This document shows positions 1 through 64,000 of a stretch of 64,000 nucleotides of DNA, piece after piece. Both the position numbers and the translations under genes were made by a program. The stretch's first letter is position 1. Every line of letters begins with the position of its first letter. The stretch spans positions 662,774-726,773 of the forward strand of contig NW_003314264.1 in assembly GCF_000143415.4 (NCBI RefSeq), given 5' to 3'. The notes beneath the pieces are model-generated. The model ran no database searches. It was given only the letters and a program-made list of their open reading frames with translations, and was not told the DNA's origin. The stretch comes from Selaginella moellendorffii. Its lineage: Eukaryota; Plantae; Lycopodiophyta.

Positions 1-2040
1 TTAGAAAGATGAATGGCTAGATGTATTACAAGGTGTGAGCATCCATGCATTTTAAATTTAAATATCCTTCAAATAGCTTCTACTGCTGAAATATATTGAG
101 TATTTATAAAATTTGTGACCTAATTTAATATTTTTTTAGACTATGTAGTTGTTTGGATTTCAATGGTTGCACAATTATATCCTTTTTAAACATATTGAAA
201 AAGATACTTAATATTTTTAATTGATGGACATATTTCTACATTTATATGGATTTTGTTTTTTACATAAATATTTATTATATGGGAATATAATCCATTTATT
301 ATCAATTGGAACATGATTTTTAAGGAAGGTGCAATCATTGTTTGGTCTTAAATAGTATAGGTACCCATCTACATAATATATGGTCTTGTCATTGAAGTTT
401 TTAGGATAGTTTTTTGAGCATTTTTTGTTTTTCATACATGTACTTTGAGGATTTAGTAATCCACATAGACTATGTATCATATGTGATGTGATTATTTCAA
501 ATAGTTTGGGCTCTGATAAATGGTTAAGTAATTGAGCAGATATATATTAGTCACGGTCTTTAATTTTACTTTCATTGTCTAATATGCCTAGGAAATGACA
601 ATGTGGCAATCTTTTTTTTAGAATTCAATGACATATATAAATGCAATACATCTTCCAAAGATATTATGTGTTGTAATATCATGGAGAAAATATTTTAAAT
701 CATGTCAGTCTTCAGGTCCTTCATTAGGGTGTAGATTTTGTAATGTCTTAGGCCATTTAGGGTTTCTATTGAAAATTATGAAAATATTAGGTTTTGAGTA
801 TTCTATTGCAATTGTCATAGCATCTTGGTAATTTTGTTGCATAACTCTTGGGGTTCTTATTAAAGTAGATGGTAAAATAACAATTTTTCCTAGTCGAGCA
901 TTTGCATCAGTAGCTTTGCTAGTAATATAATCCATTAAACCTGTATAAAAATCAACTCTCATACTTTTTTTATTAGATCTATAGTATTGTAAATTGTTGC
1001 TTTCAATTTTAATATAGGCATCTACAATATATTATTGGGTGAGTTTTCCAGCATGTAAAATTTGGTCATATGTAACTATAGAGGATGATAATATTAAATC
1101 ACTTTTGGACAAATAATAAGCATAATATTGAAGGAGTGTTATATGTTTGTTAGAAGAATGTTTGTCATGTTAGGCTTTATCTCCATGTAGAAAAAGCAAT
1201 GGATAAACCATAGGATTGCAATTAGCATTTAAAATAGATATATATTGTGGTTCTGATGATTTTGGATGAATGCATATTTCACGGTCAAAAAGTGGCATCC
1301 TATCTTCACTTTAGAAAACTATTACAACATCATTAGTTTGTGGAGTATTATATCGATGATGGTTTGTGCCTTCATTTTTAATGAGCATATATACTCCATG
1401 TAAAAATCTACCAGAGATAATAGTTCTTAAAATATTTTCTTGTTCCAATTTATACATCATTCTAAAAACTTTTGCATATGGATTAATATGTCAAAGTATT
1501 GTATCTAGTTGAAGCAATAAATTATAATCACAGTTAATGTTAAAAGGGTTTTGTTTTCTACGATCAATAGCCTTATTAGAGTCTAGTATGTACAATTGAC
1601 TATAACTTGGATTTTGATGTATTAAAGGATGTTGTGGCATAATTTTGTGATAGATTTGTTAATGAATTGTATAGCAATATGGACCATGACCTATAAAAGT
1701 ATTAATGTTACTTCTAAAGATGTGAAAGCAAGTGCACTAGTATATTGTCTTGTATTACTCTTGTAATTAGAGTTTTTGTGTGAGTTATATACAGAATATA
1801 GAAAAGGTGGTAACAGAAGTATTGGAGGCAGATAAACCTGTCCACTCTAGCAACAAATAGACTTGTTCTTATCGGTGAAGTATGTGACAATAGTTACAAA
1901 TATATAATAAAGGACCTATATTCATTGACAAAACAAATGTATCATTATATAGGTAATTGCTAGCAAGTGTGCTATGAATCTAAGGTGAAGGGGGCAAATG
2001 GGAATTGGAAATTGACTATTGTTCAATGTGATTAATACTC
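1..2040 (-). mobile_element. Degenerate Helitron RepHel remnant (Rep region)
   Basis: Minus-strand fragments ILPSTLIRTPRVMQQNYQDAMTI...KPNIFIIFNRNPKW and MIHSLCG..NPQSTCM...CSKNYPK..F...T....DGY match Helitron Rep motifs; many stops; AT-rich. Right boundary approximate. Confidence 0.8.
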
Positions 2041-2124
2041 AATGAGGAATTATTAAGATTTTTTTGATGTTAATACTTTATAGCCTCTTGAATATTACTA
2101 TTGTAAAAGCTATATATATGTTGT

Positions 2125-2904
2125 TGTCGTGAATGTGATTGCGAGTATCAAAAGTTACCTGTCAGCTAGTTCTTTCGAATATTCTTTCCTTACTGCCATG
2201 ATGGTAGGAGGTTGGTATTATTGGACTCTATATTAGTCCCTTTTGTGCTAGTGGAGTTAACTGGGCATTTTTGTGCTAGTGGAATTAACTGGCATATCTA
2301 TAGAATGTAGAGATTGTCTTGGACACAAAAGTGTTGGTTTCATATCTAAAAATTTGCAATTTAACACCATTCAATATTTAGTAAATTTTGAGTTAGTCCC
2401 AAAAACTAACTCTTGGTACTAGGGTGGATAAAGGTGAAAGCCCAAAATGTGTGTTCCTCAAAAGGAGGGGGTGGGTGGGGTGGGGTCGGGTGAGGATAGT
2501 GGTTAGGTCGGGCATGGCCAACCAACTTGAGGCATAATTTAGTTTATGTTTGCATGCTTGTTTTTATTCTTTGGGTTTAAACCCAAGTTCCACACCATGC
2601 TAGCTAGTGGAGTACCCATATTCTGGCTCCTTGGCTCTATACCATGCTCTTGTCCCTTCGCTCCTTGGGCTATATGCTTGGGAGTTGTTCCATGCTCTAG
2701 TTTCGTCACTCCTTGACTCTATACTTAAGAGTTTGGCTCCATTTTTTCGTTCAGTGACCCAAGGCCTTGAAATTCGAGTTCCACTCTTTTGTCCTTGGGA
2801 TATATGGCATGTGACACATGGCATATAAAGGGTTTAGGTTCCACTTCATAGTTATCCTATAGTAAATCACCATAGGATAAAGGATAGAAACCATGTGTGC
2901 TACA
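2125..2904 (+). mobile_element. LTR (5' LTR of a decayed retroelement; internally deleted)
   Basis: Starts TGTCGTGAAT, ends GTGCTACA, followed by the tRNA-Met PBS-like TTTGGTATTAGAG (2905-2917); homologous to 7928-8338/21370-22075, 51572-52493 and 59916-61033. Confidence 0.75.
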
Positions 2905-5900
2905 TTTGGTATTAGAGAATGAAGTCTCAGTGAGTACTATCTAATAAGATTGGGAAACTAGTTTTGTTGCATACGCAGAGATGCAAATGATGAGTTGTTC
3001 CATGTACCATGGGTTAAAAGTAAACTTCCCTTGGGTTTGCTATAAGTGGGAAATAGGCTAATCCATAGCTGTTTAGCATGGCACTAGTGGATCTTTCTTA
3101 CGCATGATTATAAGTGGATCAATCAAGATTGTAAGGATTAATCTATTAGTTCAAGTAGTCATTATTATGCTCTCTCATAAACTTTTCTTGAATTGGACTA
3201 AAGGTAGTGCGGACATAAACTTAAGGTTTAGTCAAGATGAGACCAAAAAGAGAGTTGTCAAAGACAAAGGATCAAACACATAAATCATTTTCTCTTCTTG
3301 AAGAGATAATTTGCAACAAGGTGTGACTCATTTCTCGTGGTCACATCGTGCAATAAAAAATCTCTAGTTTGATACATATTGGTTATAATGGTCTTAAAAG
3401 TGGTGAGTTGTGAGATGGATAGTGGTGAAATGTTAAACCATTTTGCCTAGGTTTACTATTAAAGATTTGGATTACAATGCTCAATTTTGTAAGCAACTAA
3501 AGGGAACAACTCAAGAGATGATCTATGGGGTTCAAATATAGAGGGAAAAGGGCCCATGAAAAAGAGTGCACCCCTTTTTTTAATCGATTAAGGTTTTGGG
3601 ATATTTGGGGTTAAGTATCCTTGGGTTTGAATAAAATTGGGCTGAGTGACCTCTCGAGAAGTCCAAACTAAAAATTTACATTTGGTATTAAAGGGGTCTC
3701 AGGTCCGACTCTGTTAGTTGGCTAGGGGAATCACACCACATGTTGATTGACATCTAGCAAGTTCAATTTGCTCCCGTTAGGCTCGACCTAAGGGGTAGGG
3801 TCAAGAGAGCGGGGTAGTTGCAGCTCTTGGCTTTCATTTACGAGGGTGTAAACTTGCAAAGAAGTGTGGTGGATTGTAAGTAATAAAAGGGAATGACTTG
3901 AGAGATGGTCCATGGGGTTTAAATATAGAGGGAAAGGGCCCATAAATAAAAGTGCACCCCCTTTTTCAATCGATTAAGGGTCTTAGGATATTTGGGGTTA
4001 AATATTTTTGGGTTTGAATAGTACTGAGTTGGGTGACCTCCTGACAAGTCCAAACTAGAAATTTACAAATTCTTTTTTAGGGAACCTTGCTTTTGCTCCT
4101 TAAGTAGTTTGGTGTTGGATTAATTTTAAGTTTGGTCTGATAAAGAGTGGCATAAGCTTGTCTGTGTTGTGAATAAAAGTTAGCGATGTTGGATGTTGTA
4201 AATCTCTATCGGTGGGGTGTGGCATTTATGTTGCATTTTTCTTTTACTCTTGAGTAGCTTAGTGTTGGATTAGTTTTGAGTTTGGTCGGATAGAGAGTGG
4301 CATGAGCTTGTCTATGTTATGAACAAAAGTTAATGATGTTGGATGTTGTAAATCTCTATCAGTGGGGTATGGCATTTATGTTGTATTTTGTCGAATCGAG
4401 TTGGCACTTGATACTCACATAAATCTTTGAGATAATAACATGGGTGTTGCTTGTGGTGTTACTCAATTTATGATCAAGTTATTGTGATACTTATATCATA
4501 TCTATATGATAATGAGTAATATGTTTACGAAGTTACTTGGTTGATCAACTCTAAAGTGGTTGATAGTGAACCTAAACTACTTGCAATTAGTAGCATTGAA
4601 GTAGCTTTGACTTAGTTCTCAATGGTGGTCCATTATACTAAGCTTGAGTTGGTACTTTGTTTGCTTAAAGGTTTGCTTATCAAGGTGTTGAAAAAAAGTT
4701 ATAATATCCACTTGCTATAACTTATTAGTTTATCTATTACCATTTGGAGTAGATTGTTGGTTGGAGAAGGTGTGTATTTGAGGCATTGACATCACTAACA
4801 CTTGTGTTAGTGGATTTCAAGTGATGAGGAATTTTCTTTAGAACTTGATTTTTCATATCATTTTTCTTTTTAGTGTTTTAGCTTTACATTGGATTTTAAA
4901 AGTGATTGAAGAAGAGTGTTAGTGCAATGTGGATATATAACGATATAGTCTTCATGATCAAGCCTTGGATGTTCATTTTGCATTTTGCAAATGTCGGTGT
5001 TGAATGTTAGAAATATAAGCAAGATGTTTGATGCTTAGATATACTATTGGGTCATAAAAATTTGTGTTGAGGTGAACCTATATGAAGTTGTTAGTAAAAG
5101 GAAGTTGGTTGAGTCTTGAAAATTTATATTCCTAGATTGAGAGTCATTCTTTCTCTAGAATAGAAAATTTTTCACAAATTTTCTTAGGCTTTTGCAATGG
5201 TTGATCTATTGATCATTTTGCTTGAAAACCATTCCATTTTTGTAAGCCAATACAAACTAAAATAGGGGTTGGAGTTGACTATGGTTGGTTTAAACCTTAG
5301 TAAATAATTTATATGATGTGACCCAAAAGGGATATTGATTTTTGGGGCTAAGGCAATTGAATTAGATAGAGTTTGGAATTGGTGTAAAAAGTGAATATTG
5401 CACTTTTCTAAAAAGGTGACCCTTGTGTTTGTTTTTTTTTTTGTAGCATTATGCTTGGTGGCAAGTTGCATCTTGAATTTTGTTAAACTCTATAAGAGTA
5501 GTGAGCTTTCACTAATTTTGATTTGGTGGCCTTACATCTTGGCTGAGGATAATGATATCCAACTTAGTTGTTTGAAGTTAAGATATTAGTACCCATACTA
5601 TAGCTTTGTTTATGAGGAGGTTGTGTACCAATATGAGTCCATCTCATGATTTTCACTTTAGTTTTGACTAAATGTGATCATGCATACTTAACCTTTTCAA
5701 GGCATACTCAAAGCTATTGACTAAACATGTTGATGAGCTTATTGTTATACAATTGGATTTAGTCATTTAATCTATCCTTGTCTATGTTCCTATATCTCAT
5801 ACCTGAGGTATTACTTTCATGTTAGATAATTATATGACTTGATGGCATGAGTTTAGTGTTGGGTCTTATGAAAGGCAAGTTGAAAAGTGATTAATAATTG

Positions 5901-7927
5901 ATTTGTGACTAGTGGTTGCATATAAACTTTATTAAGGACTGTTGACACTTGCTTTGTTCGATAATCATTTAGCAGTGATAGATTTTTTTTATTAGATGGT
6001 GTTGTAAAGGATTGTGTCGTTAAACTTACATGGTTTTTCCATGTTAGCATGTTGACTCTACCTCTATCGATATCATTTAGTTGTATTTAGTCTATGGTGT
6101 TAGATTTCATTGAGTCTTAGATGTGATAATTCACTCTTTGATGAAATGTTATCTGTAGCTGAGGTATTGTTGAAGGATTAGTTTCAAATACTAGGTATGA
6201 TATTTTTTACTTTGGTTAGCTTAGTTGCTAAAGAGCTTTGAGTGGTGATTCACTTTTGGTTTTTTTTTAATTTGTTTTGGTGTTCATGGCATTGAAGCAA
6301 TGCCTTGTTATTAACATTATCAATATTGAAACTTGAGTGAAATGAGATATTCTTTGGTCACTTGTTGAGCATAACTTAGCTTCTGGATGTACTAAGAAGG
6401 ATATTATGGGTTGTACTATGATTTCTTCTTTAACATTGAAGTTACTTGATTTGAGATTTGTGATCATTGTTAAGCAAGATTTAGCTATAACCTTCTTTGA
6501 GCTTTCAGTTCATTGAGTTTTCATGCTCATTATTCTATTTGTTAGGAGTTGTTGGGAAAGGCATTTTGGCTCATTAGCTTTGATGTTGAAATAGTATTTG
6601 CATTTAGCAATCATTGGTGATGATTAACTATCATCTAGGATAATTGATTATTCTTCTTAAAGGTTTTTCTTGATTATTGTTGATATAGAATGATTTACCA
6701 TTCTTCAAGATGGTGGATTCGTTTTTCAATGATGATTATGCATCTGGTCATTGATGGGATGATTGATAATTTTTCATGATAGTTACTTATTCTCTTTGAT
6801 GGCTTTTAGTTTTTTGTATTATCACATTTCTTTGTGGTTTGCTTTGGATTAGTCTCTTGGGTTTGAGATATTAGTAGGATGTAGCTAATAATTACTTGAG
6901 CAATTTGAGTCTCTTAGTATGGTTGATTGGGATTTATTTTAATTGGGTAATGTGAAAGTTAATATGAATGTTATGTTTGTTGGTCTTGCCACATTCATTT
7001 TGTTCTGTTGATTTCTGTTATAGTTAGTTTTGTTAGATTAAATATTATTTCTTTTGGGTGATACATTCGTAAGCATTTTGTTTGCTAGTCGCTGATACTT
7101 TGTGTGTTCTTTGAGTTATTTTACATAAGTTGTTTAGCATGCTATCTGCAAACTTTGATAGTTAAGTTTTATCATTGAGTTTTCTTGATGATACGTTGGC
7201 TATTAAATTTTGTTAAATGGTGAATCTTATATTTTCCAATTATAATGATTTTGGTGGTTCCTATACTATAGTTCTGGTTTATTGGATGATAAGTTACTTA
7301 GAATATTTTGTGTTCTAATCTTAAGATTTATTCACTGATAATTAAATCTCTTAGATATCATTGTCTCAGACTTTGATATTGTCCATTTATTGATATTTGA
7401 GTTTGGGCCAGTATAGGTAGACTGAGTTCGGCACTTCGTATGTATGGTGAAATCTCTAGTTATGGGGTAGCTACTATCAACTGATTATATCATCCATCTC
7501 TTTGTCGATGTTCCTTATATTGTAAAAAGGGCATGACTGGGTAAGAAACTTTAATTGTCTGCTTCTAGTAGTTTATTTAAACCTTACCAATGGGTTTAGT
7601 TTCTTTGTTCATGAGGGTTAGGGCCTTTAGCTTCTCTCTCTATATCCTTGTAGACAGGAGCGTATCACACTTTTGTAAGCTGGGTGACACTTAGAGTAGC
7701 AAGGGTGGCTAACTCCATTGGTTATTTCCTTGTCGGCGACAACCAGAAGGTGTTTGAGTTTATAGCACAATTGCGTTAAATAAAGAGGTTACCTTAACTC
7801 ATTTAAGTTGGTGCAGTTCTCACAAAGTGTGAACACCATGAACTTTTTCTAGAGTTGTTTCCTTGGTGGTGTTCTAGACTAGAGTATATATCAATAAGGA
7901 CGTCAATTTTCTCTAAGGGGGGGAGAG
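2905..7927 (+). mobile_element. Internal region of a decayed or non-autonomous LTR retroelement
   Basis: Bounded by the PBS and a PPT (AAGGGGGGGAGAG just before 7928); T-rich with no recognisable intact ORF; 5' part repeated at 22076-23496, 3' end repeated at ~51230-51571. Confidence 0.65.
3488..4067 (+). mobile_element. Cassandra-type TRIM with 5S rRNA-derived LTRs (5' LTR truncated)
   Basis: 5S-like cores at 3610-3664 and 3997-4051 (GTTAA...GTGACCTC...AAGTCC); PBS TTTGGTAT at 3681; ~120-bp internal region; PPT AGGGGTAGGG at 3791-3800; near-TSD AATTT/AATTC. Confidence 0.8.
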
Positions 7928-8338
7928 TGTCGCGAATATGATTATAGATATCGAAAGTTATCTGTTGGTTAGTCCTTTTGGATATTCTTTCTTTACTGCC
8001 ATGGCAGTAGAATGTTGGTACTGTTGGACCTTTTATCAATCCTCTTATGCTAGTGGAGTTAATTGAGCATTTTTAGTATACTGAGACCAAATGAGCATAA
8101 GGATGAAATTCCTACATGCTATTAGCTAAACATATTTAGTCTCGTAAGGAGTTCCCATCTCATTATGTCTTGCATTAGCTCCCCGCGTATTAAGACTAAT
8201 CCCTCAATATTGCCGAATGATAGTTTACCATATTTGCTAAACACCCTCACTATCATACCCCTTGTGTTGGTCTTATTCGGTCCCAATGGTTATTTATGAA
8301 AAGTGTCTAGATTTGCTAATTTAGCATATTTACAAAAT
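7928..8338 (+). mobile_element. LTR, left part (split by transposon E1)
   Basis: TGTCGCGAATATG directly after the PPT; continues at 21370; the uninterrupted site ...TACAAAATGTAGAG is visible in the paralogous LTR near 52000. Confidence 0.8.
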
Positions 8339-8999
8339 AAGCTCTATTTCGTTAAAGTGGGATTTATTCAGTAAAATGGGACTAGGTACAAATTTTCAAG
8401 TATTTGAAAATGACGTGAAATTATATGTTTTTCGTCCAGGGGCTAGACATATCTGGGGCATGGTGACTAGCGCGGTGACTTTGTGTCTAGACTGAGTCCA
8501 TCTGGTTGTATAATAAATCTCATTGTCAAGGTGAACAAGCTGAATCTGAAGCTAAAGAAGAGCGATGGCATGCGTGCACACACTATTTTGTTTGTTCATT
8601 GAGCGTGTGGTGAGCTTTCCAAGATGAACGTCATTCCTATTAGCCAGACATATAACTTAATGGTGAGAACATTTAGATATTATTCAATGTTATCTTTTTC
8701 TAACGAATCTAATTGTGAAGGTGTAGCAAGAGGCATTGCTAGTCTGGAGAAGTCATTTAACTCATTTGACCCTTAGTGTATTTTCATGAAACTAAATAAC
8801 ATTCATATTATTAAGGAATTTCTCTAGTACCTTTTTTTTACGACATAGAGGCTTGCATTTCTTTTTAAGGTGATTTAGTAAAAGGCCTGAGGGCACATGC
8901 CATTCTATTTCTCAGACCGGTATTAAGATATACTAGTGCAAAGGGAAAAAGGTATTTGATGATCAAGTAAATGGCATGAGGGCACACGCCATTATAAGC

Positions 9000-9272
9000 C
9001 TAAGCGCTAGTGGACACCTCCTTTTTGGTACTCTCAGCGGTACTATCATCCTTCTCCAGGTCAGTTGTTTTGCTTTGGATTGTTGTCTCTGACGTTACTG
9101 GGGCGTTCTCGATAGTTGTTAATGTTGCCGTTTGTTCAGAAAAATGATCACTTGGAGTATAGTACGGGGAGTTTGGAAGACTTATATATTCTACATCTTC
9201 ACCTATCTCCTTCTCCGTCTCCTTTTCTGCCTCACTTACAGATTTTGTGCTTGCCATGAGAACGCTCTTCAC
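9000..9272 (-). CDS. Small acidic, S/T-rich ORF downstream of the transposase (possible terminal exon or third gene)
   Basis: Open in E1 and E2 (35933-36205) with biased composition; deleted in E3; no recognisable domain. Confidence 0.35.
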   Translation of the reverse strand: MKSVLMASTKSVSEAEKETEKEIGEDVEYISLPNSPYYTPSDHFSEQTATLTTIENAPVTSETTIQSKTTDLEKDDSTAESTKKEVSTSA

Positions 9273-9970
9273 CCTAAAATATGGAGTTCATTGTGTTATA
9301 AAAGGAAACCAACACACACGCTACAAGGGAATGATGGTACATAAAGCACGTAAGCCCACAATATGGGTTTATGTGCCATTAATATGGGCCACACGCCATA
9401 TTATTAGATTTATACACGTGTGATTGGTAAATGCATATGTCACATCATCTTTGTTTTACCTCACACACTATATCAGGCCTAATGAACCATATCACATGTG
9501 CGCACATGCTATATATATGGAGAAGTATTATGCAAGGATAGAAAAATTCAATGCATGATTGTGGAGAGCAATGGCATGAAGCCACATGCTAAATAACATT
9601 TTAGAGAAAGAATTAAAATAGAAACATGCAAACAGTACTGAGTGGACCAAGACTTAGAAGTGCACAATTGAATCAGGTATTTCTAATAAATATTTCACTC
9701 ACCTCATATAGGAATGGCTACCACTCTCAAATGGCGTATCACCTCATGCCATCACCTCGCAATTTGTTATAACAATCCGATGAATTCATATTCAGCTTGT
9801 TCACCTTGAACTTTAAGTAAGATTTGCTAGAACAACTAAGAATTTATACTTGTTATTTGTATCATCTCACCTAGGAATGGCGTAAGGCCATATGCCATCA
9901 CGCCTCCTCTGATTCAGATTCGGATTGTTCACTTTGAAATAAAATACATTAGAAACTTAGTAAAGGAATA

Positions 9971-12770
9971 TAAATGAATCTCACCTTAAACCCGGGTTAT
10001 AAATGCTCTTGCTGCATCTCTTGCATGGTCTGGCAAGGTGATGGTGGCACTCTGCTTCCGCATCCAACCATGCACAACATTATCCACCGATATGCTCATG
10101 CTGGGATCCCTTGGATTCATCACTCATCTCTTTTCTAGGCAATCCTTCGTATATTCGGAACTTGGCTTGAACCACTCCACAGTTACATTGAAGGAGTTAG
10201 TTTCCGCGTCCTCCTCTGCATCAGTGATGCAACGCCCCACCCATATCATTTGTTTTTTATTACTGGGTCTGACAAGCACGACCATTCCTTTGCAGACCTG
10301 TACTGGATTGAATGCTGAATCCAGCTTCTTGTTCCTCGGCCCACAATAGTGATCCTCAACATCGTTATCTGTCACTGCATTTCCAGAGGACATTGTTCCG
10401 CTACTATCTGGTGCTCTGGGTTCTGGCCAAAAGGACTCTTCCAATTCTTCATATACAACCGGCCCATTTTGGATAGCAGATATAATCTTCTCCCAGTATT
10501 CGAGCAAAGGCTTGCACCTCTGAAAATAGGATTCTCCACCAAACACCAACCCCCTCTTCCAGAAGGCAATATGCTGTCTAATCCCGGCCACTATACTTTC
10601 CTGGTCTTTGAGTCCATCCATGTGCATCGGCCGTGGGGAACCCTGAGGAATCATAGGTTCCCCAGTTATGGGATCTCTCTTGAAGAATTCAATGCCGTCC
10701 ACTGGCAGCCACACTATGTCCCATTCTCTCATCTTGTACCTCATCACTGGAGCACTGTCACGCATGCTGAAATGAAACTGAAGAGGCTTGGAGTGGCCAA
10801 TCAGCGTTTCGGATCCATCCCTGATGTAGCCTTTTACAAACCCCTTAAAGTCTGGAACCTCTGTCACAAGTGCAGCTTCAACAGTGCCTTTGATGCAATT
10901 TTGGAATTCATCGTAGAGTTGTGGGAGGGTGAGGACATTGGATCGCCGGAGGGACTCTGCCAGGTGACTAAACATGGCATCAACGTCTTCATGAGTGTGC
11001 CCAACCATGAGAAAGCCAAGTCTAACCGTTTCAAATATGCCTTTGGCAACAAGCATCGCCAAGTACGCGAAGACGTACATCTTTTTGTTCTCACTGCCAG
11101 CATTGTTTGTTTGGAGCAGAAGATGGGGTGGAAGGCCACATCGGCCGCAAGAACTTCCTTGAGATTCTGCTTCGTTTGGATGAGGCTGTGCATTCACCGG
11201 GCGACCAGCCTCGTCGGAATGGCATGAGGCCTCACGTGATAACCCTACAATCTGACGGCCAACATATTCACTGGGATGGCATGGGGCCCCACGCGATACT
11301 GCAAGCCTTTGCTCCTCCTCCAGCTAAACCTTGTATGGGGTTTGATCGACAAGGGCCTTATGCAAGGGTTGGCCGTTTAGCTCAGTTTGCGCACTTTGTA
11401 GAGACCTTAAGTGTTTTGCTAGGGATGCAATCATCATGTTTGCACCCCCGCCACCCCATAGAGGTCCAAAGAAGTTCCCATAGTTCTGGGCACCATGCCC
11501 ATGAGCGATTATGCCAAACAAAGACACAGGCACCTGCATGGATGAAGAGATTGCCTTGGGGGCAGGATTGAGTCGAGGTAAGCACGTCTTTTTTTGGTCC
11601 ATTTTGTCGTGGATGATGCAGAGGTAAGAGTCAGGTCTCTCCATGGAGAGAATCCTGTTATGATAATATGCAGTCCTGCAGCTTCTTTGCTCGATGTTGT
11701 GGTCGAGCCGCCTTCTAACCAACGTCTCTCGCTCTTGAGCGCTGCAAAAATTCTTCGACAAAGCCATTTTGATAGCAGTGCACTCATCACACTTTGAAAA
11801 GCTGGAGTACTTTCCTATACTCACATCCCTGAACCTGTTGCTCCACAATCTACTAAATCTAGATTGGCTCAGCTTCTTGTAGCCATTACTCTGGAGTTCC
11901 CGATTCACATCTTCCAATATGGCCCCCTTGGTATACATGGAAGGGAGAACTTGTTGGGTGTCTCGTGTTCCATCTTCCAAGAGGCGGGTTTTATGTGGTT
12001 GCTGCTCGCTACATGTCTCGACAAACCTCTTGAAGATTGCCTCTCCATATACAACATGACCTCTGGTTTTGTGCGTACCGTCGTTCCCATGGACTGTCTG
12101 TTGAACCCTTTGTTCCTTGAACTCAGTTTTGATTCTGTAAAATGTGGTTTGAGGGACTCCATAAATGATTCTCCATGCCTTCATGCAGACCAAACCCCTC
12201 TGGAAGACCATGCTCCCCACTTGATGTTCTGAAGCATCAACAGATGACCGTAATGCCTCATACACAAAATTGCGAGCTGCCTTCCAGGACAATGTCTTGT
12301 ATCTTGCTCTCTCCTCTTCAATAACATCCCAATCAGCATGTTGACAGCACCTCCTCTTGCAACAAGCAACTGTCGAGACAATTCGAACCTCCATCGCCAT
12401 TTTCTACTTTTTCGGTTTGTTGCTCAGATCCCTTTGGCTGCGCTTTAGGAAGGTGTACTTTCTTTTCCCATGAAGAGATGTTCTATCATCAGTTGTAGTG
12501 GTGTTTGAGTGTGAATCCTTCACATTCTCAAACACTAAGTGCCTCAATTTCCACCGCACAATGCTTCCAATAGTCAGACTGTTTTTTTCTGTGTCAACAA
12601 CCTCTAAAATCGCAACTCTAATATCATCCCAGCCCAATTCTTGATTAGCAACCGCATCTCTTGGATTGACAACTGTGGCTAAGCCCTCGATCCATAGACA
12701 CAAGGGTCCCTTTTGCAACTCTCTTCCCACCATTCAAAATATAAACCTTTTCTCCAACCCTGAAGGCCAT
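9971..12770 (-). pseudogene. E1 Sola-type transposase, disrupted
   Basis: Motifs CCKRRC, VCMKAWRIIYGV, SKCDEC, HDKMDQKK, LQTNNAGSENK, GHTHEDVDAMFS; ~269-bp deletion near 12690 and several stops (e.g. 11324). Confidence 0.85.
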
Positions 12771-15299
12771 TCTGAAAGTGCAGAAAAGAAGTTAAAACCA
12801 TACAAAAAATGATTGGAGAATGGCCTAAATCATAACATACCAAACAACCTCAATAGCATGAGGCCACATGCCATTATTCAAACATGCTATTGACACCCAC
12901 GTGAAATTTTGCATTCACAAAATTGGCATGAGGCCTTATGCCATCTTGATATACACACAGCTGCAGGCAAGTAAAAACATACATGACAATACGCTAGCCA
13001 TGAAATTGCAAGGGCCCAAGATGGCATGTGGCCTCATGCCATTTCTAAATGTGGTCCTAAGCCATTCCATGGTGAACATACCAGGAAGCACAATTGCCGA
13101 ATATCAAGAGGAAGCGGTAGCCACACCAAAGACAGTGCCGCTTGCAACACCGCAACTACTCGTAGCGCCGCTCGCAACACCGCAACTGCTTGTAGCGCCG
13201 CTCGCACAAACTGCCACTCGCATAAACTGCCGCTCGCAATGGCGCTCACAATGCCGCAACCGCTTATAGACGCATAAACCACAACTCACAACGCCGCTTA
13301 CACAAGCAGCGCTCACTGCGCTCAGCGGAACCAAGAACACGGCGCACAAAAATGATAGACCTAGGAATGAGTTCAAGAATTCAAAAATAACACACGCTTG
13401 AACGTCACATCAAATCCTCTGACAAACCAGATCTTATGATTCCTCTGACAAATTTCAAACTGAGTAGCTTCTAGACTTTGCTGTCGGAGGTTGAACTTTG
13501 TCACATCATGTCCTTGCCTCGATCCAGCTATGCCATGTCAGTGATTCGAACTTTGCCATGCCATGTCAGCGATCCGCGCCAAGATTATTCGCCGTGTAAA
13601 GGAATAATTATGCTGTGTGTGTACGTCCATTTATGGCAATATAAGGCCACACGCCATTCAAAGAATAATGCTAGTCGAGCATTTTTTGGTGCATTTTTGG
13701 GTTCAAAATTGCATGAGCCCACACGCTATAAAGTTTACCTGTACCAAAAATAGAAACAGCTTTATTTACTTGGGAATTTAAGTGGTTGAGGCATTTTTAA
13801 ACTTACAAACACATGCCCTACTTACATTCCTTTGGTTGCTTAAAATTCAAAAATATTATAAACCTTTCTTTTTGCATTTTCAATGTTTTCAATTATGGTT
13901 TTTGATTTTCGTAGGACCAGCCTAGTAATCTATTTGCATCCCGTCATGTTTATAGCTAGCTTTAGTTTGTCCCCTTCGCTAGCCTGAGATACATCTGCTC
14001 GGCATCTGCCTCTTACAGCATTTGCCCAGAAAGGGCATCTTTCTTCACGCAGCATTTGCCACATGTTTAGGGTTTAGGGTTTAGCAATTCAGTAGCTTGA
14101 TAAACATGCAGATACAGAACTTGATGCAAAATCCTTGATATGTCACAATGCCCCTAGGACCATAAACACATTTCAATAGAGAGGGTCTTTTCATTTCATA
14201 ACTCCTTACGTAGATCTTGGTGAAACCAGAGTTAGTAAAGTTGGTTTCTTGTGATCCCGCATCTGATTATGATGTCCCTTTGCAATGTCGATGGAAAGGT
14301 CAATGCACACCAAACTGTAAAATCTTGGAGCAAAATAACGGTCGGATCAATGGCAAATGCCCCTGAAACATTGTAAGGCTCGTGTGGTCTCATGTGGTGT
14401 CCGATCGAGATGCTTCTTTGCAGGGTCATCAAGAAAGACATTGTATACCATTCTGTAAAATCTAGTTGCGATCTAACAGTTGGATCTCCAGAAAACTCAA
14501 AAAAATCTCGCGCGTGTCAGAATATTCTAGGAATATACTCCTATGTGCCCCTAAAATTGGCATGCGGCCCCACGCCATTCAAGAGATAACGCCAGATGAC
14601 GCCGAGCATTTTTTGGTGCATTTTTTGGGATCAAAATTGCATGAGCCCACACGCATGAACGTCACATCAAATCCTCTGACAAACCATATCTTAATTCCAT
14701 CTATAATTCCTCTAACAAATGGTATACATATAGCGAGGGTATTAAATGATATCCCAATCATGATCTTTCTTTTGGATTTCGCGTGCATGCAGTCCGAGGA
14801 ATGATGACGTTGCAGATTTCTTTTGGATTTCACGTGCATGCATGCGCGCGGCGATCCAGAAATTAATGGTGGCGCCCAAGTCCGAGGAATGATGATGTTG
14901 CGGGATTACCAACCGTCGTGACATTTCGCGCGTGTGAGGTTAGGTTTTGCATCGTACTCGCGCTCGCATCGCGCTCCCACTCGCGATCACGCTCACATTC
15001 GCGCTCATCTACCTTCTCTACAGGTTTCTCGTGTGCATCGGCGTCCACTCGCGCTTGCATCACATTCGCGCTCGTGTGCATCGGCATCCACTTCAAGACA
15101 CACCCAGTTTGTAACTTCGCCGCCAACTCCGCTGCCCACTCCGCCACCCACACGCAGCCCACTTGGCGTCCCGGGAGATTTCAGCGCCACTCTCCAACTG
15201 TAAGTGGCAGAGTAGCCTTGTTGCTACGATCCGCTGCACACACAGTGCACATTCGCCAGTGAGTCCGGCCTTGATTGTCACGCCTCCATTCGGCTTCAA
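12771..15299. promoter_or_regulatory. Divergent intergenic/promoter region of E1
   Basis: Lies between the two ATGs; GC-rich short tandem repeats at both ends (13135-13330, 14770-15160); duplicated blocks (13401/14658, 13677/14604); central TTTAGGG tract; several palindromes. Confidence 0.6.
14066..14084 (+). repeat. Interstitial plant telomeric repeat (TTTAGGG)x2.7 / telobox
   Basis: TTTAGGGTTTAGGGTTTAG; equivalent tracts at 30853-30871 and 44154-44185. Confidence 0.85.
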
Positions 15300-18200
15300 A
15301 TGGTAAGTCTTTTAGGCCAAGTAGAAAATGGCATGAGGCCACATGCCATTCAGTAGCAACATTGGCATGCACTGATTGGGCTCTCGAGTGCAGTCCGGTT
15401 ACAGATGGCGTGTAGCCTCACACCATCTTAGGATGCAGCCTCAAGACATCTGATGTAGTGGTGAATGGCGTGTGGCCTCACGTTATTTCCAGCTGCTAGA
15501 TTTTCATCTGTCAGCTCTAATTGTTATGCATTTCTGAACAGGCGAGGAATTGTGTTCTTCTTCCAGCCACTGTCAATGTGGATGCAGAGAAGGGGGAGGA
15601 GCTCACCAGTTGGACTTTCGGGATGGAAGGCAAGGATCTGAGGCTGTACAACACAGATGGTGGGAGAAAAGAATGCATGAGGATCCTCATCCAAGTGACA
15701 GACACTCCATGCAGTTCCATGCAAGAATATGGACTGGCACTTGTGGTAGAGACAGCGTCCGCCTTCAAGATCCACCTTGCACATCCTAGTGGCTTCCCGG
15801 AGGGGGGCAGTGGCTATGAGGAATTCCTAGAGGGAGCTAGGGAGAGGTTGTCCAGGAGGCCCACAATTTCAAAGACGCTGCGGGTCTATGAAGATCACAT
15901 GGAATCCACGGACCTCACCTACGGCGATGTTCAAAAACTATATTCCAACATTGAGCCGTTGAGAGTGCCTCCAGTTCGCGAAGCGAAGGGGAAGGGGGTC
16001 GATCTGGAAACTACCCCGAAGCAGAAAAGGGTGGTCAAGCTCAAGCCGACGTCTGACTCTCCTGCTCCAAAAAAGAAGCTACTCGGTGATGCCATTGCCT
16101 CGGGTTCGAACACTACACCCACCTAAAAGAAGTGCCGCAAAGAGCAGAAAGAGCAAGAAGAGGCAGGAAAAATCATCGCAGATAATAGTACTTGTTACTA
16201 TTCCAACAAAGTATATACAATCGACGTGAGCCGTATCGACATCCAAAGCAAATACAACCACAGGCTAGTATCTGATGAGTGGGTGGAGAAACTGAAGCAG
16301 AAGATGCTGGCAAGTCCAGTAACACCCGACATCGCAGACGTGATCCCCTACTACCGAACAATAAAGGGCGAGACGAGGTTTCCAGACTTGATCAATAGGA
16401 AGGTGTTGGACGATCAAAACATCCGGTTCTATGCCGTCTCCAGGCAGCATTCTAGCTTGGTGATGCAAGAGATAGTTGTGGATATTATGGTGGGCGAGGA
16501 GGTGAAGAAAGTCTTCAAGACAAGAGTTGTCCGCCTGATAAAAGGCAACTCGCCCCTCCGATCTATCATATACATCTCCCACGCGCAGAATGTCAAGCAA
16601 GAAACGTGCTACAAATCGGGTCTGCACGAGACATTGGCACGAACACGGAAGCTCTGGGTTCAACTGAAGAAGCCACAAAAACCAGGACAAGGACGTGCAC
16701 TAGCAACTAGCGCCTGGCAGGTAAGCCTCGTTGCATGTGGCATAGCATGTGGCCTCACGCCATTTCCATTGCAGGAATTCTCGAGTCTTCTCTCGAAAAC
16801 ACTGGGGGTCAATGACACACTCAGCATCCATAACATTCTACTCGCGACAAAAGTTGTTTTTGACAAATGGGTAGATGTGCTAAGGAGGTACCATGACGGG
16901 GAGTTGCTAAACTCAATGGGTGTGGATGATGGCCGGAAGCCCAATGATTTGAAGCTCAATCCTTGCATTTCTCGCGGTCTCTAGACGACGACGACCTTCT
17001 GACAGTGGCTAATGCTCTTCTACTTGGTGAGGTAGTCTTCAACAAGACCAAAATGACTCCCGGCCATATTGTGACATACGAGGACTTGTGCACGACTCTG
17101 AGAGCTCGTGCGCTATTAAAGGATTGGATCTTCGAGCAAATGGCCGTGGAGAGGGTGAGCATCGACACCACGCAAGAGATGATGGAAGCGCTGGAGTTGT
17201 CAAATGAAGACATCGACGAGTACGTGAAGGGGGCCCCCAAGTTCATCAATCTGCTGCGGGATGCCACGAAAAGTAAATCTGAGAAGTTGGATCAGTATCC
17301 AAATTTCATTAAGAGGGATGTCGACCGCCAGCTTCAGAACAGCTCGACCCCGCAGCAGAGGCCTATCGAGAACCTTACCGGGTATACGTGAATTCGGATG
17401 AGGATCAAAGGTGGAGGAGCATCCTTTCCCCGCGGAGATGAGCAAGTCTAGAACATCTTTTGTGTGATGGACTTCACAAACGAGGAGATCACTCATGCAG
17501 ACGAAGTCAGCTCCATCATTGACTTAATGGTGGGACTTGCGGAGGTGGAATCTTCAGTCCACTATATGATCTACGAGTTCGAATCCTATCACAAGTTCTG
17601 GAAGGCCTTGAACGAGGTGAAGGCTCGGTTGAAAGGCAAGGAGATGCGGGAGATCCATGGGATAATGGCTAAGAAAAAGATACCGACGAATGTCCTCATC
17701 TTCACACTCGCCCTTGTTATTGGTCCTGCAGCAGAGTGGGACTGGAGTGACTTCCCAGCTTCATTCGACAAGGCCGATCGAATTGATCTGAGGGAGGTCA
17801 ATTTACCCGTGCCTGAGGAACTGAAGATGGCTATAGAGCTTTCGAATCCAAAGAAAGCTCTAGGTGCAACATGGGAAATGCTCAGCTGGGTCTTCAACGC
17901 AATAGCGGGTGGGTCACCTGCTTCCGACTCCAAGGGCAAATGCATTGTTGAGTACAACTGCGGCGGACTATTCTTTCGAGCCGCACTACTCAAGGGTGTC
18001 CCGTGTGTTGCGGTGACAAACTCCATTGAAGAGGTGACTTCAATGGAGCATATAATTACAATTGCCAAAGAAAAACAATATCTTCTCTGCGAACCTGGTG
18101 AGTACGCACTTTAAGTTTAAATGTTATCTCACAAGCTCTGTATGCAGGAGCGTGGCCACCCCCAGATGCTGAAACAGCGTTAACAGCTACTGTTGAAGAT

Positions 18201-20927
18201 ACCCATGTTGGGCCGAGCTCACAACCTGCACAAGGTAAGGTAACGTGAGGCCTCACGCCATTTTGATTATAGATCGTTGTGAATATTCAGACACGAGGAC
18301 TGAAAAGCGCACTGGTGGCGCATCGAAGAAGGACAAACAGACAAGCAATAGGAAAAAAGGAGGTACAAATTATATTTGCAATGGCGTGTGGTCTCATGCC
18401 ATTCCTTGCAGGAGACACTTCTTCAAAGGCAAAACAGGCAAGCACCAACCAAGCTCAAACTGACAATGGTCATAAAAAGCGAAAGCACGTTGGACAGTCG
18501 TCGGGATCAGAGGCGTTTGATTCGAAAAGGAAGAAGGGCAACAAAAAGATGATAGGTAATGCCTCGCGGTTATGGCGTGTGTGCTCATGCCATTCATTGC
18601 AGATCAAGGGTTGAGTGAAAGCAACCAGTCACCACCTTCTGACTCAGATTCCTATGGCGGACTCCCCTTCCCCAATCTCAATGGAGAGGTACAATGGATG
18701 AGGGATGCTTTTCAAGTCAGGGCCACGTTTTTCTCATCTCGTCGTCTTCGAAGGGTGCAAGAACGTGCAGAAACCATGTTAAGACAGTCGGGTGAGGATA
18801 CGGTCCTAGGTCACGCACTAAAACAGGCTATGGATGTCTTGTATTTTGAGATGGAGACTCGGCCAGATGATTTTTCCAAGATGGTCCTAGAAGAACAAGC
18901 CATCTAGCCTGAGCAGCCTATGGAAGAAATGCAAGAGGGGGATGAGGAGCCAGAGAAAGATAATGAGCAGGAAGAGCAAAAGGACGAAGAGGAGGACAAA
19001 GAAGAGGAGGACGAAGAAGAGGAGGACGAAGAGGACTTCGATGGTCCTCACAATGGTGACGATCACAATAACGACGACGACAATGATGATGACGATGGCC
19101 AGCCTGAGGTGGCCAAAGAGCAGTGGAGGAAGGTCATACAAGACAAACCATCAGGTAAATAATAGTACATCCATTCCTAACCTTTTACCATTTCTAACAT
19201 TGTCCATGTAGGTCGCAGAGCAAATGGTAAGTAGAGATTATTCAGTTGAATTAAGATACAAACTCTAGCCTTTAGTGTCGAGGAAGGATAGTGCCAAGCA
19301 AGGGTCGAAACGTATGTCCAATCCTTCAGAATCAGCAGTGTGCCCAAGTGATATCGGTCCTAGTTCCTCAATAGCAATTGATGGTAAATACAGTATAGTC
19401 AATTCAATGTGCTAATGAGTTTGTTTTTAATAGCCAGTAGGGAGGATACCATCTCAATCGAAGGGAGATATTTGGACATGCATATGGATCCGCCAGTGGA
19501 CTCTACTTGCCTGCAAGAGTCATCAGAGCTGGTGGAGGCTACTATCCATATCAACGCCAAGCAAGCTGACCACGCTCCACTTGATGCTCCCATACCACTG
19601 AGTCAATCTTGTCCACGTATCCAACTGATGGTGACCAGGCGCCATTGGACCCGCATGAGGCTGCCCCAGCCACCGAGCCGGTCGTATCCTCATTTCCAAC
19701 GGACTCAACGTGTGCCCAATCGTCTGACTACGCACCATTGGAACCTCCCTACACCGCCCCTGCTGCCTGTTCGGTCATGTCCACTTTGCCAACGGAGGCA
19801 CCAGCTGAAATGGCGTGTGATCACACGCCATCAGAACCACCCCATGCCACTGTTGAGCCAGTTGTACCAGAGTCTACAGCTGAAATGGCATGTGCCCACA
19901 CGCCATCGGATGCGATTGACCCCACATTGCAGAGGAGAGTATTTCCGCCCTTCACGTTTCCTCGACTAAAACCCTCTCAACGACCATCGGGAGCACCATT
20001 CGCTAATATTATAGATGGTAAAATTGACTTGTACCATTTTTTATGCTGACGCATTTCATTTCAGAGTCACGGCGAAGGTACTGTATCGTTTTTTATCTGA
20101 ATGGTGTCTTTTTCTCCCATGAGCGTGGCTCGTCCTTGAATGTCACTGCACCCTCCAAAGCCTGCAGTCGCAAGTTGGTCAAAAGAGACAGATTCACATT
20201 AATCACACGGGAGAAACTACGGGATCTAATAATGACCATGCGACACTTAAAACAAAGGGCCGGGTTCAATTTGCAATTGGGAGTTTGGACATCCATGATG
20301 CGCCACAATGCATTAACGTTGCTACAGATGATGCACGATCAGATGCGAGTAATATTACCATTTGAATTTCTCCTAACGCAGGAGGATTGCTTGACTATGG
20401 TCCATGTGAGGGGTAGCAAGCCCATCTTCGTCAAGCCAGAGGCTGTAGTGATGAACCGGACTGCTAGGTCACTTGAAATCCTCATCATCGATGACTCACC
20501 GATTAAAACTGTAGCGAACACGCACACATATGCAGTGCACCCCATCTCTTGCAGTATGGAAACTAGGGAGAAGAAACCATATGTTCTGGGGGACCTTGCA
20601 AAACGGCTTGGAGCGATGGTGATAGAGAACCAACCAGTCTAGGAGGTGGCTGCAGAAATCAACCAAATGGCAGATGGAACGGTATATCAGAAGCCATTTG
20701 ATCGGACAGACACCAGTCATCATTTATGGCATGTATATTGTCTAGCCAAGCACTATCCGCATCTCCATAATCTGCTCAACCGGATGGGTTCTTCGACCAC
20801 TGAACATGAACGTGGACGTATTAGAGAAGAGATGGCATTACTATTGGGTTTAAATCCTGATAGTGTGGAGAGTGATGAAATTCCAAGATTATTGTATAGG
20901 CGTTGGAGGCAAAAAATAACAGTCTAA
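15300..20927 (+). pseudogene. E1 cargo gene, 11 exons, ~1640 aa (ParB-like / MTase-like / histone-fold-like / acidic / FCP1-like), disrupted
   Basis: ATG 15300; GT-AG introns 15303-15541, 16721-16774, 18098-18147, 18235-18290, 18363-18411, 18556-18602, 19155-19211, 19227-19275, 19384-19433 and 20018-20064 join the ORF pieces in frame. This copy has stops and frameshifts (e.g. 16124, ~16960, 18905, 20640). Confidence 0.75.
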
Positions 20928-21369
20928 GATGGCATGTATTTATTTAAAAATGTAACTTATTATGGCATGGGGTTCCATGCCATTGTATTAATATTAAAAG
21001 ACAATTCTTTGAGAGGATTTGCATTATACTAGAAGTGTTACAGCATGTTATTGGAAGTCTCCGAAGTTGTTTTATTAATAAGGGGAAAGTAAAGATTGAA
21101 TGGGGACTTGGGCTCCACCTAGACTCGGAGCAACTGAGCCAATATTAAAAGGATGGAAAGAAATTGGACAACGATGACAAGGAGAAGAGAGAGGTGAAGC
21201 AGTGGCAGGGGGAGGAGAAGTGATTGAGTAAACATTTCCTTGTTTAAAATAAAATGGCATGTGCCTTAATGCAGTTGAATTTTGTTATATTTATATACTA
21301 TATAAAGGTTTGGAAACCTTATTTTACAAGTGGGATAATGACAATTCCCACTTTAACGAAATAGAGCTT

Positions 21370-22075
21370 AAATGTAGAGATTGTTCTAAACACAATGGTG
21401 TTGGCCCCATATCTAAATTCTTAATCTAATACCATTCCATATTTAGTAAGTAAGTTTCAAGTTAGTCCTAGAGACTAACTCTTGGTACTGAGGATGGCTA
21501 AGCCAAAGCATGTGTTACTCAGGGGGAAGGGGGGGAGATATAGGGGATTCCAAATGTGTAATAGGGATAATGGGTAGGTCAAGCATGGCTGACCAACCTA
21601 AAGCATAATTTAGCTTACTTGCATGTTTGTCTTTGTTTTGCATTTGGCTTGGGTCTAAGCCCAAGTTCCACACCATGCTAGCTGGTAGAATACCCATATC
21701 TTCATGTTAGGCCACTGGTATGCTAAAATAATGCTAAAATTTATTTGGCTCCATTTTGTATGTTGGTCCTAGCATTGAGATGTTGAATGTTCTAGGATTG
21801 TTCCAAATCGCTCCATGCTCCTGCCCCTTTGCTCCTTGGGCTATACACTTGAGAGTTACTTCATATTTCAGTTCCTTCGCTCTTTAACTCCATGCTTAAG
21901 AGTTTGGTTCTGTTCTTTCATTCAATGGCCCAAGGCCTTGAAACTCAAGTTCCACCCTATTATTCTTTGGACATGTGGCCTGTGATATATGGCACATAAA
22001 GGGTTGAAGTTCCACTTCATAGTTATCCTATAGTAAATCATCATTAGATAATGGGTGAAAACCATGTGTGCTACA
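21370..22075 (+). mobile_element. LTR, right part (continuation after E1)
   Basis: Ends GTGTGCTACA, followed by PBS-like TTTTGTATCAAAG; homologous to the other LTR copies. Confidence 0.8.
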
Positions 22076-23496
22076 TTTTGTATCAAAGGATACATCTCAA
22101 TAAGTACTATCTAATGAGATTGGGCAACTAGTCTTATTGCATATGAAGAGATGAAAACAATGATCCAAATGGGTACATGTGTTTGAGTGCTAAGACTTCA
22201 CATTCGTTCCTTGGTTATGGATTTTGATTACTTTTTTGTACTAGATTGTGTGAGCTTGCTCTTGGGCTTATAAGATGGATTGAGGTGTACCATTTTGCAC
22301 AAGTTTGCGCTTGGGCTCGTGAGTGAGGCACATTAGCAACTCAAGTTTACACTTTGAGTTGGCAAGCTTAATGTTAACCTATTAATGGTTACCATAACCA
22401 TGGGTGAAAATAAACCTCTCCTACATTTGATAAAAGTGGTGAATAGGTTGGTCTGTAGTTGTTTAGTACAACATTAGTGGATCCTTCCTAGACATGATTA
22501 TAAGTGGATCAATCAAGACTATAGGAAATAATCTATTGGTTTAAATAGTCATTGCCATGCTCTCTTGTTAACTTTTCTTGGATTAGACTAAAAGTAGTGC
22601 AAATATAAGCTTGAGGTTTAATCAAGATAAGACCAAAAAGAGAGTTGTTAGGGATGAAGGATCAAACACGTAAATCATCTTTTCTTATTTGGAAATGATG
22701 GTCTTACAAGTGATGAGTTGTATGATGGATAGTGGGGAAGTGCTAAACTATTTTATCTAAGCTTGTTATTGAAGATTTAGGTAGCTTGAGTAGCTTGGTG
22801 TTGGATTAATTTTGAGTTTTGTTATAAAGATAGTGGTATAAGCTTATCTGTGTTGCGAACAAAAGTTAATGGTGTTAAGTGTTGTAAATCTCTATTGATG
22901 GGGTGTGGCATTTATGTTGCATTTTGTCAAATTAAATTGACATTTTGATACTGACATAAACCTTTGAAGTAATGACATGGGCATTGCTCGTGGTGTTGCT
23001 CAATTAATGATCAAGTTATTGTGACATTTATATCATATCCATGTGATCACGAGCAATGTGTTAACGAGTTGCTTGATTAAACAATGATCAACCCAAAGTG
23101 GTTGATGGTAAAGCTAGTTTATTTACATGTAGTAACATTGTAGTAGCTTTGATTGGATTTTCAATGGTGGTCTATTATGCTAAACTTGAGTTGGTACCTT
23201 GTTTCTTTCAGGGTTTGCCCATAAAGTGTTGGAAAGGGTTATAGCATTCATTTATTATGGCTTGTTAGTTTATCTGTTAGCACTTGGAATAGATTGTTAG
23301 ATGACGAAGGTGTGTAATTGAGGCATTAACATCGCTAGCACTTGTGTTAGTGGATTTTGAGTGATAAGAAATTTTCCTTAGATCTTGATTTTCCATATTA
23401 TTTTTTTTTGTTAGTGTTTTGGCTTCACATTGGATCTTAAAGGTGATTGGAGAAGAGTGTTAATACAATGTGAATATTCAAAGATATAGTCTTTGT
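22076..23496 (+). mobile_element. Second LTR-retroelement internal region, truncated at E2
   Basis: Collinear with 2905-~4950 but lacks the Cassandra insert; ends abruptly at the E2 TIR. Confidence 0.7.
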
Positions 23497-23937
23497 AAGC
23501 TCTATTTCGTTAAAGTGGGAATTATCATTATCCCACTTGTAAAATAAGGTTTCCAAACCTTTATATAGTATATAAATATAACAAAATTCAACTGCATTGA
23601 GGCACATGCCATTTTATTTTAAACAAGGAAATGTCTACTCAATTACTTCTCCTCCCCCTGCCACTGCTTCACCTCTCTCTTCTCCTTGTCATCGTCATCC
23701 AATTTCTTTCCATCCTTTTAATATTGGCTCAGTTGCTTCGAGTCTAGGTGGAGCCCAAGTCCCTATTCAATCTTACTTTCCCCTTATTAATAAAACAACT
23801 TCGTAGACTTCCAATAACATGCTGTAACACTTCTAGTATAATGCAAATCCTCTCAAAGAATTGTCTTTTAATATTAATACAATTGCATGGAACCCCATGC
23901 CATAATAAGTTACATTTTTAAATAAATACATGCCATC

Positions 23938-26900
23938 TTAGACTGTTATTTTTTTCCTCCAACGCCTATACAATAATCTTGGAATTTCATCACTCTCCAC
24001 ACTATCAGGATTTAAACCCAATAGTAATGCCATCTCTTCTCTAATACGTCCACGCTCATGTTCAGTGGTCGAAGAACCCATCCGGTTGAGCAGATTATGG
24101 AGATGTGGATAGTGCTTGGCTAGACAATATACATGCCATAAATAATGACTGGTGTCTGTCCGATCAAATGGCTTTTGATATACCGTTCCATCTGCCATTT
24201 GGTTGATTTCTGCAGCCACCTCCTGGACTGGCCAGTTCTCTATCACCATCGCTCCAAGCCATTTTGCAAGGTCCCCCAAAACATACCCTAGTTTCCATAC
24301 TGCAAGAGATGGGGTGCACTGCATATGTGTGCATGTTCGCTGCAGTTTTAATTGGCGAGTCATCAATAATGAGGATTTCACTTGACCTAGCAGTCCGGTT
24401 CATCATTACAGCCTCTGGCTTGACGAAAATGGGTTTGCTACCCCTCACATGGACCATAGTCAAACAATCCTCCTGCGTTAGGAGAAAGTCAAATGGTAAT
24501 ATTACTCGCGTCTGATCGTGCATCATCTGTAGCAACGTTAATGCATTGTGGCGCATCATGGATGTCCAAACTCCCAATTGCAAATTGAACCCGGCCCTTT
24601 GTTTTAAGTGTCGCATGGTCATTATTAGATCCCGCAGTTTCTCCCATGTGATTAATGTGAATCTATCTCTTTTGACCAACTTGCGACTGCAGGCTTTGGA
24701 GGGTGCAGTGACATTCGAGGACGAGCCACGCTCATGGGAGAAAAGGACACCGTTCAGATCAAAAACAATACAGTACCTTCGCTGTCATTCTGAAATGAAA
24801 TGCGTCAGTATAAAAAATGGTACAAGTCAATTTTACCATCTACAATATTAGCGAATGGTGCTCCCGATGGTCGTTGAGAGGGTTTTAGTCGAGGAAACGT
24901 GAAGGGCGGAAATACTCTCCTCTGCAATGTGGGGTCAATCGCATCCGATGGCGTGTGGGCACATGCCATTTCAGCTGTAGACTCTGGTACAACTGGCTCA
25001 ACAGTGGCATGGGGTGGTTCCGATGGCGTGTGATCACACGCCATTTCAGCTGGTGCCTACGTTGGCAAAGTGGACATGACCGAACAGGCAGCAGGGGCGG
25101 TGTAAGGAGGTTCCAACGGCGCATAGTTAGACGATTGGGCACACGTTAAGTCCGTTGGAAATGAGGATATGACCGGCTCGGCGGCTGGGGCGGCCTCATG
25201 CGGGTCCAATGGCGCCTGATCACCGTCAGTTGGATATGTGGACAAGATTGACTCAGTGGTATGGGCAGCATCAAGTGGAGCGTGGTCAGCTTGCTTGGCG
25301 TTGATATGGATAGTAGCCTCCACCAGCTCTGATGACTCTTGCAAGCAAGTAGAGTCCACTGGCGGATCCATATGCATGTCCAAATATCTCCCTTCGATTG
25401 AGATGGTATCCTCCCTACTGGCTACTAAAAACAAACTCATTAGCACATTGAATCGATTATACTGTATTTACCATCAACTACTATTGAGGAACTAGGACCG
25501 ATATCACTTGGGCGCACTGCTGATTCTGAAGGATTGGACATACGTTTCGACCCTTGCTTGGCACTATCCTTCCTCGACACTAAAGGCTAGAGTTTGTATC
25601 TTAATTCAACTGAATAATCTCTACTTACCATTTGCTCTGCGACCTACATGGACAATGTTAGAAATGGTAAAAGGTTAGGAATGGATGTACTATTATTTAC
25701 CTGATGGTTTGTCTTGTATGACCTTCCTCCGCTGCTCTTTGGCCACCTCAGGCTGGCCATCGTCATCATCATTGTCATCGTCGTTATTGTGATCGTCACC
25801 ATTGTGAGGACCATCGAAGTCCTCTTCGTCCTCCTCTTCTTCGTCCTCCTCTTCTTTGTCCTCCTCTTCGTCCTTCTGCTCTTCCTGCTCATTATCTTTC
25901 TCTGGCTCCTCATCCCCCTCTTGCATTTCTTCCATAGGCTGCTCAGGCTGGATGGCTTGTTCTTCTAGGACCATCTTGGGAAAATCATCTGGCCGAGTCT
26001 CCATCTCAAAATACAAGACATCCATAGCCTGTTTTAGTGCGTGACCTAGGACCGTATCCTCACCCGACTGTCTTAACATGGTTTCTGCACGTTCTTGCAC
26101 CCTTCGAAGACGACGAGATGAGAAAAACGTGGCCCTGACTTGAAAAGCATCCCTCATCCATTGTACCTCTCCATTGAGATTGGGGAAGGGGAGTCCGCCA
26201 TAGGAATCTGAGTCAGGAGGTGGTGACTGGCTGCTTTCACTCAGCCCTTGATCTGCAATGAATGGCATGAGCACACACGCCATAACCGCGAGGCATTACT
26301 TATCATCTTTTTGTTGCCCTTCTTCCTTTTCGAATCAAACGCCTCTGATCCCGACGACTGTCCAACGTGCTTTCGCTTTTTATGACCATTGTCAGTTTGA
26401 GCTTGGTTGCTGCTTGCCTGTTTTGCCTTTGAAGAAGTGTCTCCTGCAAGGAATGGCATGAGACCACACGCCATTGCAAATATAATTTGTACCTCCTTTT
26501 TTCCTATTGCTTGTCTGTTTGTCCTTCTTCGATGCGCCACCAGTGCGCTTTTCAGTCCTCGTGTCTGAATATTCACAACAATCTATAATCAAAATGGCGT
26601 GAGGCCTCACGTGACCTTACCTTGTGCAGGTTGTGAGCTCGGCCCAACATGGGTATCTTCAACAGTAGCTGTTAACGCTGTTTCAGCATCTGGGGGTGGC
26701 CACGCTCCTGCATACAGAGCTTGTGAGATAACATTTAAACTTAAAGTGCGTACTCACCAGGTTCGCAGAGAAGATATTGTTTTTCTTTGGCAATTGTAAT
26801 TATATGCTCCATTGAAGTCACCTCTTCAATGGAGTTTGTCACCGCAACACACGGGACACCCTTGAGTAGTGCGGCTCGAAAGAATAGTCCGCCGCAGTTG

Positions 26901-29556
26901 TACTCGACAACGCATTTGCCCTTGGAGTCGGAAGCAGGTGACCCACCCGCTATTGCGTTGAAGACCCAGCTGAGCATTTCCCATGCTGCACCTGGAGCTT
27001 TCTTTGGATTCGAAAGCTCCATAGCCGTCTTTAGTTCCTCAGGCCTGGGTAAATTGACCTCCCTCAGATCAATTCGATCGGCCTTGTCGAACGAAGCTGG
27101 GAAGTCACTCCAGTCCCACTCTGCTGCAGGACCAATAATAAGGGCGAGTGTGAAGATGAGGACATTCGTCGATATCTTCTTCTTAGCCATTATCCCATGG
27201 ATCTCCCACATCTCCTTGCCTTTCAACCGAGCCTTCACCTCGTTCAAGGCCTTCCAGAACTTGTGATAGGATTCGGAGTCGTAGATCATATAGTGGACTG
27301 AAGATTCCACCTCCGCAAGTCCCACCATTAAGTCAATGATGGAGCTGACTTCGTCTGCATGAGTGATCTCCTCGTTTGTGAAGTCCATCACACAAAAGAT
27401 GTTCTTGACTTGCTCATCTCCACGGGAAACGATGCTCCTCCACCTTTGATCCTCATCCGAATTCACGTATACCCGGTAAGGTTCTCGATAGGCCTCTACT
27501 GTAGGGTCGAGCTGTTTCTGAAGCTGGCGGTCGACATCCCTCTTAATGAAATTTGGATACTGATCCAACTTCTTAGCTTTACTTTTCGTGGCATCCCGCA
27601 GCAGATCGATGAACTTGGGGGCCCCTTTCACGTACTCGTCGATGTCTTCATTTGACAACTCCAGCGCTTCCATCATCTCTTGCGTGGTGTCGATGCTCAC
27701 CCTCTCCACGGCCACTTGCTCGAAGATCCAATCCTTCAATAGCGCATGAGCTCTCAGAGTCGTGCACAAGTCCTCGTATGTCACAATATGGCCGGGAGTC
27801 ATTTTGGTCTTGTTGAAGACTACCTCACCACGTAGAAGAGTATTAGCCATTGTCAGAAGGTCGTCATCGAATAGAGACCGCGAGAAATGCAAGGCGTTGA
27901 GCTTGAAATCATTGGGCTTCCGGCCGTCCTCCACACCCATTGAGTTTCGCAACTCCCCGTCATAGTACCTCCTCAGCACATCTACCCATTTGTCAAAAAC
28001 AACTTTTGTCACGAGTAGAATGTTATGGATGCTGAGTGTGTCATTGACCCCCAGTGTTTTCGAGAGAAGACTTGAGAATTCCTGCAATGGAAATGGCGTG
28101 AGGCCACATGCTATGCCACATACAACGAGGCTTACCTGCCAGGCGCTAGTTGCTAGTGCACGTCCTTGTCCTGGTTTTTGTGGCTTCTTCAGTTGAACCC
28201 AGAGCTTCCGTGTTCGTGCCAATGTCTCGTGCAGACTCGATTTGTAGCACGTTTCTTGCTTGACATTCTGCGCGTGGGAGATGTATATGATAGATCGGAG
28301 GGGCGAGTTGCCTTTTATCAGGCGGACAACTCTTGTCTTGAAGACTTTCTTCACCTCCTCGCCCACCATAATATCCACAACTATCTCTTGCATCGCCAAG
28401 CTAGAATGCTGCCCGGAGACGGCATAGAACCGGATGTTTTGATCCTCCAACACCTTCCTATTGATCAAGTCTGGAAACCTCATCTCGCCCTTCATTGTTT
28501 GGTAGTAGGGGATCACGTCTGCGATGTTGGGTGTTACTGGACTTGCCAGCATCTTCTACTTCAGTTTCTCCACCCACTCATCAGATACTAACCTGTGGTT
28601 GTATTTGCTTTGGATGTCGATACGGCTCACGTCGATTGTATATACTTTGTTGGAATAGTAACAAGTACTATTATCTGCGATGATTTTTCCTGCCTCTTCT
28701 TGCTCTTTCTGCTCTTTGCGGCTCTTCTTTTAGGTGGGTGTAGTGTTCGAACCCGAGGCAATGGCATCACCGAGTAGCTTCTTTTTTGGAGCAGGAGAGT
28801 CAGACGTCGGCTTGAGCTTGACCACCCTTTTCTGCTTCGGGGTAGTTTCCAGATCGACCCCCTTCCCCTTCGCTTCGCGAACTGGAGGCACTCTCAACGG
28901 CTCAATGTTGGAATATAGTTTTTGAACATCGCCGTAGGTGAGGTCCGTGGATTCCATGTGATCTTCATAGACCCGCAGCGTCTTTGAAATTGTGGGCCTC
29001 CTGGACAACCTCTCCCTAGCTCCCTCTAGGAATTCCTCATAGCCGCTGCCCCCCTCCGGGAAGCCGCTAGGATGTGCAAGGTGGATCTTGAAGGTGGACG
29101 CTGTCTCTACCACAAGTGCCAGTCCATATTCTTGCATGGAACTGCATGGAGTGTCTGTCACGTGGATGAGGATCCCCATGCATTCTTTTCTCCCACCATC
29201 TGTGTTGTACAGCCTCAGATCCTCGCCTTCCATCCCGAAAGTCCAACTGGTGAGCTCCTCCCCCTTCTCTGCATCCACATTGACAGTGGCTTGAAGAAGA
29301 ACGCAATTCTTCGCCTGTTCAGAAATGCACAACAATTAGAGCTGACAGATGAAAAGCTAGTAGCTGGAAATAACGTGAGGCCACACGCCATTCACCACTG
29401 CATCAGATGTCTTGAGGCTGCATCCTAAGATGGCGTGAGGCTACACGCCATCTGTAACCGGACTGCACTCGAGAGCCCAATCAGTGCATGCCAATGTTGC
29501 TACTGAATGGCATGTGGCCTCATGCCATTTTCTACTTGGCCTAAAAGACTTACCAT
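23938..29556 (-). pseudogene. E2 cargo gene (ParB-like / MTase-like / histone-fold-like / FCP1-like), disrupted
   Basis: Same exon structure as E1; the 603-aa ORF 26741-28552 spans the ParB-like and MTase-like parts; retains the HAD-type motif IVFDLNGVL near 24750; stop at 28730. Confidence 0.75.
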
Positions 29557-32166
29557 TTGAAGCCGAATGGAGGCCTGACAATCAAGGCCAGACTCACTGG
29601 CGAATGTGCACTGTGTGTGCAGCGGATCGTAGCAGCAAGGCTACTCTACCACTTACAGTTGGAGAGTGGCGCTGAAATCTCCCGGGACGCCAAGTGGGCT
29701 GCGTGTGGGTGGCGGAGTGGGCGGTGGAGTTGGCGGCGAAGTTACAAACTGGGTGTGTCTTGAAGTGGATGCCGATGCAAACGAGCGCGATACGAGTGCG
29801 ATGCGAGCGCAAGTGTGATGCAAGCGCGAGTGGACGCCGATGCACACGAGAAACCTGTAGAGAAGGTAGATGAGCGCGAATGTGAGCGTGATTGCGAGTG
29901 GGAGCGCGATGCGAGGGCAAATGTGTGAGCGCGAGTACGAAGCAAAATGCAAAACCTAACCTCACACGAGCGAAATGTCACGACGGTTGGTAATCCCGCA
30001 ATGTCATCATTCCTCGGACTTGGGCACCACTACTAATTTCTGGATCGCCGCGTGCATGCATGCACGTGAAATCCAAAAGAAATCTGCAACGTCATCATTC
30101 CTCGGACTGCATGCACGCGAAATCCAAAAGAAAGATCATGATTGGGATATCATTTAATACCCTCACTATATTTATACCATGAATGATTGGATATTCCAAA
30201 GCATCTAGAAGCTACTCAATTTGAAAATTGTCAGAGGAATTATAAGATCTGGTTTGTCAGAGGATTTGATGTGACATTCAAGCGTGTGGGCTCATGCAAT
30301 TTTGATCCCAAAAAATGCACCAAAAAATGCTCGGCGTCATCTGGCGTTATCTCTTGAATGGCATGGGGCCGCATGCCATTTTTAGGGGTACATAGGAGTA
30401 TATTCCTAGAATATTCGTATATGCGCGAGATTTTTTTGAGTTTTCTGGAGATCCAACCGTTAGATCGTAACTAGATTTTACAGAATGGTATACAATGTCT
30501 TTCTTGATGACCCTGCAAAGAAGCATCTCAATCGGACAAGACATGAGACCACACGAGCCTTACAATATTTCAGGGGCATTTGCCATAGATCCGACCGTTA
30601 TTTTGCTCCAAGATTTTACACTTTGGTGTGCATTGACCTTTCCATCGACACTGCAAAGGGACATCACAATCAGATGCGGGATCACAAAAAACTAACTTCA
30701 CTAACTCTGGTTTCACCAAGATCTACGTAAGGAGTTATGAAATGAAAGGACCCTCTCTATTGAAATGTGTTTATGGTTCTAGAGGCATTGTGACATATCA
30801 AAGGATTTTGCATCAAGTTCTGTATTTGCATGTTTATCAAGCTACTGAATTGCTAAACCCTAAACCCTAAACATGTGGCAAATGCTGCGTGAAGAAAGAT
30901 GCCCTTTCTGGGCAAATGCTGTAAGAGGCAGATGCCGAGCAGATGTATCTCAGGTTAGCGAAGGGGACAAACGAAAGCTAGCTATAAACATGATGGGATG
31001 CAAATAGATTACTAGGCTGGTCCTGCGATAATCAAAAACCATAATTGAAAACATTGAAAATGCAAAAAGAAAGGTTTATAATATTTTTGAATTTTAAACA
31101 ACCAAAGGAATGTAAGTAGGGCATGTGTTTGTAAGTTTAAAAATGCCTCAACCACTTAAATTCCCAAGTAAATAAAGCTGTTTCTATTTTTGGTACAGGT
31201 AAACTTTATAGCGTGTGGGCTCATGCAATTTTGAACCCAAAAATGCACCAAAAAATGCTCGACTAGCATTATTTTTTGAATGGCATGTGGCCTTATATTG
31301 CCATAAATGGACGTACACACACAGCATAATTATTCCTTTACACGGCGAATAATCTTGGCGCGGATCGCTAACACAGCATGGCAAAGTTCGAATCACTGAC
31401 ATGGCACAGCTGGATCGAGGCAAGGACATGATGTGACAAAGTTCAACCTCCGACAGCAAAGTCTAGAAGCTACTCAGTTTGAAATTTGTCAGAGGAATCA
31501 TAAGATCTGGTTTGTCAGAGGATTTGATGTGACGTTCAAGCGTGTGTTATTTTTGAATTCTCGAACTCATTCCTAAGTCTATCATTTTTGTGCGCCGTGT
31601 TCTTGGTTCCGCTGAGCGCAGTGAGCACTGCTTGTGTAAGCGGCGTTGTGAGCTGTGGTTTATGCGTCTATAAGCGGTTGCGGCATTGTGAGCGCCATTG
31701 CGAGCGGCAGTTTATGCGAGTGGCAGTTTGTGCGAGCGGCGCTACGAGCAGTTGCGGTGTTGCGAGCGGCGCTACGAGTAGTTGTGGTGTTGCAAGCGGC
31801 ACTGTCTTTGGTGTGGCTACCGCTTCCTCTTGATATTCGGCAATTGTGCTTCCTGGTATGTTCACCATGGAATGGCTTAGGACCACATTTAGAAATGGCA
31901 TGAGGCCACATGCCATCTTGGGCCCTTGCAATTTCATGGCTAGCGTATTGTCATGTATTTTTTTACTCGCCTGCAGTTGTGTGTATATCAAGATGGCATG
32001 AGGCCTCATGCCAATTTTGTGAATGCGAAATTTCACGTGGGTGTCAATAGCATGTTTGAATAATGGCATGTGGCCTCATGCTATTGAGGTTGTTTGGTAT
32101 GTTATGATTTAGGCCATTCTCCAATCATTTTTTGTATGGTCTTAACTTCTTTTCTGCACTTTCAGA

Positions 32167-35100
32167 ATGGCCTTCAGGGTTGGAGAAAAGGTTTACATTT
32201 TGAATGGTGGGAAGAGAGTTGCAAAAGGGACCCTTGTGTCTATGGATCGGAACTTTGTTATACACTGTCAAAGGCTTGGGGAAGGCAATACTGCTGTATT
32301 AGTAGAGACTGTCTTTGATGGGAATGTGGTCGCTATTAAACGAGGAGAGATGGTCATCGGGGTAAATGTTGTTGTTGCCTTGAAAAATCTTCAGAAGAAA
32401 GCAGATGTTGGGGACAGCGCAAGTGCGACGCATGTGCCCTCCGTGGATCTTAAGAACCGTGCTACATGGATTCAGGCAAAGGTGTTTCTAAACAACCCTG
32501 AGGGGGAGGTGGTAGCTGAGGGCTTAGCCACAGTTGTCGATCCAAGAGATGCGGTTGCTAATCAAGAATTGGGCTGGGATGATATTGGAGTTGCGATTTT
32601 AGAGGTTGTTGACACAGAAGAAAACAGTCTGACTATTGGAAGCATTGTGCGGTGGAAATTGAGGCACTTAGTGTTTGAGAATGTGAAGGATTCACAATCA
32701 AACACCACTACAACTGATGACAGAACATCTCTTCATGGGAAAAGAAAGTACACCTTCCTAAAGCGCAGCCAAAGGGATCTGAGCAACAAACTGAAAAGGC
32801 AGAAAATGGCGATGGAGGTTCGAATTGTCTCGACAGTTGCTTGTTGCAAGAGGAGGTGCTGTCAACATGCTGATTGGGATGCTATTGAAGAGGAGAGAGC
32901 AAGATACAAGACATTGTCCTGGAAGGCAGCTCGCAATTTTGTGTATGAGGCATTACGGTCATCTGTTGATGCTTCAGAACATCAAGTGGGGAGCATGGTC
33001 TTCCAGAGGGGTTTGGTCTGCATGAAGGCATGGAGAATCATTTATGGAGTCCCTCGAACCACATTCTACAGAATCAAAACTGAGTTCAAGGAACAAAGGG
33101 TTCAACAGGCAGTCCATGGGAACGACGGTACGCACAAAACCAGAGGTCATGTTGTATATGGAGAGGCAATCTTCAAGAGGTTTGTCGAGACATGTAGCGA
33201 GCAGCAACCACATAAAACCCGCCTCTTGGAAGATGGAACACGAGACACCCAACGAGTTCTCCCTTCCATGTATACCAAGGGGGCCATATTGGAAGATGTG
33301 AATTGGGAACTCCAGAGTAATGGCTACAAGAAGCTGAGCCAATCTAGATTTAGTAGATTGTGGAGCAACAAGTTCAGGGATGTGAGTATAGGAAAGTACT
33401 CCAGCTTTTCAAAGTGTGACGAGTGCACTGCTATCAAAATGGCTTTGTCGAAGAATTCTTGCAGCGCTCAAGAGCGAGAGACGTTGGTTAGAAGGCGGCT
33501 TGACCACAACATCGAGCAGAGAAGCTGCAAGACTGCATATTATCATAACAGGATTCTCTCCATGGAGAGACCTGACTCTTACATCTGCATCATCCACGAC
33601 AAAATGGACCAGAAAAAGACGTGCTTACCTCGACTCAATCCTGTCCCCAAGGCAATCTCTTCATCCATGCAGCTGCTTGTTTCTCTGTTTGGCATAATCG
33701 CTCATGGGCATGGTGCCCAGAACTATGGGAACTTCTTTGTACCTCTATGGGGTGGCGGGGGTGCAAACATGATGATTGCGTCCCTAGCAAAACACTTAAG
33801 GTCTCTGCAAAGTGCGCAGACTGAGCTGAACGGCCAACCCTTGCATAAGGCCCTTGTCGATCGAACCCCATACAAGGTTTAGCTGGAGGAGGAGCAAAGG
33901 CTTGCAGTATCGCGTGGGGCCCCATGCCATCCCAGTGAATATGTTGGCCGTCAGATTGTAGGGTTATCACGTGAGGCCTCATGCCATTCCGATGAGGTTG
34001 ATCGCCCGGTGAATGCGCAGCCTCATCCAAACGAAGCAGAATCTCAAGGAAGTTCTTGGGCCGATGTGGCCTTCCACCCCATCTTCTGCTCCAAACAGAC
34101 AATACTGGCAGTGAGAACAAAAACATGTACGTCTTCGCATACTTGGCGATGCTTGTTGCCAAAGGCATATTTGAAACGGTTACACTTGGCTTTCTCATGG
34201 TTGGGCACACTCATGAAGACATCGATGCCATGTTTAGTCACCTGGCAGAGTCCCTCCGGCGATCCAATGTCCTCACCCTCCCACAACTCTACGATGAATT
34301 CCAAAATTGCATCAAAGGCACTGTTGAAGCTGCACTTGTGACAGAGGTTCCAGACTTTAAGGGGTTTGTAAGAGGCTACATCAGGGACGGATCCGAAACG
34401 CTGATTGGCCACTCCAAGCCTCTTCAGTTTCATTTCAGCATGCGTGACGGTGCTCCAGTGATGAGGTACAAGATGAGAGAATGGGACACAGTGTGGCTGC
34501 CAGTGGACGGCATTGAACTCTTCAAGAGAGATCCCATAACTGGGGAATCTATGATTCCTCAGGGTTCCCCACGGCCGATACACCCGGATGGACTCAAAGA
34601 CCAGGAAAGTATAGTGGCCGGGATTAGACAGCATATTGCCTTCTGGAAGAGGGGGTTGGTGTTTGGTGGAGAATCCTATTTTCAGAGGTGCAAGCCTTTG
34701 CTCGAATACTGGGAGAAGATTATATCTGCTATCCAAAATGGGCCGGTTGTATATGAAGAATTGGAAGAGTCCTTTTGGCCAGAACCCAGAGCACCAGATA
34801 GTAGCAGAACAATGTCCTCTAGAAATGCAGTGACAGATAACGATGTTGAGGATCACTATTGTGGGCCGAGGAACAAGAAGCCGGATTCAGCATTCAATCC
34901 AGTACAGGTCTGCAAAGGAATGGTCGTGCTTGTCAGACCCAGTAATAAAAAACAAATGATATGGGTGGGGGGCTACATCACTAATGCAGAGGAGGACGCG
35001 GAAACTAACTCCTTCAATGTAACTGTGGAGTGGTTCAAGCCAAGTTTCGGATATACGAAGGATTGCCTAGAAAAGAGATGGGTGCTGAATCCAAGGGATC

Positions 35101-35234
35101 CCAGCATGAGCATATCGGTGGATAATGTTGTGCATGGTTGGATGCGGAAGTAGAGTGCCACCATCACCTTGCCAGACCATGCAAGAGATGCAGCAAGAGC
35201 ATTCATAACCCGGGTTCAAGGTGAGATTCATTAA
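32167..35234 (+). pseudogene. E2 Sola-type transposase (consensus ~1020 aa), disrupted
   Basis: 571-aa ORF plus 365-aa ORF; TAG at 33880, 1-bp deletion near 34058 and TAG at 35151; catalytic motifs HDKMDQ, LQTDNTGSENKN, GHTHEDIDAMFS. Confidence 0.88.
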
Positions 35235-35932
35235 TATTCCTTTACTAAGTTTCTAATGTATTTTATTTCAAGGTGAACAATCCGAATCTGAATCAGAGGA
35301 GGCGTGATGGCTTGTGGCCTTACGCCATTCCTAGGTGAGATGATACAAATAACAAGTATAAATTCTTAGTTGTTCTAGCAAATCTTACTTAAAGTTCAAG
35401 GTGAACAAGCCGAATATGAATTCATTGGATTGTTATAACAAATTGCGAGGTGATGGCATGAGGCGATACGCCATTTGAGAGTGGTAGCCATTCCTATATG
35501 AGGTGAGTGAAATATTTATTAGAAATACCTCATTCAATTGTGCACTTCTAAGTCTTGGTCCACTCAGTACTGTTTGTATGTTTCTATTTTAATTCTTTCT
35601 CTAAAATGTTATTTAGCATGTGGCTTTATGCCATTGCTCTCCACAATCATGCATTGAATTTTTCTATCCTTGCATAATACTTCTCCATATATATAGCATG
35701 TGCGCACATGTGATATGGTTCATTAGGCCTGATATAGTGTGTGAGGTAAAACAAAGATGATGTGACATATGCATTTACCAATCACACGTGTATAAATCTA
35801 ATAATATGGCGTGTGGCTCATATTAATGGCACATAAACCCATATTGTGGGCTTACGTGCTTTATGTACCATCATTCCCTTGCAGCGTGTGTGTTGGTTTC
35901 CTTTTATAACACAATGAACTCCATATTTTAGG

Positions 35933-36205
35933 GTGAAGAGCGTTCTCATGGCAAGCACAAAATCTGTAAGTGAGGCAGAAAAGGAGACGGAGAAGGAGAT
36001 AGGTGAAGATGTAGAATATATAAGTCTTCCAAACTCCCCGTACTATACTCCAGGTGATCATTTTTCTGAACAAACGGCAACATTAACAACTATCGAGAAC
36101 GCCCCAGTAACGTCAGAGACAACAATCCAAAGCAAAACAACTGACCCGGAGAAGGATGATAGTACCGCTGAGAGTACCAAAAAGGAGGTGTCCACTAGCG
36201 CTTAG
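35933..36205 (+). CDS. Small acidic, S/T-rich ORF (E2 copy)
   Basis: Nearly identical to 9000-9272. Confidence 0.35.
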   Translation: MKSVLMASTKSVSEAEKETEKEIGEDVEYISLPNSPYYTPGDHFSEQTATLTTIENAPVTSETTIQSKTTDPEKDDSTAESTKKEVSTSA

Positions 36206-37316
36206 GCTTATAATGGCGTGTGCCCTCATGCCATTTACTTGATCACCAAATACCTTTTTCCCTTTGCACTAGTATATCTTAATACCGGTCTGAGAAATAG
36301 AATGGCATGTGCCCTCAGGCCTTTTACTAAATCACCTTTGAAAGAAATGCAAGCCTCTATGTCATAAAAAAAAGGTACTAGAGAAATTCCTTAATAATAT
36401 GAATGTTATTTAGTTTCATGAAAATACACTAAGGGTCAAATGAGTTAAATGACTTCTCCAGACTAGCAATGCCTCTTGCTACACCTTCACAATTAGATTC
36501 GTTAGAAAAAGATAACATTGAATAATATCTAAATGTTCTCACCATTAAGTTATATGTCTGGCTAATAGGAATGACGTTCATCTTGGAAAGCTCACCACAC
36601 GCTCAATGAACAAACAAATAGTGTGTGCGTGCATGCCATCGCTCTTCTTTAGCTTCAGATTCAGCTTGTTCACCTTGACAATGAGATTTATTATACAACT
36701 AGATGGACTCAGTCTAGACACAAAGTCACCGCACTAATCACCATGCCCCATATATGTCTAGCCCCTGGACAAAAAACATATAATTTCATGTCATTTTCAA
36801 ATACTTGAAAATTTGTACCTAGTCCCATTTTACTGAATAAATCCCACTTTAACGAAATAGAGCTTTTCCTCTTTAAGCTCTATTTCGTTAAAGTGGGAAT
36901 TGTCATTATCCCACTTGTAAAATAAGGTTTCCAAACCTTTATATAGTATATAAATATAACAAAATTCAACTGCATTGAGGCACATGCCATTTTATTTTAA
37001 ACAAGGAAATGTCTACTCAATCACTTCTCCTCCCCCTGCCACTGCTTCACCTCTCTCTTCTCCTTGTCATCGTCATCCAATTTCTTTCCATCCTTTTAAT
37101 ATTGGCTCAGTTGCTCCGAGTCTAGGTGGAGCCCAAGTCCCCATTCAATCTTTACTTTCCCATTATTAATAAAACAACTTCGTAGACTTCCAATAACATG
37201 CTGTAACACTTCTAGTATAATGCAAATCCTCTCAAAGAATTGTCTTTTAATATTAATACAATGGCATGGAACCCCATGCCATAATAAGTTACATTTTTAA
37301 ATAAATATATGCCATC

Positions 37317-40300
37317 TCAGACTGTTATTTTTTGCCTCCAACGCCTATACAATAATCTTGGAATTTCATCACTCTCCACACTATCAGGATTTAAACCCAA
37401 TAGTAATGCCATCTCTTCTCTAATACGTCCACGCTCATGTTTAGTGGTTGAAGAACCCATCCGGTTGAGCAGATTATGGAGATGCGGATAGTGCTTGGCT
37501 AGACAATATACATGCCATAAATGATGACTGGTGTCTGTCCGATCAAATGGCTTCTGATATACCGTTCCATCTGCCATTTGGTTGATTTCTGCAGCCACCT
37601 CCTGGACTGACCGGTTCTCTATCACCATCGCTCCAAGCCGTTTTGCAAGGTCCCCCAGAACATATGGTTTCTTCTCCCTAGTTTCCATACTGCAAGAGAT
37701 GGGGTGCACTGCATATGTGTGCGTGTTCGCTGCAGTTTTAATCGGCGAGTCATCGATGATGAGGATTTCACTTGAGCTAGCAGTCCGGTTCATCACTACA
37801 GCCTCTAGCTTGACAAAGATGGGCTTGCTACCCCTCACATGGACCATAGTCAAGCAATCCTCCTGCGTTAGGAGAAAGTCAAATGGTAATATTACTCGCG
37901 TCTGATCGTGCATCATCTGTAGCAACGTTAATGCATTGTGGCGCATCATGGATGTCCAAACTCCCAATTGCAAATTGAACCCGGCCCTCTGTTTTAAGTG
38001 TCGCATGGTCATTATTAGATCCCGCAGTTTCTCCCGTGTGATTAATGTGAATCTGTCTCTTTTGACCAACTTGCGACCGCAGGCTTTGGAGGGTGCAATG
38101 ACATTCGAGGACGAGCCACGCTCATGGGAGAAAAGGACACCGTTCAGATAAAAAATGATAGAGTACCTTCGCCGTAACTCTGAAATGAAATGCGTCAGCA
38201 TAAAAAATGGTACAAGTCAATTTTACCATCTATAATATTAGCGAATGGTGCTCCCGATGGTCGTTGAGAGGGTTTTGGTCGAGGAAACGTGAAGGGCGGA
38301 AATACTCTCCTCTGCAATGTGGGGTCAATCGCATCCGATGGCGTGTGGGCACATGCCATTTCAGCTGTAGACTCTGGTACAACTGGCTCAACAGTAGCAT
38401 GGGGTGGTTCCGATGGCGTGTGATCACACGCCATTTCAGCTGGTGCCTCCGTTGGCAAAGTGGACATGACCGAACAGGCAGCAGAGGCGGTGTAGGGAGG
38501 TTCCAACGGCACGTAGTCAGACGATTGGGCACACGTTGAGTCCGTTGGAAATGAGGATACGACCGGCTCGGCGGCTGGGGCGGCCTCATGCGGGTCCAAT
38601 GGCGCCTGGTCACCGTTAGTTGGATACGTGGACAAGATTAACTCAGTGGTATGGGCAGCATCAAGTGGAGCATGGTCAGCTTGCTTGGCGTTGATATGGA
38701 TAGTAGCCTCCACCAGCTCTGATGACTCTTGCAGGCAAGTAGAGTCCACTGGCGGATCCATATGCATGTCCAAATATCTCCCTTCGATTGAGATGGTATC
38801 CTCCCGTGCTACTAAAAACAAACTCATTAGCACATTGAATCGACTATACTGTATTTACCATCAACTGCTATTGAGGAACTAGGACCGATATCATTTGGGC
38901 GCACTGCTGATTCTGAAGGATTGGACATACGTTTCGACCCTTGCTTGGCACTATCCTTCCTCGACACTAAAGGCTAGAGTTTGTAAATTCAACTGAATAA
39001 TCTCTACTTACCATTTGCTCTGCGACCTACATGGACAATGTTAGAAATGGTAAAATGTTAGGAATGGATGTACTATTATTTACCTGATGGTTTGTCTTGT
39101 ATGACCTTCCTCCGCTGCTCTTTGGCCACCTCAGGCTGGCCATCGTCGTCATCATCGTCGTCGTCGTTATTGTGATCGTCACCATTGTGAGGACCATCGA
39201 AGTCCTCTTCGTCCTCCTCTTCTTCGTCCTCCTCTTCTTTGTCCTCCTCTTCGTCCTTCTGCTCTTCCTGCTCATTATCTTTCTCTGGCTCCTCATCCCC
39301 CTCTTGCATTTCTTCCATAGGCTGCTCAGGCTGGATGGCTTGTTCTTCTAGGACCATCTTGGGAAAATCATCTGGCCGAGTCTCCATCTCAAAATACAAG
39401 ACATCCATAGCCTGTTTTAGTGCGTGACCTCACCCGACTGTCTTAACATGGTTTCTGCACGTTCTTGCACCCTTCGAAGACGACGAGATGAGAAAAACGT
39501 GGCCCTGACTTGAAAAGCATCCCTCATCCATTGTACCTTTCCATTGAGATTGGGGAAGGGGAGTCCGCCATAGGAATCTGAGTCATGAGGTGGTGACTAC
39601 CTGCTTTCACTCAGCCCTTGATCTGCAATGAATGGCATGAGCACACACGCCATAACCGCAAGGCATTACCTATCATCTTTTCGTTGCCCTTCTTCCTTTT
39701 CGAATCAAACGCCTCTGATCTCGACGACTGTCCAACGTGCTTTCGCTTTTTATGACCACTGTCAATTTGAGCTTGGCTGGTGCTTGTCTGTTTTGCCTTT
39801 GAAGAAGTTTCTCCTGCAAGGAATGGCATGAGACCACACGCCATTGCAAATATAATTTGTACCTCCTTTTTTCCTATTGCTTGTCTATTTGTCCTTCTTC
39901 GATGCGCCACCAGTGCGCTTTTCAGTCCTCGTGTCTGAATATTCACATGATCTATAATCAAAATGGCGTGAGGCCTCACGTGACCTTACCTTGTGCAGGT
40001 TGTGAGCTCGGCCCAACATGGGTATCTTCAACATTAGCTGTTAACGCCGTTTCAGCATCTGGGGGTGGCCACGCTCCTGCATACAGAGCTTGTGAGATAA
40101 CATTTAAACTTAAAGTGCGTACTCACCAGGTTCGCAGAGAAGATACTGTTTTTCTTTGGCAACTGTAATTATATGCTCCATTGAAGTCACCTCTTCAATG
40201 GAGTTTGTCACCGCAACACACGGGACACCCTTGAGTAGTGCGGCTCGAAAGAATAGTCCGCCGCAGTTGTACTCGACAACGCATTTGCCCTTGGAGTCGG

Positions 40301-42925
40301 AAGCAGGTGACCCACCCGCTATTGCGTTGAAGACCCAGCTGAGCATTTCCCATGCTGCACCTGGAGCTTTCTTTGGATTCGAAAGCTCCATAGCCGTCTT
40401 CAGTTCCTCAGGCACGGGTAAATTGACCTCCCTCAGATCAATTCGATTGGCCTTGTCGAACGAAGCTGGGAAGTCACTCCAGTCCCACTCTGCTGCAGGA
40501 CCAATAACAAGGGCGAGTGTGAAGATGAGGACATTCGTCGGTATCTTCTTCTTAGCCATTATCCCATGGATCTCCCGCATCTCCTTGCCTTTCAACCGAG
40601 CCTTCACCTTGTTCAAGGCCTTCCAGAACTTGTGATAGGATTCGGAGTCGTAGATCATATAGTGGACTGAAGATTCCACCTCCGCAAGTCCCACCATTAA
40701 GTCAATGATGGAGCTGACTTCGTCTGCATGAGTGATCTCCTCGTTTGTGAAGTCCATCACAAAAAAGATGTTCTTGACCTGTTCATCTCCGCGGGAAACG
40801 ATGCTCCTCCACCTTTGATCCTCATCCGAATTCAAGTATACCCGGTAAGGTTCTCGATAGGCCTCTGCTGCGGGGTCGAGCTGTTTCTGAAGCCGGCGGT
40901 CGACATCAATCTTAATGAAATTTGGATACTGATCCAACTTCTCAGCTTTACTTTTCGTGGCTTCCCGCAGCAGATCGATGAACTTGGGGGCCCCCTTCAC
41001 GTACTCGTCGATGTCTTCATTTGACAACTCTAGCGCTTCCATCATCTCTTGCGTGGTGTCGATGCTCACCCTCTCCACGGCCACTTGCTCGAAGATCCAA
41101 TCCTTCAATAGCGCACGAGCTCTCAGAGTCGTGCACAAGTCCTTGTATGTCACAATATGGCTGGGAGTCATTTTGGTCTTGTTGAAGACTACCTCACCAC
41201 GTAAAAGAGCATTAGCCACTGTCAGAAGGTGGTCGTCGTCTAGAGACCGCGAGAAACGCAAGGCGTTGAGCTTCAAATCATTGGGCTTCCGGCCGTCCTC
41301 CACACCCATTGAGTTTGGCAACTCCCCGTCATGGTACCTCCTCAGCACATCTACCCATTTGTCAAAAACAACTTTTGTCGCGAGTAGAATGTTATGGATG
41401 CTGAGTGTGTCATTGACCCCCAGTGTTTTCGAGAGAAGACTCGAGAATTCCTGCAATGGAAATGGCGTGAGGCCACATGCTATGCCACATGCAACGAGGC
41501 TTACCTGCCAGGCGCTAGTTGCTAGTGCACGTCCTTGTCCTGGTTTTTGTGGCTTCTTCAATTGAACCTAGAGCTTCCGTGTTCGTGCCAATGTCTCGTG
41601 CAAACCCGATTTGTAGCACGTTTCTTGCTTGACATTCTGCGCGTGGGAGATGTATATGATAGATCGGAGGGGCGAGTTGCCTTTTATCAGGCGGACAACT
41701 CTTGTCTTGAAGACTTTCTTCACCTCCTCGCCCACCATAATATCCACAACTATCTCTTGCATCGCCAAGCTAGAATGCTGCCCAGAGACGGCATAGAACC
41801 GGATGTTCTGATCGTCCAACACCTTCCTATTGATCAAGTCTGGAAACCTCGTCTCGCCCTTCATTGTTCGGTAGTAGGGGATCACGTCTGCGATGTCGGG
41901 TGTTACTGGACTTGCCAGCATCTTCTGCTTCAGTTTCTCCACCCACTCATCAGATACTAGCCTGTGGTTGTATTTGCTTTGGATGTCGATACGGCTCACG
42001 TCGATTGTATATACTTTGTTGGAATAGTAACAAGTACTATTATCTGCGACGATTTTTGCTGCCTCTTCTTGCTCTTTCTGCTCTTTGCGGCTCTTCTTTT
42101 TGGTGGGTGTAGTGTTCGAACCCGAGGCAATGGCATCCCTGAGTAGCTTCTTTTTTGGAGCAGGAGAGTCGGACGTCGGCTTAAGCTTGACCACACTTTT
42201 CTACTTCGAGGTAGTTTCCAGATCGACCCCCTTCCCCTTTGCTTCGCGAACTGGAATCACTCTCAACGGCTCAATGTTGGAATATAGTTTTTGAACATCG
42301 CCGTAGGTGAGGTCCGTGGATTCCATGTGATCTTCATAGACCCGCAGCGTCTTTGAAATTGTGGGCCTCCTGGACAACCTCTCCCTAGCTCCCTCTAGGA
42401 ATTCCTCATAGCCGCTGCCCCCCTCTGGGAAGCCGCTAGGATGTGCAAGGTGGATCTTGAAGGCAGACGCTGTCTCTACCACAAGTGCCAGTCCATATTC
42501 TTGCATGGAACTGCATGGAGTGTCTGTCACTTGGATGAGGATCCCCATGCATTCTTTTCTCCCACCATCTGTGTTCTACAGCCTCAGATCCTCGCCTTCC
42601 ATCCCGAAAGTCCAACTGGTGAGCTCCTCCCCCTTCTCTGCATCCACATTGACAGTGGCTGGAAGAAGAACGCAATTCCTCGCCTGTTCAGAAATGCACA
42701 ACAATTAGAGCTGACAGATGAAAAGCTAGTAGCTGGAAATAACGTGAGGCCACACGCCATTCACCACTGCATCAGATGTCTTGAGGCTGCATCCTAAGAT
42801 GGCGTGAGGTTACACACCATCTATAACCGGACTGCACTCGAGAGCCCAATCGGTGCATGCCAATGTTGCTACTGAATGGCATGTGGCCTCATGCCATTTT
42901 CTACTTGGCCTAAAAGACTTACCAT
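37317..42925 (-). pseudogene. E3 cargo gene, disrupted
   Basis: Last exon open for 294 aa (FCP1/NIF-like); 483-aa and 208-aa ORFs cover the MTase-like and ParB-like parts; stops at 42201 and 41568. Confidence 0.75.
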
Positions 42926-45306
42926 TTGAAGCCGAATGGAGGCGTGACAACCGGACTCGCTGGCGAATGTGCACTGCGTGTGCAGCGGATCGTAGCAGCA
43001 AGGCTACTCTGCCACTTACAGTTGGAGAGTGGCGCTGAAATCTCCCGGGACGCCAAGTGGGCTGCGTGTGGGTGGCGGAGTGGGTGGCGGAGTTGGCGGC
43101 GAAGTTACAAACTGGGTGTGTCTTGAAGTGGACGCCGATGCACACGAGCGCAATGCGAGCGCGAGTGTGATGCAAGCGCGAGTGGACGCCGATGCACACG
43201 AGAAACCTGTAGAGAAGTGGGAGCGCGAGTGGGAGCGCGATGCGAGCGCGAGTACGAAGCAAAATGCAAAACCTAACCTCACACGCGCGAAATGTCACGA
43301 CGGTTGGTAATCCCGCCATGTCATCATTCCTCGGACTTGGGCGCCACCATTAATTTCTGGATTGCCGCGCGCATGCGTGAAATCCAAAAGAAATCCGCAA
43401 CGTCATCATTCCTCGGACTGCATGCACGCGAAATCCAAAAGAAAGATCATGATTGGGATATCATTTAATACCCTCGCTATATTTATACCATGCATGATTG
43501 GATATTCCAAAGCATCTTGTATTTCCAAAAATGCCAGATGTTCAGCTAAATAAATTGTCAGAGGATTTGATGTGGCGTTCAAGCGTGTGGGCTCATACAA
43601 TTTTGATCCCAAAAAATGCACCAAAAAATGCTCGGCGTCATCTGGCATTATCTCTTGAATGGCGTGGGGCCGCATGCCATTTTCAGGAGCACATAGGAGT
43701 ATATTCCTAGAATATTCTGACACGTGCGAGATTGTTTTGAGTTTCCTGGAGATCCAACCGTTAGATCGCAACTAGATTTTACAGAATGGTATACAATGTC
43801 CTTCTTGATGACCCTGCAAAGAAGCATCTCGATCGGACACCACATGAGACCACACGAGCCTTACAATGTTTCAGGGGCATTTGCCATAGATCCGACCGTT
43901 ATTTTGCTCCAAGATTCTACACTTTGGTGTGCATTGACCTTTCCATCGACACTACAAAGGGACATCACAATCAGATGTGGGATCACAAGAAACCAACTTC
44001 ACTAACTCTGGTTTCACCAAGATCTACATAATGAGTTATGAAATGAAAGGACCCTCTCTATTGAAATGTGTTTATGGTCCTAGAGGCATTGTGACATATC
44101 AAAGGATTTTGCATCAAGTTCTGTATTTGCATGTTTATCAAGCTACTGAATTGCTAAACCCTAAACCCTAAACCCTAACCCTAAACATGTGGCAAATGCT
44201 GCGTGAAGAAAGATGCCCTTTCTGGGCAAATGCTGTAAGAGGCAGATTCCGAGCAGATGTATCTCAGGCTAGCGAAGGGGACAAACGAAAGCTAGCTATA
44301 AACATGACGGGATGCAAATAGATTACTAGGCTGGTCCTGCGAAAATCAAAAACCATAATTGAAAACATTGAAAATGCAAAAAGAAAGGTTTATAATATTT
44401 TTGAATTTTAAGCAACCAAATGAATGTAAGTAGGGCATGTGTTTGTAAGTTTAAAAATGCCTCAACCACTTAAATTCCCAAGTAAATAAAGCTGTTTCTA
44501 TTTTTGGTACAAGTAAACTTTATAGCGTGTGGGCTCATGCAATTTTGAACCCAAAAATGCACCAAAAAATGCTCGACTAGCATTATTCTTTGAATGGCGT
44601 GTGGCCTTATATTGCCATAAATGGACGTACACACACAGCATAATTATTCCTTTACACGGCGAATAATCTTGGCGCGGATCGCTGACATGGCATGGCAAAG
44701 TTCGAATCACTGACATGGCACAGCTGGATCGAGGCAAGGACATGATGTGACAAAGTTCAACCTCCAACAGCAAAGTCTAGAAGCTACTCAATTTGAAATT
44801 TGTCAGAGGAATCATAAGATCTGGTTTGTCAGAGGATTTGATGTGACGTTCAAGCGTGTGTTATTTTTGAATTCTCGAACTCATTCCTAGGTCTATCATT
44901 TTTGTGCGCCGTGTTCTTGGTTCCGCTGAGCGCAGTGAGCGCTGCTTGTGTAAGCGGCGTTGTGAGCTGTGGTTTATGCGTCTACAAGCGGTTGCGGCAT
45001 TGCGAGTGCCATTGCGAGCGGCAGTTTATGCGAGTGGCAGTTTGTGCGAGCGGCGCTACGAGCAGTTGTGGTGTTGCGAGCGGCGCTACAAGTAGTTGCG
45101 GTGTTGCGAGCGGCACTGTCTTTGGTGTGGCTACCGCTTCCTCTTGATATTCGGCACTTGTGCTTCCTGGTATGTTCACCATGGAATGGTTTAGGACCAC
45201 ATTTAGAAATGGCATGAGGCCACATGCCATCTTGGGCCCTTGCAATTTCATGGCTAGCGTATTGTCATGTATGTTTTTACTTGCCTGCAGTTGTGTGTAT
45301 ATCAAG

Positions 45307-45498
45307 ATGGCATGAGGCCTCATGCCATCTTTGGCCCCTGACAGCCTATTGCCATATTCCTTTTGCCTTGCTGCAACTTTATATATTTTTGTATGGGTGA
45401 CTAGTCACGCCCACAAAAATATATACAGTTGCAACAAGGCAAATGGAATATAGCAACAGGCTAGCAGGGGCCAAAGATAGCATGAGGCCTCATGCCAT
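45307..45498. repeat. 192-bp foldback bounded by two 22-bp palindromes (E3 only)
   Basis: Imperfect inverted arms centred on GTGACTAGTCAC (45397-45408); each end is an AT(G/A)GCATGAGGCCTCATGCCAT palindrome. Confidence 0.9.
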
Positions 45499-45527
45499 TA
45501 GTGGTACCACTAATGGTATGAAGACTC

Positions 45528-48500
45528 TGGCGAAAAGGTTCACATTTTGAATGGTGGGAAGATAGTTGCAAAAGCGACCCTTGTGTCTATGGATCGGAAC
45601 TTTGTTATACACTGTCAAAGGCTTGGGGAAGGCAATGCTGCTGTATCAATAGAGACTGTCTTCGATGGGAATGTGGTCGCTATTGAACGAGGAGAGATGG
45701 TCGTCGGGGTAAATGTTGTTGTTGCCTTGAAAAATCTTCAGAAGAAAGCAGATGTTGGGGACAGCGCAAGTGCGACGCATGTTCCCTCCGTGGATCTTAA
45801 GAACCGTGCTACATGGATTCAGGCAAAGGTGTTTCTAAACAACCCCGAGGGGGAGGTGGTAGCTGAGGGCTTAGCCACAGTTGTCGATCCAAGAGATGCG
45901 GTTGCTAATCAAGAATTGGGCTACGATGATATTGGAGTTGCGATTTTAGAGGTTGTTGACACAGAAGAAAACAGTCTGACTATTAGAAGCATTGTGCGGT
46001 GGAAATTGAGGCACTTAGTGTTTGAGAATGTGAAGGATTCACACTCAAACACCACTACAACTGATGACAGAACATCTCTTCATGGGAAAAGAAAGTACAC
46101 CTTCCTAAAGCGCAGCCAAAGGGATCTGAGCAACAAACCGAAAAGGCAGAAAATGGCGATGGAGGTTCGAATTGTCTCGACAGTTGCTTGTTGCAAGAGG
46201 AGGTGCTGTCAACATGCTGATTGGGATGCTATTGAAGAGGAGAGAGCAAGATACAAGACATTGTCCTAGAAGGCAACTCGCAATTTTGTGTATGAGGCAT
46301 TACGGTCATCTGTTGATGCTTCAGAACATCAGGTGGGGGGCATGGTCTTCCAGAGGGGTTTGGTCTGCATGAAGGCATGGAGAATCATTTATGGAGTCCC
46401 TCGAAGCACATTCTACAGAATCAAAACTGAGTTCGAGGAACAAAGGGTTCAACAGGAAGTCCATGGGAACGACGGTACGCACAAACCAGGGGTCATGTTG
46501 TATATGGAGAGGCAATCTTCAAGAGGTTTGTCGAGACATGTAGCGAGCAGCAACCACATAAAACCCGCCTCTTGGAAGATGGAACACGAGACACCCAACG
46601 AGTTCTCTCTTCCATGTATACCAAGGGGGCCATATTGGAAGATGTGAATCGGGAACTCCAGAGTAATGGCTATAGGAAGCTGAGCAAATCTAGATTTAGT
46701 AGATTGTGGAGCAACAGGTTCAGGGATGTGAGTATAGGAAATTACTCCAGCTTTTCAAAGTGTGACGAGTGCACTGCTATCAAAATGGCTTTGTCGAAGA
46801 ATTCTTGCAGCGCTCAAGAGCGAGAGACGTTGGTTAGAAGGCGGCTCGACCACAACATCGAGTAGAGAAGCTGCAGGACTGCATATTATCATAACAGGAT
46901 TCTCTCCATGGAGAGACCTGACTCTTACCTCTGCATCATCCACGACAAAATGGACCAGAAAAAGACATGCTTACCTCGACTCAATCCTGCCCCCAAGGCA
47001 ATCTCTTCATCCATGCAGCTGCCTGTGTCTCTGGTTGGCATAATCGCTCATGGGCATGGTGCCCAGAACTATGGGAACTTCTTTGTACCTCTATGGGGTG
47101 GTGGGGGTGCAAACATGATGATTGCGTCCCTAGCAAAACACTTAAGGTCTCTGCAAAGTGCGCAGACTGAGCTGAACGGCCAACCCTTGCATAAGGCCCT
47201 TGTCGATCGAACCCCATACAGGGTTCAGCTGGAGGAGGAGCAAAGGCTTGCAGTATCGCGTGGGGCCCCATGCCATCCCAGTGAATATGTTGGCCGTCAG
47301 ATTGTAGGGTTATCACGTGAGGCCTCATGCCATTCCGACGAGGCTGGTCGCCCGGTGAATGCACAGCCTCATCCAAACGAAGCAGAATCTCAAGGAAGTT
47401 CTTGCGGCCGATGTGGCCTTCCACCCCATCTTCTGCTCCAAATAGACAATGCTGGCAGTGAGAACAAAAACATGTACGTCTTCGCGTACTTGGCGATGCT
47501 TGTTGCCAAAGGCATATTTGAAATGGTTACACTTGGCTTTCTCATGGTTGGGCACACTCATGAAGACGTCGATGCCATGTTCAGTCACCTGGCAGAGTCC
47601 CTCCGGCGATCCAATGTCCTCACCCTCCCACAACTCTACGATGAATTCCAAAATTGCATCAAAGGCACTGTTGAAGCTGCACTTGTGACAGAGGTTCCAG
47701 ACTTTAAGGGGTTTGTAAGAGGCTACATCAGGGACGGATCCGAAACGCTGATTGGCCACTCCAAGCCTCTTCAGTTTCATTTCAGCATGCGTGACGGTGC
47801 TCCAGTGATGAGGTACAAGATGAGAGAATGGGACACAATGTGGCTGCCAGTGGATGGCATTGAACTCTTCAAGAGAGATCCCATAACTGGGGAACCTATG
47901 ATTCCTCAGGGTTCCCCACGGCCGATGCACCCGGATGGACTCAAAGACCAGGAAAGTATAGTGGCCGGGATTAGACAGCATATTGCCTTCTGGAAGAGGG
48001 GGTTGGTGTTTGGTGGAGAATCCTATTTTAAGAGGTGCAAGCCTTTGCTCGAATACTGGGAGAAGATTATATCTGCTATCCAAAATGGGCCGGTTGTATA
48101 TGAAGAATTGGAAGAGTCCTTTTGGCCAGAACCCAGAGCACCAGATAGTAGCGGAACAATGTCCTCTGGAAATGCAATGACAGATAACGATGTTGAGGAT
48201 CACTATTATGGGCCGAGGAACAAGAAGCCGGATTCAGCATTCAATCCAGTACAGGTCTTCAAAGGAATGGTTGTGCTTGTCAGACCCAGTAATAAAAAAC
48301 AAATGATATGGGTGGGGCGCTGCATCACTGATGCAGAGGAGGACGCGGAAACTAACTCCTTCAATGTAACTGTGGAGTGGTTCAAGCCAAGTTCCGGATA
48401 TACGAAGGATTGCCTAGAAAAGAGATGGGTGCTGAATCCAAGGGATCCCAGCATGAGCATATCGGTGGATAATGTTGTGCATGGTTGGATGCGGAAGCAG

Positions 48501-48581
48501 AGTGCCACCATCACCTTGCCAGACCATGCAAGAGATGCAGCAAGAGCATTCATAACCCGGGTTCAAGGTGAGATTCATTAA
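45528..48581 (+). pseudogene. E3 Sola-type transposase; start replaced, N-terminal half disrupted, C-terminal 557 aa open
   Basis: ORF 46908-48581 holds the full catalytic core HDKMDQKK / LQIDNAGSENKN / GHTHEDVDAMFS; stops at 46267 and 46863; frameshift near 46485. Confidence 0.88.
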
Positions 48582-49559
48582 TATTCCTTTACTAAGTTTC
48601 TAATGTATTTTATTTCAAGGTGAACAATCCGAATCTGAATCAGAGGAGGCGTGATGGCATGTGGCCCTTTGCACTAGTATATCTTAATACCGGTCTGAGA
48701 AATAGAATGGCATGTGCCCTCATGCCTTTTACTAAATCACCTTTGAAAGAAATGCAAGCCTCTAGGTCGTAAAAAAAAGGTACTAGAGAAATTCCTTAAT
48801 AATATGAATGTTATTTAGTTTCATGAAAATACACTAAGGGTCAAATGAGTTAAATGACTTCTCCAGACTAGCAATGCCTCTTGCTACACCTTCACAATTA
48901 GATTCGTTAGAAAAAGATAACATTGAATAATATCTAAATGTTCTCACCATTAAGTTATATGTTTGGCTAATAGGAATGACGTTCATCTTGGAAAGCTCAC
49001 CACACGCTCAATGAACAAACAAATAGTGTGTGCGCGCATGCCATCGCTCTTCTTTAGCTTCAGATTTGGCTTGTTCACCTTGACAATGAGATTTATTATA
49101 CAACCAGATGGACTCAGTCTGGACACAAAGTCACCGCGCTAGTCACCATGCCCCAGATATGTCTAGCCCGTGGACAAAAAACATATAATTTCACGTCATT
49201 TTCAAATACTTGAAAATTTGTACCTAGTCCCATTTTACTGAATAAATCCCACTTTAACGAAATAGAGCTTCTTTTAAGTCAGCCTCAGCCTCTTCTATAG
49301 CATCTCTAGCAAAAGTTTCCTCCTCTTGATTTGCCCATCTAGAACTTTCAACATCATCAGCACGGTTCCCTTTCACCATCTCGCTAGCTGCATGCATGCC
49401 TATATCAGTAATTAAACATGCATACAACATTTTTACCAAATGGTGCAATCCCATTAATCCTATATAAATCACTTTAGATTTACTAAAAAAGTCTCTACAT
49501 AAGCAACTTGAGTTAGAATTTCTAACAAAAGGTGAATAGGAATCATTGAGACAAATCCT

Positions 49560-51200
49560 CTAATACCAAATGGAGCGCATCTAAATTTGGAGTTGAACTC
49601 CAAACCCACTATGCTACAAAACTAGGGTCTAGTACAATCATTCAGCATCTGCATGCAAAACAGTGTCAAATGGTATTTGGCACAATTTTGGTATACCAGT
49701 GGCTTAATGTAAGGAGGAGGGTACTCTACCAACTAAAGCAGCATGAAGTTTGAGCTTAGACCCAAGCCAAATGCCGAACAAAGAGTGATACAACCTAATA
49801 GAAGCCAAACTAATATCTGTAAGCTTCTAAATTTGGACTTCCCGGGAGGTCACCCAGCCCAATACTATTCAAACCCAAGGATGCTTAACCCCAAATATCC
49901 CAAGACCCTTAACCGATTGGAAAAGGGGGTGCACTCTTATTCATGGGCCCTTTCCCTCTATATTTTAACCCTATGGATCGTCTCTCAAGTCGTTCCCTTT
50001 GGTTGCTTACAATCCATCCGCCACACTTCCTTGCAAGTTCACGCCCTCGTGAACGGAAGCTGAGAGCCGCAGCTCTCCCGAGAGCCTCGCTCTCTTGACA
50101 CCCTACCCCTCGGGTCGAGCCCAGCAGGAGCAAACTGGACCAGCCAGATGTCAATCAACATGTGGTGTGATTCCCCTAGCTAACCAACAGAGTCAAACCC
50201 GAGACGGCTCCGATACCAAATGTAAGCTCCTAAATTTGGACCTCCCAGGAAGTCCAAACCCAGGAGCTTACATTTGGTATCAGAGGGGTCTTGGGTCCGA
50301 CTCTGTTGGTTGGCTAGAATCACACCACATGTTGATTGACATCTGGCTGGTCCAGTTTGCTCCCGCTGGGCTCGACCCGAGGGGTAGGGTGTCAAGAGAG
50401 CGAGGCTCTCGGGAAAGCTACGGCTCTCAGCTTCCGTTCACGAGGGCGTGAACTTGCAGGGAAGCATGGTGGATTGTAAGCAACCAAAGAGAATGACTTG
50501 AGAGACGATCCATGGGGTTCAAATATAAAGGGAAAGGGCCCATGAAACCTCCCAAGAAGTCCAAACTCAGGAGCTTTACAATATCTCAGGTGGTTAGACA
50601 TGTATTCCAACCACTATCCCTATGATACATTTGGAGCCCCCTATAGCCCCTCTCACCTATGCCCCCCATGAAGAACACATGCTTTGGGCTTTCACCCCAA
50701 GCCTCCCTTAATACCTTAATACCAAGAGTTAGTCTCTATGATAAGCGTGAAACTTACTAAATATGGAATGGTACTAGATTGGGATTCCAGAAGCAAGAAC
50801 AACAGTATAAAGTTCAGAACACTCTCTACATTTCATAGATATGCCTCTTGGGCTGATCTAGACACTGACTATAAATAGTATATGGATCCAAAATGGAACC
50901 AACATATTGGGCATGATAATGAGGGTGTTTGGCAGACACGGTAAACTACCATGTAACGATATTAAGGGACTAGATTCAATATCATAGGGGTTCTTAATAC
51001 TAACAAGTGCAAACCAATGACAAGAGTTTCTCAAACCAATCTAAGTCTACTTAGCAAGAAACACATAGAAGTTCCTACCTTATGTTTATCTGATTTAAGT
51101 ACAGAGCATTGACTAATTTCTCAACTAACTCAAGTAGGAACTATAAAGGAAACCAATTGACAAACATGAGAGTGTCCGTAAGGACTAGCTGATAAGTATC
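49560..51200 (-). mobile_element. Decayed LTR (related family) with PBS, interrupted by the Cassandra dimer
   Basis: CTCTAATACCAAA (reverse PBS) at ~49558-49570; sequence resembles the reverse-strand LTR at 59916-61033; boundaries approximate. Confidence 0.6.
49818..50580. mobile_element. Head-to-head Cassandra-type TRIM dimer with 5-bp TSD
   Basis: Minus LTR 49818-50100 (5S core 49835-49889), PPT, internal, PBS 50212-50220, fused LTR ends 50221-50272, plus-strand PBS TTTGGTATCAGAG 50273, internal, PPT, deleted LTR 50390-50580; TSD ATATC (49813-49817, 50581-50585). Confidence 0.85.
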
Positions 51201-51229
51201 TTTCGATGACCAAAATCACATTCGCAACA

Positions 51230-52493
51230 CTAACAAGTTCAGTTTCTTTGCTCATGAGGGTTAAGGCTTCTGGCTTCTCTCTCTATATCCCTGTGGGTAA
51301 GGGCATATCACACTTTGTAAGCTGGGTGACATCTAGAGTAGCAAGGGTGGCTAACTCTGTTAGTCATTTCTATGCTGGTGATAGTTGAAAGGTGTCTAAG
51401 TTGGTAACGCATTTACATTAGAGAAAGAGGTTATTTCATAACTCATTTAAGTTGATGCAATTCTCAGAAAGTGAGAATATTAAAAAAAAATTCCAGAGTT
51501 TTTTCCTTGGCAGTGATCTAAACTAGAGTATCCATCGATAAAGATGTCGATCTTCCCTAAGGGGGGAAGAGTGTAGTGAATATGACTGTGAGTATCAAAA
51601 ATTACTTATCGGCTAGTCTTTTTGAATATTTTTCCCTTACTGGCATGGCGGTAAGAGGTCAGTATTGTTAGACCCTTTATCAATCCTTATTATTCAAGTG
51701 TTAGTAAACTAGGTTTAGCATTTATACTTAGCTAAATGGACATAAGGTAAGAACTCCTATATATTTCTTGTTGAGCATACTTAACATGGCTTTTAGTTCT
51801 CTTTTGTTTTATCTTACACTGACTTAACAAAAACCCTTGATGACAAGAACCCTCGCATATTGAAACTAGTCCCTCAATATTGCTAGATGATAGCTTACCA
51901 TGTGTGCCAAACACCTTCACTATCATACCTTATGTGTTAGTCATGTTAGGTCTCAATTGCTATTTATGGAAGTGTTTAGATTTGCTAATTTAGCATATCT
52001 ACAAAATGTAGAGATTGTCCTGAATACAATGATGTTAATATCATGTCCAAATTCACAATCTAATACTATTCCATATTTAGTAAGTTTCAAGTTAAACCTA
52101 GAGACTAACTCTTAGTACTAATGGTGAAAGCCCAAAGCGTGTGTTTCCATTTGGCTTTGTTTTGCGTGCTAATCTTGGCATTGGGATGTTAGATGCTATA
52201 GGATTGTTCCAAGTTACTCATTGTTTTTATCCCTTCGCTCCTTAAGCTGTATATTTGGGAGTTACTCTATGCTCCAATTTTTTCACTCTTTGGCTCCATG
52301 CTTAGAAGTTTGGTTTCTTTTTTTCATTTAATGTCCTAAGGCTTGAAACTCAAGGTCCACTCCATTATTTTTGAACACATGGCATGTGGCATGTGGCATG
52401 TGACACATGGCACATAGAAGGTTTAGGTTCCACTTCATGGTTATTCTATGGTAAATCACTATAGGATAAAGGATGAAAACCACATGCACTACA
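51230..52493 (+). mobile_element. 3' end of LTR retroelement: internal tail, PPT and LTR (51572-52493)
   Basis: PPT AAGGGGGGAAGAG, then TGTAGTGAATATG...CACTACA; contains the empty target site of E1. Confidence 0.75.
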
Positions 52494-53168
52494 TTGGTGT
52501 TGGTTAATGTCTTCAACATTATCATTATAGGTGGAATGTGTATGTTTGTGTCAAATAGCATTCAATTTCAACAGTTTCTTCAATTATTAGGGTAGATAAA
52601 AAACAAAATATTTTTACTGAGGGATACAAACAGTATAAAGATTGACCTTTTGGATGCAACTAAGTGTTGCCAATTGATGTGTGTTACCTAATATACTGTC
52701 TTCTCACAAGACTTACATTTTTGCTACCTCACTGTGAACACCATGTTTCCTCCACAAAATTGGGATTTGCAAGGCATGCACTCCAATTGATCAGCCCGGG
52801 AATTGGTGGAGGAGCGTGGTGCCTCAGATCTGCAAGCTTGAATGGAGAATCATCCTGTCACATGCCAGCCCAAAGAAGAGAAAACCCTAGCCCCAGTATA
52901 AATTGTGGGAACATGGAGCCTCGCTGGCTTTTGGATCCAGCTCATCACTCCTCCACATTACATTATAATGAGGACTTTTTCAGTGTGTTTCAGCGAGTGG
53001 AATCTTTCCTAAAGATCAAAAACTTTGCTGCTCGAACTGTAAAAACAGAGAGTTTTTGGTTGACCCAACAGCAAAAAGAAAACTTCAAAGCTCTTGTGAT
53101 CTTTGGAAAACTTCCAAACTCTCATGATCATCTCCAAGCATTGGAAATCTTCCAAGATCTTGAGAACA

Positions 53169-53900
53169 TCATATGGATGGAGTAGCGGATTTCCACTCTT
53201 CTTCTTTTCCAGCTTCATGGACCCCAAGATGTAACAAAGATGTGAGGATTATAAGCTTTGGTATCTGGCCAGGAATCCTCGATGATAAAAACCCCTGCTT
53301 GTCACTCCAAATCCAGTGACACTCATCACTTTGCCAACGAATCTCCGTCACCATGAAGCATCTCATCCTGTCCCTGTCCATCCTGCTCACTTCCTTGGCA
53401 ACTTTGGCAGCCATATCCACCAGTCCATCACTGCTGAGCACACTGTGGAGAAAGCTCTCCTTGTCTTCCTGGATCACCACCGAAGAAAGCCACTCCATCT
53501 TTGGAATGATGTACCACTTGATCGTCATGCGCTCTGGAGCTGATGCAAAAGTTTGGAATCCTTCCACATCCATCCACCAGCCTTTCCAGTGCCTAGAGTT
53601 CACGGTTGAGTCTCCATATGCACTGCCTCGAAAGTCACTGCTTGTTGTGCACAGGAACTTCCACAGCGCAGGCTCATAGAAGAGGTAGCCGTGCAGCAGA
53701 GCTCTTGAGCTCACTCGGATGTCAGCACTTCCAAAAATCAACTCTATTGTCCTGAGAGCTGTAGCTTTTGTCAGCAGAGTGAGCTGGTTCTTGAGTCAAT
53801 TCTTCCTGTCTGCCAGAGTTTCTCTGACGTGAGGCCCCAGAAAAAACCCGAGAAACCGCAGAATTCCACTAAGAACGCACGCATTCCTTGCTGTGTTGAG
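53169..53900 (-). pseudogene. DUF1853-like protein, C-terminal part, with an in-frame stop
   Basis: FLGPHVRETLADRKN*LKNQLTL ... HGYLFYEP ... HWKGWW ... WYIIPKMEWLS resembles DUF1853 motifs as recalled (GP..D.L..K..QL.L; G.LFYP; H..GWW; W..L.K..WL). Confidence 0.5.
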
Positions 53901-54424
53901 GGAGAAAGAAGAGCACAGAGATGTACAATTTGCATTGGGCTTGGTCTGCTGAACCTGTCCCAGCTGAGCTGCCAATAGATGCTAACTTACATACAGTCAT
54001 GTGGCCCTGCAAAAGCAAAACACATGAGCGATCCCCTGTCCTTGTCGCTGCTGGGCAGTGGCTGCCTCCACTCCTCCACATACCCTGGAGCATGGTAGAA
54101 ACCCCGCGGCTAGGAGGAGCTGTGGCAAAAAAGGAGAGCTTTTGTATCCCTCCCAGGCCATGCAAGCAGATGGGTGTCACTCACACCTCCTCCCCCGGCC
54201 TGGGCCATGCCACACGCCCACAGGCCGGCCTCACAAAAATATTTCAGAAGGATGCAGATATTTACCAGGTTACATCACATCTGACGGTGTTGATTGGCCA
54301 GATCCAGCAGCCCACAAATTTTGACAATAGTAGTAAACATAAGAACTATCTAAATCAAGATGTCAAGGAGGGCCAGCTTCAAATGATCACAACGAGCGAG
54401 AGTGATGCTGGATTAAGAACACTA

Positions 54425-56086
54425 TCAGGACCAGGCGTTTGCGAGTAAGATATAAGCTGCTCCATTATCTGAGATAAGTGTCACCTGAGAACCATGTCTC
54501 ACATTCTTCTGATTCTTACACGCAGCCAGAAAGCACGTCCAGTCCAAATCCTCAGGGACAAACGGCATGCTTTTGATTAATTGCTCGGCATCGCCCAAAT
54601 GCCCAGCTCTTCCAAGAAGATCAAGTATTTCACAGTAGTGCTGCTTAGATGCTTTTATATTGTAGTCACATTGCATTGATTGGAGGTAGTGGAGGCCATT
54701 GGCAACACTCCCATGATGCGTACTTGCTAACAAAACCTCTACAAAAGTTATCTCATTTGGCTTTTCAGTCATAGGTATGTGATGAAAGAGTTCCACAGCC
54801 TCCAAGAAATGTCCTTTCTGGGCATAAGCTGCAACCATGGTGTTCCAAGATACTAAATCGGACACAGGCATCGAATCAAAAACCCGTCTTGCCGTGTCTC
54901 TATGCCCAGATTGGGCATATGCAAGCAAAATTGTATTCCAAGATACTGTGTCTCTTTCTACCATTTGAAAGGAAAACCTTAGAGCTTCACGCATATGGCC
55001 TTTACAGGAAAATGCAAGCAGCATCGAATTGCAAGTGACCTGGTCATATCTTTCTATTTGCTGAAATATGCAAAAGGCCTCTTCCAAATGCCCGGCTCGG
55101 GTATATGCCGTAAGCATTGTTGTCCACGAAACGGTATCTCGTTCGCACATTGAATTGAAAACAACACCCGCTTCGTACAGTTTTGATAATTCTGTATACC
55201 CGTAAAGCATTGTATTCCATGAGAAAAGATCCCATTCAGGCATGGAATCAAAGACGCACTTCGCATCACCCATATGCCCCAGTCTAGCATATGCAAAAAG
55301 CATCTCATTGTACGATACTATACAACGCTCTTGCATGGAAGAAAATACGATCTTGGCTTCTTGCAAGCCGCAGTTTTGTGCGTTCACGGACAGAAATGTA
55401 TTCCAGGAGATTCTGTTCCTTTCTGGCATGGTATCGAACACGTTCTTTGCTTCATGCAGATGCCCGTTTTGAGCATATGCCGTGAGGATACCAGTCCAGG
55501 AAACTATGTCCCGCTCTGGCATAGAATCGAATATGCGCTTAGCCTCCAGGACTAATCCGGCTTGAGAAAGTGTGCGAATCATAACCGTCCATGATACCAT
55601 GTTGTATTCCGGAATTCTCTGAAAGATTTCATGAGCTTTGTGGATATGTCCGGATTGGGCATATGCCGAGAGCATAACCACCCATGTAATGATGTTACGC
55701 TCTTGCATATAATCAAAAACTTCCTTGGCATGGTTTAAATCTCCACAACGCACAAAGGCACTCAGCATTGCTGTCCATGAAACAAGGCAGTGATACGGCA
55801 TGGCATCAAATAATTTCTTTGCCAGGTAAACATGCCCGTTTTGAGCATATGCTGTGAGCATAAGAACCCAAGAATAAGAATCTTTGTGCTTGATTGCGTC
55901 AAACATCCGGCGTGCAGCTTCAACGCTTCCACATCGCCCATACAACTCCACAAGCTTGTTTTTGAGAAAAGAATCTCCATTTCTCTCCTCCAAAAGATTT
56001 TCCCGAATAAGTTGAGAATGAATGTTTTGGGCCATGGAGAGAGATTTACATGATTTGATGATCGCAATTCCATCGGCTACCTTCAT
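54425..56086 (-). CDS. PLS-class pentatricopeptide repeat protein (553 aa, intronless, short E-like end, no DYW)
   Basis: Many ~31-aa repeats F..MPER..VSW..ML.AYAQ.G.L.EA, then HYCEILDLLGRAGHLGDAEQLIKSMPFVPEDLDWTCFLAAC. Confidence 0.92.
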   Translation of the reverse strand: MKVADGIAIIKSCKSLSMAQNIHSQLIRENLLEERNGDSFLKNKLVELYGRCGSVEAARRMFDAIKHKDSYSWVLMLTAYAQNGHVYLAKKLFDAMPYHCLVSWTAMLSAFVRCGDLNHAKEVFDYMQERNIITWVVMLSAYAQSGHIHKAHEIFQRIPEYNMVSWTVMIRTLSQAGLVLEAKRIFDSMPERDIVSWTGILTAYAQNGHLHEAKNVFDTMPERNRISWNTFLSVNAQNCGLQEAKIVFSSMQERCIVSYNEMLFAYARLGHMGDAKCVFDSMPEWDLFSWNTMLYGYTELSKLYEAGVVFNSMCERDTVSWTTMLTAYTRAGHLEEAFCIFQQIERYDQVTCNSMLLAFSCKGHMREALRFSFQMVERDTVSWNTILLAYAQSGHRDTARRVFDSMPVSDLVSWNTMVAAYAQKGHFLEAVELFHHIPMTEKPNEITFVEVLLASTHHGSVANGLHYLQSMQCDYNIKASKQHYCEILDLLGRAGHLGDAEQLIKSMPFVPEDLDWTCFLAACKNQKNVRHGSQVTLISDNGAAYILLANAWS

Positions 56087-56679
56087 TCACATCAGACTTT
56101 TCAGAAATTTTTTGAAAACTTGAGACATTTTAAGTTATAATTCTGATTCGCTGCGCGGCTGCGGGCGGGGAGCAGCGCGCGGGAAAAACAAAAAACCTGG
56201 ATGAAGAGAGAACCCCGCGAGGAAGAAAAATGCTTGAAGAGAAAGAAAAAGTAGAAAGGTTGGTGATGAAATTGCTCGTGTGAACGACCCCTTGCTACCA
56301 ATGTTGCCAACATTGCGTGCCGCTCTTGGTGCGCAATCACTGCACTATTGTCCCCTCGATCAAAAGAACTTACAAAACTATACTGTTTTCCAGAATACGT
56401 ACGTTATCTCGAACCGATAGACCGGCATCAAAGTTCTGTTTCTTTGTGGAGGCAAAGTCCCAAAAGGAAAGAGGATGCAGGCTTGTCACTCCTGTGTCCA
56501 AGCTCTACATCACAGCTCTCGGAGTTTGACCATCAGGCCAGCAGCGATTTCAGAAATCATTTACACCTGACAAGAAACCAAGAGAAGAGCTTGGGGCCAG
56601 AATCCGCGTCATCGGTGCACAGCTCACAAACGTATAAAGTTTCATGATGTGATTAGAATGAAATTGATAGAGGATTACA

Positions 56680-57400
56680 TTACAACTGACAATCAACGAG
56701 CTCTTTTATGGCTAGAAATTGTGACCGGTTGCTTGGCAAAACAATTGGGCAGTCTGAGGCCGGTCTCTTCCCATATCTATACTCCAAGAGGCCCTGCTCT
56801 ATCATAGCATCGACTGTGTCATGGAGCTTCTGGAGCTTCTTGTATGGGACAGTACCATCCGGGTTGGCCACAAGCTGCTTGAGAACTGCGAGGAACGTGT
56901 CGCGTGTCCACTTTTCATCAGCACTCCGAGCGAAAGATCTTTCATTGAGTGTGGCACAGGCGCGGACTTGCTTCTTGCTTCATATGAGTAGTCAAGCATC
57001 ACATCCCAGAGAGCCTCCACCCTTGGGCCCCTCTCGGGCCGGATCTGTGGGAGAGCCTTCGCTCATCTATATAGAAGAGAAAACTAATGGATGCCAATCT
57101 GGAAGTTTCTTATGAATTGGAGGACTTTGATCGCTTGGGTTATCACTGGGAGCTTCTCTAGATGGCTACACGAGCGGCTATACAACCGTCTTTATCGACG
57201 AAGCCAGCCTTCTTGGACGCAGGTGCCTCGTGAGGTTGACAAGGTGCTGCGGGAGCTCTCCAGACACCATCCCCGTGCTCTGCCTACGTTGGAACTCTTG
57301 AATCACTGCCGTCTTCTCTGAGCCCTTAGGACCGACCACTGTAACCAGCTTACTCCCGCAGCAACTTGTCCAGCTTCATTATCTCCATGTGTTAGATTCA
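56680..57400 (-). pseudogene. Fragmented coding-like region, product unknown
   Basis: Overlapping short minus-strand ORFs with coding-like composition and frame breaks; no confident family. Confidence 0.3.
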
Positions 57401-58489
57401 GATGATTCCGGGCAGACTTGAAGAATCAGCATTATCGCTTCTGGCAAGTTAAATTGTTATAAATAAATCAAACCTAACTTATACAACATAAATATAAAAT
57501 TAGAAGTGGGATTTGAATCCAAGCCCTCATCCTCTTAGCCATCTTCTTGGAATTGTATAAGCAATGCTTGATTGCATGAAGTATTCAACCACTTGGCATG
57601 CAGACTTAGGCCTCAGAGATAACACTCTGAGAAGAAATAGTAGATAAATATTGCTCTTGCCACTCTTGGTCGAGAGAGCACAGGACAGCACGTCCATCCG
57701 AGTGGCCAATCCTTCGCCAAGATAGCTTCGTTATAGGACGCAAGCACCCGGCTCGGACTTCCTCCAGCTACGCTTGGAATCCCATTCTCTGCTGGAACGA
57801 ACACAATCTTACTAAGTTTATCACAGAATCTTTGGATGATGCCGTTGTTGAGAAAGATTTATCAGTGGTAGAACCAGCATTCTTTAGTGCATCCTGAACA
57901 TGATCAATGGATGTATGGGAGCAACAATAATGACAACAACAACATCAAGAAGAAGTCTCCCCAACATTAGGGATAATCCTCTCAATCCATGGTGGGTTAG
58001 TGCATCAGAATATTCTCTAACAGATAGGTATTTAGCGGTCTTTGCAGCTGAGGGCCACGGCAGTGCTGTTTCATCCGAGTCCAAGCAAAGCCCTGTTGTT
58101 CGATAATTACAATACATACAACATTTGCCAGGTTTTTTCTTGTTTTTTTCCCCTTGTTGATTCGATCTATGCTCTGCCGTATTTGGGAAATCTTGGATGA
58201 CAGTGAAAGAGCTCGAGCCTTCTATTCCTTACGTTCTGGTCTGTGAACCGGAATATTTTCAAGCTTGCCCAAGTAAACTTTCAAACACATTTTGAGTCCA
58301 CTTACAGCACACAGTTTGGAGAAACTTTTCCTGGGTCAATGGCACTGTAGTTACATGATTTCAAACAGAAGAGCAGGTTATAGGGAGGAGAGAAAAAGAA
58401 AAGAGCTACAGATGGAATCTCGGTTTCGCACCTCTTTCCTTGTCTCTACGCTCCTCCTCCTCCTCCTCTTGTTCCCGCCAGAAAAGGTC

Positions 58490-58720
58490 CTCGTGATTCC
58501 TGGAGGTTCACGAAGCGGATGTAGTTTTCTAGTATCTGCTTCCCATTTTGCGAGATGATGCCCTCGGGATGGAACTGATTGAGTCGAAGAAGAAAAGAAG
58601 GATTGAAGAACACAACTAGAACTTCCTACCTGGACGTGCTTATACTTGGAATGCCGCATGCCCATGATAAGTCCATCTTCCGTCCACGCCGTGATCTCCA
58701 GCTCGTCGCTCCTGGCCTTC
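58490..58720 (-). pseudogene. Anthranilate synthase beta subunit (class I GATase) C-terminal fragment
   Basis: DELEITAWTEDGLIMGMRHSKYKHVQ, donor GT at 58629, then QFHPEGIISQNGKQILENYI; upstream exons not found. Confidence 0.7.
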
Positions 58721-59042
58721 AAGTTTACAAGAGCTATAAAGGCATTAGTACAATTACAGCTCACTGTCAAGCCAACGAACGTTGTAACATTGATTTGATC
58801 CATGTGCTTTCCAAATTCCAGCAGTGTTCTTTGATTTCTCTCAGAAGCCTGTCAAGTAACAAGCTTTTGTTAAATCGATACAGAAGGAAAGTTTACATCG
58901 AGAATTCCACACACTGTTGGCCGATGCACGCCAAGCCTAGGCACGGCCTTGCAAGACGCTGCAACGTTTGGCACCAAGACGACGTGAACAAGCTTGCAAA
59001 ATTACCTTCACCTTTGTTTCTTATAAATGTGAAAAGAATAGA

Positions 59043-59126
59043 TGTCAGAAGTGGGATTTGAACCCATGCCCTCCTGAGAGGAGCAGAACTTGAGTCTGCC
59101 ACCTTAGACCACTTGGACATCTTGAC
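59043..59126 (-). tRNA. tRNA-Leu(CAA), probably decayed
   Basis: GTCAAGATGTCCAAGTGGTCTAAGGTGGCAGACTCAAGTTCTGC...GGGTTCAAATCCCACTTCTGACA; long variable arm; mismatches in acceptor, D and T stems; TTTT downstream. Confidence 0.85.
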
Positions 59127-59449
59127 ATTATGTCTCTATAATACATAATTTGGATTTTTATCCAGCAATGGTTCATTGCATGAAGTACTGGCAATGTAAA
59201 GCTTCCAAGCTCCAACCATTGATAATGAGCAAGCATTCACTGCCATGATGTTGTTTCTATTGTTTGCAATTACCACTCTCCAGATCCTTTGCTTTTTCTT
59301 TGAGTAAAAGCGAGCTCTTGTCATTGGATAATGGTATTATTGTTCTTGACTTGGCCATGAACCCATCTTGATCATCCATCTCTGGAGGATGCATTGAATT
59401 GGTTCTACTGTTGATGATCCTGAACACCACCAATATCAACATCAAGAAG

Positions 59450-59566
59450 NNNNNNNNNNNNNNNNNNNNNNNNNNNNNNNNNNNNNNNNNNNNNNNNNNN
59501 NNNNNNNNNNNNNNNNNNNNNNNNNNNNNNNNNNNNNNNNNNNNNNNNNNNNNNNNNNNNNNNNNN
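59450..59566. other. Assembly gap (N run)
   Basis: 117 N. Confidence 1.
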
Positions 59567-62500
59567 TACTAACATGTTGGACATGTCTTTATATATTCCT
59601 GAATATCTTTAGCTATGTATGGTCAGTGATGCTTTCTCTTGAGTAACCCATCATCCTAGGCACTCTACTGCATCCTGCCAAAAGTCCATTATAACACTTT
59701 TCTAAAATTACTTTCCTTAGTTCCCCTTGTGGAACATACACCCTCATCTATTCATAATAAATGAGTCCATTGCATTTCACATAAGTTGTCTTCTCTTCTA
59801 TAGGTGGCTTGCCTCTTTGGTGAGCATTTAACGCTTCTTGGTTCCTTAGCAACAATTCTTATGCTAGACCATTGTTCTCATACATTGTTTGCACATCATT
59901 TCAAATGGTTGCTAATATAGTGTATATGGTTTTGACCCTTTATCCTATGGTGATTTACCATAGGATAACACCACGAAGTGGAACCTAAACCCTCTTTATG
60001 CCACGTGACACATGCCACATGTCCAAGGACAATGGTGCGGAACCTGAGTTTCAAGGCCTTGGGCCATTGAACAAAGGTACAAAGTGAAACTCCTAAGTAT
60101 GGAGTCAAAGAGTGGTGGAACTGGACCACGGAGCAACTCTTGAGCATATAACCCAAGGAGCAAAAGGACAGGAGTACGGAGTGATTTAGAACAGTCCTAG
60201 AGCAACTAACATCCCAATGCCAGGACCAACATGCAAAACGGAGCCAAATAGAGTCTAGCACTATTTTGGCATACTGGTGTCCAAGGCAAGGATATGGGTA
60301 CTCCACCAGCTAGCATAGTGTGGAGCTTAGGCTTAGACCCAAGCCAGATGCAGAACAAGGACAAGCACGCAAGTAGAAGCTAAACTATACCTCAGGTTGG
60401 TCAGCCATAATCGACCTACCCACTATCCCTACTATACATTTGGACCCGCCCCCCCCGCTTGAGGAATGCTTTGGGCTTTCACCCCAAGCCTCCCTTAGTA
60501 TCAGGAGTTAGTCTCTAGGACAAACTTGAAACTTACTAATTATGGAATGGCTTTAGATTGCGAATTTAAGCACAGGACGAACACCATTGTGTTCAGGACA
60601 ATCTCTACATTCCGTAAATATGCCAAATGAGAAAATCTAGACACTTTCCATAAATAGCATTTAGGACCGAATTGAGACTAACACCAAAGGCTTGGTAGCA
60701 AGGGTGTTTGGCAGACATGGTAAACTATCATTTAGTGAATATTGAGAGACCAAACTCAATATTGCAGGGGTTCTTGATACTAGCAAGTGCAAGCCAATGA
60801 CAAGAGTTTCTCAAACCAGGCTGAGTATGCTCAACAAGAAACACATAAGGTTCTTACTTTATGTTTTATCCAATTTAAGTGCATAGTCATTGACTAATTT
60901 CTCAACTAGCTCAAGTGGGAATTGATAACGGGCCCAGCAATACTGACCTCCTGCCATTGTAGCAATAAGAAAAGAGTGTCCATAAGGACTAACTAATAGG
61001 TAACTTTTGATACCCGAAGTCATATTTGCAACAACTGTCATATTAGACATCGCTAGCTTTAAGTTTACTTTTTGACTTAGAGCATTAGCTACGATGATGC
61101 TCTTTTTAGGTTTATATAGAATCTCACAATCAAACTCGGCCAAAGCATTGGCCCATCACCCTTATTTTCTTTTTGGATTGAGCTATGATAAGAAGTGTTT
61201 TATTGCCACATTATCTATATAAACTTTGAAGTGCCTCATTGCCACTCTTTAAATGCTTTGACCATTGCAAATAATTTCTTCTCGTAGATAGGCCATTTTC
61301 GCTGAGTGTTGTCCAACTTCTTCAAGAAGAATACCACTAGATGGTAGATCACTTGAACCTTTTCATAGTCCACCTTGAGCTTATCCTTGCCCACTATATG
61401 TCCGAGAAACTTTATCTCTTTTGAGAAAAATCACATTTGCTCTTTTTAGCATACAACTTGTATTCCCTTAGTTTCTTAAAAACCTTTATCAAATGTTCAG
61501 CATGCTCCTCTAGTGTCTTGCTATAGATTAGGATATCATCAATATAAACAACCACGAAGTGATCTAGATAGGGTACAAAAATGTGGTTCATTAGTGCTGA
61601 AAATGTTGTTGGTGCATTGCACAACCCAAAGGGCATCACCAAAAACTCAAAACTCCCATACCTTTTCCGACAGGTTTTTTTCTTGACATCTTCTTTGATT
61701 ACACTCATTTAGTAGTATCTTGAGCTTAGGTCAATTCTCGAGAAGTATTTTGTTTTTCCTAGCCTATTGAACAGGTCCTCAATCTTTGGTAAAAGGTGCT
61801 TGTTTTTATTTGTATACTTGTTGAGCAACTGGTAAATTCATCTTTTTTTTTTGCAAATAACACCGACACCCTATGTGGTGACTTGCTCAATCTAACATAC
61901 CCTTTATCCACCAACTCTTTCAGTTGGTGCCTGAGCTCCTCGAGTTCCTTTTCATTCAAACGATAGGTGGGGCGAACCACCACCTTAGCACCCTCGACCA
62001 ACTCAATTTTATGTTGTATCGGTTGTGTGGGGGGTAACCCTGCCGGTAGCTCTTCCAGCATAGTATCTTGAAATTGGTTCAACACCTTCTGGATCACTAA
62101 AGGTACTTCTTCTATTCCTGTCTTTTTGTCACTCCTCACTGAGAGTCACAAAAATACTGCCTTGGTTCCTTTAATGAGTTGTCCTTTAGTGGACATTAAG
62201 TCCAAGCAAGAGTCTTTGGCCTTATATTGCCCTACCTTTAAATTCTGGGCCTCTACCCTGAATTGTTCTCCCTGGGCATTCGCTAGTACCACAAGATTCC
62301 TACCTTGTCCATACAAGGCGACCATGAATCGATTGAACCAATCCATCCCAAAGATTACATCAAATCCCACCATGTCCAATACAGTGAAATCCATATCTAC
62401 TTTTTATGTTCTTACTTCGACTCTTGCTTGTTGAAGTACCTCATTGGTGCTTTAACTACCTTGAACAAACTCTATAGTCCTTGGTTCACCCAGCCGTTGC

Positions 62501-64000
62501 ACTATTAGTCCAGTTTGCTAGACTATGTCTGCAGCCACAAAATTATCCAAAACACTCGTGTTAATAAGGATCTTAACAAAGCTACCTCCAAGCTTCCTTC
62601 GGAGGCCTAGTAAATGTCACGAACAACTCTCTACCAAAGTTACTTGTGTAATGAGTAACTTTGACCTAGGGATTGGATCACGTACCTTAGTTTAGATTTC
62701 ACCCATCTTGATGGCTATATTTGCTCTGGCCTTCTTCGGGTAAAGACATTCCTTCGAACAATGTCATATGTTTCACCGCAATTGAAGCATATGTTGTTTC
62801 CCACACTACTAGTAGACTTGACTTTCTTATCTATGGGTTTGTCCCTATTAGCTTGACTCCCCTACGTACTTGCTCGCTGGCCACCAGATTTACCTTTCTA
62901 GAACCTTGAGGACTCATTCTTAGAGAAACTCTTTCTTTCCCATATATCCCTCTTAGTTTGGCTCCTTTGCTAAACATGGACCCCAGCCCCATTGTGTTCC
63001 CCTTTCGCAGGTTATCATTAAAATACACCTTAATAACTGCATTCAATACTTCCTTGTAGTTAGTCAGGTTCCAATGCATCACCTTTGCCTCGAGCCCAGG
63101 TTTGCAAGCTTGATATGAAGGCATGGAATGCATCCATATCACCCATATCCATGATAAGGATCCTCTTTGCCATGAATGTATTCACATACTCTTCAATAGT
63201 TCCCATCTGCTTTAGCCTACTCAGCTCATCCTTAGGTGTAGAGTAGCATTTGGAGGAACGTAAGTTGCATGGATCTTCACTTTCATCATTTCCCAAGTGG
63301 CCACCAATCCGTCGTTGACATCTATTATTCTCCACCAAGACATAGCATAATCTTCCAAGTATGGTTTAGCACATAGGACCTTCTCCGAGCTTGCTAACTG
63401 CAATGTTCGGAAATAATTCTCCATATCGTAAAACTAATCTTCCACCACTTTATAGTCATTCACTCTCTTGAAGACAAGTGGGGCTTTGGTTTGTATTTAG
63501 AAACTGCTTGAGAGACTTTTCACTTTCATTTGTTTGACCTTATTCGGTTCTACCTTCGTCTTTGACAAAGGGTCCACACCTTCTACACTACTAGCTTCTG
63601 CAGTCTTTTGCTTTTTCTTCCACTTTTTGTCATGCTTTAGCTTGCATATGAGGGTCTCCAATAGGGCATTGGTTTATATCCTATATCAATTGTCCTTTTA
63701 GAACATCCAATCGAGCCTTGGACAACTGAACCTTACCATCAGACTCTTGTTTGGAAGTTTCCTCATTGGAGTCTTCCCCATGCAAGGATTCCTCATTCAT
63801 ATCTTCTTGTTTGACAGAAGGCTCCAGCTTCAGAGGAGGTTCCATCTTCGCCTTGGTTCTTTTACACCCTACCTTAGCCATCTCCTAGAAATCTACCTCT
63901 ATCCTTCACTAAAACTGAGGAAAAGGTCTTGATACCAAATTATAAGTTATAAATTTTTCCTTTTCAATTTGCCAACCTACCTCATCTATCTGACCACCAC
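59567..64000 (-). mobile_element. Degenerate Ty3/Gypsy retrotransposon (gag-PR-RT-RH), interrupted by an LTR
   Basis: Reverse PBS GATACCAAA at ~63931-63939; gag fragments (LKQMGTIEEYVNTF); [19 protein letters not shown]...[11 protein letters not shown]; RH end EILYKPKKSIIVANALS; many stops. Confidence 0.9.
59916..61033 (-). mobile_element. Solo LTR of the same family as 2125-2904, nested in Gypsy pol
   Basis: Reverse complement starts TGTTGCAAATATGAC...GTATCAAAAGTTACC and ends CAAAACCATATACACTATA; no clean TSD seen. Confidence 0.7.

Follow-up and report, generated by a model that had tools for sequence, protein, structure and literature searches.

Dispersed palindromes in a Sola-like transposon of Selaginella moellendorffii: putative docking sites for a ParB-like protein that the element encodes

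We identified a 22-bp palindrome (consensus ATGGCRTGWGG/CCWCAYGCCAT, the slash marking the dyad) dispersed through a 13-kb Sola-like DNA transposon of Selaginella moellendorffii, for which a putative binding site of a dimeric protein is the best reading. The product of an element gene, here called gene 2, probably binds these palindromes, judging from its predicted fold and the distribution of the sites; we give an even chance to the fuller reading that they are parS-type sites at which this ParB-like protein docks as a dimer, marking the element and likely sustaining its expression. The docking reading is supported by the confinement of the sites to the element, their fixed dyad, their avoidance of conserved coding DNA and the occurrence of different palindromes around related transposases. 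The window, by which we mean the whole stretch of DNA analyzed, comprises 64,000 nt (GCF_000143415.4, NW_003314264.1:662,774-726,773, forward strand) and holds the transposon three times, in copies 97% identical (Table 1).

Table 1. Features of the Sola-like element in the window (single numbers are palindrome starts)
Feature	Coordinates	Strand	Comment
Element copy A	8339..21369	+	13,031 bp; TIRs at both ends, 4-bp duplication, empty paralogous site
Element copy B	23497..36865	-	13,369 bp; 26 sites
Element copy C	36875..49270	-	12,396 bp; 22 sites; 942-bp deletion
Left terminal inverted repeat	8339..8364	+	Copy A
Right terminal inverted repeat	21343..21369	-	Copy A
Seven palindromes	8565..9898	.	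3' of transposase; 8565, 8882, 8971, 9491, 9571, 9731, 9877
Transposase, DUF7869	9974..12770	-	Pfam DUF7869, E 1e-38 to 1e-43
Two palindromes	11219..11297	.	In frame, variable transposase linker; 11219, 11276
Nine palindromes	12853..15486	.	Between divergent genes; 12853, 12923, 13021, 13708, 14557, 14636, 15328, 15405, 15465
Gene 2	15542..20927	+	Predicted 1,643 codons; nine GT-AG introns, 47-57 nt, removed
ParB/sulfiredoxin-fold N-terminal domain, gene 2	16181..16606	+	Predicted; copy-B protein model, moderate confidence
Helical domain, gene 2	16607..17126	+	Predicted; aligns with DNA-binding domain of ParB-family proteins
Four palindromes	16742..18593	.	Predicted 47-56-nt gene 2 introns; 16742, 18240, 18381, 18572
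N6/N4 DNA-methyltransferase-like region, gene 2	17440..18070	+	Degenerate motifs; lead only
Two palindromes	19810..19906	.	In frame, low-complexity gene 2 exon; 19810, 19885
FCP1/NIF-like phosphatase domain, gene 2	20065..20924	+	Copy C: PF03031, E 7e-4 (below cut-off)
Two palindromes	20962..21275	.	3' of gene 2; 20962, degenerate 21254

The element and the distribution of its palindromes

PMC10741241 describes Sola elements, found in moss, as having a DDD-type transposase, a 4-bp target-site duplication (TSD), short terminal inverted repeats (TIRs) and a length of up to 15 kb, and PMC3845634 gives an AWWT target as a hallmark of Sola1. The Selaginella element likewise has a DDD-type transposase, a short TIR and a 4-bp TSD, the last found in copies A (AAAT at 8335-8338 and 21370-21373) and C (AAAG in element orientation), the 4-mers flanking copy B being mismatched; an empty paralogous site for copy A lies near 52004, and its TIR arms (28 nt, one TSD base included) are 96% complementary. 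The AWWT target fits copy A and two related loci with ATAT (L011 and L079) and does not fit copy C; in three of five complete relatives the duplications are mismatched. An accessory ParB-like gene and internal palindromes, the points in which our element would differ, are not mentioned in the available text of either paper. The transposase forms a single frame of ~1,020 codons in the three-copy majority sequence and has DUF7869 as its sole Pfam match; in copy A this frame is interrupted by a premature stop (11324) and has lost 269 bp at 12688. The aspartates of its HDKMDQ, QxDN and GHTHEDxD motifs are invariant or nearly so among 21 sequences; we take these to be the DDD catalytic triad and, from the transposase motifs, presume the element to be a Sola1.

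Searches with the exact motif ATGGCRTG-N6-CAYGCCAT returned 26 matches in the window, eight of them within 8565-21275, and none in any of 100 shuffles; allowing up to two mismatches gave 61 and 22 matches, respectively, against a chance mean of 0.08. A weight matrix found 26, 26 and 22 sites in copies A, B and C (Markov null mean 0.15 per copy) and none in the 25,294 bp of host DNA in the window, a background of flanking sequence that includes a gene-bearing stretch. The dispersed palindrome proposed by an earlier, sequence-only reading is thus real; that reading had placed it at 8565..21275, where sites do lie, but the motif continues to 49044, the element being represented by three copies. 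Host transcription factors include readers of RY-type (CATGCA) and G-box (CACGTG) elements, and as CATGC or CACGC occurs in the half-sites, with CACGTG in two of them, the element could have collected sites for such factors. We consider this very improbable: the sites form a strict 22-bp dyad, they are absent from the window's host DNA, a gene-bearing stretch included, and related families carry unrelated palindromes.

The geometry of the sites is tightly constrained. With up to one mismatch allowed per arm, the spacer measured 6 bp in 17/21, 17/20 and 15/16 arm pairs of copies A, B and C, respectively, which agrees with the constant spacer length first proposed, and all seven of the spacers quoted at that time occur; the accompanying idea of a spacer free to vary in sequence had to be rejected, as G occupies site position 10 in 23/26 sites and C position 13 in 24/26. 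The motif is also, as claimed, unrelated to the TIR, whose best match to a half-site is 5/11, and the element ends have a short repeated word of their own. We found no tandem array at the palindromes, and 23 of the 26 sites have no flanking direct repeat, in keeping with the view that this is neither a tandem repeat nor a MITE; an origin of the palindromes from a MITE or Introner was rejected, since they have no TSDs of their own. Neighboring sequence had been described as unrelated for most copies; some neighboring pairs (e.g., 8882/8971, 13708/14636 and 19810/19885) have flanks in common through local duplications. The proposal of a dimeric-protein binding site therefore survives as the best reading, by virtue of length, dyad, confinement and a ParB-class candidate protein, though shorn of its free spacer.

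Eighteen of the 26 sites of copy A are in non-coding DNA, four in predicted introns and four in variable coding linkers; coding DNA makes up 59% of the element yet holds only these last four (P 5e-6), all in variable or low-complexity stretches, so that conserved coding DNA is avoided. Clusters of three sites lie just upstream of each of the two divergent genes (copy A, 12853..15486), and adjacent site clusters are at most 1,555 bp apart (P about 0.05). In contigs covering 15300-15500 we observed few variants. Leaving aside the window's own variant, the changes located outside the three sites there amounted to six substitutions and seven indels; a single run supplied all of them, and they could be errors.

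Four of the nine tiny introns predicted in gene 2 hold one palindrome each, near the 3' end, which raises the alternatives that the palindromes act as RNA hairpins in splicing or stability, or were left behind by a tiny mobile unit of an intron-making or REP-like kind. Of five introns bearing a palindrome, three folded better than shuffled sequences (z -1.7 to -2.5), but the other two folded no better; moreover, positions 9 and 14 are complementary in just 8/26 sites, the would-be loop bases are conserved, and the majority of sites (18/26) lie outside predicted coding exons and introns altogether. A mobile unit is countered by the failure to find target duplications around the sites and by homologues that lack the intron sequence, several of their frames ending at the same point, from which it follows that the intron likely predates its site. 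We regard this pair of explanations as highly unlikely.

Predicted domains of gene 2

Predicted splicing turns gene 2 into one frame, for which we located no true start, versus 36-47 stops per frame when unspliced; a premature stop at 16124 is present in copies A and B, and the 18 residues that the first intron would encode are absent from homologues. In one run presumed to be RNA, a nature that we guessed, we saw no splice joints, and one contig reads through a predicted intron, observations that speak neither for nor against the introns. A profile search identified gene 2 homologues in S. moellendorffii, Riccia sorocarpa and Calypogeia fissa; none of the 10 matches that we looked up was named VANC, and one match (P0113) was discarded as a repeat artefact.

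Structure prediction suggests, with moderate confidence, that the N-terminus of gene 2 combines a ParB fold with a helical DNA-binding-like domain. The top 10 structural matches to the model were all ParB-family proteins or sulfiredoxin, with the first unrelated fold at Z 4.1; PadC matched the N-terminal domain at Z 8.4 (rmsd 3.2, 97 residues aligned), and the nearest language-model neighbors of this domain were DUF3723 (0.95) and ParB_N (0.92) in the Atlas. Its family has invariant Q, H, N and R columns; the GxxR motif of ParB is missing, SGQHS or DGQHT standing in its place with the arginine replaced. The helical domain, which is split by a 54-nt predicted intron carrying the site at 16742, aligned with KorB, pNOB8 ParB, Noc and Spo0J at rmsd 5.6-11.4. 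Matches extending over both domains included pNOB8 ParB (residues 1-310, Z 7.7, 183 aligned, rmsd 6.1) and KorB (residues 9-316, Z 6.3, 193 aligned, rmsd 5.9), though by the comparison tool's own warning a Z below 8 may reflect merely a common arrangement; Noc-DNA matched the model at Z 8.1 with an rmsd of 11.4. The mean pLDDT of the model is 50, rising to 60-86 over residues 211-310; a single-sequence fold reached 33. Foldseek gave no match to the model that reached E 0.001 and many ParB-named viral models at probability 0.8-0.99. Searches of Pfam, PHROGs, NCBIfam and PDB sequences yielded no match naming gene 2 as ParB, and word-index searches at near and longer lengths, phage tblastn and viral contigs returned nothing.

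Two further regions lie beyond these domains. The methyltransferase-like region, which we treat as a lead only, scored 0.78-0.80 in the Atlas to ParB_N + N6_N4_Mtase phage clusters, and the homologue P0121 matched PF01555 at E 2e-4, below cut-off; on visual inspection the SAM motif (FxGxG in such enzymes) was present in degenerate form only (VVEYNCGG), and the catalytic (D/N/S)PP(Y/F) motif was not seen. The model, unreliable here with pLDDT mostly below 50, gave no methyltransferase fold match. The C-terminal FCP1/NIF-like domain scored above the PF03031 cut-off in the relative L013.

Related elements and alternative readers of the palindrome

Related transposases in metagenome contigs sit among palindromes of their own, belonging to four other families of 18-24 bp, which a mismatch-tolerant scan revealed after a stricter first scan had missed them; the exact motif of the window occurs in 0/80 related loci. 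One of these families is found solely in a transposase clade of 45 rows (support 100/98), where 118 kb inside the elements contain 124 sites and 166 kb past the right TIR contain 4. Of 15 loci examined outside the main clade (1.1-5.7 kb, mostly transposase only), 13 show no palindrome family of any kind. Two loci of the 45-row clade hold decayed gene 2 fragments (22.3, 9.8 and 5.7 bits; decoy maxima 1.6-3.6), these being the only two of 80 loci with such fragments and 3 of 12 segment-by-locus tests exceeding the decoys; direct searches with pieces of gene 2 found nothing in the 80 loci. At L057, gene 2 is divergent from the transposase, as in our element.

As the motif tracks the transposase tree, the transposase itself might read the palindromes through extra N-terminal domains, in the way that TnpA reads the subterminal repeats of En/Spm. 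10.64898/2026.08.24.746577 reports that transposases can be sequence-specific activators, and in En/Spm, as would be the case in our element, an element-encoded protein reads family-specific repeats and activates cognate copies. There is a weak Transposase_23 match (E 0.002) at the N-terminus, and no ParB-like gene was detected in the complete relative L011, which spans 11.3 kb and has 39-43 sites and three NIF genes. Nevertheless, decay is evident in L011, which may be a deletion derivative that is served in trans; motif and TIR are unrelated, whereas the word repeated at the element ends would suit a transposase; and TnpA is transposase-derived and acts at terminal motifs according to the same text, while the sites here span the whole element. 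We therefore judge a transposase reader to be improbable.

A ParB-like protein might, alternatively, bind the sites for a mechanical purpose, coating and compacting or bridging the 13 kb of the element and so enabling the transposase to pair the distant ends. The near-regular grid of sites over the whole element fits this, as does the 45-row clade, in which the last site starts ~92 bp from the right end at most loci and a 113-bp repeat period is frequent; DUF3723, the nearest language-model neighbor, is described in 10.1101/2021.12.13.472469 as conserved cargo of giant Starship elements. Bridging by itself accounts poorly for the three-site clusters upstream of both genes or for sites in introns, would leave the methyltransferase-like and FCP1-like parts superfluous, and sits badly with L036, a 4.3-kb relative with both TIRs and one site at the stricter cut-off (the profile finds more). 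We consider it unlikely, although somewhat less so than the transposase reader.

Comparable systems, proposed function and decay

A precedent for a ParB-like accessory gene with repeats in a transposon exists in Plavaka of the red alga Bostrychia moritziana, where, according to 10.1101/2025.02.11.637652, the ParB-like PAG3 adjoins inverted-repeat arrays proposed as its own binding sites and the accessory cassette (PAG2, PAG3) moves between transposon superfamilies. Both are eukaryotic DDE transposons with a ParB-homologous accessory protein (predicted in our element) and nearby inverted repeats, and the N6-methylase-type domain among the Plavaka accessory genes would have its counterpart in the methyltransferase-like region; Plavaka differs in having tandem repeats beside PAG3, a ParB fused to a 2OG oxygenase and a separate methylase gene with SET, whereas the land-plant, Sola-like element has ParB-, methylase- and FCP1-like parts in one predicted protein and sites spread through introns and even coding linkers. 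Bacterial ParB-parS, Noc-NBS, KorB-OB and BisD-bisS resemble the predicted system in the likely order of a ParB-fold N-domain and a helical DNA-binding-like domain and in their many palindromic sites on the same replicon, and BisD is reported to activate genes of its own mobile element; gene 2 differs in being eukaryotic and intron-bearing, in having GQHS instead of GxxR and in having no ParA. In the open-access papers and preprint texts covered, we came across no description of a ParB-like gene or of internal palindromes for Sola elements of plants.

A functional parallel is VANDAL21 of Arabidopsis, where VANC21 binds to non-coding DNA in introns, between genes and at the termini (PMC5735166). 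Both have an accessory gene beside the transposase and short, family-specific motifs, enriched in non-coding DNA and differing between related families; VANDAL21 is Mutator-like, its motifs are 8-9 bp in tandem repeats, and demethylation is proven for VANC21 (PMC5735166 and PMC10398659) and a possible effect of gene 2. It is an open problem by what route the binding of short motifs lets an anti-silencing protein act on a whole multi-kilobase transposon; PMC10398659 calls the spread of the VANC effect enigmatic, and a ParB-type protein would offer a ready load-and-slide mechanism for it. If correct, the docking reading would bring to land plants both the ParB-accessory idea of red algae and the DUF3723 of fungal Starships. 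With a sharp 22-bp site and a candidate protein both available, binding, methyl-dependence and spreading are directly testable; several orthogonal plant protein-palindrome pairs would be useful to label loci or edit epigenetic state.

Under the docking reading, a ParB-like dimer would settle on private palindromes along the whole element, mark it and keep its expression up against host silencing. We tentatively suggest, at somewhat short of an even chance, that the protein serves self-activation or anti-silencing, its effectors being the methyltransferase-like and FCP1-like parts; support of transposition is the main alternative. A fuller proposal, which we consider doubtful, is that transposons of early-diverging land plants use a bacterial-style ParB/parS module against silencing: a nucleotide-gated sliding clamp would load at palindromes that each family has evolved for itself, find silenced copies by reading 5-methylcytosine as thymine, and spread over the element together with a reader of methyltransferase fold and a domain resembling RNA-polymerase-II phosphatases.

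With the R/Y positions excluded from the site score, 50 half-sites had CA (28), CG (20), TG (1) or CC (1) there. The toggle from which sensitivity to methylation or deamination had been suggested is therefore observed as CA/CG, but TG occurs just once, where simple CpG decay would yield it as often as CA; sensitivity itself remains conjecture. Based on the toggle, the protein would accept thymine or 5-methylcytosine on the lower strand at these positions, and so could dock on methylated copies. Arms were expected to be conserved above their neighbors, and we saw no such excess: 12/301 columns (4.0%) vary among the three copies in arms versus 501/11,465 (4.4%) outside, in copies too similar and too recently decayed for a test of selection. 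Variable CG columns numbered 5/42 in sites, 24/111 within 50 bp, 16-17% at 51-600 bp and 7/74 beyond; local protection from deamination was rejected, C-to-T decay being undiminished at and near the sites. The CpG observed/expected ratio is 0.57-0.87 in non-coding DNA of the element versus 0.16-0.34 in neighboring host repeats, for which youth or coding constraint can also be the cause. Decay in the resident copies is biased to CG and CHG, so these copies were likely methylated.

A palindromic site in a triplicated Sola-like element

The palindrome ATGGCRTG-N6-CAYGCCAT is a real feature of the element: the window holds 26 exact matches (0.00 expected by chance) and 61 with at most two mismatches (0.08 by chance), and a weight matrix identified 26, 26 and 22 sites in copies A, B and C of the transposon, respectively, but no site in the 25,294 bp of host sequence. 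A sequence-only reading had placed the motif at 8565..21275, where it is indeed present, but all matches together span 8565-49044, because self-comparison shows one element occurring three times. That reading had also described a 6-bp spacer of varying sequence; the length holds in 49 of 57 arm pairs from the three copies, but the centre is constrained, with G10 in 23 and C13 in 24 of 26 sites, the centre having played no part in site selection. Given this conserved centre, the palindrome comprises two abutting 11-bp half-sites, ATGGCRTGWGG, in which positions 1, 2, 4, 5, 7, 8 and 10 hardly vary and there is little constraint at 3 and 11.

The copies are pairwise 96.9-97.6% identical, differing mostly by transitions, and have a TIR of ~26 bp with a 4-bp duplication, AAAT in copy A, where an empty paralogous site bears it out, and AAAG in copy C. 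The flanking 4-mers of copy B are mismatched and its left-hand host repeat does not resume on the right side, pointing to a deletion or rearrangement linked to transposition within a cluster of local hopping. Copies B and C are arranged head to tail with 9 bp separating them, and 2.1 kb separate A and B, which are tail to tail. Copies A and B carry the same premature stops in both genes and share several indels, none of which occurs in C; the likely cause is duplication, or mobilization in trans, of a copy that was already defective.

The DUF7869 transposase lies on one element strand and the second gene, gene 2, on the other. The transposase has three conserved acidic motifs and named relatives that include liverworts and animals, and we tentatively label it Sola1, helped by the AWWT target in copy A, though copy C has AAAG. 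The accessible parts of two sources describe Sola elements by a DDD transposase, 4-bp TSD and size, with which our element agrees (PMC10741241), and an AWWT target as the Sola1 hallmark (PMC3845634). The beta-rich segments at the transposase N-terminus have weak Transposase_23 or SH3-like matches, and a second DNA-binding module is possible there. Binding of the palindromes by the transposase itself seems rather unlikely to us.

Coordinates of features in the window and in related metagenome loci
Feature	Position	Strand	Remark
Copy A	8339-21369	+	self-comparison
Copy B	23497-36865	-	self-comparison
Copy C	36875-49270	-	self-comparison
Premature stops, both genes	11324 and 16124
Transposase N-terminus	12100-12770		two similar beta-rich segments, then cysteine-rich motif
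TTTAGGG units	14067-14085		short plant-telomere-like run between divergent genes; presumably could attract host telobox-binding factors
Predicted gene-2 introns	16721-20064		nine; 8/9 split a codon
Host PPR gene	54425-56086		Pfam matches without E or DYW tail
tRNA-like stretch	~59045-59125		spotted by eye
L011, FCP1/NIF-like phosphatase genes	2100-5200	opposite to transposase	three in tandem, divergent
L011, palindrome array	5690-6930
L024, palindrome array	49-350
L038, palindrome array	4150-5020
L001, palindrome array	520-1730
L029, palindrome array	7040-7850

Of 26 sites in the element, 18 are non-coding, four lie in predicted gene-2 introns, two in frame in a variable linker of the transposase and two in a low-complexity exon. 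Although 59% of the element is coding, this fraction holds 4/26 sites (P 5e-6), and predicted introns, 8% of gene 2, hold four of its six (P 7e-4). Because the in-gene sites interrupt long coding stretches, gaps reach at most 1,555 bp (P ~0.05 against a null that allows for clustering), a weak hint of a near-regular grid along the element. A mechanical role for the sites, in the pairing of element ends, is the less likely alternative to the purpose favoured below.

Private palindromes in related elements

Scanning metagenomes with the aligned transposases (28 of 64 parts) yielded 470 confirmed matches, the best 80 of which represent 64 distinct insertions. None of these 80 loci had the window's exact palindrome; they revealed four other palindrome families (simulation nulls 0-2), so private palindromes recur across the related transposase group. 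These are CCCACGGGTG-NN-CACCCGTGGG (L024, 10 copies in 3 kb), TTTGGCCAT-ATGGCCAAA (L001, 7-11 copies), GAAATCTAGCAC-GTGCTAGATTTC (L029, 4-8 copies) and ATYTRGTGG-CCACYARAT, present in at least three copies in 29 insertions (maximum 43). In a 66-row transposase tree, from which redundant loci and short matches were excluded, this last family is restricted to one 45-row clade (support 100/98); its loci have one TIR in common and were counted as a single lineage; the 118 kb inside hold 124 sites, and the 166 kb past the right TIR hold 4. The complete element L011 spans 11.3 kb and has the duplication ATAT; all 39 strict sites fall within it, and no ParB-like gene was detected there. Decayed gene-2 fragments are kept in L079 and L057 (3/12 tests exceed all 90 decoys), and two of the five families show palindrome and ParB-like gene to be linked. 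No palindrome family was found in thirteen short related loci. The relatives' palindromes often form arrays between genes, repeating every ~24, 47-50 or 140 bp, unlike the dispersed sites of the window's element.

The gene-2 protein as candidate reader of the site

Gene 2 forms a single 1,643-codon frame once nine predicted GT-AG introns (47-57 nt) are removed; exactly the residues of the first are missing from homologues. An exhaustive profile search gave 12 matches at E <=0.001, one a repeat artefact, and none below 1e-10; the names on 4 of 10 looked up were Selaginella (1), Riccia (2) and Calypogeia (1), the closest named relative being Selaginella moellendorffii. A PPR gene marks the host as a land plant, and this relative, taken together with the very short introns, would point to a lycophyte. 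By language-model features the core adjoins two unnamed Streptophyta clusters (0.96, 0.92), with weak likeness to phage ParB-methyltransferase fusions (0.78-0.80), and the N-terminal part alone is nearest DUF3723 (0.95) and a ParB_N cluster (0.92). A structure model from a 17-sequence alignment (mean pLDDT 50; helical domain 60-86, a large part of the N-domain ~55-70, methyltransferase-like part mostly <50) had no Foldseek match at E 0.001; Noc-DNA ranked first, the top 21 included pNOB8 ParB, Spo0J, PadC, KorB and sulfiredoxin, and viral models gave many ParB-named matches. After structural re-alignment the top 10 rows were ParB-family proteins or sulfiredoxin, including PadC (Z 8.4, rmsd 3.2, 97 aligned), Noc (Z 8.1, rmsd 11.4, 138 aligned), pNOB8 ParB (Z 7.9 and 7.7; rmsd 6.1, 183 aligned, residues 1-310) and KorB (Z 6.3, rmsd 5.9, 193 aligned, residues 9-316); the first unrelated fold had Z 4.1. 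The family has SGQHS where ParB has GxxR, and so lacks this motif of the CTP clamps. Its resemblance to a methyltransferase is no more than a lead, and the FCP1/NIF domain is sub-cut-off in our element and above cut-off in the related locus L013.

The site had been proposed to bind a dimeric protein; transposase binding was also considered, and the most economical account would be that a putative gene-2 dimer docks on the 22-bp dyad in the way that proteins of the ParB family bind parS, NBS or OB. With protein and sites moving as one unit, each family could drift to its own palindrome word and defective copies could be served in trans. We favour self-activation or anti-silencing as the putative purpose of this docking, based on the VANC-like site placement (from the accessible part of PMC5735166), the site clusters directly upstream of both genes, the domains attached to the gene-2 protein and the CpG retained by the element (observed/expected 0.57-0.87 in non-coding DNA versus 0.16-0.34 in host repeats; the host gene region has 0.59, and long related loci have 0.15-0.41).

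Two comparisons among copies A, B and C count against our reading of the sites: the arms, expected to be better conserved than neighbouring sequence, are not so in these three copies (4.0% variation versus 4.4% in other DNA), and no reduction of C-to-T decay was found near sites. On the suggested toggling of CG to CA/TG, half-sites scored with CpG positions ignored have CA 28, CG 20, TG 1 and CC 1. The upper-strand C is kept and T may replace the lower-strand C, which would suit a protein that contacts the methyl of T or 5mC; plain purine tolerance would fit too.

A literature search found no report of a ParB-like/palindrome system in plant Sola elements. The plant Sola-like case is a variant of one put forward earlier for Plavaka; in the accessible text on Bostrychia Plavaka elements a ParB-like accessory protein is already proposed to bind inverted-repeat arrays (10.1101/2025.02.11.637652). 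The accessible text of the Starship preprint treats DUF3723 as conserved cargo and does not use the word ParB (10.1101/2021.12.13.472469). ParB-linked methylases of algae and phages appear in the accessible part of Iyer et al. 2016, the present case not among them, and BisD, as far as the accessible source describes it, is a ParB-like clamp that activates its own mobile element.

Follow-up and report, generated by a model that had tools for sequence, protein, structure and literature searches.

The 22-bp palindromes that recur through a large DNA transposon in the analysed window (the whole stretch of 64,000 nucleotides, from a land plant) are probably parS-like double-stranded docking sites for the ParB-like cargo protein of the same element, and lie outside folded coding DNA. 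This reading was reached from the sequence: the arms of the sites show no covariation and related elements carry palindromes of their own in the apparent intron 1 of the cargo gene, which points to DNA sites for the cargo protein.

Element copies and palindromic sites

Three copies of the element were delimited in the window, all of them decayed. Copy A (8339..21369, no strand assigned) is a 13.0-kb DNA transposon with 27–28-bp terminal inverted repeats (TIRs) and a 4-bp target site duplication (TSD), AAAT, at 8335-8338 and 21370-21373; copy B (23497..36865, minus strand) is inverted relative to A, 97% identical to it and without matching TSD; copy C (36875..49270, minus strand) has 96.5% identity to A, the TSD CTTT and a 942-bp deletion that took out four palindromic sites and part of a fifth. 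The decayed transposase gene (9900..12770, minus strand) encodes a DUF7869 (Sola-like) DDE protein (Pfam DUF7869, E 2e-43) with homologues in bryophytes; 0 loci were returned when it was queried against viral contigs. The element is a TIR DNA transposon with a DUF7869 transposase and a 4-bp TSD. Sola DNA transposons are described with short TIRs and a 4-bp AT-rich TSD, AWWT (PMC3627910); short TIRs and a 4-bp TSD were found here, AAAT of copy A fits AWWT while CTTT of copy C does not, and the Sola label follows the available text of PMC12477816, not a grouping with curated Sola1/2/3 proteins. Rfam gave no match below E 0.1 anywhere in the element.

Sites were scored with a matrix trained on 24 of them (consensus ATGGCRTGWGG-CCWCAYGCCAT). 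The scan returned 27 sites in copy A (8565..21275, without strand, in 11 clusters), where Markov shuffles give an expectation of 0.4, and none in the 25,191 bases of the window outside the three element copies. Their homes are UTRs, predicted introns and flexible linkers: 23 of the 27 are non-coding, and coding DNA, 59% of the element, holds the other four (P=2.7e-6). Nine sites lie in the cargo gene, seven of them in predicted introns (listed below), which account for 698 of its 5,629 bases (P=1.2e-6). The two coding ones (19810 and 19885, within 19810..19906, plus strand) are 75 bp apart with similar flanks in a P/S/T-rich linker, translate as EMACDHTPS and EMACAHTPS, and are a local duplication; several sites of the element form such near-tandem pairs with similar flanks, and single sites sit in unrelated flanks. 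The remaining coding sites, 11219 and 11276, belong to the transposase gene, where an insert of variable length in the catalytic region holds them. The nine cargo positions and both translations given in the initial annotation were confirmed, and its expectation of a non-random placement relative to the exon map, away from folded coding DNA, was borne out, the transposase copies likewise sitting in a variable loop. That coding copies occur only in the P/S/T-rich linker holds within the cargo and fails for the two in the transposase. The same annotation had selection spreading sites wherever tolerated: folded exons are indeed avoided, but the wording goes too far, since the long acidic tract and five introns just as small have no site. 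A limit on spacing explains the placement better, weakly and post hoc, the widest site-free gap in the element being 1,577 bp (P 0.013-0.063 against clustered nulls, P=0.37 against a uniform null).

No selection on the sites could be demonstrated: among the three dead copies, 4 of 198 site positions vary, as do 15 of 539 other intronic and 206 of 4,859 exonic positions, with no excess conservation at sites. C-to-T decay in the three copies, measured outside sites, was 0.12-0.14 at CG and 0.09-0.10 at CHG at all distances; being no lower near sites, it leaves no trace of local protection, as far as an indirect proxy in three dead copies can tell. Half-sites vary separately, 16 of 26 sites having A-A or T-T at position 9/14, and position 6/17 combining as A-C (9), A-T (8), G-T (4) and G-C (4), and such independent variation fits a dimer site, not a stem. 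T at position 14 was seen in 4/4 small-intron sites and in 12/23 elsewhere, a difference that is not significant.

Cargo gene, predicted protein and related loci

The cargo gene (15300..20928, plus strand, 11 predicted exons, ~1,640 codons) is divergent from the transposase gene and is a pseudogene in all three copies. With 10 GT-AG introns removed, copy B, in which it is least frameshifted, gives a single frame of ~1,640 codons interrupted by no more than 4 point stops and, close to its end, an 11-nt deletion; retention adds stops for every intron except intron 2 (17-80 against 14). All introns are predicted on the plus strand. Intron 1 (15303..15541, 239 nt) holds palindromes at 15328, 15405 and 15465; intron 2 (16721..16774, 54 nt), intron 4 (18235..18290, 56 nt, with an in-frame alternative acceptor at 18272), intron 5 (18363..18411, 49 nt) and intron 6 (18556..18602, 47 nt) hold one each, at 16742, 18240, 18381 and 18572; intron 3 (18098..18147, 50 nt) and introns 7-10 (19155-19211, 19227-19275, 19384-19433 and 20018-20064; 47-57 nt) hold none, so that the earlier count of five of the first six introns stands and becomes five of ten over the gene. 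In the ~50-nt introns 2, 5 and 6 the right arm of the palindrome covers the likely branch adenine (in CTCAC, 18 nt from the acceptor, in intron 2; at -16 in introns 5 and 6), and 9-11 nt separate the end of the site from the acceptor, as they do in intron 4 with the alternative acceptor. Intron 2 is 54 nt, in frame and stop-free, as had been noted; that its retention would be tolerated does not follow from this, its 18 codons lying opposite a gap in spliced homologues in the alignment. A phase-0 intron is apparent at its position in homologues 24-36% identical, as judged from protein and gene calls: at that point four unspliced gene calls end or read through, and an annotated liverwort protein continues. 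Three RNA runs (~12% of each) gave 0 reads across splice junctions; depth was at most about 2 over intron 1/exon 2 and nil or nearly nil beyond, and of the matched RNA reads 98-100% aligned only in part, to an rRNA-like piece of 40 nt. Contigs of run X1 span introns 1 and 10 unspliced, and also upstream non-coding DNA; they may be DNA and so are uninformative on splicing.

A ParB/Sulfiredoxin-like domain is predicted at 16190..16720 (plus strand). The cargo matched a ParB_N cluster (0.91) as well as phage ParB-N and N6_N4_Mtase clusters (0.78-0.80, taken as leads only), and the ParB region of the window family was matched to that of its relative L057 (hhalign 92%, E 5e-7), the model of which matches ParB/Noc (E 6e-5) with Z 10.3 to PadC and Z 9.0 to KorB; the putative fold is thus that of the L057 model, linked to the window family by profile match. 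In ParB CTP-dependent clamps, GxxR is the CTP-binding motif. Here it is replaced by SGQHS, without Arg, in copies B and C and most homologues, and by GGSHS in L057; with Ser in place of the CTP-binding Arg, clamp sliding is doubtful. The helical region that follows ParB-N reached Z 3.0-3.3 to the DNA-binding domains of ParB/SopB/KorB, a score matched by unrelated helical bundles, and forms together with a predicted beta-class N6/N4 DNA-methyltransferase-like fold the palindrome-free stretch 16775..18097 (plus strand). The methyltransferase assignment is suggested by a match of the cargo model to beta-class methylases (CcrM, E 1.5e-4; low-confidence model, pLDDT 52) and of the cargo homologue P0131 to PF01555; a Pfam scan of the window methyltransferase region gave no match. 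Active beta-class amino-methyltransferases have a (D/S/N)PP(Y/F)-type motif IV and an FxGxG motif I. Motif I reads EYNCGG in the window protein, a DPPY-like word is missing from it, and the motif-IV exon of L057 and L078 does not align to it. A NIF/FCP1-like HAD domain (20065..20928, plus strand, also without palindrome) has DLN in place of DxD. The methylase and phosphatase folds both look catalytically dead. Word-based protein searches with the cargo found nothing and a HMMER scan gave 12 matches, of which P0123 was dropped as a low-complexity artefact; a PDB sequence search with the ParB profile returned nothing useful, and the ParB alignment found 0 loci in metagenomes.

ParB-like cargo was found at 8 of 89 transposase loci (L057, L062, L063, L066, L077, L078, L079 and L085), many of the 89 being too short or decayed to tell; the plant-type cargo-bearing loci are mostly close kin (75-85% identical in the ParB region) and hence not independent. 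All seven scanned cargo-bearing loci (all but L079) have their own, different palindromes; those of L057 and L078 lie within the apparent intron 1 of the cargo, those of L085 in apparent introns of both its genes. L057 is a complete element with 26-bp TIRs whose 12 sites, found only in cargo intron 1, are all >3.6 kb from either end; like L078, it keeps the methylase motifs DIPY, QKP and DLFSGTG. Palindrome arrays were also seen at L001, L002, L008, L024 and L035, whose contigs do not extend far enough for a cargo to show; at L087-L089 palindromes are present and a ParB cargo was not detected.

Probable docking sites and competing explanations

The initial annotation had named no binding partner for the palindromes. 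If the palindromes are docking sites, a cargo dimer would read the two half-sites independently, as ParB reads parS, and the bound, perhaps spreading, protein would act on its own family only. Relatives with intact DIPY and FxGxG may use it to methylate element DNA (6mA or 4mC); here, with methylase and phosphatase apparently dead, it would be a binding scaffold, most likely one that keeps the element transcribed despite host silencing. An older intron 1 cluster would later have been joined by single sites along both genes, and ~50-nt introns could accommodate a site because its right arm doubles as branch point. A more far-reaching version, which we consider unlikely as a whole, makes the ParB-parS module a self-recognition grid: sites no more than 1.6 kb apart in micro-intron branch points and linker codons would let a dead ParB-methylase-phosphatase scaffold cover the element along its full length and protect it from silencing, the 22-mer being both docking and splicing signal and perhaps coupling binding to cargo splicing.

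The transposase itself might bind the palindromes, in transpososome organisation or in activating the element's own transcription. Arrays are common beside the DUF7869 family, also where no cargo is seen, the outermost sites of copy A lie about 225 bp inside one end and 95 bp inside the other, and an Arabidopsis transposase alone can activate its family (bioRxiv 2026.08.24.746577); the binding described in that preprint is at TIRs, however, to which the palindrome has no resemblance, and the complete L057 has its sites far from the ends, so that we hold this to be a minority prospect. Since palindromes also occur at loci without detected ParB cargo, cargo and transposase are not separable as binders. 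It is improbable that the small introns are carriers, created when a palindrome-plus-acceptor cassette was copied into the gene, as the initial annotation had offered among its alternatives. The near-constant distance from site to acceptor, shared by introns 2, 5, 6 and, if the alternative acceptor is used, 4, would suit such copying, and introns 2 and 6 share a 6-mer directly after the donor, but the 5' flanks of these two show no significant likeness (P=0.15), the five introns without a site match the site-bearing ones in size and branch spacing, and for intron 2, though not for introns 4-6, the position apparently common to distant homologues argues against it. A carrier origin is compatible with the docking-site explanation.

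RNA hairpins regulating cargo splicing, for instance by hiding the branch point, possibly as feedback, were another of the alternatives first offered, and the odds of this are lower still. The position of the right arm over the likely branch adenine fits, and the intron 5 and 6 sites form 8-bp sense-strand stems (-10.5 kcal/mol against -6.0 antisense); against this, the arms do not covary, the nine cargo sites having 7 G-U against 7 A-C pairs on the sense strand, the intron 2 and 4 sites fold weakly and better on the antisense strand, and 18 of the element's 27 sites do not fall in the cargo gene. Least probable, and very much so, are sites read by a host transcription factor or neutral duplication leftovers surviving where harmless: the near-tandem pairs such as 19810/19885 and the lack of excess conservation of sites among the three copies would agree with this, but the palindrome differs from family to family, as it should if the element encodes its reader, the host DNA (25 kb) has 0 sites, and single sites sit in unrelated flanks.

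Comparison with known systems

To our knowledge, very few transposons encode proteins that recognise their own body, VANDAL being the tested case. If docking is confirmed, land-plant mobile DNA would use bacterial partition-type DNA recognition, and binding sites could be overprinted on splice signals of very small introns. The element makes binding specificity and the purpose of the module directly testable: its candidate site is defined to 22 bp, its sister families have other sites, and it is itself a naturally methylase-dead version. The ParB-methylase plus Sola design and the binding hypothesis are already published for algae (2025), there as a proposal without experiments in the available text (PMC12477816; bioRxiv 2025.02.11.637652); new here is the land-plant variant with dispersed sites. 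No description of a land-plant ParB/Sola-type element was found in the literature searched, beyond which Iyer 2011 may cover green-algal and plant cases, and the available text of PMC4738411 and PMC12730594 does not describe the window element.

Sola1-1_Ec32 of Ectocarpus, compared by description and without alignment of the two transposases with each other, is likewise a large DNA transposon with a ParB-like/N4/N6 methyltransferase accessory gene on the strand opposite the transposase, proposed to bind and modify its own sequence; the available main text mentions no palindromes and gives no site map (PMC12477816). The window element differs in its land-plant host, lost methylase motifs and extra FCP1-like domain. 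Plavaka PAG3 of Bostrychia also combines a ParB-like accessory protein with inverted repeats, proposed as binding sites, but has another transposase superfamily, a ParB fused to a 2OG oxygenase and tandem arrays beside the gene (bioRxiv 10.1101/2025.02.11.637652), whereas the window element has single sites through small introns and coding linkers. For VANDAL21/VANC21 of Arabidopsis, binding and demethylation were shown experimentally; there, too, an accessory protein goes with family-specific short motifs in introns, intergenic and terminal non-coding regions, and these 9-bp motifs form tandem arrays of a single orientation within a MuDR element (PMC5735166). The window element shares the enrichment of family-specific motifs in non-coding DNA, yet has DUF7869 and a ParB/MTase-like cargo in place of MuDR transposase and VANC protein, and 22-bp palindromes with a ParB-like putative reader. 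Marchantia DN4MT1 has the same predicted methyltransferase fold but is a host gene with TSPPY, and ParB is not mentioned in the available text of its preprint (bioRxiv 2021.02.12.428880). CcrM, M.BceJIV and rotifer N4CMT, beta-class amino-methyltransferases, also share the fold modelled for the cargo, which lacks their catalytic motifs. Bacterial ParB reads palindromic parS sites. The window cargo differs from it in having no CTP-binding Arg, no confirmed HTH, no ParA partner seen and a eukaryotic host; with ParB-parS, Noc-NBS and KorB (PDB 7bnr, 7ol9, 6sdk, 8qa8) it shares, on the model of its relative, the ParB/Srx N-terminal fold, and the element, like these systems, has several palindromic sites on the same DNA.

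Placement of the palindromic sites

A matrix for the 22-bp palindrome was built from 24 sites of transposon copy A and gave 27 matches in this copy against 0.4 in shuffled sequence; the same search gave none in the 25,191 bases of the window outside the elements. Placement relative to the exon map was not random, as 7/9 sites in the cargo gene (the second gene of the element) were intronic (P = 1.2e-6), and 4 of the 27 element sites were coding, though coding DNA makes up 59% of the element (P = 2.7e-6). The initial annotation had the site coordinates and the linker peptides right. It had also placed the motif in five of the first six introns, and five introns do carry it, with introns 3 and 7–10 empty and the proportion hence 5/10. 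The P/S/T-rich linker, to which it had confined the coding copies, holds two; two more fall in the transposase gene, in an insert whose length differs by tens of residues across an alignment of 16 proteins. Since the two linker sites represent a single 75-bp duplication, the coding sites amount to two events only, and since about 69% of the cargo coding DNA is folded (approximate map), avoidance of folded coding alone is modest evidence. The placement pattern is genuine, and is best read as accommodation of putative protein-binding sites inside genes. The largest site-free gap in the element (1,577 bp) was unremarkable against uniformly placed sites (P = 0.37); with clusters merged at five thresholds, P was 0.013–0.063 for the largest gap and 0.02–0.25 for evenness. 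The coding site pairs sit at 0.46 and 0.53 of otherwise 3.0- and 2.4-kb gaps, and regular spacing along the element is suggestive, though post hoc.

Judged by their sequence, the palindromes are best taken as candidate DNA sites. Function as RNA hairpins, with which the good sense-strand folding of two intronic sites is consistent, is very improbable, because the degenerate positions of the two arms vary independently (position 9/14 is A-A or T-T in 16/26 sites and position 6/17 is mismatched in 14/26), G-U pairs on the cargo sense strand (7) equal A-C pairs (7), and two intronic sites fold better on the antisense strand.

Predicted cargo introns and candidate branch points

Ten predicted GT-AG introns (239, 54, 50, 56, 49, 47, 57, 49, 50 and 47 nt) join 15300–20928 into about 1,640 codons. 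Retention of any single intron except intron 2 raised the stop count from 14 to 17–80, the cargo frame of copy B was open throughout bar four point stops and, towards its end, a deletion of 11 nt, and the middle part resembled plant proteins of 1,673 aa that form one atlas cluster (score 0.92). Three RNA runs, where the element was nearly silent, yielded no junction reads for these introns, which are therefore predictions and not observations.

The right arm contains CTCAY, a form of the branch consensus CTNAY, whose adenine precedes the acceptor by 18 nt in intron 2 and by 16 nt in both intron 5 and intron 6. CTNAY lies at 17, 15, 19 and 16 nt in the site-free introns 3, 7, 9 and 10 and at 22 nt in intron 1; intron 8 has no CTNAY candidate. 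The palindrome adenine is the sole branch candidate in introns 2 and 5. In intron 4 its distance to the modelled acceptor is 36 nt, but shortens to 18 nt if an alternative acceptor, also in frame, is used. At such branch-like distances the palindrome likely doubles as branch point in the small introns, and the overlap offers a route to the origin of sites, branch motifs providing part of a half-site. That the introns instead arose as carriers of the palindromes is compatible with protein binding but improbable: although one 6-mer follows the donor in both intron 2 and intron 6, the similarity of their 5' flanks is not significant (P = 0.15). Comparison with homologues, at the protein level only, disfavours a carrier origin for intron 2, whose position looks shared, and not for introns 4–6; annotated homologues from Selaginella and Riccia show a gap opposite the 18 codons of intron 2, one annotated protein from Calypogeia has FQ-DW at the point where two relatives, both unspliced, continue into V, and two further gene calls terminate WK-V at the intron position. 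Intron 2 was thus probably not created as a site carrier. Elements of the L057 type, a related transposase locus, have no intron at this position.

Element copies, cargo protein and relatives

Copy A (8339–21369) is a 13-kb element with target duplication AAAT; copies B (23497–36865; no target duplication) and C (36875–49270; CTTT) are inverted relative to it. The copies are 96.5–97.2% identical, with terminal inverted repeats of 27–28 bp and 4-bp target duplications (A and C); their genes are all broken, and decay is biased to CG and CHG. The transposase on the minus strand of copy A matches DUF7869 (E 2e-43), with named homologues chiefly in mosses and liverworts. B and C are in tandem with 9 bp between them (36865–36875) and B lies about 2.1 kb from A; this tandem, the inversion of B and its lack of a matching duplication suggest local hopping or later deletion. 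An older repeat (79–82% identity) flanks the copies at 2642–4409, 21710–22945 and 60025–60282, into which A and C may have inserted. Some 60 bp upstream of the cargo ATG, the element contains a 40-nt rDNA-like fragment (15197–15236). It matches an abundant RNA (119–251 reads per run, nearly all partial matches) and, weakly (E 0.22), LSU rRNA at its 3' end (Rfam positions 3338–3373). Short telomere-type repeats between both promoters (14066–14083, 3/3 copies) also occur upstream of the transposase in relatives (L081:3615–3662, L066:3018) and are possibly telo-box promoter elements. Host DNA includes an intact-looking PPR gene (553 aa, 54425–56086, minus strand) and a DUF1853 ORF (53169–53795, minus strand).

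The cargo protein consists of an unknown N-terminal domain, a ParB-like domain, a helical region, a methyltransferase fold, a long acidic and P/S/T-rich linker and a NIF/FCP1-like domain (E 6e-5; DLN in place of DxD). Profile comparison linked the ParB region to cargo proteins of related elements (92%, E 5e-7), and the relatives' model (pLDDT 72) matched ParB, Noc, KorB and sulfiredoxin; the CTP-binding Arg of ParB is replaced, and structure comparison of the model did not confirm an HTH. For the middle 603 residues, a model of low confidence (pLDDT 52) resembled beta-class N6/N4 methylases (seven matches at E up to 0.001) and a homologue matches PF01555; the window protein has no DPPY-type motif, no FxGxG motif and no Pfam match in this region. 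The best cargo match is a Selaginella protein, which, together with the nearby PPR gene and the CG and CHG bias of decay, fits a land-plant and probably seed-free host. In S. moellendorffii, P0121 (SELMODRAFT_409495 and kin) comprises the helical region and dead methylase and lacks most of ParB-N, possibly as domesticated or truncated cargo. Among named atlas clusters, fungal DUF3723 ones look most like the ParB-like domain (16199–16720; 0.93–0.94), a hint that DUF3723, a Starship accessory domain, is itself ParB-like. The literature search found no paper combining DUF3723 and ParB.

Relatives were sought among 89 transposase loci: 9 from genome bins and, of 520 metagenomic loci, the best 80. 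ParB-like cargo lies beside the transposase in 8, many others being too short or decayed to tell. Cargo of L057 and L078 retains DIPY, QKP and DLFSGTG. Each family has its own palindrome. L057 is complete (TIRs of 26 bp); its 12 sites are confined to the apparent intron 1 of the cargo, and the later small introns and the regions near the element ends have none. The 2 sites of L078 are likewise in apparent intron 1. In L085, which lies in animal-like DNA, a different palindrome occurs 30 times, within apparent introns of the transposase and cargo genes alike. In L081 sites flank the transposase on both sides, and a downstream fragment looks methylase-like by eye, though it has no relevant match in Pfam. 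In L087 and L088 (3866–7002), distant relatives, a GATC-bearing palindrome clusters between several downstream accessory ORFs. L085 (intron-bearing), L081 (telomere-type repeats) and L082 (transposase match only) are eukaryote-type transposons on contigs in bacterial bins, probably by contamination.

Candidate binding protein and known systems

We lean towards the cargo protein binding the palindromes as a dimer, by which it would recognise its own family. In intact relatives the bound DNA would be methylated by the cargo; the derived window form would act as a scaffold that may spread and probably favours expression. A strict link between palindrome and cargo is opposed by L087–L089, where palindromes are present and ParB cargo was not detected, and by the plant cargo loci being mostly close kin. 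Binding by the transposase is unlikely. C-to-T decay was flat with distance from the sites, which does not support protection, although dead copies need not be protected; that a host factor reads the palindromes, or that they are neutral, is the least probable of these readings. The proposed cargo binding has published counterparts. The Sola1 element of Ectocarpus has an opposite-strand gene for ParB plus an N4/N6-methyltransferase with self-binding suggested (PMC12477816), inverted-repeat arrays adjoin a ParB-like accessory gene in Bostrychia, with self-binding likewise proposed (bioRxiv 10.1101/2025.02.11.637652), and in VANDAL21 the introns and intergenic parts contain motifs bound by VANC21 (PMC5735166). 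Within a literature search whose scope excluded supplements and Iyer 2011, no land-plant case, no site dispersal into micro-introns and no branch-point overlap were found. The window element would be a land-plant form of this recently proposed ParB-cargo self-binding design, with dispersed sites.
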